A stretch of DNA of 64,000 nucleotides from a virus (IMGVR_UViG_3300033416_000001:7649-71648), one strand, 5' to 3'; shown: positions 1 through 64,000, numbered from the stretch's first letter. Notes: generated from the sequence alone by a model not told the origin. Numbers and translations are program-made.

Positions 1-258
1 CCAGCAGGTCTCCGGCTCTTCCCACTCCAGGGCTACCAGTACCTTGCGCAGTGCGTCTCGGGCCTGCTGGAGGGCGTCCTTGTGGCTCTTGCCCTCGCGC
101 AGGCTCCACATATAGACCGTGAGAAAGCTGGACACCACGGCCAGGTCGCTCAACTCGTCCTCTGCAGAGTCCCACTCGGTGGCATTGAGGCGGCTGATGA
201 GGGTGCGCCAATCCACGGCTGCCGCATTCACCAATTGCATCGCTATGGTATTGCTCAT
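1..258 (-). CDS. hypothetical protein (runs off window start)
   Basis: Read by hand: ATG at 258 preceded by AAGGGAGAGG; open frame MSNTIAMQLVNAAAVDW... to position 1. Confidence 0.7.
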   Translation of the reverse strand, partial: MSNTIAMQLVNAAAVDWRTLISRLNATEWDSAEDELSDLAVVSSFLTVYMWSLREGKSHKDALQQARDALRKVLVALEWEEPETCW

Positions 259-271
259 GATCCTCTCCCTT

Positions 272-595
272 CTACCACCAACCAAAGACCAGGTTGGCGA
301 ATTCATCGCGGGCCACGTCCCAATCCTCATGGAGGATGACCCGGTACTGCCAGCCCTCGTCGAACTTGGCCTCGGAATAGTCGGGCAGCACTCCGAGCCC
401 GCCATTCCGCCAGTCGCGCCTGATCCGGTTACAGACCTCGAACGCACGCTGCCGCGCCTCGGCATAGGTGATCTTGTCTCCGACATAGGCGTCCCATACC
501 GGCTTGAACCATCTGCCTACCAGGAACCGGATGCGCCGCAGCGGGTCACTCCGGGTGCTCACGTGCCTATAGGGCGGGCGTCTCAAGTTTACCAT
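272..595 (-). CDS. hypothetical protein
   Basis: 107-aa ORF tiling with neighbours on the minus strand. Confidence 0.7.
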   Translation of the reverse strand: MVNLRRPPYRHVSTRSDPLRRIRFLVGRWFKPVWDAYVGDKITYAEARQRAFEVCNRIRRDWRNGGLGVLPDYSEAKFDEGWQYRVILHEDWDVARDEFANLVFGWW

Positions 596-1014
596 TGGTC
601 GGCTCCCACGATTTCCTCAGGATGTGCCACACCGTGATCCTTGATGTGTTGCTCGATCTCTCTCCAGGCGTCCAGGTGGATGACGTTGGCCAGAGTGCCG
701 GTCTCATCGCCTTTGACCACAAAGGCGACCTGGAGGCCCTCGACGCTGATGCGCGCCCCCTCGAACTGGCCGGTGGGCAGGCCCCTCTTGAACCGTTCGC
801 GGTCGGCCACGGCCCCAATGGGATGCCACATCTGCGTATTCTGCACCGCGAGGGAGAAAAGCTCGCCGGTCGCATCTTCCTCGATGCTGACGCAGTAGGC
901 AGATGGGTACGGGCCGAAGGCGCTGATCCCGACGATGGTGCCAAAGCGCACTTTGTCGGGCTCTTCGACGCTGTCTGCGGTATCTGATCCAAGCAGCAGG
1001 CCCCAGAGATTCAT
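589..1014 (-). CDS. hypothetical protein
   Basis: Start reassigned to ATG 1014 (MNLWG) behind GGAGGAGG. Confidence 0.75.
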   Translation of the reverse strand: MNLWGLLLGSDTADSVEEPDKVRFGTIVGISAFGPYPSAYCVSIEEDATGELFSLAVQNTQMWHPIGAVADRERFKRGLPTGQFEGARISVEGLQVAFVVKGDETGTLANVIHLDAWREIEQHIKDHGVAHPEEIVGADQW

Positions 1015-1015
1015 G

Positions 1016-1357
1016 CTAGTCCTCCTCCGCCCCGGATTCGCCCAACTTGACGGACTCCATCCAGGCGTCATAGTGCATGAGGCTGTCAATCAGGCCGGAT
1101 TCATCCACCCCCTGGACGAACGCGACCTTGACGCCCTTGGCCGGAACCGACTGCAACACGCCGTTGATGGAGAACTTGATGTGTTTGCTGTTCTCGTACT
1201 CCATGACATCATCCAGCGGGTGGCTGTTCATGGAGTGGCCGACGGTCAGGACAAAGTGCTTGTGTGTCCGCAGTTGCTCGACCTCGACCTGCCACAGGGT
1301 ATCCCATCGCCCGCCATGAACCGCCACAATCTTGCCAATCATGACCTTGAGTAGCAT
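1016..1357 (-). CDS. hypothetical protein
   Basis: Start reassigned to ATG 1357 (MLLKV) behind GGAGGA; tiles with neighbours. Confidence 0.75.
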   Translation of the reverse strand: MLLKVMIGKIVAVHGGRWDTLWQVEVEQLRTHKHFVLTVGHSMNSHPLDDVMEYENSKHIKFSINGVLQSVPAKGVKVAFVQGVDESGLIDSLMHYDAWMESVKLGESGAEED

Positions 1358-1358
1358 G

Positions 1359-1640
1359 TTATCCCTCCGTGATCCGGCAGCCCACTTCATGGCTACCTTT
1401 AGCGAACGTCTGCACGGCCTCGCGCGCGGCCTCGGCGGTAGTCGGCTCGACGTGTGCGCTGTCGCACCGAGTGGACACAGCGACCCTGGAGACGGTGGCC
1501 GTGTTGCCATAGGTATTGAGCAAGGCGGGCTTGGTGCAGGCGGCGACTGCCTTTTCTGCATCGTTGTACGAATCGGCCCGCACTGCGGCCAGCACCTGCA
1601 CTGTAAACACTGAACGAACCAGGAACATTTGCCGTCTCAT
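1359..1640 (-). CDS. hypothetical protein
   Basis: ATG 1640 (MRRQM) behind GTGGAGG; first gene after promoter copy 1. Confidence 0.7.
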   Translation of the reverse strand: MRRQMFLVRSVFTVQVLAAVRADSYNDAEKAVAACTKPALLNTYGNTATVSRVAVSTRCDSAHVEPTTAEAAREAVQTFAKGSHEVGCRITEG

Positions 1641-1659
1641 GTTATCCTCCACTGTCTCT

Positions 1660-1723
1660 ATCATAGCCGATCCACATGAAAATTGGGTGAACAAACAGGC
1701 CCTTTTGCCTAACAGTTTGTTCA
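1660..1723 (-). promoter_or_regulatory. conserved leftward promoter/operator, copy 1
   Basis: Minus strand TGAACAAACTGTTA-N27-TTTTCAT-N10-TATGAT; same architecture at 4874, 7539 and 9745. Confidence 0.8.
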
Positions 1724-2302
1724 CTTTCCATCTTGTCCAGTGGGGCGGTTCTGCTGATACCATTCTGTGATGACTGCATACCACCTGGACGCCTGAGTCT
1801 CGGTCATCTGCGGGTAGCAATCGGTGCCGCACTCGGCTAGCTTGCCTTCGATAAACTCGGCGAATCCTGGCAGGGTCTTGGCTTTCTCGGCCAAGTCGAA
1901 CAGGCGGAGGATGCTGGCCAGCTTTCCCTGCATGGATGCGATCCGCCGCTCAAAGCGAGCGACGGCTTTGCTGATGAGGGTCTCGCGCTGGCTTTTGCGA
2001 CCTGGCGAGAGGTAGTATTCGTAGGTCTGGGGCTCGGCCAAGTGCTGTGGATGCTCGAACCGGCAGACCAGGACGATGCCCCCCGACTTGTTGCGGCCAT
2101 GTCCACCCTGGTCAAAACAGTAACGCAGGGCATAGGAGACCATACCCCGTTCGACCGATGCGGCCAGCCAGGGCCAGCCTTCCGCGTCATTCTTGGCAAG
2201 CTGATCCAAGAGCAAGCGCGCATAATGGCCGCTGAGGATGCTCTGCGACGGCAACCTTGCCTTCCCATCCTCTGGACAATACTGCCGGTATGTCTTGGTC
2301 AT
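1721..2302 (-). CDS. hypothetical protein
   Basis: ATG 2302 (MTKTY) behind AAGGGAG; 193 aa. Confidence 0.75.
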   Translation of the reverse strand: MTKTYRQYCPEDGKARLPSQSILSGHYARLLLDQLAKNDAEGWPWLAASVERGMVSYALRYCFDQGGHGRNKSGGIVLVCRFEHPQHLAEPQTYEYYLSPGRKSQRETLISKAVARFERRIASMQGKLASILRLFDLAEKAKTLPGFAEFIEGKLAECGTDCYPQMTETQASRWYAVITEWYQQNRPTGQDGK

Positions 2303-2306
2303 TCTG

Positions 2307-2786
2307 TCATCTCCCTTTGTCGCGCAGTGCCTGGGCCAGGGCGCGGAGCACTTCAGATGCTTTTTCCAGGTGCTCAATGGGCCGTTCAGAAGTGAAGGGC
2401 TCGACTGTGTCAGCGATTTTGTCCAAGTCCGCGGAGGTAAGGCCCTGGAGGTTCATAGTGATGGCCACGTCTTCCGGCGGGCTGCCGGTGCAGGCCACAT
2501 AATTACCAAACAGGCCAGGTTCCGGGACTGGCGGCTTGATGGTATAGCCCCGTTCCCGGAGGAACTGGGCGCAAAGCTGCTCGGTCTCGGCGGGGTCAAG
2601 GTCGCTGGCCTCCACCGTGCTGCCCCGCTCGAATTCCGGGACATAGTCCGCGGGGGGCTCGAACAGGATGGACACGCTGCTGTCGGGATTGCTGGCCAGG
2701 GTGATGCTGGCGATGGGCAGCCCCATGCCCCGGTCGTCCTCATATCCGCCGTTCAAAACGCCTTTGGTGGTCTTGATCTGTGCCAT
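2307..2786 (-). CDS. hypothetical protein
   Basis: ATG 2786 (MAQIK) behind GGGAGG; 159 aa. Confidence 0.75.
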   Translation of the reverse strand: MAQIKTTKGVLNGGYEDDRGMGLPIASITLASNPDSSVSILFEPPADYVPEFERGSTVEASDLDPAETEQLCAQFLRERGYTIKPPVPEPGLFGNYVACTGSPPEDVAITMNLQGLTSADLDKIADTVEPFTSERPIEHLEKASEVLRALAQALRDKGR

Positions 2787-2807
2787 GTGATCCTCCCTTG
2801 ATCTGGG

Positions 2808-2845
2808 GCGATCCCGGCCCCGGTGATTGCGGGGGCCGGGATCGC
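2808..2845. terminator. intergenic 14-bp hairpin (terminator or RNA processing site)
   Basis: GCGATCCCGGCCCC / GGGGCCGGGATCGC perfect inverted repeat between two genes; no clear U-tract. Confidence 0.55.
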
Positions 2846-2853
2846 CGGATAGT

Positions 2854-3648
2854 CTAGCTGGCAAAGCCAAGCTGGCGGTACAGGTAACGCTTGATGCTGC
2901 GGGTGATCTGCCGGGTGACGATGTCGCCGAAGGCGTCCACGTAGCCCCGCACGTCGCGCCCCTTGGCCAAGTCGGGATACCACCTGGCCGCGATAACGGT
3001 GCGAGCGGCAGGGCTAACGGGGAACGCAGTCACCGCATTGACCAGTAGGGCCGGGACGAAATAGCCCCCGGCGATGTGGCTCTTGATGTGGTCGCTGTCG
3101 GTGGCGGGCTGGCCAGTGGCAAGGTCGGTAAAGCGTCCTTGGCAGAAGAGGCAGTCGCCGGGGCCGGGGGCCGGGACGTGGCCAGCCACCAGGGCCTTAG
3201 CGAACCGGGCGGCATAATTGGCCGCGCGCTTTTTCTCGGCCAAGTTGGGCCGGGGGCCTGCGCCGGTCACGGTTCCGTCGGCCTGGATGGTGATCCCGTC
3301 CTGGAACACAAACTCCGCCTTGGTCTGGTAGTTGTACAGATACCACACGCCCCGGTCGGAGGACACGCGCCACCCGGCGGGCAGCCACTCATTGAGGCGC
3401 GCCTTGGTGGTAACGGTCAACCAGCCACCAGTGTCCAGGGTGACCGAGCTATCGGCGTGGACGGTCAAGATGTTGGTGGCGTGGAGCTTGATGGCCAGGT
3501 CGCGCCCATAGCCGATGGCGTCCACCCAGGTCAGATAGGTATTGTTGCCCACCTTGCGGGACTCGAAGAACTTGCCGTTGCCGCCTTTGCGGGCCAGCTT
3601 GCCGGTCAGAACCGGGTACAGACTATTGCCGCTCGTGGTGATGTTCAT
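2854..3648 (-). CDS. conserved phage hypothetical protein
   Basis: ATG 3648; N-terminal LHATNI...VTLDTGGWLTVTTKARLNEWLP...GVWY pattern recurrent in phage early proteins, function unknown. Confidence 0.7.
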   Translation of the reverse strand: MNITTSGNSLYPVLTGKLARKGGNGKFFESRKVGNNTYLTWVDAIGYGRDLAIKLHATNILTVHADSSVTLDTGGWLTVTTKARLNEWLPAGWRVSSDRGVWYLYNYQTKAEFVFQDGITIQADGTVTGAGPRPNLAEKKRAANYAARFAKALVAGHVPAPGPGDCLFCQGRFTDLATGQPATDSDHIKSHIAGGYFVPALLVNAVTAFPVSPAARTVIAARWYPDLAKGRDVRGYVDAFGDIVTRQITRSIKRYLYRQLGFAS

Positions 3649-4220
3649 TTCAACCCTCCAGTAGACTTTTCGCTGTACCACACCACGGGATGGCCCTCAC
3701 TATGCTTGATGGCCTCACAAATGGCGTAGTATTCAGCGTTGGTGATGCCGTACTTGTCCAGCACATCCTGCCGGGCGAACGCGGGCGTGAATGTCGGCGG
3801 GCCCGGCTGTGTTGCGATGCGGTAGGAACCAAAGTCGGCCCGGTTGCCGCCGATCCCGTTGATGGCCAGGGCCATGTATGGTAGGCCGCTGATCTGCGTC
3901 CACTCCAATTGTTCTCCAGTCTCCGGGTCTGGCCCTGGCCGCGGCCCGCTGGCGTAGATGATGCCGCCCGCCCCCAGGTTGCAAGCCCAGACCGGCGTCG
4001 GCAGGTCGGCGACTAAGTCCTCCAGGTTCTCATAGATGGGCTGCGGCAGGATACCCGCGTTGATCTTGTCCTGGGTCTCCAGGGCATTGACGATCTCGGT
4101 CAGCAGGCCCTCCAGGTCGCCCGCCTCCGTTGCCGTGAGGGCTAGCCCGACGTGGGCTACGCTGGCGAACTCTGCCGCTTTGAGGATGCGGCGCAGGGTA
4201 TTCAGTGCTATCTTAGCCAT
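3645..4220 (-). CDS. hypothetical protein
   Basis: 191-aa ORF, RBS GGAGG, overlaps neighbours by a few nt. Confidence 0.75.
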   Translation of the reverse strand: MAKIALNTLRRILKAAEFASVAHVGLALTATEAGDLEGLLTEIVNALETQDKINAGILPQPIYENLEDLVADLPTPVWACNLGAGGIIYASGPRPGPDPETGEQLEWTQISGLPYMALAINGIGGNRADFGSYRIATQPGPPTFTPAFARQDVLDKYGITNAEYYAICEAIKHSEGHPVVWYSEKSTGGLK

Positions 4221-4614
4221 TGGTCACCTCCGTTTTCCCTTTGGCATACCAGGAAAAGAACGGGTCGGTCTTGTTCAGCCGGGCCAGCTTGGCAACCATC
4301 TTGCGGAACGGTCGCGGGTGAGAGGCCCGCACAAAAAACCGCAGGTCAAAGTCGCCCAACCGCTCCACCCATCCCGCGCGCGCGTTGACTTCGCCCGAAA
4401 CGATTTCGACATACTGCGTATTGTCCACGTGATCCTCCAGTTGATCCTCCAGGGCGCGCGCCTGCTGCCGCAGCTTTTGCGCCTTGCGGTACAGCCGGTT
4501 GCCCTGGTGCTCAGTCTGTTCAGTCCAGCCAGTGAGCAGGGCTTTGCTTTCAAGCTCGGCTGCCTGCGCCTGGAGCGCCGCGATCTGGTGCTTGACGCTA
4601 TGGAACTTGCTCAT
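4213..4614 (-). CDS. hypothetical protein, N-terminal coiled coil
   Basis: ATG 4614 (MSKFH) behind GGAGG. Confidence 0.7.
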   Translation of the reverse strand: MSKFHSVKHQIAALQAQAAELESKALLTGWTEQTEHQGNRLYRKAQKLRQQARALEDQLEDHVDNTQYVEIVSGEVNARAGWVERLGDFDLRFFVRASHPRPFRKMVAKLARLNKTDPFFSWYAKGKTEVTNG

Positions 4615-4841
4615 TTTGCCGCCTCCGGCGTAGTCGCCGCCCTGCCTGTGCCTGCCCAACATCCGAACCCGCTACGGGTGACAAACTCGACGCCCGCATC
4701 CGAGCGCAGCGGCTGGTCTATTTCAATGTGCGCCCAGAACGTATCGTGCTCGTTGCTACCACTTGACAATTTCCCACAGCGTCCCTCACTGGTCGCTGGT
4801 CTCTGATGCCAGTACATACACTGATAACATCTACAGCTCAT
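4611..4841 (-). CDS. small Cys-motif protein
   Basis: CxxCxYW...GxC pattern; first gene after promoter copy 2; RBS GGAGGGG. Confidence 0.65.
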   Translation of the reverse strand: MSCRCYQCMYWHQRPATSEGRCGKLSSGSNEHDTFWAHIEIDQPLRSDAGVEFVTRSGFGCWAGTGRAATTPEAAK

Positions 4842-4873
4842 GATCCCCTCCGCTTGCTCTCTTGATCTGACCC

Positions 4874-4937
4874 ATCATACTAGGTGAAGATGAATATTGC
4901 ATGTATAATGACCCTGATCTTGCTTACAGTTTGTTCA
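4874..4937 (-). promoter_or_regulatory. conserved leftward promoter/operator, copy 2
   Basis: Minus strand TGAACAAACTGTAA-N27-TATTCAT-N10-TATGAT. Confidence 0.8.
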
Positions 4938-4941
4938 TCTG

Positions 4942-4979
4942 CGGGCCTGAGCTCTCGTGTGGATGGCGGCCCAGGCCCG
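4942..4979. terminator. hairpin, possible terminator of upstream leftward unit
   Basis: CGGGCCTG / CAGGCCCG inverted repeat just past the stop of 4997..5290. Confidence 0.4.
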
Positions 4980-4996
4980 TGAGATGATGAACGATC

Positions 4997-5290
4997 CTAC
5001 ATTTTCCGCTTGTTGCAGACGTCATAGCCCCGCACGGTCAGCCACTCCAGGGCCAAGGCGTCCATCGTGGCCACCGGGATGTCCAGGATGCCGCCGACTG
5101 TGACGTCCCAGGGCAGCTTGGCGTCGCCAAGCTGCACGCTGCGCTTTTTGATGGCCAGGATGTCCACTTTCCCGGCCCCGGCCTGCGCCTTGATCTGCAC
5201 CTCATTCGCCCGCTGCTGCCGGTCGGCGTCCTCACCGACCAGGAAAGCCACGGCCTTTTTGACAGTCTGAGATACGGTCAGCCCTTGCAT
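4997..5290 (-). CDS. hypothetical protein
   Basis: 97-aa ORF, RBS GGGAGG. Confidence 0.7.
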   Translation of the reverse strand: MQGLTVSQTVKKAVAFLVGEDADRQQRANEVQIKAQAGAGKVDILAIKKRSVQLGDAKLPWDVTVGGILDIPVATMDALALEWLTVRGYDVCNKRKM

Positions 5291-5293
5291 GAT

Positions 5294-5431
5294 TCACCTC
5301 CCCTTGTGGTAGAAATACTTATCGGTCTCGCGCCTGATCCGGTCGGTGTTCCAGTCCTTGTGGAGCGCCTCCAGGATGCGCCAGGTCAGACTATAGCCCA
5401 GGAAGAACACGAACAGCTTGATCCTAGCCAT
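5294..5431 (-). CDS. small hypothetical protein (45 aa)
   Basis: Read by hand: MARIKLFVFFLGYSLTW...; RBS GGAGGGG; fills gap between neighbours. Confidence 0.6.
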   Translation of the reverse strand: MARIKLFVFFLGYSLTWRILEALHKDWNTDRIRRETDKYFYHKGR

Positions 5432-5435
5432 GATC

Positions 5436-5639
5436 CTATACCCCCTCCGTTACATGCTCAGACCGGCGAACCTTGATTTTAGGCCAAAGCCACGAGTTAT
5501 GAGGATAGAGCAGGGCCCCCACACCGGCCTGGGCCTCTGCCGCGGTATGATACCACTGCACGGTCAGCCCCTCCCGCCGGGCACACCCAGGCAGCCAGTA
5601 CCACCACCTCCACGCTTTGCGCGTCGTTTTTTTAGACAT
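5436..5639 (-). CDS. small Trp-rich hypothetical protein
   Basis: ATG 5639 (MSKKT) behind GGAGG. Confidence 0.6.
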   Translation of the reverse strand: MSKKTTRKAWRWWYWLPGCARREGLTVQWYHTAAEAQAGVGALLYPHNSWLWPKIKVRRSEHVTEGV

Positions 5640-6147
5640 GATCCGCCTCCGCAAAATAGTGCGGGTAATCCCGCCTCCAGGACTCGGCGACGCCGGGGGC
5701 CGCGGGCTTGAAGTGCTCTGCGCAGGCCGGTTCGTTTGGCGTCCTGAAGATTTTCAGCACCGGGCAACCGAACAGGGTCAAGTGCTGGCAGCTTTCGCAG
5801 AGCACCGGCTTTTCCGGGCCCTTATCATCCGCTGCATCCTTTGGCGGCCAGACCGTCTCCGGCACGCTCGATTGTGGACAATGGCAGTCCTGGCAGTAGT
5901 CGGCAGTGAGACCGCAGGCCGCGATTGGCCGGTCATCCGGCGGCTGCACGTCCAGGTCGGGCGTCCAGGTACAGTCCTGATCCTCCGGCCCCTGTCCGTA
6001 GAGGCAGCCCCGGCAGCCCGTATCGGGACATGGCGGTTCCAGTGCCTGGGCGATCCAGCCCCCTGCCGGGACAGTTGCCCCGTCCAGGTCTACGGCTACC
6101 ACCTCATTTTGCCAGGTATAGACTGCGATCCTGATCTGCTTTTCCAT
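5632..6147 (-). CDS. Cys-rich (probable metal-binding) protein
   Basis: Several CxxC pairs (CRGC, CQDC, CESC); RBS GAGGTG. Confidence 0.7.
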   Translation of the reverse strand: MEKQIRIAVYTWQNEVVAVDLDGATVPAGGWIAQALEPPCPDTGCRGCLYGQGPEDQDCTWTPDLDVQPPDDRPIAACGLTADYCQDCHCPQSSVPETVWPPKDAADDKGPEKPVLCESCQHLTLFGCPVLKIFRTPNEPACAEHFKPAAPGVAESWRRDYPHYFAEADHV

Positions 6148-6156
6148 GATCTCACC

Positions 6157-6453
6157 TCACCTTGTCCTCTTGCCAAAGCCGACTGCCGACACGACCGGCA
6201 GCAGCAGCGGCGTCTGTCTGATCCGGCGCAGGGTGACCGTGGTCACCTCACCACCCCGCACCACAGCGACCAGGGTGTCGCCGTTATGATCCCCGAATCG
6301 CACGAACCGGCCCGCGGGCAGTGTGGCCACTACTGCCGAGCACTCTGCCACCTGCACCCCGGCCAGTCTTGCCTGGAGCACCTCCAGAGGCACTCCAAAG
6401 ACGGGCCCGAATTGCCGTAACCGGTTAACCGCATGATCTGAGACGGTCGCCAT
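6157..6453 (-). CDS. hypothetical protein, possible RelE/DUF4258-like fold
   Basis: N-terminal SDHAVNRLRQ and C-terminal LVAVVRGGEVTTVT resemble that small nuclease-like fold; weak. Confidence 0.45.
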   Translation of the reverse strand: MATVSDHAVNRLRQFGPVFGVPLEVLQARLAGVQVAECSAVVATLPAGRFVRFGDHNGDTLVAVVRGGEVTTVTLRRIRQTPLLLPVVSAVGFGKRTR

Positions 6454-6456
6454 TAT

Positions 6457-6780
6457 TCACCCCTCTTGTCTGACCAGGTCGCGGGACAGGTCAAGGATGG
6501 GGCGATCCTGCCACCGCTGCCAGTGCCGGGCCCGTCTTGCTTTGCGCTGCCAGAGCTTGATAAACTCTGCCTCATGCAGCCAGGTATAGAAAGCACCCAG
6601 GCCCCAGACCTCCGTGGTCTCTTGCGCCTGCACGTCCACCTTGCACAGCAGCAGTCGGATACCGACATCCTTGCCCTGCCGCCCCACCACCCACAGAATG
6701 GTCTGAATCTCAGAGGGTGTGGTGACCAGGACATACTCCGGCCCGAAATTCGCCAGCTTGCGCACTTCAGTCTTGGGCAT
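6457..6780 (-). CDS. tandem paralog 4 of unnamed ~80-aa domain
   Basis: RKLANFGPEYVLVT...ILWVVG...RLLL...EVW shared with the three upstream ORFs. Confidence 0.75.
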   Translation of the reverse strand: MPKTEVRKLANFGPEYVLVTTPSEIQTILWVVGRQGKDVGIRLLLCKVDVQAQETTEVWGLGAFYTWLHEAEFIKLWQRKARRARHWQRWQDRPILDLSRDLVRQEG

Positions 6781-6783
6781 TGT

Positions 6784-7044
6784 TCACCTCCACGACCCAT
6801 GCTGTGTGAATCCACACTCAAACACCGACCCCGCGCGGGCACTCCCCCACACCTGCCGAATCTCCCCCTTGATCTGCCGAACGAGCAGGACATCCCACCT
6901 GCACCAGGCCAGACCCACCAGGCCCAGGATCGCCCGCACCCGCGTCGCATCGGTCACCCGCTCATACCGTGGCGCAAACTGCGACACTTTGCGCTGCACG
7001 CCGGGCTGATCTGCCAAAGTCGCACGCCCCAGGTCTCTAGGCAT
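6784..7044 (-). CDS. tandem paralog 3 of unnamed ~80-aa domain
   Basis: ATG 7044; RKVSQFAPRYERVTD...ILGLVG...VLLV...QVW. Confidence 0.7.
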   Translation of the reverse strand: MPRDLGRATLADQPGVQRKVSQFAPRYERVTDATRVRAILGLVGLAWCRWDVLLVRQIKGEIRQVWGSARAGSVFECGFTQHGSWR

Positions 7045-7300
7045 CTGCCACCTCCGGCCACACCTGACAAACATCTGCCGTCAACCAGGCCACCACCCCA
7101 CCACAAGACGCCCACACCTCCAGGACATCACCGTCCGCACCGTAGAGCACCAGCAGGAACCCGGCCCCCCTGTATTCCAACTTGGCCGACAGAGACAGGG
7201 GCAGGTTGTCGATAACCGCGGCCACGTCTTGACTGTCCTGCACGAGCTTGTGCGCAAATGTGAATTGCGCCACCTTCCGCACCTTAGCACCGTCTAGCAT
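7037..7300 (-). CDS. tandem paralog 2 of unnamed ~80-aa domain
   Basis: ATG 7300; RKVAQFTFAHKLVQD...VIDNLP...FLLV...EVW. Confidence 0.7.
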   Translation of the reverse strand: MLDGAKVRKVAQFTFAHKLVQDSQDVAAVIDNLPLSLSAKLEYRGAGFLLVLYGADGDVLEVWASCGGVVAWLTADVCQVWPEVADA

Positions 7301-7521
7301 TTTGCACCTCCGTGCACTTGCTCGAATCTGCCACAGAAGGACAGACTGCCTCCAGCCCATACCTCACGAAAACCACCACCACCAGCGGGCAGTACCAGCA
7401 GCACCCGCAGACCGGCCCGCTCGAATGGCCCGATCCCCACCGAATCCAGCACCCGGCCCACCTCCACACCGTCTATCACGAGCTTGAACTCCGGCCCAAA
7501 GTCTGCGCTGATCTTAAGCAT
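7294..7521 (-). CDS. tandem paralog 1 of unnamed ~80-aa domain
   Basis: KISADFGPEFKLVID...VLDSVG...VLLV...EVW; first gene after promoter copy 3. Confidence 0.7.
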   Translation of the reverse strand: MLKISADFGPEFKLVIDGVEVGRVLDSVGIGPFERAGLRVLLVLPAGGGGFREVWAGGSLSFCGRFEQVHGGAKC

Positions 7522-7538
7522 GGCCCACCTCCACTATC

Positions 7539-7601
7539 AGTATAGCACCACCAGATGAAAATCACGTGAATAATTGCCCAACTAGGATAACAGTCTGTTC
7601 A
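7539..7601 (-). promoter_or_regulatory. conserved leftward promoter/operator, copy 3
   Basis: Minus strand TGAACAGACTGTTA-N26-TTTTCAT-N10-TATACT. Confidence 0.8.
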
Positions 7602-7889
7602 TTTTGTGCGCTTGGCCACTGATACCAGCCAGACCCGCACCGTCTGATCTTCAACTTCTGTGTGCCGCGGCCCACCCAGGTCATCCAGCCATACCAGACC
7701 ACCCTGAGGCGTCCAGTCAAAAGGAACCAATGTCCCGGCAGCGTCTGCCTCAAATAGCCAGCCCCACCTGCCCCGATGACCAGCCAGGTTCGCGATCGAT
7801 CGATGAACCCGTCGACCACCACCAATGTCTAAGGTAGATACCACCTTTTGTGTTGTCTTGTCGATAAAACCAGCGATCCTCTTAGCCAT
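7599..7889 (-). CDS. hypothetical protein
   Basis: ATG 7889 (MAKRI) behind GGAGG. Confidence 0.65.
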   Translation of the reverse strand: MAKRIAGFIDKTTQKVVSTLDIGGGRRVHRSIANLAGHRGRWGWLFEADAAGTLVPFDWTPQGGLVWLDDLGGPRHTEVEDQTVRVWLVSVAKRTK

Positions 7890-8133
7890 GTCGACCTCCG
7901 CGCGCGCGGTCAGAAGTACCACCTTGACCCAGGTCATCACGAGCGATTTTCGCCTTGACCACAGACCCGCGGGCCCGGTTGATCCGGCAGAATGCGCCAC
8001 AGTTGACCCGCGCCACCAGCACCACCACCAACTTAGTCACCACCACCACCAACTTAGCCAATACAAACCAGACCACCAGCAGAATCGGCAGTGCCACCAC
8101 CAACAAGTTGACCACAAAAACCAAAGCTGTCAT
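7882..8133 (-). CDS. small Val-rich membrane protein
   Basis: About 40 consecutive mostly hydrophobic residues at the N-terminus; RBS GGAGG. Confidence 0.55.
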   Translation of the reverse strand: MTALVFVVNLLVVALPILLVVWFVLAKLVVVVTKLVVVLVARVNCGAFCRINRARGSVVKAKIARDDLGQGGTSDRARGGRHG

Positions 8134-8145
8134 GATGACCTCCGG

Positions 8146-8787
8146 TCAAAATAGGTATTGTTGCGCGGCATGATCTAGTCCGCGGTCCCGAATCACCAAC
8201 CATACAATTGCTTGCACTTGGCAAGGTCTGAGCTCCAATCCAACCGCGACACGTTGAAAAGCCGAGCGAATCAACGCATAGGTTTTTTCAGTAGGGTGCG
8301 TTGCGTTTTGCTGCAAAAGAACCGCGCGCGCGATCCAGCGATCGATTGTAACATCCTGGCTATGATCCGGGTCTAGAATGTTGTCGAAAAACGCGCGTGT
8401 TTTGCGCGCGGATTCTAGACCAATCAACCGTAGAATCTCAGACCGCGGGGCACTTGGAGGCAATCGTAGAATGAGAAAAGCTTTTTGTTTCTGAGGATTG
8501 TATGTCGACACTTGGATATCTTCCGGTTCTAGACCGGAAACAAACGCGCGTATAACCGTCTCAGAATCGACAACGTTTTGTTCCCAATTGCAACCGGGCG
8601 ATAGTGTAGCAATAACCGCACAAACGCGGTCTAGAGGCACACTATAATCGATCGCTAGACCTTCCGCGATTGTATGAGCAATCGAATACCAGTAGACACC
8701 TTCAGACCGTACTCTAGAAGTAGCCAATTGCAACCAACCATATATAACCTTTTCGCAATAGCTGGGATCAAGATTTTCCAGTATCAT
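8146..8787 (-). CDS. phage protein with probable HhH-GPD DNA-glycosylase-like fold
   Basis: ATG 8787 behind AGGAGG; motifs WY..A, AVIATLSPGCNWEQN, KA..I, KTRAFFDNI, VTIDRW, P.QVQAIVW typical of a widespread phage early family. Confidence 0.6.
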   Translation of the reverse strand: MILENLDPSYCEKVIYGWLQLATSRVRSEGVYWYSIAHTIAEGLAIDYSVPLDRVCAVIATLSPGCNWEQNVVDSETVIRAFVSGLEPEDIQVSTYNPQKQKAFLILRLPPSAPRSEILRLIGLESARKTRAFFDNILDPDHSQDVTIDRWIARAVLLQQNATHPTEKTYALIRSAFQRVAVGLELRPCQVQAIVWLVIRDRGLDHAAQQYLF

Positions 8788-8814
8788 TTTGCAGCCTCCT
8801 ACTAAGATAGTCTG

Positions 8815-8845
8815 AGGCTCCTGGAGTATCAGGCTCCAGGAGCCT
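8815..8845. repeat. intergenic palindrome, copy A
   Basis: AGGCTCCTGGAG-N7-CTCCAGGAGCCT, perfect 12-bp stem; near-identical to 9197..9227 in opposite orientation. Confidence 0.8.
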
Positions 8846-8851
8846 GTCAAC

Positions 8852-9163
8852 TTAGACAAAATGAGCCTGAGCCTGTTCCAGGCTCCAGAGAACAGCCTCC
8901 TGTTCAAGTGCTGCCTTGACGTATGCACAAATAGCCTGAGCCTGAGCCTGAGCCTGATCAACCTGATCAGCCTCGACATAGGTGAACAGTATACTGTTCT
9001 GATCCTCAAACTTTTGGCCATTGGCAGCAAACCATATCCCAGTACAATCTTGTATAGTGCAGCCTCCAAAAGCCTGGGCTAAGAGTCTGGCAGCCTCAGC
9101 CAAAACCTCAGGCTTTTGTACTCCTGCATTTGTGGATTTTGGAACAAAAATGCTAAGTTTCAT
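8852..9163 (-). CDS. ferredoxin-like (DUF3574/PII-like) protein, candidate SAM lyase
   Basis: ATG 9163 behind AGGAGGTG; pattern GGCTIQDCTGIWF...FED.NSIL...ALEQEAVL...AHFV. Confidence 0.55.
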   Translation of the reverse strand: MKLSIFVPKSTNAGVQKPEVLAEAARLLAQAFGGCTIQDCTGIWFAANGQKFEDQNSILFTYVEADQVDQAQAQAQAICAYVKAALEQEAVLWSLEQAQAHFV

Positions 9164-9196
9164 CTTAATCACCTCCTGTTCATCTGAGATGACCGC

Positions 9197-9227
9197 GGGC
9201 TCCAGGAGCCTGATCCTCCTGGAGCCC
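9197..9227. repeat. intergenic palindrome, copy B
   Basis: GGGCTCCAGGAG-N7-CTCCTGGAGCCC, perfect 12-bp stem. Confidence 0.8.
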
Positions 9228-9239
9228 GGAGCCTATTGT

Positions 9240-9689
9240 CTATTCCTCCTCGTACCACGACTTGACAGCCTCTGCCTCATTCTCAGCCTGATCAGCAGCA
9301 GCACGAGCCTCAGCAGCACGAGCCTCAGCAGCATCAGCCAGGAGTCTGAGCCTGGCAGCACGAGCCTGGAGCCTGTTCAGCCTGGCAGCACGAGCCTCAG
9401 CACGAGCCTCAGCAAAATCAGCCTCAGCCTTTTCAGCCTCCTGCTCCTCAGCATGATACTGAGCCTGGGCAGCATGATACTGAGCCTGGGCAGCCTCCTG
9501 AGCAAGAGCAGCAGCCTGGAGCCTGACAGCAGCAGCCTCCTCAGCCTCAAGAGCAGCAGCCTCCTCAGCCTCAAGAGCAGCAGCCTCCTCAGCAGCATCA
9601 GCCTGGAGCCTGACAGCCCGGTCAGCCTGAGACTCAAACGTCTTGATTAGTCTATAGTGATCGCCTACATGAGCCTGGTTGGTTTGCAT
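9240..9689 (-). CDS. acidic Ala/Glu-rich repetitive helical protein
   Basis: 149 aa, RBS AGGAGG, internal repeats (AEEAAALE x2-3, AQAQYHA x2); first gene after promoter copy 4. Confidence 0.65.
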   Translation of the reverse strand: MQTNQAHVGDHYRLIKTFESQADRAVRLQADAAEEAAALEAEEAAALEAEEAAAVRLQAAALAQEAAQAQYHAAQAQYHAEEQEAEKAEADFAEARAEARAARLNRLQARAARLRLLADAAEARAAEARAAADQAENEAEAVKSWYEEE

Positions 9690-9744
9690 TTTGTAGCCTC
9701 CTGTTTGTATTCAGGCTCCTGAGCAGCAGCAGCCTGGTATAAAT

Positions 9745-9807
9745 AGCATAGCACGCGAATATGAACAGAATATGTAAATGTTCGTGTAGTACGTTACAGT
9801 TTGTTCA
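9745..9807 (-). promoter_or_regulatory. conserved leftward promoter/operator, copy 4
   Basis: Minus strand TGAACAAACTGTAA-N26-TGTTCAT-N10-TATGCT. Confidence 0.8.
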
Positions 9808-9847
9808 TGTTTCATACGGTGGACCGTGTTTTGTTTCGCATAGCATG

Positions 9848-9861
9848 TTACAGTTTATTCA
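9848..9861 (-). promoter_or_regulatory. extra isolated copy of the upstream box
   Basis: Minus strand TGAATAAACTGTAA, one mismatch to the box in copies 2 and 4. Confidence 0.6.
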
Positions 9862-9873
9862 TACTGGGCTGAT

Positions 9874-10026
9874 CCAGAGCCCAGAGCCCAGAGCCCAGAG
9901 CCTGGAGCCTGGAGCCTGGAGCCTGGAGCCTGGAGCCCAGAGCCTGGAGCCCAGAGCCCAGAGCCCAGAGCCTGGAGCCTGGAGCCTGGAGCCTGGAGCC
10001 TGGAGCCTGGAGCCTGGAGCCCAGAG
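9874..10026. repeat. tandem heptamer array of CCAGAGC and CTGGAGC units
   Basis: 21 complete units (8 CCAGAGC, 13 CTGGAGC) in order AAAABBBBBABAAABBBBBBB plus a partial unit. Confidence 0.95.
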
Positions 10027-10121
10027 AAAAAACATCGAGCCCCAGGCCCCCCGGTCGCGATGTTGGTGTAGCCCAACTCTGCCTCCTAGCGCATCCATAC
10101 GACTCGTCCCTTACGTCACAT

Positions 10122-10150
10122 TTGACAAATCTGCGCATTTGTGATACAAG
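10122..10150 (+). promoter_or_regulatory. rightward sigma70-type promoter
   Basis: TTGACA (10122-27), 17-nt spacer ending TGa, TACAAG (10145-50). Confidence 0.6.
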
Positions 10151-10160
10151 GTAAGTGTCA

Positions 10161-10328
10161 TCCAGGGGCATCCCCCTCCAATCGTAACAATCCCCTGGGA
10201 GGCAGGTAGGGTAGCAGTGAGGGCTGCGCGTCATTAAGACGTAGGGTGAGGCTGAATGGCCTCCCGACCGCCGGCAAGACCAGGCGAAAATCGGGCAGCA
10301 TCACACACCAGAGCGACCTGACCTACCC
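10161..10328 (+). ncRNA. structured RNA domain 1 (hairpin plus four-way junction)
   Basis: CCAGGGG/CCCCTGG; GGTAGG/CCTACC enclosing GCTGC/GCAGC, which encloses GCGTC/GACGT, GAGGC/GCCTC and CCGA/TCGG with inner CGCC/GGCG; no credible ORF. Confidence 0.55.
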
Positions 10329-10331
10329 GAT

Positions 10332-10501
10332 GGCGCGGGCGGCGTGGATAGCACACGCGCACAGACAACGGTGTCCCACGTATGGTCGTGCAAGCGCACT
10401 CGGCAGGCGAGCGACGCGAAGTGGCTTGGAGTTGCGACCCAGGCTGTCCGAGTAGCGGGTGCCTCAGAATGGGAATTGCCGGATCAATCCGGCCCCGCGC
10501 C
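10332..10501 (+). ncRNA. tRNA-like RNA with greatly expanded variable region
   Basis: Acceptor GGCGCGGG/CCCGCGCC, D-like arm GCGTG/CACGC, T-like arm GCCGG-ATCAAT-CCGGC stacked on acceptor, internal 12-bp stem. Confidence 0.65.
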
Positions 10502-10520
10502 TCCTTAGGAGAAAAGCATC

Positions 10521-11000
10521 ATGATAGTCACACAAGACGGGTATCGAGATGGCGACATAGCTATGATCCGCTCGCGGGCGGCCATTGTCCCGCTCAGCGA
10601 ATATGACCATGCTGCGCTCATCTGGTTCAGGCGTGGTATCTGGTACACTATCGAGGCCGGAGCGAGTGGTGTCAAGGTGTGGAAGGGTCCCCACTGGGGC
10701 AGACCGTTCGATGTGTTCCGACCCAACAACACTAGCGCCGAGGCAGGCAAGGTCGCCATCGATGCAGCCCTTGCGCGCGTCGGAGAAAGCTACTCGTTCT
10801 GGAATTTGCTCATCGTCATTCGCAAAATGCTCGCGCGGCGAGTAATCAACGCACAAGCAGTTGTATGCACCGAGTTAGTCGCGCAAGCGTGGGCTGCGGC
10901 AGGCGTACAACTTTGCCCAGGGAACCTACACCCGACGCCCACGGAACTGGCCTGGGGGCTTGTAGACATTGATTGCCGGGATAGCTTTATCCACGTATGA
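10521..11000 (+). CDS. permuted papain-like amidase (YaeF/YiiX, peptidase C92)
   Basis: GDI, HAAL, TIEA..GV, G..Y, CTELVAQAWAAAG and P.P..L in the permuted His-before-Cys order. Confidence 0.8.
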   Translation: MIVTQDGYRDGDIAMIRSRAAIVPLSEYDHAALIWFRRGIWYTIEAGASGVKVWKGPHWGRPFDVFRPNNTSAEAGKVAIDAALARVGESYSFWNLLIVIRKMLARRVINAQAVVCTELVAQAWAAAGVQLCPGNLHPTPTELAWGLVDIDCRDSFIHV

Positions 11001-11596
11001 ACAATTTCCCTGAGGCCCCCAAGACCGACATAGAGGTCATCGAGAACTCGCCGCACAAGGAAGAAATATTTGCCAAGCTCCTCAGCGGCTGGAGCCCGGC
11101 CAGAATCGTATACTGGATGTACAATCGCTATGGCAAAACGGGCATCACCATCACCGAAGTGCTGCAGTTTGCCCGGGCCATTCCCGAGGATATGTGGCTG
11201 GAGTCATCCAAGCTAGACGCCAAGTTCCACGGCATCGACATCGAGCTAGACGCCATCACCGAAATGCACCGTGTCCTGCGCTTTGCCAAGAGCCGGCTGG
11301 ATGACGCGCTCCTCCTGGAGGGCGCCACAACAACTACGCACGAAGAGGTGGTCGAGCGCCGGGCGCGGCTCTACTGGTCAATGCTCATGGACTTTGGCAA
11401 ATTGGCCGCAGCTAGTGGGATCCTCGTGCCGGAGACCGTTATCCTGCCAAGCAAGCCCAACGCGCGGGTCAGACTGCGCGATGTCGTGGCGCAGAGAAAG
11501 CGCATCATTGCCGAGCAGACCGACTACACCGTACCGGCAGACGCCATAGACGGCGAGTTTGACGAGGTGTCGGAACTGCCGGCAGGAAAGGAGTAA
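10997..11596 (+). CDS. probable terminase small subunit
   Basis: N-terminal HTH-like segment (LLSGWSPARIVYWM), helical body, position just upstream of TerL. Confidence 0.6.
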   Translation: MNNFPEAPKTDIEVIENSPHKEEIFAKLLSGWSPARIVYWMYNRYGKTGITITEVLQFARAIPEDMWLESSKLDAKFHGIDIELDAITEMHRVLRFAKSRLDDALLLEGATTTTHEEVVERRARLYWSMLMDFGKLAAASGILVPETVILPSKPNARVRLRDVVAQRKRIIAEQTDYTVPADAIDGEFDEVSELPAGKE

Positions 11597-11597
11597 T

Positions 11598-11957
11598 ATG
11601 AGCGCAGAAGAGTCGGAGAGCCTCCTCAGGTTTCTTCTCGTTATATTGGCCATCACCGCGATATTTTTCGCGGGAGTAGTAATCGGCGCCAAGGCACAAT
11701 ACACCCTCTACCTGCCCCTGGTGCTCTGGACGCCACCTAGCTCGCTCTGGGATCTGAACCATGATTGCATCGTGGATTACGCTGACACCCTGCTCATTAT
11801 CTGGCATTATAAGTGCATCCGCGGACAAGCGTGCTATGCTAAGGCGTGGGACTTTGACGGCGATGGCGAGAACTGCATCCACGATGTAAGCCGGGTGTTC
11901 AAGCACGAAAACTCGACATCCTGGCCCTGTCCCGCAGGAGAATACAATGCCCGATAA
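11598..11957 (+). CDS. membrane/secreted protein with dockerin-like duplicated Ca-binding motif
   Basis: ATG 11598; TM/signal segment, YLPLVL motif, DLNHDCIVDYAD and DFDGDGENCIHD. Confidence 0.65.
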   Translation: MSAEESESLLRFLLVILAITAIFFAGVVIGAKAQYTLYLPLVLWTPPSSLWDLNHDCIVDYADTLLIIWHYKCIRGQACYAKAWDFDGDGENCIHDVSRVFKHENSTSWPCPAGEYNAR

Positions 11958-12096
11958 ACATGAGGACAATGACGCACTCATCCTGGCCGTTATCTTTATG
12001 GTCGCCGTAGCCCTGGTCACCATCGCTATCCAGGTGGGCCTGACCGCCCGCACCTGGGCCTACCTGTCACGCATCGAGGGGCTCTTGAGCCAGTGA
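11947..12096 (+). CDS. small single-TM protein (49 aa)
   Basis: Read by hand: MPDKHEDNDALILAVIFMVAVALVTIAIQVG...; RBS AGGAG; stop overlaps TerL start. Confidence 0.6.
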   Translation: MPDKHEDNDALILAVIFMVAVALVTIAIQVGLTARTWAYLSRIEGLLSQ

Positions 12097-13925
12097 GACT
12101 CTCTACCCAGCAGGAAGAACTCGTCCGTACCTACCTGTGCAAGAACCTCCGCGCCGAGGAGCTTGCCGCGGGACACTTCCTTGATCGCCTCGACGATCAG
12201 GATGTGCGCATGGGTCTGGCCGAAATCGACCTGGAGTTCTTCAATCGCTTCTACTTAGCCCAGCACTTCAACCTCCCGCCCGCCCCCATTCACCGTGTAT
12301 TGACCAAAAAACTGCAGAACCTGCTCGAAACGCCCGGCAGGCGCAACGGCGTCTATGTCATGCCCCGCGGCCACGCCAAAACAACCATCGCCACCCTCGG
12401 CCTCCCCCTCTGGTGCACCGCTTTTCGCAAAAGAACGCATATTCCCATCATCTCCGACTCGTTCGACCAGGCCAAAGACCAACTTGAGACGATTAAGCTG
12501 GAATTGGAAGAAAATGACCTGTTTTGTGAAGATTTCGGCGAATTGCGAGGCGAAACATGGCAAGCTGCGGATATTATGACCAAAAACCGCGTCAGAATAC
12601 GTGCTTTGGGCCAGGGAATGAAGGTCAGAGGCCGAAAAGTAGGCCGCGAGAGGCCAGACCTCATCGTTGTCGACGATATAGAAGAAATCGAAGGCGTACA
12701 GAGCCCTGTTCAGCGCGAACAACTGCGCCGTTGGTTCCGCGGATCACTCATGCGCTCGGGCTGGCGCGACACCAAAGTGGTCGTCATCGGTAACCTGCTG
12801 CACCACGACTGCCTCCTGGCCAACCTGTTGAAGAACCCACTGTTCGACTCTGTTGTGTTTAAGGCCCTGGAGGCTTACCCCGTCCGCGCCGACCTATGGA
12901 GCCAGTGGCGCGGCCTCGTCACTGACCTCTCCAACCCGAACAAAGAGAAGGCTGGCCACCAATTCTATGAGCAGCACCGGGCCGAGATGGACGAGGGCGC
13001 CAAGGTCGCCTGGCCCGACGCTATGCCGCTCTACGATCTTATGCTCGTTCAGGTGTCCGAAGGCGAGTATTCCTTCAATATGGAGTTGCAGAACGACCCC
13101 AAGGATCCTAACCGCCAGTTGTTTACCGCTTATCAGACCTACCGCTCCGAAGTGCGCGATGGTAACGAGGTGTGGATCGTGCCGCTGAACGGCAGGCCAG
13201 CCTGCAAACTGTCCGATTGCCTGATCTTTGGATTCACCGACCCGTCCCTGGGCGAGAGCAGCCGCGCTACCAAGTCCGCTATCGCCATCGTCGCCAAACT
13301 GCCCTATGGCACCATGGTGTCACTGGAGTCGGACGCCAAGATCCGGCCCCCCCACGAGATCATGAAGGCGCAGGACGCCTGGGCCATGACCTACCGCATC
13401 CTCATGTGGGGTATCGAAAAAGTGCAGTTCCAGGCCCTGTTCGCTACCCGCTCCTCCGAGATCAGCGCCGAGAGAGGTATCTATCTACCTATCGCCGCCA
13501 TTCCACAGTCGGAGAACAAAGACCTCCGTATCCAGAGCCTGCAGCCCGACCTGGAAAACGGGTACCTGCTGTTGCCCGAGCACGGCCAGGAGGAGCTCAA
13601 ACAAGAGTTGGCCGAGTGGCCCACCGGGGCCTACAAAGACGCCGCCGACGCCCTGGAGGGTGCCCGCACCATGGCCAAGCGGTGGAAGCCCATCATCGGC
13701 GCGGAGAGCGTGCAGGCCGAGGTGTACCAGTTCAGCAAGGAGCAGCGGCGGGACGCCCGCCCGGGCGAGAGCAACGACCCCTACGCCGAGTGGGATGCCC
13801 TGGCCGACGAAAAGCTGCGCGAGCTGCGGGCTGCACGCGAGGTCGAGCGCGAGGCACCTCTGCCGATGTCTACGGGAGATCTGCTCGCCAAGGTTGTGCG
13901 TGTTGGCGACGGGACGCAGTTGTGA
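12093..13925 (+). CDS. terL: terminase large subunit
   Basis: Walker A PRGHAKTT, RPDLIVVDDIE Walker B, VIGNLLH motif, C-terminal RNase H-like DPS...DAADA. Confidence 0.95.
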   Translation: MRLSTQQEELVRTYLCKNLRAEELAAGHFLDRLDDQDVRMGLAEIDLEFFNRFYLAQHFNLPPAPIHRVLTKKLQNLLETPGRRNGVYVMPRGHAKTTIATLGLPLWCTAFRKRTHIPIISDSFDQAKDQLETIKLELEENDLFCEDFGELRGETWQAADIMTKNRVRIRALGQGMKVRGRKVGRERPDLIVVDDIEEIEGVQSPVQREQLRRWFRGSLMRSGWRDTKVVVIGNLLHHDCLLANLLKNPLFDSVVFKALEAYPVRADLWSQWRGLVTDLSNPNKEKAGHQFYEQHRAEMDEGAKVAWPDAMPLYDLMLVQVSEGEYSFNMELQNDPKDPNRQLFTAYQTYRSEVRDGNEVWIVPLNGRPACKLSDCLIFGFTDPSLGESSRATKSAIAIVAKLPYGTMVSLESDAKIRPPHEIMKAQDAWAMTYRILMWGIEKVQFQALFATRSSEISAERGIYLPIAAIPQSENKDLRIQSLQPDLENGYLLLPEHGQEELKQELAEWPTGAYKDAADALEGARTMAKRWKPIIGAESVQAEVYQFSKEQRRDARPGESNDPYAEWDALADEKLRELRAAREVEREAPLPMSTGDLLAKVVRVGDGTQL

Positions 13926-13937
13926 TAGGAATGCCCC

Positions 13938-14213
13938 ATGACAACCGCGAGCGCCGTCAAAAAGTACCGCGATGCGGGCCTGTGCCGCGCTTGCAAGAAG
14001 TATAACCCGGCGGCAATCGACAATTGCGAGGTAGAGCAAGAACTGTATGAGTTGTGCCGGAACAACGGGATCATCGCGTCGGTCTGGCACTGCAACGATT
14101 TCGAGCCCGTGGAGGAACGTAATGCCGGACAACCAGGTCCAAATCATCATGCCCGTCTATCGCGCGTTCACTCTGGCCAAGGCCGCCATCCAGAGCTGCT
14201 TATCCCTGACTGA
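13938..14213 (+). CDS. small Cys-motif hypothetical protein
   Basis: CRAC...C...WHC; 3' end overlaps the next gene by about 90 nt. Confidence 0.5.
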   Translation: MTTASAVKKYRDAGLCRACKKYNPAAIDNCEVEQELYELCRNNGIIASVWHCNDFEPVEERNAGQPGPNHHARLSRVHSGQGRHPELLIPD

Positions 14214-14952
14214 GTGGCCCTTCCACCTATGGGTGGCAGATGATTGCAGCCACGACGCAGAACTGGATAATTACTTACGCCGCCTCCCGGTCAATATGGT
14301 CTCCACCTACCGCGCCGAACGCCGCCGTGGGTTTGGCGACCTGTGCAATTATATGGCCAATCAGCAGGCCAAGACGGGGCCGCTCTGCTTTCTGAACTCC
14401 GACACCCAGGCCATGCCCTTTTGGCTAACACACATGATGAGGGCCATGCTCGCCGATGACAAGATCGGCGTCGTTGGCGCCAAGTTGCTTTACCCGCCGG
14501 AACGCGCCGAGCGAGCTTACAAGATTCAGCATTGTGGCGTGGCCCGCGACAAGACCGGCTCTCCTTATCACATTTGGCGGGACAAAGAGTACAATTACCC
14601 GCCAACGCTTGTCGATCGCTATGTGAACGCGATCACAGGCGCATGTATGCTCGTGCGGCGGGAATGCTGGACGAACCTGCACGGATTCGACCGCGCCTAT
14701 GAATTTTGCCAGTTTGAGGACGTCGACTTTTGCTGGAGAGCCCGCAGAGCGGGGTGGAAGGTGTACTTGTCAACCCGCGCGGTTTTGCTCCATTATGAGC
14801 ATGGTACCGGGGAGGCGTTTGCCTATCAAAAGCATGACCACAACCGCGCGATACTCTTACAACGATGGGCCGGGCTCGATTCGGATGAGGCCATGTTTGA
14901 TTCGGAGGGCGTCAATGCTGTCGGTGATTATCCCGGTCTACAACCGGCATGA
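14122..14952 (+). CDS. glycosyltransferase family 2
   Basis: ATG 14122; IIMPVY, VADDCS, FLNSDT, VNAITGACMLV, FEDVDFC. Confidence 0.9.
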   Translation: MPDNQVQIIMPVYRAFTLAKAAIQSCLSLTEWPFHLWVADDCSHDAELDNYLRRLPVNMVSTYRAERRRGFGDLCNYMANQQAKTGPLCFLNSDTQAMPFWLTHMMRAMLADDKIGVVGAKLLYPPERAERAYKIQHCGVARDKTGSPYHIWRDKEYNYPPTLVDRYVNAITGACMLVRRECWTNLHGFDRAYEFCQFEDVDFCWRARRAGWKVYLSTRAVLLHYEHGTGEAFAYQKHDHNRAILLQRWAGLDSDEAMFDSEGVNAVGDYPGLQPA

Positions 14953-15778
14953 CAACCTGCTGCTGTGCCTGGCTGCGCTCGATCGCCAGGATTTCCGCGA
15001 CCTTGAGGTCATTGTGGCCGATGATGGGTCAACCGATGACCCGCTGGCAGTGCTGACCGATCGCCCATGGCACTTCTCCCATCTCTATGCCCGCCAGCCC
15101 CACCTTGGCGTGCGCATTGGCCAGGCCCGCAACATGGGCCGGCGCCTGGCCCGCGGCGCGGCCCTCGTCTTTATCGACTCGGATGTCCTGCTCAACCCGA
15201 CGGCGCTGGGCCATTATGCCAAACTGCACGCGGCCAATCCGACTGCGATCATCGCGGGCCGCTACGACTGGCTGTCGCCCATGGTCGTTACAATGGAGGA
15301 TGTGCAACATCGCTGGCAGAGCGTCGTGGCCCAAGAATTGACCGCCCTCCCTATCAAAAAGCCACGACCGGGGCTGGAAGGAAACGACCCCCGGGCAGGG
15401 CCGCCAAGCCTCTTCGATTCGTCCAGGGTTGTCTTTGACGGCTATTGCCTGTCTGTATATTCTGGCAATATGCTATGGCCCGTTGCGCTATTTGATGCGC
15501 TCGGCGGATTCTCCGAGGAGATGATTGGCCACGGCGGCGAGGACTGCGAGTTGGCCATGCGCGCCCAGGAGAGCCACTATCCAGTAATCTTCTCCGAAGA
15601 GGTGGGGGGCTATCATGTCTGGCATCCCCGCAACCAGGAGGCCAATGTGGCCGAAGTGCTGCGCAATATTGAGTATATCAAGTCAAAACACGACTTGGCG
15701 GCGCTGGGCATCAGCCAGGGAGACCCGGCCAAGAACCAATTGCCGCTGATAGGAGATGCTGAAAATGAAGAAGGATGA
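14915..15778 (+). CDS. glycosyltransferase family 2
   Basis: ATG 14915; SVIIPVYNR, VADDGSTD, FIDSDV, GGFSEEMIGHGGEDCE. Confidence 0.9.
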   Translation: MLSVIIPVYNRHDNLLLCLAALDRQDFRDLEVIVADDGSTDDPLAVLTDRPWHFSHLYARQPHLGVRIGQARNMGRRLARGAALVFIDSDVLLNPTALGHYAKLHAANPTAIIAGRYDWLSPMVVTMEDVQHRWQSVVAQELTALPIKKPRPGLEGNDPRAGPPSLFDSSRVVFDGYCLSVYSGNMLWPVALFDALGGFSEEMIGHGGEDCELAMRAQESHYPVIFSEEVGGYHVWHPRNQEANVAEVLRNIEYIKSKHDLAALGISQGDPAKNQLPLIGDAENEEG

Positions 15779-16331
15779 GACGCAAATCCTGCCCGATGCC
15801 AAGGCAGGGTGGGACAAAGACTGGAAACGGGTCGGCGCAGAGTATTACTGGCGCCTGCGCGGGCACTACCACGTCGTGGAGACTTACCTGCATGGCGCGG
15901 TGCTCGACATCGGTTGCGGCCCAGGCTTTCTGGCAGGCAAAGTGTTCCCCAACGAGGGCTGGTACACCGGCGTCGACATTTCGGAGGAGGGCATCGCACA
16001 AGCCAAAGGGCTCTTCCCTGGGGCCCACTTCAGCGCCTTAGACGTGACCAAGCAATCGCTGCCCTTCCCTGACCGGTCATTCGATACCGTCGTCCTCTCC
16101 GAGATCATTGAGCACCTGGAGGACTCGACGAAGGTTCTGGCCGAGGCCAAACGGGTCTGTAGAGAATACCTCGTGATTACCCTGCCTATCTCGATGGGGG
16201 GCGTCGGCCATGTTTGGCCTACCTGGGCGTATGCCGATGTCGTGGCCAAATGCGCCGGCCTTGGCACAATCTTGGAACTTCGCGAGTGCCGCGAGCACAA
16301 CTTTTGGCTAGTCTGGATCAGGAGAGCGTGA
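15756..16331 (+). CDS. class I SAM-dependent methyltransferase
   Basis: VLDIGCGPG, GVDIS, LPFPDRSFDTVVLSEIIEHL. Confidence 0.9.
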   Translation: MLKMKKDETQILPDAKAGWDKDWKRVGAEYYWRLRGHYHVVETYLHGAVLDIGCGPGFLAGKVFPNEGWYTGVDISEEGIAQAKGLFPGAHFSALDVTKQSLPFPDRSFDTVVLSEIIEHLEDSTKVLAEAKRVCREYLVITLPISMGGVGHVWPTWAYADVVAKCAGLGTILELRECREHNFWLVWIRRA

Positions 16332-17161
16332 TGAGCAAGATCGGCTTTGTCATACCAACCTACAACCGCTCGCAGAACTTGGCGCTCGTACTAAGGGCGC
16401 TCTCTGTACAGGCGGGCGTAACGAAGGAACTACAAGTTGTCGTCGCCGACGATGGTTCGCTTGACTATGGCGCAACCAGCAACACGGTCAAAGGTTTCTC
16501 CGGCCTGGCTGTGCGCTACCTGTGGCGCCCGCACGACGGGTATGGCGTCTCCTGGATGCGGAACCGCGGTGCACGGCTGCTTGACCCGGACACCACCCAT
16601 GTCTGGTTTGTCGATAGCGATGTCCTACTGAACCCGGGCGCCCTGGCACATGGCTATGAGCTTGTGGACAAGTATCCCCAGGGCGTGGTAATCTGCGGCA
16701 AGTACGATTGGCTGCCGCCGATGGTGATTACTGCAGATGATGTCGTGCACCATTGGGACAAGCTGGTTGGGGCCGCCCTGCCGCCCAAGCAGGTGGATTA
16801 TACGCCCAACCTCCTCGGGAATGACCCGCGCTTCTCCGGCAGACCCGAGCTATGGAACTGCAGCGCCCTGGTGGAGCAGTTCCGTGGCGGAACCTTGAGC
16901 GGCAACTTGATTGTGCCGATGGCCCTGATGAACGAGACCGGCGGTTTCGACGAGGCGATCAAGGGCCAGGGCCAAGATTGCGAGTTCGGCTATCACCTCC
17001 AGGCGGCAGGAGCCCGGGCCGTCTTCTGCTCGCACATCATAGGATATCATGTCTCACACGAGATGGACATCAAGTGGAAAACGGCGAGCGTGCGCGAGAC
17101 CATCCGCTATATCCACAAAAAGTATGGGATCCCGCTGGACGAGGAGAAACTGCCCCAATGA
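16331..17161 (+). CDS. glycosyltransferase family 2
   Basis: ATG 16331; FVIPTYNR, VADDGS, FVDSDV, GGFDEAIKGQGQDCE; paralog of 14915..15778. Confidence 0.9.
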   Translation: MSKIGFVIPTYNRSQNLALVLRALSVQAGVTKELQVVVADDGSLDYGATSNTVKGFSGLAVRYLWRPHDGYGVSWMRNRGARLLDPDTTHVWFVDSDVLLNPGALAHGYELVDKYPQGVVICGKYDWLPPMVITADDVVHHWDKLVGAALPPKQVDYTPNLLGNDPRFSGRPELWNCSALVEQFRGGTLSGNLIVPMALMNETGGFDEAIKGQGQDCEFGYHLQAAGARAVFCSHIIGYHVSHEMDIKWKTASVRETIRYIHKKYGIPLDEEKLPQ

Positions 17162-17781
17162 CGAAAACCGGCTTGGATGTTGGTTGCGGCGATAAGATGA
17201 TCGCCCAAACTCAGAAGATGTTCCCTGACGTCCACTGGGTAGGCATTGACCAGCATGACTTTGGCCGCCTATACCCCAAGGGCACCTTCCTGCGCCACAA
17301 TCTGGCCAATTGGCTCCCGTTCCAGGAGGGCGAGTTCGACCAGATTTGGTGCCACCACGTATTGGAGCATCTGCCGCCGCTTCACCCGACCCGACAATCC
17401 GAGACCGCGCCGCCGTCAGACTTCCTCGTTTTCGTCGTGAACGAGTTCTGGCGCGTGCTCAAGGTGGGCGGCGAGGCCCATCTCGTGGTGCCCTGGATAG
17501 AACACACCAACGCTTGGCGCTCGCCCATACACTATCGCTTCTTCAACCACGAGACGTTCCATTGGTTCAGTTGGTCAGTTATGCGCGCCGAGCATGAGGA
17601 ATCCGGGTTGTGGAGCAAATGGCAAGTGCTGCGCTGCGAGGTCGTCGATCAGTGCCATGTCTACGGCATCCTGCGCAAACTCGCCTGGGCCGCCGGAGAA
17701 CTGCAGCAAACGTTGGGCCCACAGGCAGTGGATTGGGCCGCGGAATGGCGCAATAGGGCGAAGATGGAGGGGAATAGTTGA
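17158..17781 (+). CDS. class I SAM-dependent methyltransferase
   Basis: ATG 17158; LDVGCG, LPFQEGEFDQIWCHHVLEH, RVLKVGG, P.H.RFF. Confidence 0.88.
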   Translation: MTKTGLDVGCGDKMIAQTQKMFPDVHWVGIDQHDFGRLYPKGTFLRHNLANWLPFQEGEFDQIWCHHVLEHLPPLHPTRQSETAPPSDFLVFVVNEFWRVLKVGGEAHLVVPWIEHTNAWRSPIHYRFFNHETFHWFSWSVMRAEHEESGLWSKWQVLRCEVVDQCHVYGILRKLAWAAGELQQTLGPQAVDWAAEWRNRAKMEGNS

Positions 17782-18065
17782 ATACCAGCTCTTCTATCCT
17801 GTTGAGTCGGTCGTCTCTCGAACGGGAGTTTGCATCCTATATAGTGCGGGCAGAGGCGATGCTACTCGATCTCGGCATTCTCTGCGGCTTGTCCCGTGAA
17901 GAAGTCCTGGCATCATTGAAGTTGGAGTACGAACGACGAGGAGGAGCGAACTCCTTTGGTGATTTATTGGATTGGAGCCGAGAATATGCCGCAGAGCACG
18001 GCTGCCTGCCTTTCATGACTGTGGTGCAGTTCCCGGGCGCTGCGGCGGAAGGGTCGGCGAGATGA
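17778..18065 (+). CDS. hypothetical protein
   Basis: 95-aa ORF with 4-nt overlaps on both sides. Confidence 0.55.
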   Translation: MNTSSSILLSRSSLEREFASYIVRAEAMLLDLGILCGLSREEVLASLKLEYERRGGANSFGDLLDWSREYAAEHGCLPFMTVVQFPGAAAEGSAR

Positions 18066-18769
18066 GGTTCGCTTCGCTGGTGGTGCTGTCCTATAACCGC
18101 ATGGCCTATCTGCGGCGCAGCCTGGCGTCGCTGTGGGCTAACACCACCTTCCCGTACCAGCTCATCATCTGCGACGACGCGAGCAATGCCGAAACTGCGC
18201 GCTATGTTACGGATTTGGTAACTTCCGGCCAGGTCAGCACCGCCTTGCTGAACGGCGGGCACAACATGGGTATCGGCACGGCGTTCAACCGCGGTGCGGC
18301 AATCGCTCAGGGGCACTTCTTGGTCAAGCTGGATGCCGACCTGGAGTATGCCCCAGGCTGGCTAGAGACAGTGGTTCGCCTGTTGGACGAGCAGCCAAAG
18401 CTCGGCTGTCTGGGTATGTTCAAGTATCACCACCAGCCATGCAACTTCGAGGACGAACTGATCGCCGATCGCGGCGACCACTATGAGGTAGTGGATTTTG
18501 TGGGCTCGGCGATCGCCATGCGTAGGCAGATCTACGATGAGTTCGGTCCCTGGCGGCAGGACGAGCATCATTTCTCCGAGGACGTATCGTTCAAGAACAA
18601 GGTACAGGCCGCGGGGCACTACCTGGGCTTGACCCACGAGGACGTCATCACGAACTTTGGCTTTGGTGAACAACACTCGTCACTTATCAAAGTCATCGAC
18701 TGGAAAGATGGTAAGCATACCTACAACATCCCTGACCCGAGGCCGCTGCTGTTTGGGAGCAAGCGATGA
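18062..18769 (+). CDS. glycosyltransferase family 2
   Basis: ATG 18062; VVLSYNR, ICDDAS, KLDAD, FSED. Confidence 0.88.
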   Translation: MRFASLVVLSYNRMAYLRRSLASLWANTTFPYQLIICDDASNAETARYVTDLVTSGQVSTALLNGGHNMGIGTAFNRGAAIAQGHFLVKLDADLEYAPGWLETVVRLLDEQPKLGCLGMFKYHHQPCNFEDELIADRGDHYEVVDFVGSAIAMRRQIYDEFGPWRQDEHHFSEDVSFKNKVQAAGHYLGLTHEDVITNFGFGEQHSSLIKVIDWKDGKHTYNIPDPRPLLFGSKR

Positions 18770-18966
18770 CCCAACCCTGCACAATCGCCCACACCGAACC
18801 TAAAAATCTCGTGGACATACGGGATCCGCAGACCAACCGGCTCATTTTGCAATTTGATAAAAAGAGTGGTATAATATACATCAAGCACCGTGGTAGTTGG
18901 TACATTGTTATCCTGGGTCAGGCACAGACAGTCAGCGATGTCGTGAAAGTTACGGGGGAATTGTGA
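18766..18966 (+). CDS. hypothetical protein
   Basis: 66-aa ORF, ATGA overlap. Confidence 0.55.
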   Translation: MTQPCTIAHTEPKNLVDIRDPQTNRLILQFDKKSGIIYIKHRGSWYIVILGQAQTVSDVVKVTGEL

Positions 18967-19298
18967 CCGCAGTAACGCCAATGTACGAAGATCCCGATAC
19001 GGGACTCAAAGAACTCGTCCTATTTCATGCCGTGTCCCAGGGTTGGCTGAATGAGACCGTGCGCGTGCTGCGCGTGCCGGGACCGGTTGACCTGGTAAAG
19101 CTGCCTATAGCGGCCACGCCGGATAGCCCGGCCATCGTTGAAACCGTTGAGTTGGGGGATCAGATTGAGCACGTGACCGTGAGCGGCTTGCATCGGATCA
19201 TCAAGCTCGGCTTTGGTGAGAAAACCAACAGCATTGTCTTTTCGGTGGGCGGCGCCTTTAGCTTGGCGCCCGCTCCAAAACACTCGACAAACGATTAA
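18963..19298 (+). CDS. hypothetical protein
   Basis: GTG 18963 behind GGGGGA; overlaps previous stop. Confidence 0.6.
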   Translation: MTAVTPMYEDPDTGLKELVLFHAVSQGWLNETVRVLRVPGPVDLVKLPIAATPDSPAIVETVELGDQIEHVTVSGLHRIIKLGFGEKTNSIVFSVGGAFSLAPAPKHSTND

Positions 19299-19327
19299 GC
19301 GCACCTAGCGCGACAACTGAGCGCCCA

Positions 19328-19380
19328 GAGCGCCGACCACTCCCCTGTAGACGCGGAGAGGAACGGCGCTCTTTTTATTT
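19328..19380 (+). terminator. intrinsic terminator in front of the portal gene
   Basis: GAGCGCCG / CGGCGCTC stem followed by TTTTTATTT. Confidence 0.65.
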
Positions 19381-19394
19381 CAGGGGTAGACCCA

Positions 19395-20891
19395 ATGACT
19401 TATGACCCGGCACAACTGGATAAGGCGAAGCTCCCCCTCAGAACCCGCATAGCCAGGCGCATCGCCGGCTCCTCCTGGCCGCAGCCTCCGCCAGACGAGG
19501 ATACGACTGCGCGCGGCTATAGCGAGCAGGCATTGGAGAGCATCCGGCAACAGTTCTTCAATGTTTCTGATGAGCGGTACCAGGTCTACAAAGATGCTCG
19601 CAAGATGGACGAGACGATGGACGAGGTGGCCACGGCCCTGGACATGGCCGCCGACAATGCGTTCTCGACCGAGGCAGGCCAGGAAGAGCCGTTCACCATT
19701 GCTTACCTGGAAGAGAGCACGCCCAAGTACCTGCGGGCCATCGTAGAGGGCGTGCTGGCCCGCACCGACTGGCGCAATAAGGGTATGGAGATCGCTCGGG
19801 AGCTTTTGCTGATGGGCGACAACTTCCTGCAATACGTGGTGGACGATCATTATGACATCGTCCGGCTGATGTATATGCCGCAGGAATCCATGATCCGTAA
19901 CGAGGATGAGGTCGGGCTGCTCCTGCGGGGGAACACCCCAGGGGAATATGCCTTTGAACAGCATTACCCGGACGGCGGGGCTTTTATCGCTGGATTCAAG
20001 CCCCACGAGATCCTGCATCTGCGCTGGAAGAAGTCGGGCCGGCGCGTCTATGGGCGCTCTCTCCTGTACACGGCGCGGGCTTCCTGGAAAAAGCTCCAGG
20101 CGATGGAAGAGGCCCTGGTCATCAACTGGATCACCAGAGCGTTCGCTCGCTTGCTCTTTACCCTGGACATCACTGGCAAGGGGCCGAACGAAGCCTTGGC
20201 GGCCATGACCGAGTTCAAGCGCAGTCTGCAGACGCGCAAGATTGCCAAGGATGTGACCGGCATGGAACAGTTGGCCGTGGTTGCCGACATCTTCATGGGC
20301 CGGGCATATCATGAGATGGGCGGTCGCGCCGAGCCGAGCTTGACCGACGCCAAAGTCTTGGACACCTCCTCGACCGGTTACCAACAAATTCGGCCCATCG
20401 AGTATTACCGTGATCGCATTTTGGCCACCCTGCGCACGCCCAAGGCATACCTTGGCCTGGAAGAGGATATCAATGCCAAGGCCACGCTGGTGCAGGAAGA
20501 TCGCCGCTATCAACGCTTTATTCGCAGTATCCAGGCAGTCATCGGCCAGGGGATCCGGCAAACGATCGACCTGCAACTGGCGTTGCGTGGGATTGAGCCA
20601 CGTCGCGTTCCTTATGTGGTGCAGTGGTACGCGCCGACCTGGGGCGACCTCATTGAGGACGCACAGGCCCTGAACAATTACGCGCAGGCAGATACGCAAT
20701 ATCTGGCTCTCGGGATCATTGACAAGGAATGGGTGGCCAAGCGTCATCTGCGCATGAGCACGGCAGAATTCGCCGCAGTGTTGGAGCGGGTCGAACGGGA
20801 TGGTCTGACGACGATGCCACCCAAGGCGGACGCGGCTGCTGAACCTGAAGACAACGAGGGCGATGAGCCCGAGGAAGGGGCGACCAGTTGA
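19395..20891 (+). CDS. portal protein, T4 gp20-like
   Basis: HLRW, YGRSLLY.AR..WKKL..MEEALVI..ITRA, IEYYRDRILATLRTPKAYLG. Confidence 0.9.
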   Translation: MTYDPAQLDKAKLPLRTRIARRIAGSSWPQPPPDEDTTARGYSEQALESIRQQFFNVSDERYQVYKDARKMDETMDEVATALDMAADNAFSTEAGQEEPFTIAYLEESTPKYLRAIVEGVLARTDWRNKGMEIARELLLMGDNFLQYVVDDHYDIVRLMYMPQESMIRNEDEVGLLLRGNTPGEYAFEQHYPDGGAFIAGFKPHEILHLRWKKSGRRVYGRSLLYTARASWKKLQAMEEALVINWITRAFARLLFTLDITGKGPNEALAAMTEFKRSLQTRKIAKDVTGMEQLAVVADIFMGRAYHEMGGRAEPSLTDAKVLDTSSTGYQQIRPIEYYRDRILATLRTPKAYLGLEEDINAKATLVQEDRRYQRFIRSIQAVIGQGIRQTIDLQLALRGIEPRRVPYVVQWYAPTWGDLIEDAQALNNYAQADTQYLALGIIDKEWVAKRHLRMSTAEFAAVLERVERDGLTTMPPKADAAAEPEDNEGDEPEEGATS

Positions 20892-21532
20892 AGATTACCG
20901 CTATCGTGACCGCAGGGGGGATGCAGGGCAGGTGGACGGCGCCTAGCTGTAAACACCTGGCCGTGGTCGAGGGCCAGTCGCTACTGTTGCGCTTAGTGCA
21001 ACAGTTGGAGACATTCTGTGACCGCATCTCTATTCTCGCCTGGCGTCCCGAGATTCGTGCTCTATGCCCGGAGGCATGGATGCCGGAGATAAGCTACCGG
21101 GAAGACCTCCTGCCCGTGCTGCAGGCGACGGAGAAGCTGTGGGACGAGCGCACCCTGATTGTGCACGGCGATGTGGCCTTTGGCACAGAGACGATGGACT
21201 GGCTCAAGAATTGGCGCGGTTCCCTGGGCTTCCTGGGCACCGAGAGCGATATCTTTGCCATGATGTTCGCTAGAATCAACAAGGCTAAGATCCGCCGGGC
21301 CATGGATGAGGCGATCGCCTACGGGTTCTCCAGCAACCCGCTTCAGCATGGCCGGCTCAAGCTGTGGAGCCTGTACCGCCATTTGGTCGGGGCCGATCCC
21401 GGACAACACGAGTTTGGGCAGGATCGCACTTTCCACCATTCGCGAGACTGGACAATGGATGTGGATACCCTGGGCCAGTACGTCCTGCTCCAAGAGGTAA
21501 TGAGGCGGGCACGGGCCGCCGGGAAATTGTAG
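20888..21532 (+). CDS. nucleotidyltransferase family (GT-A fold, MobA/LicC-like)
   Basis: IVTAGG...RW...CKHL..VEGQSLL.R, IVHGDV, DWTMDVDT. Confidence 0.75.
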   Translation: MKITAIVTAGGMQGRWTAPSCKHLAVVEGQSLLLRLVQQLETFCDRISILAWRPEIRALCPEAWMPEISYREDLLPVLQATEKLWDERTLIVHGDVAFGTETMDWLKNWRGSLGFLGTESDIFAMMFARINKAKIRRAMDEAIAYGFSSNPLQHGRLKLWSLYRHLVGADPGQHEFGQDRTFHHSRDWTMDVDTLGQYVLLQEVMRRARAAGKL

Positions 21533-21542
21533 GAGATAGGCC

Positions 21543-22886
21543 ATGCCGTTTACAAAGGGCTCGATACCCCCCAGGCTGAAGGACAAAGGCGTTCCGCAGA
21601 GCTTTGCGGATCAATGGATCGAGGTCTGGAACAGCGTTTATGAACGCACCCAGGACGAGGGCGCCGCCTATGCGCAGGCCAATGGCGTGCTGCACAAAGC
21701 AATGGTCAAGGCCGGTTATAGCAAGGACAAGGATGGCGTTTGGCACAAAGGTGAGGAGGTTGATATGCCCAAAGGCAAAAAGGCTGTGGTTGAGAATATC
21801 CCTGAAGGAGAAGCCCTGATCGGCTTTTCCCGCGATTTGGTTGTGGTCGAAGAGAACGACAAGGGAATGCGCGTCAAGGGCGTGGCCCTGGTAGACGAGG
21901 CCATCAGCAAGAACAATCGCTACTATGGCGGCAGGTTTAACGACAAGGCGACCGAGGAAACGAACCAGTACATGGCCCAGGGCAACCTGGTGACTCTGTA
22001 CAGCCGCCACGCCAAGGCCCTGCCGCACGATGGCGCGGTGCGCGACCTGCCGGTGGGCCAAGTTGTCAAGCCGCTGGCCCGTGAGGGCAGAGTGATCGTG
22101 TACGAGGCGGTCATCGCCCCGACGCAGGACGGCAAGGATGTAATGGCCCTCCTGCGCACGTTCAAGAAACTGCCCACGTCGATCCGCTCGACGCGGTATG
22201 AAAGTCGCATGGTGCAGATGAATGGTCAGCCCGTGGAGGAGATGCTGAGTGCAGTGATCTGCGGCATCGACTTCACTGACGAGCCTGGCATTGAAGGCGC
22301 TGGTGTCAGGGAGATTCTGGAGGAAGCGCCCAAGATCGAAGAAGTAAAACAACAGGAGGAAGAGGACATGGATCTCAAGGAATTGACGCTGGCGATGTTG
22401 GAAGAGAATCGCAAGGATCTGCTCGAACAGCACGCCGCCACTGTCCTTGAACCTCTCCGAGCCGCGATGCAGGAGCAGACCAAAAAGACGGCAGACCTGG
22501 AGGGTGCAAACACTGCTCTCTCCGCCAAGGTCACTGAGCTTGAGGCGGCCCTGGCTGCGGCTGGTCTACAGACGAAGATTGCCGAAGCATCACTCATCGG
22601 GAAGATGGAACGCACCGTCTACGAGGAGCTGAAGCAGACTGTGCACGAGGAAGCGGACCTGGCGAAGGCCGTGCCCGCCGCTCGTGACAAGGCATTCATC
22701 GCCTACGCCGCGGGAATCTCCAGCGGAGAGCCGACTGGTGGTAACGCCAAGGGTTCTTCCAGCGCCGAGAAACTCGCCGAAGAGGGCAAGGCCGGAGCAG
22801 CCGCCGAGGATGACGACGAGGAACTGACCGAAGAGTTCCAGGACATCCTCAGACTCGCGGGCGCGAAGCCGCGGGTAGCAAAGTAA
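21543..22886 (+). CDS. prohead protease/scaffold with N-terminal ChaB-like domain
   Basis: N-term MPFT...PP...QWIEVWN.VY...E..AY..A....GY.K.KDG.W; central SKNNRYY...H...LPVG; acidic coiled-coil C-term; directly upstream of the capsid gene. Confidence 0.8.
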   Translation: MPFTKGSIPPRLKDKGVPQSFADQWIEVWNSVYERTQDEGAAYAQANGVLHKAMVKAGYSKDKDGVWHKGEEVDMPKGKKAVVENIPEGEALIGFSRDLVVVEENDKGMRVKGVALVDEAISKNNRYYGGRFNDKATEETNQYMAQGNLVTLYSRHAKALPHDGAVRDLPVGQVVKPLAREGRVIVYEAVIAPTQDGKDVMALLRTFKKLPTSIRSTRYESRMVQMNGQPVEEMLSAVICGIDFTDEPGIEGAGVREILEEAPKIEEVKQQEEEDMDLKELTLAMLEENRKDLLEQHAATVLEPLRAAMQEQTKKTADLEGANTALSAKVTELEAALAAAGLQTKIAEASLIGKMERTVYEELKQTVHEEADLAKAVPAARDKAFIAYAAGISSGEPTGGNAKGSSSAEKLAEEGKAGAAAEDDDEELTEEFQDILRLAGAKPRVAK

Positions 22887-22898
22887 GGGAGGACACAC

Positions 22899-24098
22899 AT
22901 GGATCCAAAGGTGAAGAGGGTCGGCTCCGAAGTGTTGATCGCGGAGCAGGACGGGGCTTACGAGACGTGGGTGAGTGAGCGGCACGCCTACGTTGACGGC
23001 CTCATTGATAAGTGGATGCCGCTCATCGAAGGCACGCGCAAACAGGCGCTCAAGCCCATTGAGCCGCGGCACTATGCGGCGATGGCGATACTCTTCGAGA
23101 ACCAGGTGCTGGCGACGCAGCGGGCCCTGGGTGAGGCGACCAAGACAAGCGATGTTGTGCTGCCGGTGAAGTATACCCTGCCCATCGTCCGCCTGGTCTT
23201 CCCGGAGCTGATGGCCATGCGCATCGCGTCTGTGCAGCCCATGCCGATGTCCAGCGGTGGCGTGATGAAGGTCTTCTATCAGGACTTCCTGAAGGAAGAT
23301 CTCTCTGATGAAAGCGTCTCCGTCCCGGACTGCGACTACTCGGATGGCGCAGAGAACTCGGTGCCCAAGCGCATCAAGATGTCGATCACCTCTGACCAGG
23401 CGACGGCAGTCAAGAAAATCCTGGGCGCGAGTTGGTCACAGGAAGTGGAAGAGGATGCCGCGGGCGCGCTGAACATCAACGTGGAGGCCGAACTGGTCAC
23501 CCAGATGTCCGGCCAAATCCTGCGCGAACTCGACCAGATCATGCTGACCGAGATGCTCGTCTTCGCGACTGCGGGCAACGTGCCGTGGTCGTGGACGGTT
23601 CCTGCGAACACCCTGGCGAAGGATTACTATGAGACGCTCGCGCACGCCATGATCGACGCCGAAGACCTGGTCTACGGCTACCGCTATCGCCCCTGCGATT
23701 ACGTAATCGGCGGACGGAACTTCATTAAGTACGTCCGCAAGATGCAGGACTTCAACGCTACGCCGCGCAATCAGCCGGGCGAGGCGTTCTCGATGGGCGT
23801 CGAGAAGGTGGGCGAGGTCACGGGGTTCTGGGACGTGTGGATGAGTCCGTACCTGCCGACAAACCGCGCCTTCATGGGCTACTATCCTCGGACTGAGACC
23901 GATACGTGCTATATCTTTGCGCCGTATGTGCCTCTGACTCCGATGCCCAAGGTGTACGCCGAGTATCTGCCGCATGACGATGCCACTCTTCCGGGTGCCT
24001 ATGTGAACACCGACAAGTGGTCGCGCAACGTGCGCACTCGCTACGCCAAGAAGTTTGTCGTGCCGCGGGGTATTGCGACACTCTCCATCGGCGCGTAA
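22899..24098 (+). CDS. major capsid protein, T4 gp23-like
   Basis: LFENQ, LPIVRLVFPELMA..IASVQPM, LGASWSQEVEED, EAELVTQMS.QILRELD, YIFAPYVPL, RTRYAK. Confidence 0.92.
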   Translation: MDPKVKRVGSEVLIAEQDGAYETWVSERHAYVDGLIDKWMPLIEGTRKQALKPIEPRHYAAMAILFENQVLATQRALGEATKTSDVVLPVKYTLPIVRLVFPELMAMRIASVQPMPMSSGGVMKVFYQDFLKEDLSDESVSVPDCDYSDGAENSVPKRIKMSITSDQATAVKKILGASWSQEVEEDAAGALNINVEAELVTQMSGQILRELDQIMLTEMLVFATAGNVPWSWTVPANTLAKDYYETLAHAMIDAEDLVYGYRYRPCDYVIGGRNFIKYVRKMQDFNATPRNQPGEAFSMGVEKVGEVTGFWDVWMSPYLPTNRAFMGYYPRTETDTCYIFAPYVPLTPMPKVYAEYLPHDDATLPGAYVNTDKWSRNVRTRYAKKFVVPRGIATLSIGA

Positions 24099-24116
24099 GA
24101 CGCAAGGGGGGCCCCG

Positions 24117-26036
24117 ATGTTGGTGCGCAATAACACCGCAGTCAGACAGTTAGACTCGTTGAGCGGGACGTTGCTTGAGGCCGCCCCGCTCAACGAGTGG
24201 GTTGACGTCCCTTACGAGGTAGCGATGCGCCTGTGGCGCTTCCGCGTGGTCGACGTGCAAAACCCAGGGGATATGAAGAACGCACTGTTCAAGGAAGCAG
24301 ACGGCACCCATATTTTCTGGGCCAGCCCGTTCTCTCTGGGCGATGGATACGGCACGGCGGCCTCGCAACTGGTGCTGGCAGCAACCCGGGCCGGTATGCA
24401 CATGCACATCGCCTGGACTTGGTTCCACAGCCTGTACGGGGTCGATCCGCAGATCAAGAGCATGTTGGCGGAGACCTTGCCAGGCCCACTGAAAGTCGGC
24501 GTCTGTATGGCCACCCCAGGTGAGTTTCGCAAGCTGCCAACGCCTTTCAAGGTGGGCTACACGATGTATGAGTCGGACGACCCGCTCAAGAATCTACCAG
24601 AATGGCGCCACGATATGACCGCAATCGACCTGTTGCTGGTGCCGAGCGAATACTGCAAGGAGGTCTTCGCTCCTTTCACGCCCTGCCCGATTGAGGTCGT
24701 GCCGCTCGTCGCCAACCCGGCCTATCGCGTTCAGCCAGGAGAGCGCACACGTAAGCCTGGGCAGACGTTTGTGTTCGGGATACACGGAACCTTGACTGAG
24801 CGCAAATCCCCATTGGAGATCGCCGAGGCGTTCCGAAAGGCGTTCCCGACCGAGAAGGATGTGCAGCTTCAATTCAAGACCCGCTTGGGCGTTCTTGGCG
24901 CCGGGCAAGACCAGATTCCGGCCCTGGGGGATAGGCGGATCAAGGTCATTGACGAAAACTGGCTAGAAGCACGCCTGCGCAACTGGCTGGTTAATACGGT
25001 AGACTGCTTCCTGTTCTTGACCAAGGGCGAGGGGTTTGGAATGCCACCCCGCGAGGCGATGCTGGCCGGCTGCCCACTCATCTTCTCCAACCATACCGGC
25101 ATGGTGGATATGGCCAACCCTGCTGTGAACTGGCCCATCGGCTGGGAGGCCAAGGAGAATAGCCCGCTGGGTGGAACTTGGCGTATGCCAGATTGGGACG
25201 AGGCCGTGAAGGCGATGCGCTGGGTCTACGAACACCGTGATGAGGCGCAGGCCAAGGGCTTTGCCGGTGCGGAATGGTATGAGGCAACCCACGGTCCGGT
25301 GCCAGTTGCGGCCAGGTTTGCCCAGGTCATCAATGCGATTGACCCAAGCAAGACGCACCGGGAGCCGATCAAGCCTGCAGAGACCATCGACACACTCACT
25401 GGAGCGGAACACGATTCCTTCTATCAGGCGCTGACGCTGGCCATCCCGCCAGGCAGTACGGTGGCCGATGTGGGCGTCGGTGGAGATGGCATTCTGTACA
25501 AATGGCTCGTCGGGCATGGCTACAAAGTGGTGGGAATTGTCGAGAAGGGTCGGGAAGCCGGTGTGCGGGCGGCCCTGGAGAAACACGGGCTGCCAGTCAA
25601 TTTGGATGTAGTGACGCGGCTGGTTGACCTGCATCTCCTGAGGCTGGGCGTGGACGCCTATGTTTCGCAGAACGTGCTGCAGGATTACCAGAGGCATGAG
25701 GTCGAGTTGATCTTGCGATCCTGCCTAATCGGCAATAAGCCAGTCTGGTTTTCGGTGCCAACGGTGTACTTCCCAACTCCCTTTGGCCCAGGCGCGAAAT
25801 TGCGCCGGCGCGCCAACTGGGAAGACATCCTGATCGACTTTGAGTTTGAGATGCACTACTACGGCAGCGGGCACCGCTACCTGTGGGCCAGGGTTGTCCG
25901 CCTAGAAGAGGGGTTCCGAGCGAGCTTCGAGGCCACGGGGCGGCAGCGCGGATTGACGACTGATGGCGTCTGGCACCCACAGGCGGAGCGGCAGGCCGAT
26001 GGCATGGTGACGAGGGGAGACCGCGATGCCGCATAA
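24117..26036 (+). CDS. glycosyltransferase family 4 fused to methyltransferase-like domain
   Basis: GYGTAA, YTMYE, LLVPSEY, RKSP, EGFGMPPREAMLAG; C-term VADVGVGG and YVSQNVLQ. Confidence 0.88.
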   Translation: MLVRNNTAVRQLDSLSGTLLEAAPLNEWVDVPYEVAMRLWRFRVVDVQNPGDMKNALFKEADGTHIFWASPFSLGDGYGTAASQLVLAATRAGMHMHIAWTWFHSLYGVDPQIKSMLAETLPGPLKVGVCMATPGEFRKLPTPFKVGYTMYESDDPLKNLPEWRHDMTAIDLLLVPSEYCKEVFAPFTPCPIEVVPLVANPAYRVQPGERTRKPGQTFVFGIHGTLTERKSPLEIAEAFRKAFPTEKDVQLQFKTRLGVLGAGQDQIPALGDRRIKVIDENWLEARLRNWLVNTVDCFLFLTKGEGFGMPPREAMLAGCPLIFSNHTGMVDMANPAVNWPIGWEAKENSPLGGTWRMPDWDEAVKAMRWVYEHRDEAQAKGFAGAEWYEATHGPVPVAARFAQVINAIDPSKTHREPIKPAETIDTLTGAEHDSFYQALTLAIPPGSTVADVGVGGDGILYKWLVGHGYKVVGIVEKGREAGVRAALEKHGLPVNLDVVTRLVDLHLLRLGVDAYVSQNVLQDYQRHEVELILRSCLIGNKPVWFSVPTVYFPTPFGPGAKLRRRANWEDILIDFEFEMHYYGSGHRYLWARVVRLEEGFRASFEATGRQRGLTTDGVWHPQAERQADGMVTRGDRDAA

Positions 26037-26616
26037 CCTGACCCTGCACATGCTGGTCAAGAACGAGGCGGCCCGTCTGCGCAAGCTGCTGCCGCACGTG
26101 GCGCCCTACGTTGACGAGATGTCTATCGCCGTCGACGACCTGACGAGTGACGACACAGCAGAGGTGTGCCGGCCATTCACTGACAAGGTCATCCAGGTTC
26201 CACTCAACTGGGACTTTGCCTCGGCGCGCAACCCATCGCTGGACATGGTCAAAACGCAATGGGTGCTACACCTCGATGCCGACGAGTGGCCCATGACCGA
26301 ACTTTTGGACTACATCGTGCGTTGGATACAAGGGCCGCAGAGCAGAGGCAAGGCCGGGTTGGTCGTTTGGCGGCACAACCTGGTGGGTGGGAAGCCCATC
26401 AACGGCAACACTTGGGAGCGCCACGTGCGCGTGTTCTGGTTCAGTTACCGCTTTGTGGGGCGCATCCACGAGCAACTGGATAACTTCCCGATCACGAGAT
26501 TGGCCGTGGCTCCGCGCGCCTTCTTTATCCAGCATTACAAGACGAATGAAGAGCAGGGCGCGCAGAACAAGCACTATCAAGAGTGGCCCGAGCAGCGAGC
26601 GATTACTGGAGAATAG
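26026..26616 (+). CDS. glycosyltransferase family 2 (short, LgtF-like)
   Basis: LHMLVKNE, VDD..SD.T, FASARN, LHLDADE, GRIHEQL, HY. Confidence 0.88.
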   Translation: MPHNLTLHMLVKNEAARLRKLLPHVAPYVDEMSIAVDDLTSDDTAEVCRPFTDKVIQVPLNWDFASARNPSLDMVKTQWVLHLDADEWPMTELLDYIVRWIQGPQSRGKAGLVVWRHNLVGGKPINGNTWERHVRVFWFSYRFVGRIHEQLDNFPITRLAVAPRAFFIQHYKTNEEQGAQNKHYQEWPEQRAITGE

Positions 26617-26619
26617 GCT

Positions 26620-27333
26620 ATGGCGATCACGCTTTGCGAACTAATGCAGGCCATAAGGGATAACTTCACGAGCGACACAATCACCGACGCAGTGTTGACC
26701 CGCAGGATCGCCGCGGCAGTGCGCTTTTACAGCCGCTACAACCCGCTCGTAGTACGGGTCAATCTTACGACCGTTGCCAATCAGCAAAACTATGCGCTGC
26801 CGGCCAACACTCTTTCGGTTATGGATGTGGATTGGTGGTCAACGGCGATTGAATCAACCGGCGGTCTTGGCCTGGGCGCCGGAGCGGAGCCATGGCCCTA
26901 TGATGACGACTATCTCTGGGAGGGCGTATCTTACGACCAGTGGTCGCTGCGGGCTATCGCCGAGATCAAGCGGTCGGAACGCGCCAGGAGAACGCGCGGG
27001 GCCTGGTGGGTGATGAACACCGACTTGATGCTAGATCCCATTCCGGCAGAGGCGGGCAAGATAGTTCGCGTGCTCTATGCTGGGTTGCACGCCATCAACG
27101 TCGGCGGCACGAGCTACACGAGCATCCCGCTTTACGATCTGGAGATCCTGCGCGACCTGGCAATGGCCGAGGTCATCAGCGCCAAGGGTGCTGACTTAGC
27201 AGGCGAGCCGGACTATAGCGAGGGCTTGTTCAGCATCAGCCATCGCTTCGCTAGGCAGAGTGTCGCGGAATGGATCGGCGCGCTGCGGCAGTCTTGCATA
27301 GCCAAGTACCGGCAGGAGTTTGCGTTCACATGA
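26620..27333 (+). CDS. putative head-tail adaptor
   Basis: Size and position after head genes; helical N-term, LMLDPIP beta segment. Confidence 0.55.
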   Translation: MAITLCELMQAIRDNFTSDTITDAVLTRRIAAAVRFYSRYNPLVVRVNLTTVANQQNYALPANTLSVMDVDWWSTAIESTGGLGLGAGAEPWPYDDDYLWEGVSYDQWSLRAIAEIKRSERARRTRGAWWVMNTDLMLDPIPAEAGKIVRVLYAGLHAINVGGTSYTSIPLYDLEILRDLAMAEVISAKGADLAGEPDYSEGLFSISHRFARQSVAEWIGALRQSCIAKYRQEFAFT

Positions 27334-27719
27334 GGAAGCTGAACTATGCTCGGATGCGCAAGGATACCGCGGACTTTATTGCGGCGGATCCTTCGACTGT
27401 GGTTGTCTACCGTGCGGCCAAAGCGTCTGGAGATCCAGAGGTTACATATACCTGGACGGGCCGCATTACAACCGCCAGCAACCGGGCTACGCTGATGACG
27501 ACCGGCATGAGAGGCTCATCTACCCTGCGCGGCGAGCATGGGCAGTCTCCGCTCGGATGGGTTTTGGTGGCAGAATGGGACATAGACGGCGGCATCACCG
27601 GGGCAGACGAGTTGCGTATCACAAACAATGAGACAGGCATCACCCAGATATTCCATGTGAACAATGCGGCGCACTTTAGCGACAAGTGGGAGGCATTGAT
27701 TGACGCAGTCCAGCCCTGA
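27330..27719 (+). CDS. putative head closure protein
   Basis: ATG 27330; beta-rich 129 aa in neck position. Confidence 0.5.
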   Translation: MRKLNYARMRKDTADFIAADPSTVVVYRAAKASGDPEVTYTWTGRITTASNRATLMTTGMRGSSTLRGEHGQSPLGWVLVAEWDIDGGITGADELRITNNETGITQIFHVNNAAHFSDKWEALIDAVQP

Positions 27720-27927
27720 TACTGTCAGCATCATGAACTCGTCGTTTATCCAGCCCGAGAAGTCCAATCGCGGCAAATTCCGGTGTGCCTGCTGTGGCTC
27801 CACCGAGCTGCGCTGGAACTTGGTTGGGGAGCAACTCATCCTTTCTTGCGAGACATGCGGCAACTTTGCCCGCACCAAGTTCCTCATCGGGAACGAGGTG
27901 CAGGATGCAATGACAGAGATAAAGTGA
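27700..27927 (+). CDS. small zinc-ribbon protein
   Basis: CACCGS...SCETCG. Confidence 0.55.
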   Translation: MTQSSPDTVSIMNSSFIQPEKSNRGKFRCACCGSTELRWNLVGEQLILSCETCGNFARTKFLIGNEVQDAMTEIK

Positions 27928-27991
27928 GTATCCATATCAATATCGGTTGTAATCGCGGTAATCGTCCTGGCCATGTGACGGGGGTGAAGAT

Positions 27992-28300
27992 GTGAGCGCA
28001 AATGAAATCCATGTCGGCGATATCGGCACAATCTTCGAGTTCACCGTGAAAGACGGAACCGCCGTGGTAAACATTTCTACGGCGACGGTGAAAGAGGCCA
28101 AGTTTCGAAAGCCAGATTGCTCAACTATCACAAGGACACTGGCATTCAAGACAAATGGGGCTGATGGGATAGTCAAGTACACCTGCTTGGCAAGCGACCT
28201 CGATCAGCCAGGAGAATGGAAGGCGCAAGTTCGTGTCGTTATGCCTACTGGTGAGTGGCACTCAGATTGGGCCGAGTTCTCAGTGTATAGGAATCTCTAA
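27992..28300 (+). CDS. BppU N-terminal-like Ig-fold protein
   Basis: GDIGT.FEFTV.DG..V.IS...RKPD...G.VKY....DLDQPG.W..Q. Confidence 0.75.
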   Translation: MSANEIHVGDIGTIFEFTVKDGTAVVNISTATVKEAKFRKPDCSTITRTLAFKTNGADGIVKYTCLASDLDQPGEWKAQVRVVMPTGEWHSDWAEFSVYRNL

Positions 28301-28314
28301 GACCGGAGGATTGG

Positions 28315-28803
28315 GTGGCAGGACAAGATTTCGCCGAATGCGTACTGGATTACCTGAAAACTCACGCTGACTGTGCGACGATCCGCGCGCACGTTATCTC
28401 GGGCGCATCGAATATCCTGCTCAGCGGCGACCTTACCGAAGAGGTGCTCAATGCGGCGGTTGCTACCCGCCGGGCAGATGGGGCCAAATCAGACTACATC
28501 CTGGCTATCGCGGTGCAGGATGACGGCGAGCAGCAGCGGGACTATCGCCACTCAGATCAGGCGGCAATCATCCGCCTCTATGACCGCGGCAAGGGTTACG
28601 CCAACATCCGGGCTGTTAGGCGGATGGTCAAGACAGTTATCCGGGCGAAGAATATGGCCTTCACTACCGGGGCCGACTCTGCCCTCATAGGATGCGAGTT
28701 CGATACTCGCAGTGGACACCGATGGGATCGGACATTCCTCATTGACTTTGAGGCTCTCCGCTACGTCGGTCATGTGTTGTACGCGACAGATCAAACAGAG
28801 TAG
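28315..28803 (+). CDS. putative tail terminator
   Basis: 162 aa directly upstream of the major tail gene. Confidence 0.5.
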   Translation: MAGQDFAECVLDYLKTHADCATIRAHVISGASNILLSGDLTEEVLNAAVATRRADGAKSDYILAIAVQDDGEQQRDYRHSDQAAIIRLYDRGKGYANIRAVRRMVKTVIRAKNMAFTTGADSALIGCEFDTRSGHRWDRTFLIDFEALRYVGHVLYATDQTE

Positions 28804-28829
28804 TCACGGATTCTCAAGGAGGAACTAGA

Positions 28830-29660
28830 ATGGCGCTGAATGAAAGTACGAGTGGAATTGGTCTGAGGCATGTGCGCATTGCTTTGCGGGACGATGATGG
28901 CACGATACTCGTCCCGGCTGGTACGAGTGCTGAAGATGCGTATGCTGGCCTGCGCGCCGAGGGCGCCAATGCCCTGACTGTGGCCTTGGCTGATGCGGTC
29001 AAGCAGCCGGTAACGGGTGATGATCGGGTTTACTATACCTGGATTCTCCCGCCTACCGAGACCCCGTCGGGCGAACTGCGCGTCTCCAAGGCATCAGGGC
29101 CGCTGATCGCGTTGGTGACGGGCACCAAGCAGTGGGGCACTCTCAACCGCAAGAAGATGGGCTTTGGCACCGACAAGCAGGGCGAGGAGCCGAACCTCAT
29201 TATCTGGGGCTGCCGGCAGGTGATCGAGGCTGACGAGACCCTGGCTGCCTTTGGGCAGAAGCGTTGGGAGACCTATGTCTTCCTGAATGCGCTCGCGCAA
29301 TTCAAGCCGAGCGCCATGGAGTACCAGACGGTCTCCGAGAACACCTATACCATCGTTGCCAACGACTCGACGGTTGATGAGCTGGGCCGGGCGTTCACGA
29401 GCGTGCTCAACGGGTTCACCAAGAGCGCCTTCGTGCGCGTTGTGACTGACGGCAAGTTCATGCTGGACGCCTTTGTCGGCGATGCTGCAGAGGACGCCTT
29501 TGTCCTATCGAAGGTTCCCAATGAGACCGGCGTCTTCGAACTGACGGTGGATGGCGTCCTTAACTACGCCTGGACGCGCGTCGGTTCCATCATCACCTTC
29601 TCGGCGCCGCCAGCCGCGCTTGCCAAGATCGTCGTCGAATACGAGTACACTGACGACTAG
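28830..29660 (+). CDS. major tail (tube) protein
   Basis: 276 aa, GLRHVRIA N-term, beta-rich, precedes chaperone pair and tape measure. Confidence 0.7.
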   Translation: MALNESTSGIGLRHVRIALRDDDGTILVPAGTSAEDAYAGLRAEGANALTVALADAVKQPVTGDDRVYYTWILPPTETPSGELRVSKASGPLIALVTGTKQWGTLNRKKMGFGTDKQGEEPNLIIWGCRQVIEADETLAAFGQKRWETYVFLNALAQFKPSAMEYQTVSENTYTIVANDSTVDELGRAFTSVLNGFTKSAFVRVVTDGKFMLDAFVGDAAEDAFVLSKVPNETGVFELTVDGVLNYAWTRVGSIITFSAPPAALAKIVVEYEYTDD

Positions 29661-29678
29661 CAAAGAGATGGGGGCCCG

Positions 29679-30119
29679 ATGAAGACTAGCGTAGTTGAGT
29701 ACAAAGACGACGACTACGACGTACAGCTTACCGTGAGACAGTGTACGCTGGAGCAGGGCATGAAACGCACCTCCCTGCGTGTGGAGCAAGAACTCGCGCT
29801 GAAAAAGCGAGGGGAGCAGAAAGGGGTGGGTGCGGCGAACTCAGCCGCTTTGCTGCAAAGGCAGTGGCTGGCTCTTCGCACCTATCCCGACCTCCTGGCA
29901 TCCACGGTCGAGATCAGCGGCAAGCACCTCGGCGATCTGTCCGTCGATATGGCATTCGAGCAGTTCATGCAACTCCCAGAGGCTCTCGTTATGGTGTGGG
30001 AACAGGCGGTTTACCGCGTAAACCCTCAATATGTCCTGACGGTAAAGCCGACGAAGGAAAAGACCCCTTCTCCGCCGAGAGCGTCACGGAAGCGCGCGCC
30101 AAAAGGCAGCTTGAACTAG
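29679..30119 (+). CDS. tail assembly chaperone (G-like)
   Basis: Position; overlapped by a -1 frame ORF ending at 30403. Confidence 0.75.
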   Translation: MKTSVVEYKDDDYDVQLTVRQCTLEQGMKRTSLRVEQELALKKRGEQKGVGAANSAALLQRQWLALRTYPDLLASTVEISGKHLGDLSVDMAFEQFMQLPEALVMVWEQAVYRVNPQYVLTVKPTKEKTPSPPRASRKRAPKGSLN

Positions 30120-30403
30120 ACCAGCAACTCGTCCGCTGGATTACGCGGCGCAAGCGTCAGGACTTGGACGAAGAGAACCAAGACTGGGATCTGCATGACC
30201 TGGGGCTATCGTGGCAAGTATGGTGCCTGATGGAAACCGTTGGCTGGCAACACCTGCCCATGGATGGCGGGCTGTTGGAGCAACCGCAATGGCTCTGGGA
30301 AGACCTGCAGATGATATCCTGGCGCAAAGAGTGCGTTGAAAAGATGATGGGCGGTGTGGCTGGAGGGCCTGGTGGTAATACAAACCTTCCGTCTAACCGA
30401 TGA
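29679..30403 (+). CDS. frameshifted tail assembly chaperone (GT-like)
   Basis: Second frame has no good RBS/start of its own; encodes W-rich LP.DGGLLEQP.WL segment typical of the T part. Confidence 0.65.
30056..30062 (+). other. probable -1 ribosomal frameshift site
   Basis: G-GAA-AAG in chaperone frame; -1 frame reads GGA-AAA-GAC-CCC-TTC and is open to 30403. Confidence 0.65.
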
Positions 30404-30986
30404 AAGCGCGGATCGCTGGGTAAAGTTCTGGCGCGATTTCTTCGATTCCCTGAACAACTCGGGGCGATTCCTCGGCGAGGTCGCTATCGACTTTGCGCAC
30501 GAGCAAACCATTGCGACTTTTGACGCCGAGGGTGCGAATGGCACCCTGGGTATGCCGCGCTGGACAGAACTGGCCGAGTGGACACTCATCGAACGCTTCC
30601 AGGAAGGGTATGAAGATGGGCCTATCCTCTACCGCAGCGGTGAGTTGATGGCCGGCGTAACCGACGAAGATCACTGGAATCATGTTGTCGAGCGCCGCCA
30701 GCGGCGGGCCAACATGTCGGTCAAGATCGGAACAACCGACCCCCGATTTGAGCGGCTACAGCTTGGGGTAGCCATAGACAATCTTCCGCCTAGACCGATG
30801 TGGCCGCGCGGGGCCGCGGAGGAACGGTTCGTGCGCCTCCTGGAAGAGAAACTCGTGCGCGACACGGATTATGAATTCCTCAAGCAGCGTTACAGCGCAG
30901 GATGGGTTAAGGTAAAATCGCCGTTGGCCCTGCCCTCGCCTAGCGGTCTGTTGGGCAGTGGCGGGTTTGGATTCGGGGTGCCATAA
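30372..30986 (+). CDS. virion morphogenesis / tail completion protein
   Basis: GTG 30372 behind TGGAGG; W.ELAEWT...R...G....ILYRSGEL motif. Confidence 0.65.
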   Translation: MVIQTFRLTDESADRWVKFWRDFFDSLNNSGRFLGEVAIDFAHEQTIATFDAEGANGTLGMPRWTELAEWTLIERFQEGYEDGPILYRSGELMAGVTDEDHWNHVVERRQRRANMSVKIGTTDPRFERLQLGVAIDNLPPRPMWPRGAAEERFVRLLEEKLVRDTDYEFLKQRYSAGWVKVKSPLALPSPSGLLGSGGFGFGVP

Positions 30987-33900
30987 TGGCGTCTTACACT
31001 ACTAAGTATATATTCCAGTTTGATGTACAGGGCCAGGAGGCCGTGCGCAAGGCGCAACAGATGGCGTCGGCGATCAACGATGCCATCAACAAAGCCACCA
31101 CGCCGAAGACAACAACCGCGACTGGCGGCGGTGCGAGCAAGCAGATAACAGCAGAGGTTGAGCGCACCAAGACTGCATTTGATGACTTTGCCGAGACAAT
31201 GCAGCAACTGGAAATCCGGTACTTCGGTCTGCGCCGCCTTAGCTACGGCCTCCAATCCACTGGCCGCGACTTGACGCAGGCGGGGCTGATGACTATTCGT
31301 GCCATGACCTCAATGGCCCAGTCCTATCTGACATTCAATGAGGCGTCGACACGCACGGCCATCGCTATGGAATTGCCCGTCAAAATGCAGGATGAGCTCG
31401 AAGAATCTACCATGCGCCTCTCCGAGACTGCCGGGTCGTTCAGCGCCACTGAGCTGATGCAAGCTTTGCGGGTTTGGGCGATGGGCACCGGGGCCACGAT
31501 TGAAACTACCCAAGAACTAAACGACACCCTGGCGCAGACCGTCGAAATATCGCGCATGGCGGCGATGAACGATGTAGACCTGGCTGCCGCCACCGATTAC
31601 GTTGGCGGCGTGATGAACCAATTCCAGACTGGTGTATCGGGGGTCAATGACATCGTCGCTGTCCTCAACTTCCAATCCGCCAAGACCTTTGCCACCGTAG
31701 AGGATCTGGGTACTGCCTTCAAATATGTCGGCCCTATTGCCGCGGAGATGGGTACGACCTATCAAGAACTGGCCGTTGTGTTCGGCGACCTCGCCCGAGC
31801 GCAGATCAGTGGTAGCATGGCAGGCCGCGGCGTGCGCCAGATGTATATCCGTTTGAACCAGGACATCCCGAAGGTTACCGAGGCCATGAATGAATTGCTC
31901 CAGGTCAACACCGCGACGGGGGAATCCTGGCGCGATATCATCTTCCCTGGCGGCAAGTTCATCGGTCTATATGATTACCTGGACATCATAGCGGCAGCCA
32001 CCGAGAATATGAACGATGCCGAGAAAGAGCAGTACCTGGCGGTTCTCGCCACGGCCAACGAACTTCCTGCTCTATTGCGCATGGTCGAGATGACGACTTT
32101 GGCCAGGAAGAAGGGTATCAGTTACTATCGCGCCGGCTGGAAAGAGCAACAGGGGATCATGGACGAGGAGGTCATGGCCTATGCCGAGTTGCGCGAAGAG
32201 ATAGACAAGATGCCCTACAGCATCCAGAACGCCGTCACCCTCTGGAATCAATCCACGGCGACCTGGCTGGCGTCGGACTCAGCCAACATGATAAACCTAC
32301 AAAACGCCTGGGACAATGCCCTGACGAAGATAGGCAAAGTCGTCCTGCAGGAAGGCATGGGCACCGTTGAGCAATTCACCGACGGCGTAAAGGACCTTGC
32401 GGACTTTGTCGAAAAGAACCCCTGGGTTGCCCGACTGACCCTTGATCTCGCGCTCTTGGAGGTTGGTTTCGGTACGGCCACCACCGCTGCCGGCAAACTC
32501 CTGCAGATGCTCACGAACGTCCTGATTATGTCGCAGATATTGCCCAAGGTGCTCCCCTTGCTTGGGAGTGCTTTGGCAGCCCTGGCGGGGCCCGCGGTGG
32601 TGGCAGGAGTGGCTGCGGCCTGGGGCACCTTGATCTACATAATTGTCAATGGCAGCAAGAATATTGAGGCCGCGCTGAAAGAGGAGGCAAAACAGTACGG
32701 CAGCCGCGAAGAATATGTGAGGCAGCGTTACGAAGAGGCGAAGGCAACCGGGGCACTAGGCGCTGCTTACTATGACGAGAATGGGATCCTACAGCAGAAC
32801 GTCATGACGCTGGAAGAGTTTGAGCAGAGCCTGCACGACGGTGGCGACGAGGTCTACAAGATGCTTCGCGCCCAGGAGTCCTTGAGGGACGCCATGAAAT
32901 TCTCAAATATGACGCTTGAGGAAAGCATCGCCCTTATCAAGGAGATGGCTACTGCCGAGGAGATGCTGCCATCGCGGAGGCGCGAGATATTGACTGGCAC
33001 CGTGGCCCCCCCTGCCATTATCGAGCCCTACGTCCGACCAAGCCTGGGCGGGATGGCCCCCGTCGACTTCGAGGAGTACGTGGACAAGTGGCAGCCGCTG
33101 ATAGATCGTTTGTTGCAATATCAAGAGCGGGCCAAGGACGCAGAACGCGATTTCCAGCAATCCATGAAGGACATGGCGCGCGACTTTCAATACCAATTGG
33201 ATGAGTACGACCTGGATCGCGCCCGCTCGCGCTTGGATATCTACGAGGATTATGACACCCAGGTGGCCGACGCGGCGCGCGACCTGGATAAGCAGCTAGC
33301 TAAGCTCCACGCCGATTACCTGCTGGACGAAGAGCGTTCCACGGAAGACCACGACAAGCGCATGGCGGATATGCGCGCCGAATATCTGCTTAATGAAGTG
33401 CGCGCTCACGAGGATCATGTCGAGAACCTCCGGGAGTTTGCCGCCAAAGCAGATGCCCGCGGTATGCTCAATGAGTTGCGCGAGTACAAGAAGGAGAAGA
33501 CGCGCCGGAACGAGGACTATACCAAACAAGTTAAGGATGAAGAGGATTCCTATGCGCTCCAGCAGAAGCGGCGCAAAGAAGATTACGACCTGCGCGTCCA
33601 GGAGATACGCGACAGCAATGCTGAGCGGCTCGCCGAGGCCAGAAAGGGCATGGAAGAGCGCCTGCTGCAATTTGACGAAGAGACGGCCCGGCAACGGCAA
33701 CAGATGATCGACCGCTACAGGCGCCAAGCGGCACTCGCCCGCGAAGAACATGACCGCGAGATGGCTGAGCTAAAGAAAGAGGCAGACGAGGAATTGGAGG
33801 AGATGTTGCGCGCCCTCACCTTGCCCGAGGAAGACCTGCGGCGCATCTTCTTGAGTCGGATGGTAAAACTGCAGGAGTACCTGGGTATCGAGATTGACAT

Positions 33901-34468
33901 GGTTAATACCTGGTATGCCAACGCCTTGCGCGAGGCCGCCAAGAAAGCCTGGGCCGCGTTTTGGGAGCAATATCGCGAAGAGGAGGCGGCAGGGCCAACG
34001 CCGGCGCCAGGGCCAACTACTACTACTCCGACCGGGCGCGGCGCGGGCGGAGAGCCGACAACTGGCGAGCCTGTCATCCCGGCCACGCCCACAGCCCCAT
34101 CGCACTATCACTTGACCGCCTGGGAACACTATGGTTATACCTACGGGGAATGGCTGAAGCTGCCCTATAACCAGCGCAGATTGCTGTTGGAGGGCTGGGT
34201 GCCGGGCATGGCGACCGGCGGATTGATTGCAACCACGGGAGTCTATCGCCTGGAGGCGGGAGAGAGAGTGGTGCCGTTGCCTAGCGCACACGCCCCGCTT
34301 GGCACGATGGGCGGACAGACAGCCGCGGGTGAGCAGCCGATCCTTATTCGCGTCGAGCAGACCAACTGGCATTTTGACGGATCCATGAGTGAGGCGGACA
34401 AGGAGTGGTATCGGCGAGCGAGTAAGGAATCGGCGTATGAGGCTATTACCGAGGCATTTAAGAAATGA
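30986..34468 (+). CDS. tape measure protein (TP901-type core)
   Basis: 1160 aa; VAVLNFQSAKTFATVEDLG.AFKYVGPIAAEMG, ISGSMAG; long coiled coil; C-term MATGG...RLEAGERVVP. Confidence 0.92.
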   Translation: MASYTTKYIFQFDVQGQEAVRKAQQMASAINDAINKATTPKTTTATGGGASKQITAEVERTKTAFDDFAETMQQLEIRYFGLRRLSYGLQSTGRDLTQAGLMTIRAMTSMAQSYLTFNEASTRTAIAMELPVKMQDELEESTMRLSETAGSFSATELMQALRVWAMGTGATIETTQELNDTLAQTVEISRMAAMNDVDLAAATDYVGGVMNQFQTGVSGVNDIVAVLNFQSAKTFATVEDLGTAFKYVGPIAAEMGTTYQELAVVFGDLARAQISGSMAGRGVRQMYIRLNQDIPKVTEAMNELLQVNTATGESWRDIIFPGGKFIGLYDYLDIIAAATENMNDAEKEQYLAVLATANELPALLRMVEMTTLARKKGISYYRAGWKEQQGIMDEEVMAYAELREEIDKMPYSIQNAVTLWNQSTATWLASDSANMINLQNAWDNALTKIGKVVLQEGMGTVEQFTDGVKDLADFVEKNPWVARLTLDLALLEVGFGTATTAAGKLLQMLTNVLIMSQILPKVLPLLGSALAALAGPAVVAGVAAAWGTLIYIIVNGSKNIEAALKEEAKQYGSREEYVRQRYEEAKATGALGAAYYDENGILQQNVMTLEEFEQSLHDGGDEVYKMLRAQESLRDAMKFSNMTLEESIALIKEMATAEEMLPSRRREILTGTVAPPAIIEPYVRPSLGGMAPVDFEEYVDKWQPLIDRLLQYQERAKDAERDFQQSMKDMARDFQYQLDEYDLDRARSRLDIYEDYDTQVADAARDLDKQLAKLHADYLLDEERSTEDHDKRMADMRAEYLLNEVRAHEDHVENLREFAAKADARGMLNELREYKKEKTRRNEDYTKQVKDEEDSYALQQKRRKEDYDLRVQEIRDSNAERLAEARKGMEERLLQFDEETARQRQQMIDRYRRQAALAREEHDREMAELKKEADEELEEMLRALTLPEEDLRRIFLSRMVKLQEYLGIEIDMVNTWYANALREAAKKAWAAFWEQYREEEAAGPTPAPGPTTTTPTGRGAGGEPTTGEPVIPATPTAPSHYHLTAWEHYGYTYGEWLKLPYNQRRLLLEGWVPGMATGGLIATTGVYRLEAGERVVPLPSAHAPLGTMGGQTAAGEQPILIRVEQTNWHFDGSMSEADKEWYRRASKESAYEAITEAFKK

Positions 34469-34884
34469 CAATACCCACCTACGAATTTGCCCTTTGCCTA
34501 GATGATGGCGTGAACGATGAGAGCGATGTGGTGAACGTAGAGGACATCACCCTGTTCGGCGTTCCGCCTCAACCTTGGACATGGTCCTGGGGCCAAGATC
34601 GTTACATCGCGGGAAATGGCAAGGTCTATTACGATGGGTTTCCCCAGGCGACCTGGACATTCAAATACCTGACTTCTGCCGCCTGGTCGAACTTGATGGC
34701 GCTATTTGATGCCTCGGGGCCGCAGAGCGTGAATGTATTTCTGCGCACCAAACGTGATGACGGCCTTTATGCAACCCAGGCAGCGATCATGCACCGTCCA
34801 GAAATAGGGGCTGACGCAAGGAGAGGCGTCGGAGGGTTCTTCGATGTCATCCTGAGGTTTGTTATTCTTTCGGCGGGAGTATAG
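34465..34884 (+). CDS. putative distal tail protein
   Basis: 139 aa right after the tape measure gene; beta-rich. Confidence 0.55.
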   Translation: MTIPTYEFALCLDDGVNDESDVVNVEDITLFGVPPQPWTWSWGQDRYIAGNGKVYYDGFPQATWTFKYLTSAAWSNLMALFDASGPQSVNVFLRTKRDDGLYATQAAIMHRPEIGADARRGVGGFFDVILRFVILSAGV

Positions 34885-34885
34885 G

Positions 34886-37588
34886 ATGGTAGTTCTTAGC
34901 CCGGCACAACTAGCTGCGCTACGATCTCATCCGCAGTGGCTGCAGTTCTATATGGTTGTGCACACTCCAAATCGCATAGGGCAATTCACGCTGGCAATGA
35001 GCACGGATCCTGACGAGACCCGCGGGGCGGTTGTACTAGCGTTCGACGCTATTGACTGGGACGCGAAACCATGGAACTCGGCCCTAAACTTTTCGGTGGA
35101 TGACCTGCGCGCAGGCATGACAGTGGTGGCGTCGACAGGCGAGAGAGCCCGGCTGAAATCCTGGTACGAGTCCCCCGAGGGATCGGGCATCGGTGTTCTT
35201 CGCGTTCCTCCCAACGACATTCCCTGGGTTGATGGCATGGTTGTCGAGGTATACGACGTCCATGAGCCCTGGAGCATATTCCCGCGGATAGAGGTGACCG
35301 AGGAGGAAGAAGATACACCCCTGTTGTACATCTATCAGGATTACGACGTGGGGTACACGACACAGGCAAACGTGTGCCGCCCCGTAGTTATCATGGGCGG
35401 TCCAGTCGTTGTGATTCAGCACCAAGCAGATCCTGTCTACGTCGACTTTGATGGGCGCGGCTCTTATGGCCTCGACATGGCTACGATTGCATCTTACTCA
35501 TGGAAGTTTCAAGGAGCTATCCCAGACACTTCAACTGTCGCCAACCCGACCGGCATTTGTTGGACGGCCCCCGGAACCTACACGGCAGAACTTACAGTTA
35601 CGGACACGAATGGCATATCGTCGACCGGGTACCGGCCTGTGATTATATGCGACGAGACAATGTTGCAGACCAAGTTCGAGCTCAGTGGGCTTGAAGGATC
35701 CTATAATGAGGGAACCTGGAAGGCGACAGTAGCACTCCGGTGCGCGCAAGATGGAACCTATCCCGAAGCGGTTCATGACAATGCAGAGGTTATCATATTT
35801 GCTATCGGCAAGGCTGGAGACGGAACGACGCTGCCGATTCCCGGCAACAATACGGATCGCCCCAACTTACTTTTCGTTGGCTGGGTCGATGGCGAGACGA
35901 TTACCAAGGATCCGTTTGCGGATCAGATTACATTCGACGTGTTGGGCACCTGTGGCAAGATGGCAAAGATGCAAGAGTATGCCGACACCTGGCAGGTACC
36001 AGAGCTTACTCCCGGCCCAACGAAGTGGTATGAGATGTCCAATCCGAATATCGACATACTCATGCTGGCCCACCTGCGTTGGCGCAGCACCATTCTGGAT
36101 ATCGTCGACGTGCACTGGATGAACCTCACCAGTCAGAAGAACAAGATGCGCCATGACTTTGCAGAGGGGACTCTGCTAGAGCAGTGCCAGAGCCTTATGA
36201 ATATGGTGCTCGGTCGGATTGGATCAGACAAGACTGGCGCAATATGGATGCGCATAGAGCCCTTCGTCCTCCCATCATACAACAACTGGCGCGAGAACAT
36301 CGACACGGTATTAACCCTGGCAGATACAGACTGGCAAGGGCCAATCGAGATAAAACGTACTGCGGGCAATGCTTGCTCCGGAGTGGATCTCGGGGGGGTG
36401 TGGTTTGATGGTCTTGGGAACGACCCCGAAGTGAATGCTCACCCGGTTTTCGCGCTGGCCCCTGGCGATCCTATGGGCAACAGGTCTCGCCCCCTATACG
36501 GCGGGCCCGTCGAACAAGTTGATGGGCTGGTGCTTGAGGGCCCCGGCGCAGGGCAGGCTTGCCAAGTCTGCGGCGACATCTTTGCTTGGCGAAACAACGA
36601 GTACCCCGAAATCACTCTCAAAATGGCTGGCGCGTGGACTTGTTTGGACCTCTTCCCGATGGAATGGATTGCGTGGACTATCGCCGAGGACTGGACCCGC
36701 AGAGGCATTTCCTGGACTAATGCGCGTTTCTTGATTCGCAACATGCAGATCGACTGCGACAACGCGACGGGCACAGCAGTAGTCACCATCACGTTGGAAA
36801 AGGAGACGGATGGCAGCGATGCCGTACAGATAATCTACCCGTGGGAGCCCGAAGTCACGGTCGGCACCTACGTAGACCTCGACTCCGCAAACGAGGCATA
36901 CATTACTGTCGCGGCCAACGCGAGCATCGACGATTTGCCCATAGGCAAAGCCTTTACGATAGAGGGCTGGATACGTGTTACGGGAGTTGATCCAGAGGTA
37001 GATTTCTGGCAGACGATTGTGGACAAGTCCTTCTGGACGGCGGGGTCTCCTCCAACGAGTGGAGGGCCGCAGCTCTCGATACAGTATGGTGGGTATGGGG
37101 GGTATTACTTCTACTTTGAAGCGACGGTAGGATGCTACCCAACTGCAGCACTTACAGAGTTCCCGATCGATTGGGATCAACAGCAATGGTTCCATTTCGC
37201 GATGGTCTACGATGACACTACGGATCGCAAGGTTCACGTTGCGATCAATGGTCAATGGAAGGATCCGCCCGCGGGTGGATGGGTAGATCAGGCCGCCTCG
37301 GGAACCGTTTCTAGCGATGCGGCTTGCCCGCTGCGGTTTGGAGTTTCCAGGAGTCTCGCCGATGGGTTCCTCAAGGGCGGGATACAATGGCTGCGTATCT
37401 CGAATACCAATCGGTATACGTATGGCATTGGGTTTATCACTCCCGACATGGAAGAGGCGCCCAGTGTAGACGAATACACAGTTGAACTTTGGGCCATGGA
37501 TGAGGGCAGTGGAACCGTGATAGCCGCCTCGATGCACCCGGAGGAGAACATCGGCACTCTCGTAGAGTGTACCTGGGGTCAGGAGTAA
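34886..37588 (+). CDS. tail hub / tip protein with PKD and LamG domains
   Basis: ATG 34886; PKD FDGRGS...SYSWKF...PGTYTAELTVTD; LamG FTIEGWI, WFHFAMVYD, ELWAMDEGSG. Confidence 0.8.
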   Translation: MVVLSPAQLAALRSHPQWLQFYMVVHTPNRIGQFTLAMSTDPDETRGAVVLAFDAIDWDAKPWNSALNFSVDDLRAGMTVVASTGERARLKSWYESPEGSGIGVLRVPPNDIPWVDGMVVEVYDVHEPWSIFPRIEVTEEEEDTPLLYIYQDYDVGYTTQANVCRPVVIMGGPVVVIQHQADPVYVDFDGRGSYGLDMATIASYSWKFQGAIPDTSTVANPTGICWTAPGTYTAELTVTDTNGISSTGYRPVIICDETMLQTKFELSGLEGSYNEGTWKATVALRCAQDGTYPEAVHDNAEVIIFAIGKAGDGTTLPIPGNNTDRPNLLFVGWVDGETITKDPFADQITFDVLGTCGKMAKMQEYADTWQVPELTPGPTKWYEMSNPNIDILMLAHLRWRSTILDIVDVHWMNLTSQKNKMRHDFAEGTLLEQCQSLMNMVLGRIGSDKTGAIWMRIEPFVLPSYNNWRENIDTVLTLADTDWQGPIEIKRTAGNACSGVDLGGVWFDGLGNDPEVNAHPVFALAPGDPMGNRSRPLYGGPVEQVDGLVLEGPGAGQACQVCGDIFAWRNNEYPEITLKMAGAWTCLDLFPMEWIAWTIAEDWTRRGISWTNARFLIRNMQIDCDNATGTAVVTITLEKETDGSDAVQIIYPWEPEVTVGTYVDLDSANEAYITVAANASIDDLPIGKAFTIEGWIRVTGVDPEVDFWQTIVDKSFWTAGSPPTSGGPQLSIQYGGYGGYYFYFEATVGCYPTAALTEFPIDWDQQQWFHFAMVYDDTTDRKVHVAINGQWKDPPAGGWVDQAASGTVSSDAACPLRFGVSRSLADGFLKGGIQWLRISNTNRYTYGIGFITPDMEEAPSVDEYTVELWAMDEGSGTVIAASMHPEENIGTLVECTWGQE

Positions 37589-37590
37589 CC

Positions 37591-38223
37591 ATGGCGCTGC
37601 GCACCTGGGAAGATCGCGCGAAGGAAACAGTAGCAAGGAAGCTTGCGAGCTACGAGCCGAAGGTTGTGTACACCCGGGCGCTCGTAGGGGATGGGGCCGG
37701 CCATCTGGAAGTTCCAAACTGGCCGGGATACTACTGGGTGCGCCTGCACGGAGACCAGGATCGGCTAGTCATGGCCGAGGGTAGCTACTCTCCCGCTTAT
37801 GACACCTACGTTACGGTGATGATCGATGAACACGACATCCACCAGTACCGCATTTGTAACGCCGGAGCATATAGCACAGGGGGAACCGGTGGCGGGACGA
37901 CCGTTATTAGCGGGCCGTATCTCAGAGCGTGCCGCCTGGTGTCATTTGATATTACAGATTATACTGCCACAGTGCTCGTGGGCGAGGTGGAATTAACTGG
38001 GGTTCAAGTTCTCTGGAGCATTCGGCCCGATCTGATGAAAGAGGGCACCTATGCCATGATTACCTTGGCGGACACCGCAACACCTACGTATGTCCTCATC
38101 GGATTGTTCGGCGGAGCTCCGGATACCGATCCGGCCTTTGATCCTGAGGTGGGCCACAAACATCGCGGCATTGGCAATGATGGCCCGCGGATCAACGAAG
38201 GCGACTTGGTAATAGTGGAGTGA
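37591..38223 (+). CDS. minor tail protein
   Basis: ATG 37591; position; C-term H.H.G..NDGP motif seen in tail proteins. Confidence 0.55.
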   Translation: MALRTWEDRAKETVARKLASYEPKVVYTRALVGDGAGHLEVPNWPGYYWVRLHGDQDRLVMAEGSYSPAYDTYVTVMIDEHDIHQYRICNAGAYSTGGTGGGTTVISGPYLRACRLVSFDITDYTATVLVGEVELTGVQVLWSIRPDLMKEGTYAMITLADTATPTYVLIGLFGGAPDTDPAFDPEVGHKHRGIGNDGPRINEGDLVIVE

Positions 38224-41200
38224 TTGGGGAGCGTATGGGCATGAACAAACGGGTAGCAATATTGCTGTCGTGCATGATGCTGCTGTTTAGCGTCCTGGCT
38301 TGCGTGTTGTTTCCTACGCCGGGACCGTTTCTCCTGCAGACAACCGACAACTTCTACGCGACCACGGACGGCGGAGAAGTCTACGGGCAGTCGGCCTCCT
38401 ACGAGTCTGCGCGGGCCGGATCCGACGGAACGTACACGACCACGACGACTATGGCCATCGGCCAAACGCCCGAGTTTGGGATAAAAGCCGCCTACATAGA
38501 GTTCGATACCTCCACGATACCCGACGATGCTACCGTCACGGGTGTTACACTACGAGTTCTTGCGGCAACCAACATGAGCTACGTAGACTTCGACATCCAG
38601 GTATATCGATTTGCCTGGGCCGAGCCGTTCGATGACAACACAGAGGCAAACTACGATGGTAGGTATGGCGGATCTTCTACCCTTGAGGGCACGCTGGTAA
38701 ACTCTAGTAGCTGGATATCGGGAACGGCCTACACGATGGCCGTTGCCCCGGGCGGAGTGAATCTCACTGGCAGTACCAAATACGTCTTGGTCAGCAAGGA
38801 AGACGTCAACGCGAGCGTGCCAACGAACTATGAGCTAGTTTGGATCTTCTCGTCGCACTTTGACGGCACCGCAAATGACCCGAAGCTGATAGTGGAGTAC
38901 CTTACTAGCGAGCCGACGGATACGCCCACGGATACCTCTACGCCGACGGACACGCCCACGCTGACGCCGACACCCGTCTGGTCCGCCGGCGATGACACGT
39001 ACATCGATGCTTACAACCCCGATACGAATTATGAGGCCGCATCCTATTCGTGGTTGTCCAGCCATGAGCGCATACTCATTAAGCCTGACCTGTCTGCCAT
39101 ACCGGTTGAAGCGACCATCAACTCCGCAACGCTATCCTACTATGTGAAGTCGGTTACTTCTGCGGAAGCTATCGTCGCTAGCATATACGCAGTATCCCAG
39201 ACCGTGGTGTACGATGAGGCGAACTGGTACGTAGCATCGCTGACGAGCTCTTGGGGAACTGCTGGATGCTCGAACACCGTTACGGATCACAACCCAAATG
39301 CAGCAGCGACGCTTACCATGGATGCCGTCGACGAGTGGTTTACAACCACAGTGACGTCGCTGGTACAGGACTGGGTAAACGGTGACTACGCTAACAACGG
39401 CGTGTTGCTAGAGCGAACAAGCGGAACGCAGACCTTCGGGTTGGCTTCCTACGAAGATGCCTCCTATGTGCCCCGATGGATTATAGACTGGACGGCGCCA
39501 ACACCGACGCCGACCGCCACCGGCCCTACGCCAACCAATACGCCGACGGACACGCCAACGCCGACTGCAACTGGCGGCCCCACTCCGACGCCGCAGGAAT
39601 GGTCGGGATCTCTACCGCCGGTCATCTGGCCGCAGAGCATTCACAAGAACCTGAACTGCTATGGCGAAGACGCGACCAACATCTGGTGCAACCCGAGTAC
39701 CGGCGCCTTTGGTACGTTGCACCACTTCAACACAACGTGGAGTATGCTGGACGTTGGCACTGCGGCGGTGCCGGCGTGGAACTGGGATATTATCTGGAAT
39801 ATCGTCAATGAGGCGAAAACACTAACGACGACGTTGGACAGTGGAGAGGTCATTCAGCGGCCAGTTGCCATCGGTATAATGCTGACCCAGTCTTGCGTTC
39901 CTACGGATCGCTATTCCGAATGCCTTGCTGATCCGTATGCTGCCGCTGCTGACTTCACGCCGCAGTATGTGAAGGATTTGCTACATACTCAATACGGCGC
40001 CGACAGCGATTCCTACACGCCAACCGGGTGTCCGGAAACGGCATACTTCCCGTGGTTTGCGAAGACCACGTGGCGGACATACTACACCCGATTCGTAAAC
40101 GCCCTGGGTGCCGAGTTCGACAATAACCCTGATGCAGACAATCTCTATTTCTTCCTCCCGTGCATCGGGGGGTCTTGCGAGAGCTACTCGTATTACAAGA
40201 ACTGCTTCCCGGAGTCCTGTTCTCGGCCATATAGCAACGGTCAGTTGCCGGAGGGCTATATACAGTACCAGCTCAACACCTGGAACGCAGCTTTCCCCCA
40301 CAAGATGCAGCTCTTCGAGATTACGCAGGCGAGCACATACATCGCGGCGAACCTCGCGCGAACCTATGTAGCGAAGACGACCGGTGTGAAGTGTAACGGG
40401 GCCGGCTTGCCGTCGATGTGGGAAGACGAGATACGGATGGATGGTTACTGGTGCAACGGAGCTACGGGCTTCTCGATGGGCCAGACGTCCACGGATCTTA
40501 CACCAGCCTATCTTGTTATCCCAACGGGAGCGGAGCTGGGCACGGGAGCGTCAGGGCCGGATCAGACTTACTGGATGCTTATGCACTGGTTGGCCGATCA
40601 CATGCACATGGTCGACCTCCAGGACAAGTATCTGGAGTACGCACTAAGTTTCCAAGACATGTCTGACTTTCCGCTCTTGAGGTTCGTCCGCGAGCATCTC
40701 GGGAAACGCACAGACAATGCGCCGTCGGCATTCTGGGTCGGATTCGAGAGCTTAACGCCGCCAAGCCCTGACGGCTACTGGTCCGGGCACGAATGGCGGA
40801 TTCAAGGGCACCGAGGATCCTGGCAGACCTTTAGTCAGCACAACTTGGAATACTATCTCTACGAGATGCGCAACGGCGCGTGGGGCTCGCAAACCAGAAC
40901 GATATCTCTGCAGTCGGAGCTCGACGATTACATCTATCCACTAGCTGGTCAACCCTATACCACGAACTGGTCGGACTTCAATGCTGGCGGAAACCGAGTT
41001 ACGCAGCAAGGGTCCGGACAGTACCGGTTCCTGTTCAATCTGGATGATGCTTTCAACGGCACGACTGATCTTCCTATCGACTGGGGCGGGCCACGGTCGT
41101 GGAGGATAACTGTAACCTTAGCCGACTCCGGCACAGACACGTGGTCGTTTAGGTACTATGACCCGTCTAACACGTTGAACATTGTCACTTTTCAGAAGTA

Positions 41201-42950
41201 CAACACGAAGACCTGGACAGACGTGACCTTTGTTCTTGGTAAGGCATACTTCGATGTAGACACAACCGGAGAGACCGCCTTGCAGGGTGCGGACTTTGAG
41301 ATCAACTGCAACAACGATGGCAACGAATTGATACACCGGGTTGTAGTAGAGCCGCTGGGGGAAGAGGTCGGATACACACCAACACCGACGCGGACTGCGA
41401 CCGCAACCAGAACGCGCACTGCGACGCCAACCGGTTCGGCGACGCCAACGAATACGCCGCAATATACCGCGACGAGGACTCCGACGCCTACGAATACCGC
41501 CACGTCGACGGTAACGCCTACTCCGACGCAGACAGCAGTGCCCGTTGGCGACCTATTCTATGCCTCAGACGTTGGGGGCCGAATCCAAGGGCAAAATTCG
41601 GTATACGAAACGGCCCGAAGTACCTCTAGCACCTGTTCGACGGCGCAGAGCACCTTTGGCGTTGGGCAAGAGTACCCCGGGGCTCTTGCATACCAGATAC
41701 GTCGTGGATACTTGGATTTCGACACGAGTACGCTGCCGGACGACTTGGACGTGCTTAGCGCAGTCATCAGTGTGTGCGTAAGCGTCGACTCAAGCGCCAA
41801 CGACTTCAACGTGTTGTTGTATGAGTATGACTGGGTCGCCCCCCTGTGCGATAACCGCGAAGCCAACTACGATGGCGCCTATGGCGGCAGTGCGACACTA
41901 GAGGGGACGATCTTCAATACGTCCATAGCGGCGCCGAACACCTGCTACACGCGCACCGTAAGCACGTCGGCAATAAACAAGACAGGGGTCACGCGCTATA
42001 CCGTCATATCTTGGAACGACGTCATCGCTTCCACGCCATCAAGCGAACTTACAGAGGCGATACTTTTCTATGCCCATCACGCTACCGTAGATCAGGGATA
42101 CTGGCCGGCGCTCTTAATCAACTATGGCAGTGCGCCGCCGACGCCGACGGCTACGACATCGCCAACACCAACTAACACGCCGACGGTAACGGCTACTCCG
42201 ACTGCCACTCGCACACCGACGAAGACGCCTACCTTAACACCCGTTGGCTATGTCACGCCAACAAGGACTCGGACACCAACACCGGCGGTGACTGCAACTC
42301 CGGGCTGCCCAGGAGCCTCGCATGTAGTGGAGGGCGAGTTCTGGGGTCCGGGAGTGATATCGCTGAACTGTCCGCTGCAAGTCGAGGATGGCGTTACTCT
42401 CACGCTGCGCGCGGGAACTGAGATTCGCTTCCTAGGCAACTACGTAGCAGATATCCGTGGCAACCTAGACTGCCTTGGTACAGTTACATCTCCGGTAACG
42501 TTTACACATTCATCGGCAACGGTTGCCGAGAGTTGGGGCTTCCTTCGCTTGTGGGGTCACCACAGTAACTGGACCTATACCGTAGTCAAGTATGGCACTG
42601 GCGTAAATGACCTTGGCGGCAGCACATTCGATCACTGTACGTTCGACACAAATGGCTATGGCCTTGCGACCGCAAGCTCATCCGATATGTCCAGCAGCAC
42701 TCTGAACAACAACACTATCAACTTGCTGGTCTATGCCGAGTGTGCCCCCGACATTGACAGTATCAACCTTGTGCCAACATCTAACACCATGTGGAATGCC
42801 TACATCGATCAACGGCTAGATGCCTCGGTAACGAACTCTTGGTGGGGGGCGTCTCCACCGGACGACGAGCTCATTTGGGACGAGACCGATATGGGCACCT
42901 ATGGATTGCTCAACTACTACGGGTACACCGCATCCTTGATCGTTTGGTAA
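38220..42950 (+). CDS. giant multidomain protein: signal peptide, DNRLRE-like domains, Thr-Pro linkers, GH-A-like TIM barrel, beta-helix
   Basis: [20 protein letters not shown]; [13 protein letters not shown]...[14 protein letters not shown]; TWSMLD...WNWD...[13 protein letters not shown]; C-term [11 protein letters not shown]...G....P.TFT; true start may be 38234/38240. Confidence 0.75.
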
Positions 42951-42953
42951 TGG

Positions 42954-43022
42954 CGTAGCGCGCAGCACAGTCTGCGTGACTACGGAAGTAACAGGGAAGC
43001 ACCCTGAGTATGGTTTGCATAC
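42954..43022 (+). other. three consecutive intergenic hairpins ahead of an RBS
   Basis: CGTAG/CTACG enclosing CGCAG/CTGCG; CAGGG/CCCTG; GTATG/CATAC; then GAGGAGG. Confidence 0.5.
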
Positions 43023-43036
43023 CTGAGGAGGTACAC

Positions 43037-43630
43037 ATGCAAAGCGAGATTTTGTTGAGAGGGAAGCTCGGAGCGAAGGTCCGTCGCGCTCCTGGTCCGG
43101 GCTTGCTGTGGAGAGTGCGCAATGCACCCCACGTGCTCCCCGGGCTGACACGCCACGCTCTGGCTAAGGCGCTGGGCATGAATCACATGCTCGGCCAACT
43201 GAAGCTGGTGCTGCGGCATGTGGATGGGTCGATGGTCAACTATGGTGTAGTCAGCACCAACCTGGTGACTACGGCCTTCGTCGAATTGATGGTAGATCAA
43301 CTGCAGACCGAGACCAGCGTGTGGGGCGACTTCAAATACCACGACTCTGGTGTCGGCACGACTGATCCGGCCATCACCGATGTTGACATCGAGACCACTG
43401 ATGGCGAGGCTCGCGCCACGGGCAACCAGGGCGAGGGAGCATCGGCCAACATCTACAAGTCAGTGGGCACGATTGCCTACACGACGTCCAAGGCGATCAC
43501 TGAGCACGGCTTGTTCAATGCCTCGACCGGCGTGACGCTGATGGACAGGCACGAGTTCGCCGCGATCAACGTCGTGAATGGTGACAGCATCGAATTTACG
43601 TACCAACTGACCTGCACGGCGGGTGGATGA
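43037..43630 (+). CDS. tail-fibre-associated protein (collar/fibre N-terminal-like)
   Basis: ATG 43037 behind GAGGAGG; LVTTA...G.GTT...ITEHGLFNA..G..L.DR..F..INV..GDSIEFTY.LT. Confidence 0.7.
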   Translation: MQSEILLRGKLGAKVRRAPGPGLLWRVRNAPHVLPGLTRHALAKALGMNHMLGQLKLVLRHVDGSMVNYGVVSTNLVTTAFVELMVDQLQTETSVWGDFKYHDSGVGTTDPAITDVDIETTDGEARATGNQGEGASANIYKSVGTIAYTTSKAITEHGLFNASTGVTLMDRHEFAAINVVNGDSIEFTYQLTCTAGG

Positions 43631-43683
43631 CGCAATACCAGGGCGGCGCAAGTCGCCCTGGCACAACTGATAAGGAGTTCCGG

Positions 43684-44031
43684 ATGGCTGACCTGATAGA
43701 TAGGGTGGCCGGGACAAACGGGGTAGTAGAGGCAGGAAGAAAGCTCAACCTGCACCGTTTCATCGCTGCGGAGAGGTTGTATGCCCTTGGGGAATGGACC
43801 CGGGCGCAGATAGCAACCGAGTTCGACCTGCAAGGCGATGAGATTGTGCAGGCGACACAGCTTGCCGACAAGATTGATGCGCAGACTGGCGCATCAAACA
43901 AGACCCTATATGTCCTGCGGGTCGAAAGCGTCATGATGTGTCTGGAAGACGGGAGTGACCGGCTGTATCACTCGGTGGACGGCTCGGTTAATCGCGCCCA
44001 GGTGATAGAGGACTTACAGATAGCAGGCTGA
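43684..44031 (+). CDS. hypothetical protein
   Basis: ATG 43684 behind AAGGAG. Confidence 0.65.
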   Translation: MADLIDRVAGTNGVVEAGRKLNLHRFIAAERLYALGEWTRAQIATEFDLQGDEIVQATQLADKIDAQTGASNKTLYVLRVESVMMCLEDGSDRLYHSVDGSVNRAQVIEDLQIAG

Positions 44032-44034
44032 TAG

Positions 44035-47000
44035 ATGGTGTACTCGGCAAAAGTCGGCAGCTTCAATATAGATACCTCCAAGACGCTTGGGCAGACCCAA
44101 GCCATTACTGGCGTTGGCTTCCAGCCCAAAGTCGTACTGTTTTGGTGGGGTGGGTCAACGGATACCGGCGATGCCGTTGGTGGCGGCGATATCAATATGG
44201 GCTTTGGTGCTGCCATTAGCTCCAGCAGCCGGTTCTGTATCAATGGATTCAGCCTGGATGGGGCAGCGACTAGCGATGCGTCGAGTGAACAAGACAACGA
44301 CACCGTAATCACCATTTACTCCGACGCGGCGACAGTGGACGGGGACATGGATCTGCAGTCTATGGACTCGGACGGATTTACCCTGGTGGTGGATAACCAG
44401 TTCACTATCGCCGCGCGAATTCACTACCTGGCGCTGGGCGGTGACGACCTTACCAACGTATATCTCGGCAGCCAGGTCACCCCGGCAACCCCAGGGGAGT
44501 ACGGCGTGACCGGCGTTGGATTCCAGCCGGATGCGGTCATCATTGTCGGGCGACCCTATAGCGCAGCTACTGGCCTTGGAACGAACCAGGGGTTTACCAT
44601 CGGCCTTGCCACCGGAAGCGGTGCGCAAGGCGTCGCCTTTGGCTACAGTCAGGACGGCGTGGCCACAAGCAACAGCTACGGGTATGGCTACAACGGTGAT
44701 GATATTGGCGATACTGCCAACTCCCGGGAAAGGTTTGTCTCGTTCGGCGCGGACGGCTTCACCCAAAACCATCTGGAGGGGGTCGCCCGCTATTACTACT
44801 TCATCTGCCTGAAGGGCGGCAGCTACTCGGTAGGCGACCTAACGACTAGGACGGACAGCAACGACATCAGCGAGACGGTCGGCTTCCATCCGAGAGCCAT
44901 CCTGTTTGCCAGCGCCAACCGGGCCTTGTCTACGGAAGATACCAGTAGTGCGCACAACCGGATTAGCATCGGCGCGGCAAGCTCTGCATCGGAACGGGCC
45001 TGTATGGCCATCTCTGATGAAGACAATCTAGCGGACACCGAAACGGCTCGCGCAAGCTATGACAGCGCCGTATATGCCCATGTTGAGGACGATGCTATAG
45101 CTGGCCTGATGGACATAAAGTCCATAGACGCCAGCGGGTTCACTTGCGTGATGGACGATACAGACCCGTCGGGATGCTGGGTGACATACCTGGCGTTTGG
45201 TCCGACTCCAGCGACGCAGGCTTGCGCCGGAACCTTGAGCTTGGGAGGTAATCCGAGCAAGCAGGTCTTGACGCCACGACTGGGCGCGCTTACGATGTCC
45301 GGTGATCCGGTTAGAAAGCTGCTCCGCAATCTAGCGGGCGCGCTTACGCCGCGCGGGGCGCGAAGCTCAATCGCGATTATCTGTGTTGGCCCCTACTACC
45401 CTGGAACTGCCGCAACAGTTTCAGAGACGCCATACGATGACGATACTTGGCTGAGCATCAATAACATCAAGGCCACTGATACTAGCTACGCCAGTATTGT
45501 GGCAAGTAGCTACGATGCCGATGACTATTCCTACGTCATGCAGGCGACCAACTTTGGCCTTGATGCGGTTATCCCGAGCAATGCGGCGTCCATCGCGGGG
45601 ATCAAGGTAGAGGTGCGCGGGTACGGCCTGGGAGGGACTAGCTGTGACGCCCTGGCGCAACTATGCTACGGCGGATCACGGGTGGGAGACAATAAGGCCA
45701 CAAGCACCAACTGGGGCGGAAGTTTTTCCATCAAGACGTATGGCGGCTCTGCAGACACTTGGGGCGCCGGCCTTACCGTAGCGCAGGTTCGCGATAGCTC
45801 GTTCGGCGTCCACTATGTCAATATGGCCACGGGGCCAAATGCAGATGTCTACATAGACTACATTCGCATTACCGTCTGCTACACAGTGGCTAGCGGGCAG
45901 ACACTCGAACAGAGTGCCGCGGGGGCCTTGACTCTCGCCGGAGAGGCTCGCGCCAAAGGCAAGAAGGTACTGGCGGGCGTGTCAAGCATTGCCGGCGATT
46001 CAGCCAAGAAGGTAAAGCGGGTCTTCTCTGGCGCGTGGGACAGCACAGGCGATGCTATCAAAAAGCCTCTCAGATCCCTAGCCGGGGTACTGTCGACTGT
46101 TGGAGCCGTTACTACAATAAAGAAGGTCATCAAGGCTCTCGAAGGCGCACTAGCCGCAAGCGGTGACATAATCCGCAAGACAGGGTATCACCTAGCGGGG
46201 ATCCTGTATCTCAACGAACCGGTGCGCCACTTCATCGAGTTCAACGGCTCCTCAACCAAAATCGAGTGCGGCAGTGACTCATCTTTGGATGACATACCTT
46301 TGGACGGGTCGTTCACAATTGACTGCTGGCTGACTCATCACGAGGGGATGAACTACGGCACGATAATCTCTAAGATAGTGCCTGGCGACGATATGTCCCC
46401 GGGTGGCTGGCTAGAAGAAATATACATCACCGATGTGCTCTGGATGACCATCGTTGGACAATCTGGCGCGTGGGCTTGGACGCATACCGTCGAGAAGGTA
46501 TCGCGCGATGTCTGGCATCATATCACGATGACCTATGACGATACCACCAAGAAGGCGTACTTTGCGATTGATGGAGTGTGGTGCACCTATTCGGTGCAGG
46601 ATACCCTTGGCACGTACCTGTCGGATGGCTCCTACAATCTGCAAATCGGCTATTGGAACGCCGATCCGCCGCAGGACTACTGGCGCGGCGGAATTGCGTG
46701 GATGCGTATTTCGAGTGGAGACCGTTTTGGTATAGGCGTGAACTTTACTCCGCCTCCCAAAGTTGTCAAGCCAGAAGCCGACGGCAATACTATTGAACTG
46801 TGGCAACTGGAGGAAGGCGAGGGGGCGACTGCCTATGCCGAAGTGGTCAGCGCCAACAACGGCACGATCACTAACGGTACGTGGAACGAATTCCGGTCTC
46901 TTACGCTAAAGACAATCACCGAGCGTATTGGAGCCCTGCTACTTGCCGGCAACCCGATACGCAAAGCTAAGCGTTTGCTGGAGGGTGCATGGACGAGCGC

Positions 47001-48777
47001 CGGCGACCTCGTGCGCCTCAGAACGAAGGCGCTCGCGGGCGCGATAGCCTCCTCGGGCGTTCTTCTCGGCAAAGGCAAGAAGGCACTGCCGGGAACATGG
47101 AGTTCCACCGGCGATCTTTGGATGTACACAAAGACCGTACTGGCGGGGGTGTGGTCGGGAAGCGGCAATCTTGTTACGCGGCTATTCAAGGTGGTTATAC
47201 TGGTGGGGGAGTGGACGGGGACAGGCGTTCTCGTCGGCAAGGGGAAGAAAGCACTCTCGGGGGCGCTTACATTTGCGGGGGCACTACTTGGCAGGGCGAA
47301 GAAGGCGCTCGCAGGGGCAACGGCCTTGGCCGGTGTCACCTACCAGAAAACAAGGACGACGCTTTCAGGGGCGCTTGCATCTGCCGGAACGCTGCTCGGC
47401 AAGGGGAAGAAGGTGCTCTCGGGGGCAACGGCCTTGGCCGGTGTCACCTACCAGAAAACAAGGACGACGCTTTCAGGGGCGCTTGCATCTGCCGGAACGC
47501 TGCTCGGCAAGGGGAAGAAGGTGCTCTCGGGGGCGGCAACCTTGGCCGGTGTCACCTACCAGAAAACAAAGACGACCCTCACGGGGATCTGGAGCTCAAT
47601 CGGCGCTGCCATCGGAGAGAAGGTCGCGGGGCTGCAGTACAAGGCAATTGACGGTGCCCTAACCTTTGTTGGCGATATTCGAAGAAGCACTAGCACGCTT
47701 CGCTACGGCGCGGTAACATTCGCCGGGGCTACCTATCATAAGACAAAGACGTTGCTTGCAGGCGCGCTAGCATTCGTTGGAAACGCCTATCGCAAAACCA
47801 CGCAGGTATTCGCCGGCGCGATAACCTTCGTCGGCGGCTTACGAGGCAAAGCAAAGCTAGTTCTCTTAGGGGCTTGGCATAGCGCGGGGGATGTACGCAG
47901 CAAAACTAGGGCTGCAGTTGCTGGAGCATTGACCTATGCCGGCAATATCCAAAAGAGGACGGCGACTACTCTCGCAGGCATCTGGTCCTCGATTGGTGAT
48001 GTTGTTGGCGAGAGGCTACCAGGTCTCATAAAGAAGGCCCTCGATGGGGCAATTGCCACCAGTGGCACGCTGGCAAAGGGCACGGCCACAGCGATAAGTG
48101 GTATACTGGCAACGGTCGGGAGCCTTACGCGAACCGGAGGGAAAGCACTTTCGGGGGTGCTGTCATCAAGCGGCCAGTTAGGTGTACTGGGGCGCAAATT
48201 GCTCGCCGGGGCACTGGGCGCGGGCGGCGCAATACTCCGCAGTGTTCGCACGAATCTCACGGGTGCCATGAGTTTGGCGGGTAGCCTTTCGCGGCGGACG
48301 AAGACAACTGTCGTAGGTGCGTTAACGAGTATCGGCGACCTGGCGGCTCAGAGGATCGCCAATCTATACTACCAGGCGATTGAAGGGGCACTCAATACCG
48401 CAGGAACCTTGAGCAAGCGCGGAGCCAAGATTCTCAGTGGGGGGTTGAACTACGCCGGAGAACTGTCGCGAAAGACATCTACGACACTTAATGGCGCATT
48501 AAGCACTCTCGGTTCGCTCGCCGCACAACTCGCCGGCTTCTATCAAGTTAACCTTGCCGGGGTGCTCGCCCCTACAGGCGCCGTCACACGGCGTGTGCGC
48601 AGGATATTGAGTGGCGTGCTGAATTTCATCGGGCGCCTCATATCCTTGGGGCCTCCGGAGACCGTCAGTTTTATCGTATACATTACGCAGAACCATTCTG
48701 CGGATACATATATCGTGCAGGCGATGACTGCAGACACTTATATTACACAGGAGCAATCGCTGGACGTTGAACTATGA
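44035..48777 (+). CDS. giant tail fibre/adhesin-like protein with LamG domain and 18-aa repeats
   Basis: Three G[VF]GF[QH]P domains, LamG (FTIDCWL, WHHITMTYD), long K..L.G.L...G repeats. Confidence 0.75.
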   Translation: MVYSAKVGSFNIDTSKTLGQTQAITGVGFQPKVVLFWWGGSTDTGDAVGGGDINMGFGAAISSSSRFCINGFSLDGAATSDASSEQDNDTVITIYSDAATVDGDMDLQSMDSDGFTLVVDNQFTIAARIHYLALGGDDLTNVYLGSQVTPATPGEYGVTGVGFQPDAVIIVGRPYSAATGLGTNQGFTIGLATGSGAQGVAFGYSQDGVATSNSYGYGYNGDDIGDTANSRERFVSFGADGFTQNHLEGVARYYYFICLKGGSYSVGDLTTRTDSNDISETVGFHPRAILFASANRALSTEDTSSAHNRISIGAASSASERACMAISDEDNLADTETARASYDSAVYAHVEDDAIAGLMDIKSIDASGFTCVMDDTDPSGCWVTYLAFGPTPATQACAGTLSLGGNPSKQVLTPRLGALTMSGDPVRKLLRNLAGALTPRGARSSIAIICVGPYYPGTAATVSETPYDDDTWLSINNIKATDTSYASIVASSYDADDYSYVMQATNFGLDAVIPSNAASIAGIKVEVRGYGLGGTSCDALAQLCYGGSRVGDNKATSTNWGGSFSIKTYGGSADTWGAGLTVAQVRDSSFGVHYVNMATGPNADVYIDYIRITVCYTVASGQTLEQSAAGALTLAGEARAKGKKVLAGVSSIAGDSAKKVKRVFSGAWDSTGDAIKKPLRSLAGVLSTVGAVTTIKKVIKALEGALAASGDIIRKTGYHLAGILYLNEPVRHFIEFNGSSTKIECGSDSSLDDIPLDGSFTIDCWLTHHEGMNYGTIISKIVPGDDMSPGGWLEEIYITDVLWMTIVGQSGAWAWTHTVEKVSRDVWHHITMTYDDTTKKAYFAIDGVWCTYSVQDTLGTYLSDGSYNLQIGYWNADPPQDYWRGGIAWMRISSGDRFGIGVNFTPPPKVVKPEADGNTIELWQLEEGEGATAYAEVVSANNGTITNGTWNEFRSLTLKTITERIGALLLAGNPIRKAKRLLEGAWTSAGDLVRLRTKALAGAIASSGVLLGKGKKALPGTWSSTGDLWMYTKTVLAGVWSGSGNLVTRLFKVVILVGEWTGTGVLVGKGKKALSGALTFAGALLGRAKKALAGATALAGVTYQKTRTTLSGALASAGTLLGKGKKVLSGATALAGVTYQKTRTTLSGALASAGTLLGKGKKVLSGAATLAGVTYQKTKTTLTGIWSSIGAAIGEKVAGLQYKAIDGALTFVGDIRRSTSTLRYGAVTFAGATYHKTKTLLAGALAFVGNAYRKTTQVFAGAITFVGGLRGKAKLVLLGAWHSAGDVRSKTRAAVAGALTYAGNIQKRTATTLAGIWSSIGDVVGERLPGLIKKALDGAIATSGTLAKGTATAISGILATVGSLTRTGGKALSGVLSSSGQLGVLGRKLLAGALGAGGAILRSVRTNLTGAMSLAGSLSRRTKTTVVGALTSIGDLAAQRIANLYYQAIEGALNTAGTLSKRGAKILSGGLNYAGELSRKTSTTLNGALSTLGSLAAQLAGFYQVNLAGVLAPTGAVTRRVRRILSGVLNFIGRLISLGPPETVSFIVYITQNHSADTYIVQAMTADTYITQEQSLDVEL
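47314..47580 (+). repeat. 108-bp in-frame tandem duplication
   Basis: Units start 47314, 47422 and 47530 (GATALAGVTYQKTRTTLSGALASAGTLLGKGKKVLS); first two identical at the DNA level. Confidence 0.9.
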
Positions 48778-48855
48778 ACGGGTTAATCCTAGCACCGCAG
48801 GGAGCTTTTGCTTTGTATCCTCCCATGCGCATCCTGATCTCTACGAGGAAATCGC

Positions 48856-49206
48856 ATGACAACCAAAAACGGAGATATCGAAACACACACCACTGTTAGC
48901 CTTCGGGCCTATGTGGATATGCGCTTTGCGGAGGCGGAGAAAGCCATGATTCAAGCCCGAGAGCAAATGGCACATCGCCTTGACACAATGAACCAATTCC
49001 GCGAAGCCCTAAAGGACCAAGCGGCACAGATGGTTACAAGGAGAGAGCTCTTGGCAGAATTGACGCCACTCAAGACAGAACTCCAAGAACTGCGTGATTT
49101 TCGGATCACATTGCAGGCCAAGGCATCGCAACAGTCGGTGTACATCACCCTGTTGATTGCGCTGGCGGGGCTGATACTGAATATCGTCGACAAGCTAGGT
49201 CCCTGA
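48856..49206 (+). CDS. coiled-coil protein with C-terminal TM helix (possible lysis accessory)
   Basis: RLDTMNQFREALKDQ pattern; VYITLLIALAGLILNIV TM. Confidence 0.6.
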   Translation: MTTKNGDIETHTTVSLRAYVDMRFAEAEKAMIQAREQMAHRLDTMNQFREALKDQAAQMVTRRELLAELTPLKTELQELRDFRITLQAKASQQSVYITLLIALAGLILNIVDKLGP

Positions 49207-49211
49207 TCGCC

Positions 49212-50330
49212 ATGGGCAAACTCAAATGGAAGATCCCGGGGCAGTATGCGACCTTGCCGCCCAATCAGACCCTGGATGACTGGCTTATCAGCCAGCGCGC
49301 TTCGGGCAAGAATCCCAAGCAGTTGGCGTGCGAAATCGCCGTCATCACGGGGCTGGAGCCAGAGGATATCAATAAGGCGGTTCACCGGCGTTGCGAGAAG
49401 CTATCCTGGAGTTCTGGATCAGGCTACGTGGCCCGGGCTATCTCTGACGGCCTGCAGGAACATCTCCGGCTCAAGTTGGACTTACCCCAACATGAGGCGC
49501 CGGATGCAGACAAGTTGCTCGCGGCCTACATTGCGTTACACGACGAGATGCGCAAGTTCCGCAAGACGTGGTCGGACGTTACGGCAAGGATCGACAGCCA
49601 GGTACCGATTGGGATTGTGTTCACATCAGATTGGCACGTTGGGCCAGTGGGTACCGATCTGCGGGCATTAGAGGCAGACATTGATCTGATTGTGGCCACG
49701 CCCAACCTGTACGCCTATGTGGGCGGGGATGCGGCGCACAACTTTATCCTGTCGGTCATGGCCCACTTTGGCGACATGGAGACCGATATGAGAGTGGACG
49801 ACCAGTTCATCCTTGTACAGCGGTGGCTGGAGAGGCTACGTCCTAAACTCATCGCTGTCGGAGATGGCAACCACAGTTGGACGACCAAGGTGGCTGACGA
49901 CAACCGCATTGCCAAGATATGCGCCGACTTGCGCCTGGTGTATACTGGGTTCGGCGGGATGCTGCGCTTGATCTTGCCCGGACAGAGCTATAAGATTTAT
50001 CGCGTACACCGCGGCAGGTACAATTCGAGCTTCAACCTGACGCACGCGGTCAAGCGCCTATACGAGTTTGCCCCGGAGCCGTTTGATGTGGGGGTCATTG
50101 AGCATGGGCACCAGCCCACCATCGAGCCATTCGAGAGACACGGCCTGACTCGGCTAGCGGTGCGCACCGGGTCATATCAAATCGACTCGGACTTTGCGCG
50201 GGAGCAGGGATTGACCTGGACAAAAGGCACCCCAGTGGTGGTGTTTGATCCGCAGGTGCGGCGGATGACCGGGTTCATGGACCTGGAGGTTGCGGCGCGG
50301 TTTCTGAAGTCTGAGGCGAACGGCAGATAA
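49212..50330 (+). CDS. calcineurin-like metallophosphoesterase with N-terminal HTH-like domain
   Basis: SDWHVG, GGDAAHN, GDGNH, HRG, EHGH metal-binding motifs. Confidence 0.85.
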   Translation: MGKLKWKIPGQYATLPPNQTLDDWLISQRASGKNPKQLACEIAVITGLEPEDINKAVHRRCEKLSWSSGSGYVARAISDGLQEHLRLKLDLPQHEAPDADKLLAAYIALHDEMRKFRKTWSDVTARIDSQVPIGIVFTSDWHVGPVGTDLRALEADIDLIVATPNLYAYVGGDAAHNFILSVMAHFGDMETDMRVDDQFILVQRWLERLRPKLIAVGDGNHSWTTKVADDNRIAKICADLRLVYTGFGGMLRLILPGQSYKIYRVHRGRYNSSFNLTHAVKRLYEFAPEPFDVGVIEHGHQPTIEPFERHGLTRLAVRTGSYQIDSDFAREQGLTWTKGTPVVVFDPQVRRMTGFMDLEVAARFLKSEANGR

Positions 50331-50353
50331 CCGTTCGAGGCTGAACCAGGTAC

Positions 50354-50394
50354 CTGACAAGAGTGGTAGCGGGCCCCCGCCACTCTCTTGTCGG
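50354..50394. terminator. hairpin between convergent operons
   Basis: GACAAGAG-TGG...CCA-CT-CTCTTGTC inverted repeat at the convergence point. Confidence 0.6.
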
Positions 50395-50403
50395 GTATCT
50401 GGT

Positions 50404-50709
50404 TCAGCCTTTGTCTATAAGGTCGTCGAAATCCTGGAGGCGCAGCATTACGAGGTCGCCGGCATGGCGCATACCGCATTGGTGTAGGATAACGATGGGG
50501 ATTTGATTCGGCGCGGCGGCATCAACGCTCTGCTGCATTGCCGCAAGCAACCAGGTAGCCAACCGTTTGCGGTCTTTGACCTCAATGGCCAGGCCATCTA
50601 CGCCAACGATGTCTGAACCCTCTTTGCCTCGCGGCCCGGCGCGGGCGCCACCAAAATGGGCGGCCAGGGCGAGCTCCACCCTTTTCCAACGTTTGTTAGG
50701 CATCGACAT
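50404..50709 (-). CDS. Holliday junction resolvase, Hjc-type PD-(D/E)xK
   Basis: WKRVELALA..FGG, GSDIV, AIEVKDRK. Confidence 0.8.
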   Translation of the reverse strand: MSMPNKRWKRVELALAAHFGGARAGPRGKEGSDIVGVDGLAIEVKDRKRLATWLLAAMQQSVDAAAPNQIPIVILHQCGMRHAGDLVMLRLQDFDDLIDKG

Positions 50710-51010
50710 CACCACGATATGTTCCGCGCTTCTGCAGTTCTCGAACATCTTCCAGCTCGTCACGTATTTGGCGCAGGGCCTTTAGAATCCTACGGCCCAT
50801 CTCTTGTGCCAAGGGCCCCTCGGCGATAGACTCGGCGAGGCAAGTCAGGGAAAACCCGCCGCTGGTTGGATCGAACATTAACTCTTCAGACATTACGCCG
50901 AGAGTGCGCTCTGATTGCTGATCTACTTCGAGGCCCGAAATCACAATCGCGTGACGGCGCTCATCAAACACCACATTGATATGTAGCAAGACTTCTCTTC
51001 CAATAGACAT
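50696..51010 (-). CDS. hypothetical protein
   Basis: ATG 51010 (MSIGR) behind AGGAG. Confidence 0.65.
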   Translation of the reverse strand: MSIGREVLLHINVVFDERRHAIVISGLEVDQQSERTLGVMSEELMFDPTSGGFSLTCLAESIAEGPLAQEMGRRILKALRQIRDELEDVRELQKRGTYRGDVDA

Positions 51011-51054
51011 GATAACTCCTGTAGAGGGGCCTGACGGAAGAGGCCCCTCCATTG

Positions 51055-51474
51055 TTAAGTCTGCGTGTACAGTCCCCGGAACGCTGTTGCTGGCCGTGTC
51101 ACATAGAACCACAGTTGCTGGCCCAGGAGAACGATCACTGGCCACAGGGTGTTGACCCAGGTCGGGATCTGCGGAATCCACGGGATCGCGAGCCGGGCAA
51201 TGGCGCTGGCTACTGCGGCGAACAGGATGGCCGCAATCCAGGCATAGTCCTCGTTGATGCTAGGCCAAATCTTGCGGATCACAGCCAGTGCCAGGCTGGA
51301 CACGATGCCGATGGCCTCGGCTGAAACGAGCCACATAATCAGCGCGGCCAGGGATCCCAGCGGATTGCCATCTGCCGCGACCCCGAGCAGCCCAACGCCC
51401 ACGAGAGACGCCAGGCAAATGCGGGCTATCCTGTCGGCAGCGAGACGCTTTTCTGAAGACATCATCTTTATCAC
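51055..51474 (-). CDS. multi-pass membrane protein (holin-like)
   Basis: Three to four hydrophobic helices; RBS GGAGGTG. Confidence 0.6.
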   Translation of the reverse strand: MIKMMSSEKRLAADRIARICLASLVGVGLLGVAADGNPLGSLAALIMWLVSAEAIGIVSSLALAVIRKIWPSINEDYAWIAAILFAAVASAIARLAIPWIPQIPTWVNTLWPVIVLLGQQLWFYVTRPATAFRGLYTQT

Positions 51475-51560
51475 CTCCCTTCTACATAGAGTTTACTACA
51501 TGGACGGATGTAGGTCAAGCGACACCCACCTATTATGTCCCTACCTAACGCGCGCGGTAA

Positions 51561-52619
51561 TCAGGCCACAACGCGATCTGTCTTGGATATTGTGCCCAAG
51601 CCCGCACGGCAGGCCAAGTTCAGGTCAATGCCAAAAGCATTGTGGGTCGTCCTGCCAAGTTTGGTCTTCATTGGGCCGACGAAGTAATATCCGCGGCCCA
51701 GAGAGACAGATTGTGATGTTTCCGCAGCCGCGCGGGATAGTTCTGGCGCGCTCAAGGCAGTTTCGCCGGACAGGCGACGGGCCTGGAGCCAGTCGGTAGC
51801 TGCCTGGCTCAGAGAGAACCATAGGATGTTGGGTCTGATCTCGTATGGAAAGTCTGCCATGTTCTCGCGCACGGCTGTTAGAACCCACGAGGCGAACACA
51901 TCAACCAGGGTGAGCGCCCCAACCGGAGAGCTAACGGGGCGGTACGGGTCGCCAATGGGCTGTTCAGCGAATATCAGTTCAATTGTTCCCGTGGACAGTC
52001 CCGCCTCACGCAGGGCCAGTATCACCTCTAGCTCGCCCTCTACGCGGTCGAGAACTCCCTGGCCAGTTCTGCCCATCACCGGCGGGCGAGATAGGATTAG
52101 TTCAATCACTTGCCGGTTGACAAGGCTGGCAGCCCAAACGTCTCTCCCGCGGTAGATGAGGTCGGGCCTCCAGCGCAAAGCATGGCAGCCATCTACTCCT
52201 GGAATGGGTAAGAACCATTTGGTGGCGACGCAGGAAATATTCTCTTTACATCCAAGTGGCGGCCTGAACAGAACCTCCTGGTTGGTTACATCCCTGGGAA
52301 GAGGCTCGGACATAGCCCAAAGAGCATAGCACCCCGACTCCCAAGCAGCGACGAGTGTCGGCGGCAAGGGAAAGAAACACACGTCGTAGTCACCTGGTTG
52401 CTTGCCTGTCTGAACCAGGCCGACAGCGGTGGAATAGCCCTGGCCGTTGCCCAACTGCACGAACGGGACGAACCTCTTGGCTCCTGATGCCAAGGCCGTC
52501 GCTAGATCCTTTTCAGAGGTAACCACAAGCGGCTTATTGACCATATCCCACACACGGGTCTCGTAACCTTGTCCTCTGAAGATGGGCGCCAACAGGGCGC
52601 TCAATATCTCGTTAGACAT
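51561..52619 (-). CDS. degenerate RepB/AEP primase-like protein
   Basis: ATG 52619; PPTLVAAWESGCYALWAMSEP aligns with primase P..V.SG.G.H.YW.L; DRVEGELEVILALREAG..FAEQPIG resembles primase C-terminal helices. Confidence 0.45.
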   Translation of the reverse strand: MSNEILSALLAPIFRGQGYETRVWDMVNKPLVVTSEKDLATALASGAKRFVPFVQLGNGQGYSTAVGLVQTGKQPGDYDVCFFPLPPTLVAAWESGCYALWAMSEPLPRDVTNQEVLFRPPLGCKENISCVATKWFLPIPGVDGCHALRWRPDLIYRGRDVWAASLVNRQVIELILSRPPVMGRTGQGVLDRVEGELEVILALREAGLSTGTIELIFAEQPIGDPYRPVSSPVGALTLVDVFASWVLTAVRENMADFPYEIRPNILWFSLSQAATDWLQARRLSGETALSAPELSRAAAETSQSVSLGRGYYFVGPMKTKLGRTTHNAFGIDLNLACRAGLGTISKTDRVVA

Positions 52620-52797
52620 GATCCTCCTCTCGTATTCGGGGTGCGCCGATGATAACAAGCTCGCGCAGTCTCAACTCTCTCTTGGCTGCAAACCAGGCTT
52701 CGATCTGGGCGTCGTTAAGCTGATACATGGCGTCATAGAATTTGACGACCTTCTCCAGGTCTGGTGTTGTCATGTCGGCAAAGGGGCGCTCGGCCAT
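52612..52797 (-). CDS. small hypothetical protein
   Basis: ATG 52797 overlapping upstream TAA. Confidence 0.6.
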   Translation of the reverse strand: MAERPFADMTTPDLEKVVKFYDAMYQLNDAQIEAWFAAKRELRLRELVIIGAPRIREEDHV

Positions 52798-53396
52798 TAT
52801 GAGAATCTCCAATCCAGCACCTTGGCCATCCTGCGGCAGAACACTGCGACCATGCCGCGATCCACCTCATACTCCATGCGCTTGCCCGCGCGGTGAGAAC
52901 GGACAAAGCCCATCTCCACGAGCGGCATCAGGTGGTGGCGCAGGGTCATCACCGGGAGGTTCCCCAGGTCGGCCCGCAATTCCTTGGCCGTGCGCGGGCT
53001 CTTGGTCAGGATGCGCAATAGCTCCAGCCGGCGCGGATGCTCGGCCAGGTTCACGCCGCACACCCACCCTATGAGGGTATCAGCAGGATATCCAGTTGCG
53101 ACCAGGAATTCGTGTTCGACGAAGCCCGCGACGATCTCCTCCAGCACTGGGGCGGGGACGCCCGAGACGTGTTCAAACAGCGCCTCGGCGATCTTGGCGA
53201 CGGTGAGTTCCTCTACCTCGGCCAGGGCGCCAAATTCGCCCGCCACGAACAGGAGCACATCATTGGCGAGTGTCCATGCCTTGCCGGTGTCGATCACATC
53301 CAGATCGCTGTCCGTGACCCTGGACGGACCCCCGGGGAGCATCTTTAATCTGCCCGCGACTAGATTCCCCAATGCGGTCAATTCAATCTTCATCAA
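52797..53396 (-). CDS. transcription regulator with C-terminal ArsR-type winged HTH
   Basis: HPRRLELLRILTKSPRTAKEL...TLRHHLMPLVEMGFVRSHRAGKRMEY. Confidence 0.8.
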   Translation of the reverse strand: MMKIELTALGNLVAGRLKMLPGGPSRVTDSDLDVIDTGKAWTLANDVLLFVAGEFGALAEVEELTVAKIAEALFEHVSGVPAPVLEEIVAGFVEHEFLVATGYPADTLIGWVCGVNLAEHPRRLELLRILTKSPRTAKELRADLGNLPVMTLRHHLMPLVEMGFVRSHRAGKRMEYEVDRGMVAVFCRRMAKVLDWRFS

Positions 53397-53650
53397 GTCT
53401 CCTTTTGTTTCGGTTGCTCATAGCCCACGACGCACCGGGGCTTTTTGTCGCAAAGCCTGTTGCAGGTAAAGGAGAGCGAGTCGTCGGCGTAGACGTTGTC
53501 CTCATCTGCGCTGAAAACGGCGGCCCTCAATCTACCCCCGCAGGCCAAGCTGATCTCCCACTGCCGTACCCTGGGGAACAACGTGATCTTTGTCACTTCG
53601 CACGCCGGAATGATTCGCATTCCGCCCACTCTTTGCTCCATCTGCAGCAC
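53393..53650 (-). CDS. hypothetical protein
   Basis: RBS GGAGGTG upstream; overlaps the tail of the radical SAM ORF. Confidence 0.5.
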   Translation of the reverse strand: MLQMEQRVGGMRIIPACEVTKITLFPRVRQWEISLACGGRLRAAVFSADEDNVYADDSLSFTCNRLCDKKPRCVVGYEQPKQKET

Positions 53651-54482
53651 CTCCCAACATAGATTTCATGATCGCCGGCCTTGACCATGCGCGAGCCAGT
53701 TCGCGCCAAGCACGGTCGTAATGGATAACCTTGTCTGGCGGTTGAAACAATTGGGCAAACGGCATCGCCCCGGTATCCCAGACCGCACGCAGGCGATCCT
53801 TTTCTGAGTCTATCCCATTTCTACCGATAAGCACGTAGCAAGATACCGTGCGCCGCATCACCCAGGGATCTGGGAAGACATGCCGGAGCCGCTGCATCGC
53901 CTCGCGTAGGGCGTCCAGCCCACCGTCTGTATCGCAGGCCACAAATATCTTGCTGATGCGCAGCCCCGCGAACTGCTCCACAACCCAATCGTCCAGCAGG
54001 GATGTTTGCAGCCCGCCCGAGAATATCGCCGCTCTGCGCTGCACCTTGAGCATGGCGTAGACCCGTTCCTGGTGCCAATGCGAGCACTGCAATAGATTGT
54101 TGTCTTGGATAATGTGTCCCGGCTGAACAATGGGCATCTCTTTCAACAGGCCCTCGCGATCTGGCACTAGGCACCATGGGCAGCGGTTGTTGCATCCTCT
54201 GGACGTGAACGTTACGCCCTCCTTTACATATCTTCCGGGCGTGAACGTCATAATGGGAGAGCTATACGCCGGCCCACCATACTTGACCTTGGGATAATAC
54301 TGAGACCACGCCTGCCACAGTCTCTCGCATTCTGGCTCATCCCAGGTAAACGTACAGGAGACATGTACCTCCTCGGCCTCGGGTAGCCACAGGCCGGGAT
54401 CCCCCACGAGCGCCAGGGCATCGGTCGGCGTGAACGATGTCCTGCGTGGGAACACCCTTATGATGGTCGGCTCTATGGTCAT
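53532..54482 (-). CDS. radical SAM protein (phage-type)
   Basis: TSRGCNNRCPWC (CxxxCxxC), DNNLL, VHVSCTFTWD, GGP. Confidence 0.88.
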   Translation of the reverse strand: MTIEPTIIRVFPRRTSFTPTDALALVGDPGLWLPEAEEVHVSCTFTWDEPECERLWQAWSQYYPKVKYGGPAYSSPIMTFTPGRYVKEGVTFTSRGCNNRCPWCLVPDREGLLKEMPIVQPGHIIQDNNLLQCSHWHQERVYAMLKVQRRAAIFSGGLQTSLLDDWVVEQFAGLRISKIFVACDTDGGLDALREAMQRLRHVFPDPWVMRRTVSCYVLIGRNGIDSEKDRLRAVWDTGAMPFAQLFQPPDKVIHYDRAWRELARAWSRPAIMKSMLGGAADGAKSGRNANHSGVRSDKDHVVPQGTAVGDQLGLRG

Positions 54483-54802
54483 GACTTGTGCTCCAACATA
54501 GCTTGTTCTCCCCTAAGCGGCACACCGATTATCATCCGGTCGAACGCCTCGTGCGCCGCATCCAGAGCATGGGCCGCGCCAAACACTGCCCCCGCCCGCT
54601 GAATCATGCGGTAGATAAACTCGTCGGTCTTGTCAACCCAATAATCCCCGGCGTCGATTGAAAACAGCCGGCGGGCCATAGCCAGCTTGGCCTCGAATTG
54701 CGCTAGGGTCAGGTGCTCTTCATCGCCCTCGACGCAGAGGGTCACGCCGCCCACGGCCCATTGTACAAACTGTATGTTCTGCGCCGACCTAGAATGGCTC
54801 AT
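54479..54802 (-). CDS. hypothetical protein
   Basis: ATG 54802 behind GGAG. Confidence 0.6.
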   Translation of the reverse strand: MSHSRSAQNIQFVQWAVGGVTLCVEGDEEHLTLAQFEAKLAMARRLFSIDAGDYWVDKTDEFIYRMIQRAGAVFGAAHALDAAHEAFDRMIIGVPLRGEQAMLEHKS

Positions 54803-56186
54803 CGACATGCTCCGCCTTCGACAGGAATGTCTGATAGCGGCCCCAGAATAGCAGTTCCAGGTTGGCGATGCCCGATATGCCATCGCGGTTCTTGGCCAGG
54901 CACATCGGCGCTGAACGCGGTCTCTTCTTCAGGCGCAATGCCGCCATCTGATCCTGTTCCCCGTTGGTTGACAGTTCTTCTTCTTTGGGGTCGCGCCACA
55001 GGAACAGAATCTTGTCCGCGTCCTGTTCCAGGCTGCCAGAGCCCCGCAGGTCGGCCAGCTTGGGCTGCGGGTCCAGCCTGGACTCCACCGACCGGCTCAA
55101 TTGCGACAGGCCGACCAGGACGACATTGTGCGCCTTGGCCAACCTGGCCAGGCCATTGGAGATATGCGTCAGCTTGAGGTTCTCGTTGTCGCCTTCGCCG
55201 CCCATTAACTGGATATAGTCAATGACGACCATGTCCACCTGCTGGCTGGCGCGCAATTTGGCGATCTCGTGGTCGATCTGCCCGACGGTCACTCCGGCCA
55301 CGCAATGGAACCACATCGGCAACCGGGTGATATGTGCGAGCGCCTCCCACAGCTTGGGCTCATTCTGGCCCACCTTGCCGTGGCGGATGGCATCGCTATC
55401 TATCTGCGCCACTGAGGATGCCAGTCGGAGCATGATCCTGGGCAAGCTCATCTCCAGGCTGAAGTAGGCCACCGGATGGCCCGTCTCGGCGGCGTGGCGG
55501 GCAATCTGCAGCGCAAGCGCCGACTTGCCGACACTGGGGCGACCGGCGATGAGCACAAACTCAGTTGGCTCCAGCCCGCCGGTCATGCGATCCAGGTCGA
55601 CGAGCCCGCTCGGGATGCCATAGACATCTTGTGGATTTGACAACCACTGGCGCGCCTTGGGCTCGAACTCATCCACCGCATCGCTCGCGCTGATGAGGCC
55701 GGCGCGCACGCGGCTGCCCATGCCCGCCAGGTCGGTCAGCCCAGACGTAATGATAACCTCTGGGTCGTCTGTGTCGTGCGATGCTCGCGCCAGTCTCTGG
55801 GCGAATCCGAGCAGCCCGCGGCGCAGGGAGTAGCGGCGCACCGTCTGGGCATACTCGGCGGCATGGGCATAGATAGGAACTGCACCAACGAGATACGTCA
55901 GATAGGACGATCCTCTAGTGCTGGCCAGACCTACCTGGTCGAGAATGCCGCGCCGCTCCAACTCCTCGGCCATGTTGACGGTGTTGGTCTTGCGAGACTG
56001 ATCTGCCAGGCAGAGCATGGCCCCATATAGCTCTGCGTGGGCCTCGATAAAGAAGTCATGCGGGTCGAGGATGGTTCTGACCTGGATAATGGTCGAGCCA
56101 TCTTGGTCAGCCAAGAGGCTGCCGAGCACGCCCTGTTCCGCGGCGAGGCTAAAGAGTTCTGCGGGGCCAGTTCCTTTGGGTATCAT
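54789..56186 (-). CDS. dnaB: replicative DNA helicase
   Basis: AEQGVLGSLL, AGRPSVGKS, FSLEM, VIDYIQLM, LSQLSR, DLRGSGSLEQDAD, AKNRDG. Confidence 0.96.
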   Translation of the reverse strand: MIPKGTGPAELFSLAAEQGVLGSLLADQDGSTIIQVRTILDPHDFFIEAHAELYGAMLCLADQSRKTNTVNMAEELERRGILDQVGLASTRGSSYLTYLVGAVPIYAHAAEYAQTVRRYSLRRGLLGFAQRLARASHDTDDPEVIITSGLTDLAGMGSRVRAGLISASDAVDEFEPKARQWLSNPQDVYGIPSGLVDLDRMTGGLEPTEFVLIAGRPSVGKSALALQIARHAAETGHPVAYFSLEMSLPRIMLRLASSVAQIDSDAIRHGKVGQNEPKLWEALAHITRLPMWFHCVAGVTVGQIDHEIAKLRASQQVDMVVIDYIQLMGGEGDNENLKLTHISNGLARLAKAHNVVLVGLSQLSRSVESRLDPQPKLADLRGSGSLEQDADKILFLWRDPKEEELSTNGEQDQMAALRLKKRPRSAPMCLAKNRDGISGIANLELLFWGRYQTFLSKAEHVDEPF

Positions 56187-56956
56187 TGGGCCTCCTTGAA
56201 GAGTTGGTCAAGCATCGCCCCGGTCACGGCCACTGTCGCCGGCCCATCCCGCTCCTGTGGCTTGCCCCTGCCTTTGAACGCGGCCTTGAACCCGTCGACC
56301 TTCCAGCGGCGCAGGATGGCTTCCACGAACTTTAGGGATACGAACGGGCTTGTCTTGCAGCGGTTGGCCTCATCGATGGCGGCCACAACCCACTCGGAGG
56401 TGAACTCGTCAATCAGCGCATTGATCTGCTCTCCGTCGATATAGTTGATGGCGCCACCCCTGACCTGCTGCCATTTCAGTTGGGCTGGTTCAATGTTTGT
56501 CGCCGCCTCTTCCTCTGTAGAAGTCTGTGGAACTCTCTGAATAGTTTGCCCCCCGTCGACAGACTGGTTTGTCGGATGCTGGCAATCCAGTTTGTCGGAT
56601 GCTGGCAAACTGGGCGGGCTCTTCCCACTGGTGTGTGCGCAGATAAGCTCCTCCAGTTTATCGACATCCACCCAGTAGTGCATTGTCGCCGGAACCCCGC
56701 GGCGCTCTTCCTTGAGCACATCGAGGGAAGCCAAAATCGCCCGGGCCCTATCCTGCGCATGTCTGGTCAGCCCGGTATCCTCAGTGATCTTCTCCCGGGT
56801 CTCGTAGGCCCATCCATCCGGCGCGGTCGTTTTATCGAGATAGTAGAGCATTTGGCTGAGGAACAACGCGGCCTCGACGCTGCCGAATAGCTTCGCCAGT
56901 AGCGGGTGATATGCTACGACTCGATCTCCCAGGATGGCTTTCAGTGCTATGTTCAT
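56183..56956 (-). CDS. replication initiator (N-terminal wHTH, C-terminal DnaD-like domain)
   Basis: ATG 56956; AALFLSQMLY, TGLT...DRAR..L; C-term VVAAIDEA...LKFVEAILRRW..DG; upstream of helicase. Confidence 0.8.
   Translation of the reverse strand: MNIALKAILGDRVVAYHPLLAKLFGSVEAALFLSQMLYYLDKTTAPDGWAYETREKITEDTGLTRHAQDRARAILASLDVLKEERRGVPATMHYWVDVDKLEELICAHTSGKSPPSLPASDKLDCQHPTNQSVDGGQTIQRVPQTSTEEEAATNIEPAQLKWQQVRGGAINYIDGEQINALIDEFTSEWVVAAIDEANRCKTSPFVSLKFVEAILRRWKVDGFKAAFKGRGKPQERDGPATVAVTGAMLDQLFKEAQ
56543..56613. repeat. iteron-like repeats, candidate replication origin
   Basis: GTTTGTCGGATGCTGGCAA at 56567 and 56590 (perfect 19-mer, 23-bp period) plus a degenerate unit at 56543; inside the initiator gene. 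Confidence 0.65.
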
Positions 56957-56967
56957 TTTTCTCCCCA

Positions 56968-57231
56968 TTACAAATCCTTGGGCTGGCCAGGCTTCTCTCC
57001 GACCGGCCCGACGCAGGCGTATACCGCCTGTGGATGCTGCACGATAACAATGCCATTGGCATCGAACCACGGGTAATTCAACGCAGTTCCCTGTGGCACA
57101 ACGACCTCCAGCGGCCAATATCCATACTTATCGCGGAACTCAATGCACTTTCCCTGGACGTCACAGGGTAGTTGCACCCATAGATAGGAGCCCCCGGCGC
57201 GTAGTGGGCCCGACGCGATAGACCCTTTCAT
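56968..57231 (-). CDS. hypothetical protein
   Basis: 87-aa ORF, ATGA overlap. Confidence 0.6.
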   Translation of the reverse strand: MKGSIASGPLRAGGSYLWVQLPCDVQGKCIEFRDKYGYWPLEVVVPQGTALNYPWFDANGIVIVQHPQAVYACVGPVGEKPGQPKDL

Positions 57232-57587
57232 GATCTGTACGGCAGCTTGCGCAGATGCGGGAAGAAGAATACGGCCTGCTCACGGGACAGCTTGTCGCCG
57301 GACTCCAGAACGAGCTCAATCGCAGTCGACGTGAGGCCGTGCGCCTCTGTGGCCCCGATGTATGCAGACCAGTCGATACCCATCGTCAGCGAGGCCACAA
57401 TGACGACGTAATGGCCCATCACATTCCAGAATGGCCCGGGGTGGTAGACTCTCGCGCCCATTTTCAGCGACTCGTCGATGGGCGGAGATGAAAAGACTCT
57501 CGCCTCGCTGAGAACACGGAACCATTTCCTCATTCTGCGCTGTCGCTCCCGCTCCCTGTTGCGTTCCTGTTCCTCGTTGTGCGTCAT
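57228..57587 (-). CDS. hypothetical protein
   Basis: ATG 57587 behind GGAGAGG. Confidence 0.65.
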   Translation of the reverse strand: MTHNEEQERNRERERQRRMRKWFRVLSEARVFSSPPIDESLKMGARVYHPGPFWNVMGHYVVIVASLTMGIDWSAYIGATEAHGLTSTAIELVLESGDKLSREQAVFFFPHLRKLPYRS

Positions 57588-57997
57588 ACGACCTCTCCTT
57601 TCTGTTCTTGTTCCTTGCGCTTGTTCTCGATGACCGCGCGATTGATCTTTTTCCACCACTCATTGCCATCCATCCACTGCATCAACCGGATGAAGAATTT
57701 GGGCCCGTTATCTGCCAGGCACGGTGTCAGAAATGGGATGAGGCGAACGGCCTTGCCCAGGGCGAATGCTGCGCCCAGGAAGAATAGCACGCCCTGATCC
57801 TGGCCATCCCAAGCCACCTGAACCTCGTTGGCGGCAGACATCGCCAACAGGGCGGCCACGCAGGTCTCCTCGCTCGTGCTTTTATTCAATTCGGGCGACT
57901 GGAGGCTTACAACGCTATGGCCGTTCGACTCAAGGTACCGGATGTATGCCCGAACCCGCTCGCCGAGAGTCGGGGGGCTGCACACGAAGATCTTCAT
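57584..57997 (-). CDS. nucleoside 2-deoxyribosyltransferase-like protein
   Basis: ATG 57997; KIFVCSP, GHSV, DQGVLFFLGAAFALGKAV; usual Glu position reads Phe. Confidence 0.55.
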   Translation of the reverse strand: MKIFVCSPPTLGERVRAYIRYLESNGHSVVSLQSPELNKSTSEETCVAALLAMSAANEVQVAWDGQDQGVLFFLGAAFALGKAVRLIPFLTPCLADNGPKFFIRLMQWMDGNEWWKKINRAVIENKRKEQEQKGEVV

Positions 57998-58230
57998 GGC
58001 CCTTTCCTCGCATTCCTGTTCACTGGATACCAATACTCGGCGACCTGGTGCATGAACCGATCCCACCGTGCGGCGCACTTGGAATTCTCTACCAGGTAGC
58101 GCGCCAGATCCCAGAACTTGCGCCATAGGTATGTCCAGAACAGCGAGCAGAAATGTTGCGTCGTGAAGAACAGAAAGGCGATGAACACCGTGGACTCGGC
58201 AATTTCCAGCCACGCAATTTCAGATTGCAT
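57994..58230 (-). CDS. small membrane protein
   Basis: ATG 58230 behind GGAGGAG; hydrophobic segment. Confidence 0.6.
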   Translation of the reverse strand: MQSEIAWLEIAESTVFIAFLFFTTQHFCSLFWTYLWRKFWDLARYLVENSKCAARWDRFMHQVAEYWYPVNRNARKGP

Positions 58231-58265
58231 CTTACCACTCCTCCTCTTTCTGCCTAAAGTAGGGT

Positions 58266-58288
58266 GGCCCATGCGTTGCGCATGGGCC
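58266..58288. terminator. intergenic 10-bp hairpin
   Basis: GGCCCATGCG-TTG-CGCATGGGCC. Confidence 0.55.
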
Positions 58289-58294
58289 TTTCTC

Positions 58295-58696
58295 CTAGTC
58301 CCTGGTAGGCTGACGCCTAAAGCCGCGCTGGTCGTAGGTCTGACCGTAACTCCAAGCCGCCATGCCAGCGGCCCAGAAGACGCCGGTCATGTTCTTGAAG
58401 CGCATCCCCAAGGCCGTGACTTCCGCCAGGAATGGGGCTGACTCGTTCACTGCCATCTGCCAGCCATTCGCCCCGGTATACGAGTAGCCACCGGCCCCGG
58501 TGCTATAGACGTACCGGGTCGCCCCCGAACCATATCCGACCATCTTGGCTGAGTCGGATATAAAGTTCTGGAAGTTGCTCCGCGTGATGATCCCGGCATT
58601 CACCTTCTGCACCAAGTCGGTGATGCTCGGCCCGTCCGCACTGACCGTGGTGGCCAGCGCCAACAGCAAACACAGTGCTACAACAATTCTCTTCAT
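58295..58696 (-). CDS. secreted protein
   Basis: Sec signal MKRIVVALCLLLALATTVSA. Confidence 0.7.
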   Translation of the reverse strand: MKRIVVALCLLLALATTVSADGPSITDLVQKVNAGIITRSNFQNFISDSAKMVGYGSGATRYVYSTGAGGYSYTGANGWQMAVNESAPFLAEVTALGMRFKNMTGVFWAAGMAAWSYGQTYDQRGFRRQPTRD

Positions 58697-58697
58697 T

Positions 58698-58952
58698 CTA
58701 CCTCCAAGTCCGGTAAGCTTGCAGCGGCGAATACAACCGCCACTGCTGTTTCATCCACGGATTCAATCCGTAGTACGACCCGTACAGGGTGTTGACTCGC
58801 GTGATGCGCGGGTCAACCAGCAATCTGCCGTTCTGAATCATGAGCCGACGTTGCAAGATGTACGGCGGCTCCTGAGCTTGTGCGGGCAGGACGTACAGGC
58901 CCGCAATCAGGAGCGCCAACACCAAAGTTACCCACTTCTCGTACTTCATCAC
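58698..58952 (-). CDS. small secreted protein
   Basis: Signal peptide ending AQA. Confidence 0.65.
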   Translation of the reverse strand: MMKYEKWVTLVLALLIAGLYVLPAQAQEPPYILQRRLMIQNGRLLVDPRITRVNTLYGSYYGLNPWMKQQWRLYSPLQAYRTWR

Positions 58953-59119
58953 TTATCGTCCTCCTTTTTGTCCCACACACTTTTGGTGGCATCCATCAAT
59001 TTGTACGTGATGTACAGCGGCCATAGCGGGGGCATGAGTGCCATCATCACTTCCCCTTCGCTACAGCCGGTCATGGACAGGGCCATGACCGCCAATAACA
59101 CGACCAGTTCAAGTCTCAT
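58949..59119 (-). CDS. small lipoprotein (56 aa)
   Basis: Read by hand: MRLELVVLLAVMALSMTGC lipobox; RBS GGAGG. Confidence 0.65.
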   Translation of the reverse strand: MRLELVVLLAVMALSMTGCSEGEVMMALMPPLWPLYITYKLMDATKSVWDKKEDDK

Positions 59120-59128
59120 GCTTTCCTC

Positions 59129-59254
59129 CTACAGCCCCGCAAACCCGCTCATCATGAGCAGGAAGCCCAGGAACAGCCGGTCATAGTTATAGTTGCTAGT
59201 CCGGGGCGTGATGCCCGACAGCATCATCCCAAAGCCGATTGGAATACGCCACAT
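59129..59254 (-). CDS. small hydrophobic protein
   Basis: ATG 59254 behind AGGGGGTG. Confidence 0.45.
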   Translation of the reverse strand: MWRIPIGFGMMLSGITPRTSNYNYDRLFLGFLLMMSGFAGL

Positions 59255-59270
59255 TTTATCACCCCCTTTC

Positions 59271-59603
59271 TCACTTACCCTTGAGAGCTTCCTTCGCCGC
59301 TCCTGCGGCAATACCGCCGACAGTCTCGACGTACTCCTCCTTTGTTTCTGCGAACAAGCAAATGACATTGGCAATTCCGTCGCAAACATCGTTTGCGGTA
59401 GCAAGCCGCACCAGCCCGCTCAGACCAATAGCTGGCAGGAAGAAGACAGCTTTTTTGCCATGCAGCCCGTAGCACAGCCCCACCCAGAACGCCATCGTTT
59501 CCGCATCTGAGTGCGTCTTGCTGTACTCAAATACGTCCATTGAGCAATGACAGCGACGGCGCTTGCTTCGGTTGACGTACTTCTCGATTAGTCTGTGCAG
59601 CAT
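59271..59603 (-). CDS. hypothetical protein
   Basis: ATG 59603 behind AAGGGG. Confidence 0.6.
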   Translation of the reverse strand: MLHRLIEKYVNRSKRRRCHCSMDVFEYSKTHSDAETMAFWVGLCYGLHGKKAVFFLPAIGLSGLVRLATANDVCDGIANVICLFAETKEEYVETVGGIAAGAAKEALKGK

Positions 59604-59627
59604 GTTGCCCCTTACTGTTGGTGGCAA

Positions 59628-60587
59628 TTACGCGGCGCGCCTGTTCCAGGCGGCGCCGGCCTGATCCGCGGTGTCAAAGTACACCGTTTCGGCGACACAC
59701 TCGCAATCGTCATTCTCGCACGATATCGCATACCGCTCGCGCCCGCCATCGGTCTTATAGCTAAGCAGCCTTGGCGCTTCTCCGCACCATGGGCACGGCA
59801 GCAGTCGCGCGTTAGGGTCTGTGGCGATGGGCGCGAAGGCGACGCACGCGCGCCACTGTTCAACGCATGGTGCACCTCCGGGCGTAGAGCAACGGCAATA
59901 TCCGCGAGAGTCATTGCCCCGGCGCAGCCAATGCACGCACTCCCCGCATGTATGCTCCTGGCCGTGCAATTTGAAGCCCGGGCACGCCTTGGCGTGCAGT
60001 GGGGCATTGCGCCAAGTCCGCTTTGGGTGCACACAGTTGCCCAGGTCGCGTGCCACATGGCGCATCCAGTATGCGCATTCTCCGCACACACGCGCCGGAG
60101 GAGTGGCGTCTGGATAGGCGCGGGCCAGTATTATGGGTTCTTCCTTTGGAGTTGGCGTTGCCGTGTGTCCCAAGTTGCATCCTCCTGACACTTGATAGTA
60201 TACGCATGACTGGCATAGCATCCACGCTAGCCCTTGCGTGTCTGTAATGTAATCGGCGCAAGCTGGTGTACATGGGCCGACGGGCATTTGCTCCGCCACC
60301 TGCTGCGCGTCGGCATCATCAGTTATGCGCGTCCAAGCGCGGCATGAAATCGTCCATGTCATCTTGTCTTTCGCCCCAGGACACCCAGTGAATCTGGAGC
60401 AATTTGGGCAGTAGTAGAACGCTGGCTCCTCCTGCTGCGCGTCGGCGGTCTGGGTCTGCCAGGTATGGCCACAGCCGCAGATGTAGAGCAGGTATAGCCC
60501 GTCGCAATCGTTTTGCGATTTTACTCTCCAATCACTTCGCCCACATTTGGCGCACTTCTGCTCTTTTGTGAACCTGGGCCTATCCAT
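59628..60587 (-). CDS. multi-zinc-finger protein with C-terminal Lar (restriction alleviation)-like domain
   Basis: Many CxxC pairs; repeated CGEC.[YH]W...G.C modules; LLPCPWCG...ISC..C...A..AWNRRA. Confidence 0.75.
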   Translation of the reverse strand: MDRPRFTKEQKCAKCGRSDWRVKSQNDCDGLYLLYICGCGHTWQTQTADAQQEEPAFYYCPNCSRFTGCPGAKDKMTWTISCRAWTRITDDADAQQVAEQMPVGPCTPACADYITDTQGLAWMLCQSCVYYQVSGGCNLGHTATPTPKEEPIILARAYPDATPPARVCGECAYWMRHVARDLGNCVHPKRTWRNAPLHAKACPGFKLHGQEHTCGECVHWLRRGNDSRGYCRCSTPGGAPCVEQWRACVAFAPIATDPNARLLPCPWCGEAPRLLSYKTDGGRERYAISCENDDCECVAETVYFDTADQAGAAWNRRAA

Positions 60588-60602
60588 CTTCTCCTCCTCT
60601 CA

Positions 60603-61223
60603 TCAAGCGCGCTTGTGCCAGTCGGCGACGGCTTCGGCTGCGGTTGCTTTCCCTTGCCATGCCCTTGGATGAATTTGGCATTCATTGTTCTTGCAAGAAA
60701 CCCAATAAATGCGCCCCTCTCCGTAGTCCGCTGTATTTACTATCGGCATCTCACCGCACCACGGGCACGGCAGCGGGGCGGGGTCGCGGGGTATGAAGTT
60801 GTCGCACCTATCAGCAAGCGAATCTTCTTTGCCCACGATGTTCATGCCGGAACCGTAGCGTTGGTCACATTCTCCTGACCGGCTCGTGGCGTGCCAATGT
60901 GCGCACTCCCCGCACGTATGCCCGTCCTTCTTATTCGGCCACGTCCAGGCTGAGTTTCCCGTCTGGTCTTGGCAATAGTGCCAGCCAGCATGGCCGCGCA
61001 GGAGAGTGCAGCGTACCCTTCTTTTGGTGTCTAAAAACTCGTTCTCGTCACCACATTCCGACTGTGCATCAAGGCAATCGAATCTACCGAAAGAAAATCC
61101 ACAGCGATGGCATTTGCAATCTAGCCACTCATGGTCGATACTGCCGCAATATCGAACTTCCATCGCCGCTGTATAGCCGCACTTCGGGCAACGTGTATCT
61201 TTGTTGAATGCAGGTTTTTCCAT
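60603..61223 (-). CDS. zinc-finger protein with C-terminal Lar-like domain
   Basis: CPKCG, HTCGECAHW, PLPCPWCG...VSC..C...EAVADWHKRA. Confidence 0.75.
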   Translation of the reverse strand: MEKPAFNKDTRCPKCGYTAAMEVRYCGSIDHEWLDCKCHRCGFSFGRFDCLDAQSECGDENEFLDTKRRVRCTLLRGHAGWHYCQDQTGNSAWTWPNKKDGHTCGECAHWHATSRSGECDQRYGSGMNIVGKEDSLADRCDNFIPRDPAPLPCPWCGEMPIVNTADYGEGRIYWVSCKNNECQIHPRAWQGKATAAEAVADWHKRA

Positions 61224-61233
61224 CTTCTTCTCC

Positions 61234-61614
61234 TTAGGGAATCACGAATATTGTGACTGGCAATCGCCCATCGTTGTCCTGCGCCGCCGTCAAGCCGCGG
61301 CGTAGCTCCCAGAACGCGGCAGGTGTCAAGTCTACGAACATGAATTGTTCGGAGACTTGTTCATCTTCATCCAGGTATCCGCTATCCGCGACCGTGCACA
61401 AGATACAATAGTCGCCGGCATTGCATACTACCAGCGTCTTGCCGACGAGCCGCTCAAACAGCCGGTCATCCACAGAGCATGTCATTGCGCTTTGGTCAAA
61501 CGCCTGGCCATTGCGCGTCACGAGCCCGGTGTCATAGCGTGTGGCGCTACCGACCACGGGCTGGAGCATGGTCAGGGTCAGTAGCATGGCCAACATCCAA
61601 GGGATCACATTCAA
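61234..61614 (-). CDS. secreted RlpA-like double-psi beta-barrel protein
   Basis: Signal peptide; GSATRY...TRNG..FD..AMTC...V.DSG...VDLTPAAF. Confidence 0.75.
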   Translation of the reverse strand: MNVIPWMLAMLLTLTMLQPVVGSATRYDTGLVTRNGQAFDQSAMTCSVDDRLFERLVGKTLVVCNAGDYCILCTVADSGYLDEDEQVSEQFMFVDLTPAAFWELRRGLTAAQDNDGRLPVTIFVIP

Positions 61615-61629
61615 CTCCTCTGAGCCACG

Positions 61630-61731
61630 CTATTTCTTCCGCCGGCGCAGCATCTGCGTGACAAGCAGCTCCAGGGCAATAGTTACAAGGAAACTGACCA
61701 AGGCTATGACTATGTGACGGGTCTCAATCAT
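61630..61731 (-). CDS. small TM protein (33 aa)
   Basis: Read by hand: MIETRHIVIALVSFLVTIALELLVTQMLRRRKK; RBS GGAGAG. Confidence 0.55.
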   Translation of the reverse strand: MIETRHIVIALVSFLVTIALELLVTQMLRRRKK

Positions 61732-62246
61732 CTAACTCTCCTTTCCAGTTTGTTGAGATGGGACCAGCCATAGTGAGCTTCAAGCGCATGAACCTGTCGC
61801 TCATGGTGATCCATCTCAACCAATTCTTTCAGCGTGCGCTGTTTCTTGTGGCGTAGCCTGATAATCTCCACACAAAGCCAATGGTAATAGGACTTTACTG
61901 CTGCTAGTTGATCGCGCTCACGAGTGCCCTTGGCGCCAGTATGGCGCGCCGCTCTCTGCGCATCTTTCCATGCCAACCATGCCAACCAGATCGTGCGGAA
62001 GCTGTTGGTAACACTAAAGTAGGACGTATAGTGCATGAATATGGGCATCGAATCAGCGTCAGCAGACAACATACACGCCTTCATAGGAGGTAACGGCAGC
62101 TCCTGCAGAGCCCGCAATGTCTCTTCTTTGTCGTGCAGATAGTCATGTTGTCCGTTGTGAAACCCAAAACGAAGATAAAAACCGTCGCGCCTCTCGGCAA
62201 TAGCCGTGTTTAGTTCGTCGTCCGTCATTCCCGCATAATCACACAT
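61728..62246 (-). CDS. hypothetical protein
   Basis: ATG 62246; MTDDELNTAIAERR N-terminal pattern common in phage proteins. Confidence 0.65.
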   Translation of the reverse strand: MCDYAGMTDDELNTAIAERRDGFYLRFGFHNGQHDYLHDKEETLRALQELPLPPMKACMLSADADSMPIFMHYTSYFSVTNSFRTIWLAWLAWKDAQRAARHTGAKGTRERDQLAAVKSYYHWLCVEIIRLRHKKQRTLKELVEMDHHERQVHALEAHYGWSHLNKLERRVR

Positions 62247-62631
62247 GGGGGCCCTTCTTGTCCACCACGGATTCATCCAGCACGCGCACCGCGGCGTGTT
62301 CAAGAACCTCCAGCAACAGCAGCGTGGCCTCGCCAGGATTCTTGCTCAAGGTCAGCCCAGACAAGCCCCTCAAATACCCGTTATACTCACTCCATGCCTC
62401 AGCAAACAGGCGCGCCAAGTCAACGAGCGTTACGGGCCGTTGACGCTTACTTGCCGCGGGCTTGCCGCCGTTTCGAGGCAGGAGGTGGCGGGACAGTATC
62501 TCTCGCCAGACCGTCTTGATCCCCACAATGGTAGCGGGGTCAATCTGCTCCCATTCTTGCCGAAGTCCGCGGCGGTCAGATAGGTCTGCGATGATCTCTT
62601 TGAGGGCCCGGTCATACGCATTAACTGGCAT
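62239..62631 (-). CDS. hypothetical protein
   Basis: ATG 62631 behind AAGGGG. Confidence 0.6.
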   Translation of the reverse strand: MPVNAYDRALKEIIADLSDRRGLRQEWEQIDPATIVGIKTVWREILSRHLLPRNGGKPAASKRQRPVTLVDLARLFAEAWSEYNGYLRGLSGLTLSKNPGEATLLLLEVLEHAAVRVLDESVVDKKGPHV

Positions 62632-62926
62632 GATCCCCCTTCGGTTCCTGCGGCACGAGATGCTCGGCAACGAGGGCGGCCCGTATTGCCGCCTCGGGCG
62701 TCTCGGCGCGGTATTCGCCAATGTTGCTTGTCACGTACCAATATGAGAATCCGCCGGAACTGCCGCTCACGAACCTCCACCTGTGCAACCGCCAACCGAC
62801 TGGTAGCGTTTTGACCAACACTCCCAGGGTGGCCTCGCGCTCTAGCTCTGCCAATTTCCCGGCAGTCACTAGGACGAGCTCGCCAGGGTCAACTGGGCGA
62901 TTGTCGATGGCATCAAAGTCAGTCAT
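62621..62926 (-). CDS. hypothetical protein sharing N-terminus with next ORF
   Basis: ATG 62926; MTDFDAIDNRPVDPG...VLVTAGKLAELER. Confidence 0.7.
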   Translation of the reverse strand: MTDFDAIDNRPVDPGELVLVTAGKLAELEREATLGVLVKTLPVGWRLHRWRFVSGSSGGFSYWYVTSNIGEYRAETPEAAIRAALVAEHLVPQEPKGDHAS

Positions 62927-63205
62927 GTCGCCTCTCCTTCTGCTCGGCTTCCAGGACGGCGGCGATGGCACAGACTAATTCCGGCACAACTGGACGCCCA
63001 TCCTGTTTTTGCCATTCCGCCTCAAATCTGCAATCCATAGCATCCCACTTTCCACTCTCTAGTACCTTCCTCACCGCCTGCGCCAGCAACACATCGCGCT
63101 CTAACTCCGCCAGCTTCCCGGCAGTCACCAGGACAGGCGTACCAGGGTCAACCGGGCGGTTGTCGATGGCATCAAAGTCAGTCATGTCGCCTCTCCTTTT
63201 GCTCG
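62836..63205. repeat. 111-bp imperfect direct repeat (62836-62946 and 63095-63205)
   Basis: Both copies cover RBS plus first ~30 codons of adjacent genes. Confidence 0.85.
62919..63185 (-). CDS. hypothetical protein sharing N-terminus with previous ORF
   Basis: MTDFDAIDNRPVDPGTPVLVTAGKLAELER. Confidence 0.7.
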   Translation of the reverse strand: MTDFDAIDNRPVDPGTPVLVTAGKLAELERDVLLAQAVRKVLESGKWDAMDCRFEAEWQKQDGRPVVPELVCAIAAVLEAEQKERRHD

Positions 63206-63538
63206 ATCCAGGGCATCGGCGATGGCGCGCAGTAGGTATGCCTCGGCGTAGTTGAAACAGCCGATAGCAAGCAGCGCACTGGCCTGTTGCCGCAGGAACT
63301 GTTGCGCCGGGCGGCGCGCCTCGAATTCGAACTTTGCCGCGGCACCAACCAGCTCTTCGCTGGCGAGTGCCCGCCGCTCGGAGTCGGTGTCGCGCTCAAC
63401 TTTCTCCGCGCCGGCACTAAGCGCCGGGTAATCTTCCCAAAACACCCGATACAGACCTGGGCGATAGCTGCGGTAAATTGGCCCATCGAACTGGTTTTGG
63501 CTATGAAGTTTGCGCGGCCCGTAATCGTTCCTATTCAT
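63182..63538 (-). CDS. hypothetical protein
   Basis: 118-aa ORF, RBS GGGAG. Confidence 0.6.
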   Translation of the reverse strand: MNRNDYGPRKLHSQNQFDGPIYRSYRPGLYRVFWEDYPALSAGAEKVERDTDSERRALASEELVGAAAKFEFEARRPAQQFLRQQASALLAIGCFNYAEAYLLRAIADALDRAKGEAT

Positions 63539-63541
63539 GTG

Positions 63542-63853
63542 TCATCTCCCGCGTCGTCTTCCGCCACACACCACCCGCCCATTGATGGCTCCACCACCTA
63601 TCGCGGAGCGGCTGGCGGTCTTGGCCTGGGCCCGCGCGGCGATCTCGTTATTCTTCTTGGTCTGGGCCAGGCTTGCCGATAGCTGCGCCTCCTCGGCGGC
63701 AGTCTTGGGCATCCAACATGGGCAGCCCCGATGGCCTCGCCCCGGAGGGTAATCCTTGCAAGTCAAACAGTGAAAGTCCTGGCAGGGCGGGACGCGGGCG
63801 CAGCCCAGGCATCTGGTGCCAGAGCAGGGCGGCAGGTTGCGGTTGGTAGCCAT
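63542..63853 (-). CDS. Cys-rich hypothetical protein
   Basis: C-rich N-term; RBS GGAGGA. Confidence 0.55.
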   Translation of the reverse strand: MATNRNLPPCSGTRCLGCARVPPCQDFHCLTCKDYPPGRGHRGCPCWMPKTAAEEAQLSASLAQTKKNNEIAARAQAKTASRSAIGGGAINGRVVCGGRRRGR

Positions 63854-63862
63854 ATCATCCTC

Positions 63863-64000
63863 CTAGAAGTCCTGCGCCTCGGTGATTTCCACGTCTGCCT
63901 CGCCTGTCGGTATCTCTCCAGATTCAGTGAGCGTAACCACATCCTCGCAGAGGATGTCCTTGATGCCGCCAGCGCGGAACGCCGTGCTGATCTTGCGGGC
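63863..64000 (-). CDS. hypothetical protein (5' end outside window)
   Basis: Open frame ARKISTAFRAGG...EAQDF ending TAG at 63863. Confidence 0.55.
   Translation of the reverse strand, partial: ARKISTAFRAGGIKDILCEDVVTLTESGEIPTGEADVEITEAQDF

Follow-up and report, generated by a model that had tools for sequence, protein, structure and literature searches.

Nine genes for soluble enzymes, which are (i) sugar-adding (glycosyltransferases, GTs), (ii) methyl-adding (methyltransferases, MTs) or (iii) nucleotide-activating, lie among the head genes of an uncultured phage. The phage genome is complete at 71.6 kb, with DTR, and the host probably belongs to the Chloroflexota. Within the window (the whole stretch of DNA that was analysed, 64,000 nt; IMGVR_UViG_3300033416_000001:7649-71648), ORF calls and Pfam located all nine genes where the original prediction had placed them: each is a real ORF on the + strand, with the start as predicted (Table 1). 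Together with the TerL, portal, protease, capsid and adaptor genes, whose identities were confirmed by Pfam and PHROG, they make up one compact, co-oriented block. Neighbouring genes overlap by 1–38 nt or are separated by 3–18 nt, with two exceptions: the TerL to GT2a junction (about 120–200 nt) and a 96-nt gap 5' of the portal gene. The predicted co-orientation with the TerL, portal and capsid genes is borne out, and most of the junctions are overlaps. Terminator-like sites occur at chance level (15, versus 14.0 in shuffled sequence), and we propose that the glycosylation genes are transcribed with the head genes.

Table 1. Genes of the head module, in window coordinates.
Feature	Position	Strand	Evidence
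Large terminase subunit (TerL), left border of variable island	12093..13925	+	PHROG 38, E 1.8e-82
GT2a, soluble GT-A glycosyltransferase	14122..14952	+	Glycos_transf_2 43 bits; Glyco_tranf_2_3 E 9.6e-12
GT2b, GT-A glycosyltransferase with Glyco_transf_7C-type C-terminal part	14915..15778	+	Glycos_transf_2 75 bits, E 8e-21; Glyco_transf_7C E 5e-6
MT1, class-I SAM methyltransferase, small-molecule/O-MT type	15756..16331	+	Methyltransf_11 E 1.5e-17
GT2c, GT-A glycosyltransferase, paralogue of GT2b	16331..17161	+	Glycos_transf_2 52 bits, E 1.1e-13
MT2, second class-I SAM methyltransferase	17158..17781	+	Methyltransf_11 E 1e-6
95-aa ORF, function not assigned, within island	17778..18065	+	4-nt overlap at each end
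GT2d, GT-A glycosyltransferase	18062..18769	+	Glycos_transf_2 79 bits, E 6.8e-22
Two small ORFs (66 and 133 aa) between island and portal gene	18766..19298	+	No family match
Portal protein	19395..20891	+	Portal_T4 E 2e-27
Putative MobA-like nucleotidyltransferase	20888..21532	+	NTP_transf_3 23.9 bits (below GA 27); AGGMQGRW motif
Head maturation protease/scaffold-like protein	21543..22886	+	PHROG 207 E 1.8e-6
Major capsid protein, T4 gp23-like	22899..24098	+	Pfam Gp23 E 1.6e-23; PHROG 138
GT4 (GT-B, retaining type) fused to class-I methyltransferase-fold domain (GT4-MT)	24117..26036	+	Glycos_transf_1; PHROG 2170
GT2e, short GT-A glycosyltransferase, second member of conserved capsid-side pair	26026..26616	+	Glycos_transf_2 39 bits, E 9e-10
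Head-tail adaptor, right border of system	26620..27333	+	SU10_adaptor E 4.7e-8

Every carbohydrate gene of the genome lies within the head module. A six-frame Glycos_transf_2 search of the complete genome returned exactly five matches, the five known GT2 genes, and no carbohydrate domain was found in the other 53 ORFs; in two complete genomes, every GT2 match falls inside the head module. Four of the five GT2s keep an intact DXD catalytic motif, the GT4 keeps EX7E, and each stand-alone MT keeps GxG. Domain calls were judged against the Pfam gathering scores (GA; Glycos_transf_2, 23.3 bits; NTP_transf_3, 27; Glycos_transf_1, 26.4; PF20706, 26), and all five GT2s, at 39–79 bits, exceed theirs.

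The island between TerL (38–52% identical in relatives) and the portal gene begins with GT2a, which carries NSD at the place equivalent to the DXD of the other four GT2s, and whose orthologues (34–45% identity) adjoin TerL in eight relatives (L007–L009, L011, L013–L015 and L023). The DXD motif reads DSD at residue 88 of GT2b and residue 95 of GT2c, and DAD at residue 91 of GT2d and residue 84 of GT2e. The best PDB match of GT2b is the chondroitin synthase K4CP (E 5e-25); by tblastn, GT2b and GT2c each match orthologues of the other. MT1 (motif VLDIGCGPG) gave no match to DNA-methylase families; it has orthologues of 46–47% identity in L011 and L013 and is absent from L007. MT2 (GLDVGCGDK) has orthologues in L007 (54%) and L015 (43%). 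The best-conserved island gene is GT2d, at 52–56% identity in five relatives (L007, L011, L013, L014 and L015). The 95-aa ORF is without a Pfam, PHROG or NCBIfam match, and tblastn found none in the relatives. The region of the two small ORFs upstream of the portal gene contains a promoter-like sequence, TTGCAA-17-TATAAT with an upstream TG, at 18847–18875.

[quoted passage not shown] No database search returned a sequence relative, and there was no PDB sequence match. It is a putative sugar or alditol-phosphate activating enzyme. In every relative it is absent from this position, where portal and protease genes are ~250 nt apart; the gene is a lineage-specific insertion.

On the capsid side, the gene directly downstream of the major capsid gene encodes the fusion protein. 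Its N-terminal 410 aa have the two-Rossmann GT-B fold and EX7E motif of GT4 enzymes; Glycos_transf_1 covers aa 221–338 (28.2 bits versus GA 26.4) and PHROG 2170 covers aa 143–406. Of the EX7E glutamates, E313 never varies among 44 homologues, and E305 is at least 90% conserved. In a fold search with the AF2 model (pLDDT 90.3), the PDB matches listed are GT-B enzymes, mostly named GT4, the top one being chlorovirus NY2A B736L (E 2.9e-14). The Pfam family GT4-conflict (PF20706) scores 16.3 bits (E 0.005) with the window protein, below GA. Its homologue in the Chloroflexi locus L027 passes with 58.5 bits, and many clade homologues carry a precomputed match; the window protein therefore belongs near this family, as a diverged relative. 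Outside phages, giant multi-GT proteins of bacteria are among the closest relatives of the GT4 domain, and these presumably make polysaccharides, not glycoproteins.

The fusion had been predicted from the sequence as a whole; its GT4 half stands on Pfam and PHROG, its methyltransferase half on profile and fold, with Pfam below threshold (best match MetW, E 0.035 only). A clade profile of the C-terminal 215 aa found 74 PDB matches at E<=10, nearly all named methyltransferases, with a best E of only 4e-4, and four homologues carry precomputed Methyltransf_25/11 matches. The domain shows a Rossmann-type beta/alpha pattern in the pLDDT-90 model and a conserved D-x-G-x-G (G453 and G456 at least 90%); at the acidic position that follows strand 2, eight of ten sequences have E or D and the other two have N or A.

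Comparison with relatives divides the cassette into two parts: (i) a conserved part, comprising the capsid gene, GT4-MT and the short GT2, and (ii) a hypervariable TerL-portal island of 5–12 genes. A new finding is that an entire clade of uncultured phages shares the cassette. The order capsid, GT4-MT, GT2e, adaptor is kept in at least 14 relatives, down to 33–39% portal identity, and the protease/scaffold-like gene is syntenic in all relatives. Across the clade the GT4-MT gene always lies directly 3' of the capsid gene, and it is about as well conserved as the structural proteins (36–60%, versus 36–65% for the capsid protein). GT2e is syntenic in most relatives (34–49% identity) and missing in L006, L019 and L023. 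In three loci from Chloroflexota MAGs (L028, L035 and L036), a GT4 homologue directly follows a capsid gene of another family, Phage_capsid_4 (PF25209). A synteny survey, suggested with the original prediction, returns capsid-GT4 adjacency throughout the clade and in these MAG loci.

The contents of the TerL-portal island were surveyed in 10 relatives (70 ORFs). They include 28 GT2, seven DegT, seven class-I MT, three Glyco_trans_1_2, two GT1, two RGP and two hexapeptide acyltransferase genes, and one each for an epimerase/dehydratase, a rhamnosyl O-MT and a GNAT; amino-sugar genes are also present in relatives. The interval of L015 alone holds 12 ORFs, mostly sugar enzymes. The nine enzymes, predicted to be unusually many, are so against the four of mycobacteriophage Corndog but not within their own clade. 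In two relatives the island also contains DNA N6/N4 methylases. The interval also behaves like a general hot spot for accessory genes, and position alone does not fix the target of the enzymes.

All nine enzymes lack membrane segments (maximum 19-residue hydropathy below 1.2), and a scan of the genome found no polytopic membrane protein of Wzx (flippase), Wzy (polymerase) or OTase size; the only ORFs with at least three hydrophobic segments are antisense shadows or one 139-aa ORF. With soluble enzymes and no flippase- or polymerase-sized protein, assembly would be cytoplasmic, where heads form. Gtr-type O-antigen conversion (GtrA/GtrB/Gtr*) was considered and rejected, as none of its membrane components (bactoprenol glycosyltransferase, flippase, polytopic serotype-specific transferase) was found among the enzymes or the genome ORFs.

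Gene position, enzyme solubility and analogy with known systems lead us to favour, on balance, cytoplasmic glycosylation by the phage of its own virion proteins, with the capsid as the likeliest acceptor. The virion glycan had been part of the original prediction. It gains from the soluble enzymes, their confinement to the head module, the capsid-GT4 adjacency and the lack of a match to precursors of known DNA routes; the enzymes show no significant similarity to those of mycobacteriophage Corndog, and the distance of the genes from the replication module, cited against DNA modification, proves a weak argument.

Several other targets were weighed. Late in infection, the enzymes could remodel envelope glycans or lipid-linked precursors of the host, masking receptors against the trapping of progeny on debris or against superinfection; we regard this as unlikely. 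The PHROG families nearest to three of the GT2s are annotated 'GtrB-like O-antigen conversion' (E 1e-5 to 2e-8), the nearest NCBIfam models, each matched far under its cut-off, describe EPS, teichuronic-acid and O-antigen transferases, and tail proteins bear the carbohydrate-binding modules CBM96 and Laminin_G_3, which makes a glycan the probable phage receptor. In bacteria, the peripheral GT2 and GT4 enzymes that serve O-antigen and teichoic-acid synthesis have no membrane segments either and act on lipid-linked acceptors; solubility is therefore compatible with host glycan precursors as the target. However, no GtrA/GtrB-type membrane part, initiating phosphoglycosyl transferase, flippase or polymerase was found, the genes belong to the head operon and not to an early or lysogenic-conversion module, and capsid-GT4 adjacency across two capsid families would go unexplained. 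Somewhat less probable again is that the virion is glycosylated on a tail or fibre protein instead of the capsid. Thr-Pro linkers are classic O-glycosylation sites of secreted bacterial enzymes, and the 1576-aa tail protein encoded at 38220–42950 has four (Thr-Pro)n tracts (aa 227–256, 423–460, 1082–1108 and 1301–1341); in mycobacteriophages, the tail tube is reported to be glycosylated besides the capsid. Yet a search of three relatives gave no match to this protein, even in the complete genome G006, which retains GT4-MT and five GT2s, and the conserved adjacency of the GT4 is to the capsid gene.

Least probable, and by our estimate only a slight chance, is that the enzymes glycosylate and methylate phage DNA just before packaging, as an anti-restriction hypermodification. 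Some phages encode GT-A and GT-B enzymes that act on 5hmC, at times near terminase genes (bioRxiv 10.1101/2023.12.21.572611); the island neighbours TerL, its interval holds DNA N6/N4 methylases in two relatives, and two Lar-domain proteins point to anti-restriction investment in this genome. Against this, the MTs fall in small-molecule/O-MT families rather than DNA-methylase families, and all known DNA-glycosylation routes need a hydroxylated base, whose maker is either a homologue of thymidylate synthase or a dioxygenase of the TET/JBP type, in some cases together with a C5-methylase. In six-frame searches of the complete DTR genome, the three families covered for this step, PF00303, PF12851 and PF00145, gave no match, nor did TGT/DpdA or family-A DNA polymerase; in the TET_JBP search no control genome rose above the family cut-off, which leaves its sensitivity unproven. 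The other 53 ORFs showed no base-modifying domain. Given no Pfam match to a ThyS homologue, TET/JBP, C5-methylase or TGT, it is unlikely that the DNA is glycosylated by a known route. The original prediction had likewise disfavoured DNA modification; that judgement is now carried by the absence of ThyS, 5mYOX and C5-MT matches, and not by distance from the replication module, since two relatives carry DNA methylases in the island itself.

Glycosylation of the virion could proceed as follows. Late in infection, GT4-MT would place a first sugar on Ser or Thr of the major capsid protein, and the short GT2e would extend it. The extreme C-terminus of the capsid protein, A-T-x-[S/T]-[I/V]-x-x, is kept in 13 relatives, and its Thr-x-Ser/Thr is, from this conservation, a candidate priming site; the role of the conserved Thr and Ser could also be structural. 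Other virion proteins may be acceptors as well. The four TerL-portal GT2s would lengthen the chain stepwise from nucleotide sugars, one activated donor being supplied by the lineage-specific nucleotidyltransferase, and MT1, MT2 and the fused methyltransferase domain would O-methylate sugars, possibly as a chain cap. As island gene content varies between relatives, the glycan probably varies from phage to phage, much as O-antigens vary between bacterial strains. The head module might even be a phage 'serotype locus', an idea that we advance tentatively and consider rather doubtful: the capsid-adjacent GT4-MT/GT2e would fix the glycan, and the TerL-portal island would diversify it between related phages by exchanging GT2s, methyltransferases, DegT-type amino-sugar genes, acyltransferases, RGP-type enzymes and ATP-grasp ligases. 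If so, virion surface glycans would be under strong diversifying selection in environmental phages that are without antibody pressure, with host lectin-like defences, adhesion to a host polysaccharide sheath, or protection from proteases or grazers as possible drivers.

To our knowledge, a methylated-glycan coating of the particle has so far been proven in only a few mycobacteriophages. In chloroviruses, too, the major capsid protein receives a methylated glycan from virus-encoded cytoplasmic enzymes, and a GT is fused to a sugar methyltransferase, as in the GT-GT-methyltransferase protein A064R of PBCV-1. However, NY2A B736L (PDB 3oy2) is only 12% identical to the GT4 domain and matches no better than many bacterial GT4s (MshA, BshA, PimB'). 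Chloroviruses are giant viruses of eukaryotes whose capsid has the double-jelly-roll fold, and homology to the phage GT4 is seen only at the level of the GT4 superfamily. A BFVD fold search found other viral proteins, one named methyltransferase FkbM, that align over the full model length. The sole GT4 relatives in cultured phages are those of actinobacteriophages (Arthrobacter phage KellEzio gp28; Streptomyces phages, for example Bmoc and EGole; Microbacterium phage Magritte), at 23–25% identity (E 1e-6 to 7e-4). These are single-domain proteins of ~366 aa with a predicted function only, with no methyltransferase fusion, capsid adjacency or island; in KellEzio, gp28 is flanked by the tail terminator and the tail genes.

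Phage DNA glycosylation (T4 alpha/beta-GT; the GT-A/GT-B enzymes associated with 5mYOX/ThyS; RB69 arabinosyl-5hoC) resembles the present system in its phage-encoded soluble GT-A and GT-B enzymes, which sometimes act serially with sugar-tailoring enzymes and sometimes lie near terminase genes. It differs in its defining base-hydroxylating enzyme, for which this genome gave no match, and in its location in nucleotide-metabolism clusters, whereas the GTs here are embedded in head genes.

The closest parallel is with the virion glycosylation systems of mycobacteriophages Corndog (gp35-38, cluster O), Che8 (cluster F) and Myrna (cluster C). In Corndog, the portal and protease genes flank three GT genes and one for an O-MT (PMC4351075), a layout that its sequence record confirms, and phage-encoded GTs glycosylate mycobacteriophage capsid and tail-tube subunits (Freeman 2023, as relayed in PMC11600133, PMC12619734 and PMC12363180). 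As in the Corndog/Che8 type, soluble GTs, there with or without an O-MT, are here co-located with virion structural genes, inside a head-gene block and, in Corndog-type phages, co-transcribed with it. In a blastp comparison of Corndog gp35-38 with all head-module proteins of the window, the best E was 0.086; the systems are therefore analogous, not orthologous. The glycans of the Corndog/Che8 type are covalently bound to the C-terminal region of capsid and tail-tube subunits; here, the candidate counterpart is the conserved capsid C-terminal Thr-x-Ser/Thr. Its capsid is T4 gp23-like, unlike those of the Corndog type, and its host probably belongs to the Chloroflexota rather than the Actinomycetota. 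Corndog has four enzymes in one portal-protease block, while this phage has nine in three places, and, unlike Corndog, it combines a conserved capsid-adjacent GT4-MT fusion with a hypervariable TerL-portal island.

The IMG/VR source record of this phage, of which the window covers bases 7649–71648, is rated complete; it is 71,648 bp long and has direct terminal repeats of 127 bp. The region of interest has no nucleotide match in any of 50,697 cultured phage records. A rightward-oriented structural block begins at ~12.1 kb (see table), and includes a capsid protein that is only ~23% identical to its jumbo-phage gp23 homologues. All nine enzyme genes of the original prediction—five GT2 glycosyltransferases (GT2a–GT2e), two stand-alone methyltransferases (MT1 and MT2), a GT4–methyltransferase fusion (GT4-MT) and a nucleotidyltransferase—were found at the predicted starts. 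Every GT2 product scores above the Pfam gathering threshold, and when the whole genome was searched in six frames, these five GT2 matches and no others came up. The DXD motif and the DD nucleotide-binding motif are kept in four of the five; GT2a has NSD instead of DXD. MT1 and MT2 both match Methyltransf_11. Enzyme and structural genes are tightly packed: junctions consist of 1–38 nt overlaps or 3–18 nt gaps, with the exceptions of TerL/GT2a and the pre-portal junction. The GC3 of the enzyme genes (0.69–0.78) matches that of the structural genes, indicating that they are not recent imports.

Features of the phage window and of related loci
Feature	Position	Orientation	Match or remark
TerL	structural block	rightward	PHROG 38, E 1.8e-82
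GT2a	14122 (start)
GT2b	14915 (start)
MT1	15756 (start)
GT2c	16331 (start)
MT2	17158 (start)
Small ORF	17778-18065
GT2d	18062 (start)
Small ORFs	18766-19298
Sigma-70-like site	18847-18875		TTGCAA-17-TATAAT with upstream TG
Portal, T4-type	structural block	rightward
Nucleotidyltransferase	20888 (start)
Protease/scaffold	structural block	rightward
Capsid protein, gp23-type	22899-24098	rightward
GT4-MT	24117-26036
GT2e	26026 (start)
Adaptor, SU10-type	26620-27333 (structural block)	rightward
Tape-measure protein	downstream in structural block		1160 aa
Large tail proteins	downstream		PKD, Laminin_G_3, CBM96 domains
1576-aa tail protein	38220-42950		CBM96 domain
Replication genes	53-57 kb	leftward	DnaB, DnaD-like protein, weak radical-SAM match
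316-aa ORF	53532-54482	-	Radical_SAM, E 1.1e-4, sub-cut-off
Lar-domain proteins	59628-60587, 60603-61223	-	E 1e-7, 8e-7
TerL–portal, no island	L017:3269-3562
Island	L011:5875-9959
Island	L015:2149-8679
Capsid–GT4 pair	L028:8822-10981		Anaerolineae MAG
Capsid–GT4 pair	L035:8577-10786		Anaerolineae MAG
Capsid–GT4 pair	L036:8926-11149		Anaerolineae MAG

Terminator-like sites occur in the region at chance frequency. Its best sigma-70-like site, located within a 66-aa ORF that immediately precedes the portal gene, might serve the portal–capsid block as an internal promoter. Elsewhere in the genome, the ORF with the weak Radical_SAM match sits next to the DnaB helicase gene on its downstream side, and two neighbouring proteins both carry a C-terminal Lar restriction-alleviation domain. 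Also outside the structural block, two ORFs match, respectively, a Gp3-like recombination-directionality factor (E 9.7e-22) and DUF7178 (E 5.8e-33).

Two of the nine enzymes required closer inspection at the domain level. The GT4-MT protein is 639 aa long, and Pfam detects the GT4 domain only. In its EX7E motif, E313 never varies across 44 aligned sequences, and conservation of E305 is 90% or higher. The AlphaFold model of the fusion protein (pLDDT 90.3) has GT4 enzymes as its PDB fold matches, with chlorovirus NY2A B736L at the top, followed by MshA, BshA, PimB' and the methylmannose-polysaccharide mannosyltransferase. For the C-terminal 215 residues, a profile gave 74 PDB matches at E≤10, nearly all of them named methyltransferases (best E 4e-4), and precomputed Methyltransf_25/11 matches are present on four homologues. 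Pfam backs the GT4 half of the fusion call, and the methyltransferase half is supported by profile and fold; we accept the fusion at the fold level, its activity being a prediction. Comparison of the fused methyltransferase domain with MT1 by hhalign aligned the 15-residue motif I alone (probability 21%), a result that does not support close kinship between the two. Membership of the window protein in the GT4-conflict family (PF20706) was rejected on a score below threshold. For the nucleotidyltransferase, predicted between portal and protease, the fold draws support from a G-G-x-G-x-R loop and from its ESM-Atlas neighbours, but the Pfam score is below the cut-off. It has no sequence relatives in PDB, in cultured phages or in IMG/VR, and a search of 5.8 billion proteins for shared words brought up no homologue. 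Its single-sequence AlphaFold model (pLDDT 37.7) was too low in confidence, and was left out of the evidence. Among the compared relatives, a nucleotidyltransferase at the portal–protease junction is unique to this phage, as are the small ORFs at 17778–18065 and in 18766–19298.

Relatives were collected from IMG/VR with capsid and portal queries (22 loci), and gene order was mapped by tblastn; a TerL query for related viral contigs retrieved no relatives. Statements about synteny rest on retrieved loci. The order capsid, GT4-MT, GT2e, adaptor is found in nearly all relatives that reach far enough, down to 33–39% portal identity (tblastn). GT2e is absent from loci L006, L019 and L023, and the GT4 protein of L020 is without a methyltransferase domain. 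Upstream, an island of 5–12 genes separates TerL from portal in L007–L009, L011, L013–L015 and L023, while in the complete relative genome, G006, the island spans the contig ends. In L017 (45% portal identity), portal comes right after TerL, without an island; this contig stops before the capsid gene.

The islands share a loose layout, with GT2a, GT2b and GT2c at the TerL end, a recurrent GT2d, and a variable remainder. The 70 ORFs counted across the islands of 10 relatives include 28 GT2 proteins, seven DegT aminotransferases, seven class-I methyltransferases, three Glyco_trans_1_2 proteins, two each of GT1, RGP and hexapeptide acyltransferase, and one each of epimerase/dehydratase, rhamnosyl O-methyltransferase and GNAT. 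The same census contains two N6_N4 DNA methylases (best E 3.3e-36; alignment A4), and so the TerL–portal interval is also a general slot for accessory or DNA-modification genes. Between them, the islands of L011 and L015 encode a Glyco_trans_1_2 protein, a PylC-like ATP-grasp ligase, an NAD epimerase/dehydratase, DegT aminotransferases, an RGP-family protein, a GNAT and a rhamnosyl O-methyltransferase (PF04989); such a gene set would provide a capacity for making and tailoring amino or deoxy sugars.

The original prediction placed the glycan on the virion, and considered DNA modification less likely. None of the nine enzymes contains a hydrophobic segment, and no membrane protein of the size of a flippase, polymerase or oligosaccharyltransferase was found in the genome. 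In known routes of DNA glycosylation, a thymidylate-synthase homologue or a TET/JBP dioxygenase supplies the hydroxylated base from which the route starts (bioRxiv 10.1101/2023.12.21.572611). A genome search found neither of these, nor any C5-methylase, TGT or family-A polymerase, and the remaining 53 ORFs contain no carbohydrate or base-modifying domains. DNA glycosylation by the known routes is unlikely, given that their enzymes are unmatched in the genome. It is possible that the soluble glycosyltransferases act instead on host lipid-linked precursors.

Two virion proteins were considered as acceptors. The 1576-aa tail protein contains four (Thr-Pro)n linkers (aa 227–256, 423–460, 1082–1108 and 1301–1341). 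It has no match in three relatives searched, the complete and enzyme-keeping G006 included, and is for this reason probably a lineage-specific host-recognition protein; on the same grounds, its Thr-Pro linkers were rejected as the main conserved acceptor. The C-terminus of the capsid protein is conserved (A-T-x-[S/T]-[I/V]-x-x), and is a candidate glycosylation site. The soluble enzymes, the missing membrane and DNA-route proteins, the absence of the tail protein from relatives and the capsid C-terminus together lead us to favour, short of proof, a reading in which virion proteins are glycosylated in the cytoplasm, the capsid being the main putative acceptor.

Full-length GT4-MT homologues form ~60 clusters at 90% identity, all metagenomic and on contigs of ≤70 kb. 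Searching 1.84 billion representatives with a profile recovered ~20 full-length clusters at 50% identity, together with close relatives of ~400–450 aa that have no methyltransferase domain. The GT4 module closest to that of the phage also occurs as 3–6 tandem copies within giant proteins of 1000–5000 aa (P0105–P0152); KSB1 and Fibrobacterota MAG names occur among the members of two such clusters, and one member carries an FkbM methyltransferase label. Species-representative genomes gave two full-length matches; the contigs are short, show phage synteny and were binned as Pirellulales and Dehalococcoidia. GT4-only matches (24–33% identity) come mostly from Chloroflexota MAGs (Anaerolineae, Aggregatilineales, Litorilinea, Ardenticatenia and CFX3), several on 270–675 kb contigs, and at several of these loci the GT4 gene is followed, a few kb on, by homologues of this phage's own tape-measure protein or 909-aa tail protein.

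In three Anaerolineae MAG loci (L028, L035 and L036), a Phage_capsid_4 gene lies directly upstream of a GT4 gene whose product is 24–32% identical to the GT4 domain of the window. These are phage-like structural operons, two of them on 570–675 kb contigs, and they indicate that the capsid-then-GT4 pairing is kept across two capsid families. Five Chloroflexota genomes carrying the pair contain no relative of the phage TerL; these elements belong to other lineages. The uncultured clade carrying the system probably infects Chloroflexota; as the likeliest host phylum, the assignment stays tentative because of this TerL result.

The glycosyltransferase/methyltransferase observation is confirmed, and its original interpretation is partly supported. 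Judged from gene content and order, the phage would encode a virion-glycosylation system of non-homologous enzymes in two tiers: a conserved capsid-side pair (GT4-MT and GT2e), and a hypervariable TerL–portal island. The conserved capsid-then-GT4 pair offers a simple genomic marker for such phages, while the variable island suggests a diversification of virion glycans resembling that of bacterial O-antigens. In the literature searched, phage-encoded virion glycosylation is demonstrated in mycobacteriophages only. If true, our reading extends the trait to an unrelated, uncultured phage clade outside Actinomycetota, with non-homologous enzymes and on a larger scale (nine enzymes here, ~14 in relatives).

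In mycobacteriophages, glycosylation of capsid and tail tube is established (Freeman 2023, as described in PMC11600133, PMC12619734 and PMC12363180), and it alters antibody recognition. Mycobacteriophage Corndog encodes an O-methyltransferase and three glycosyltransferases (gp35–38) between portal and protease (PMC4351075), an order also seen in its sequence record. Gp35–38 have no significant similarity to the enzymes described here. Among cultured phages, the GT4 domain has relatives only in actinobacteriophage structural modules, where glycosyltransferases reach 23–25% identity. Fold searches with GT4-MT lead to GT4 proteins of chloroviruses and other giant viruses, and also to further viral proteins, among them one annotated as methyltransferase FkbM, that align along the entire model; none of these matches surpasses those to bacterial GT4 enzymes. 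The likeness to the Corndog cassette is one of design, not descent.
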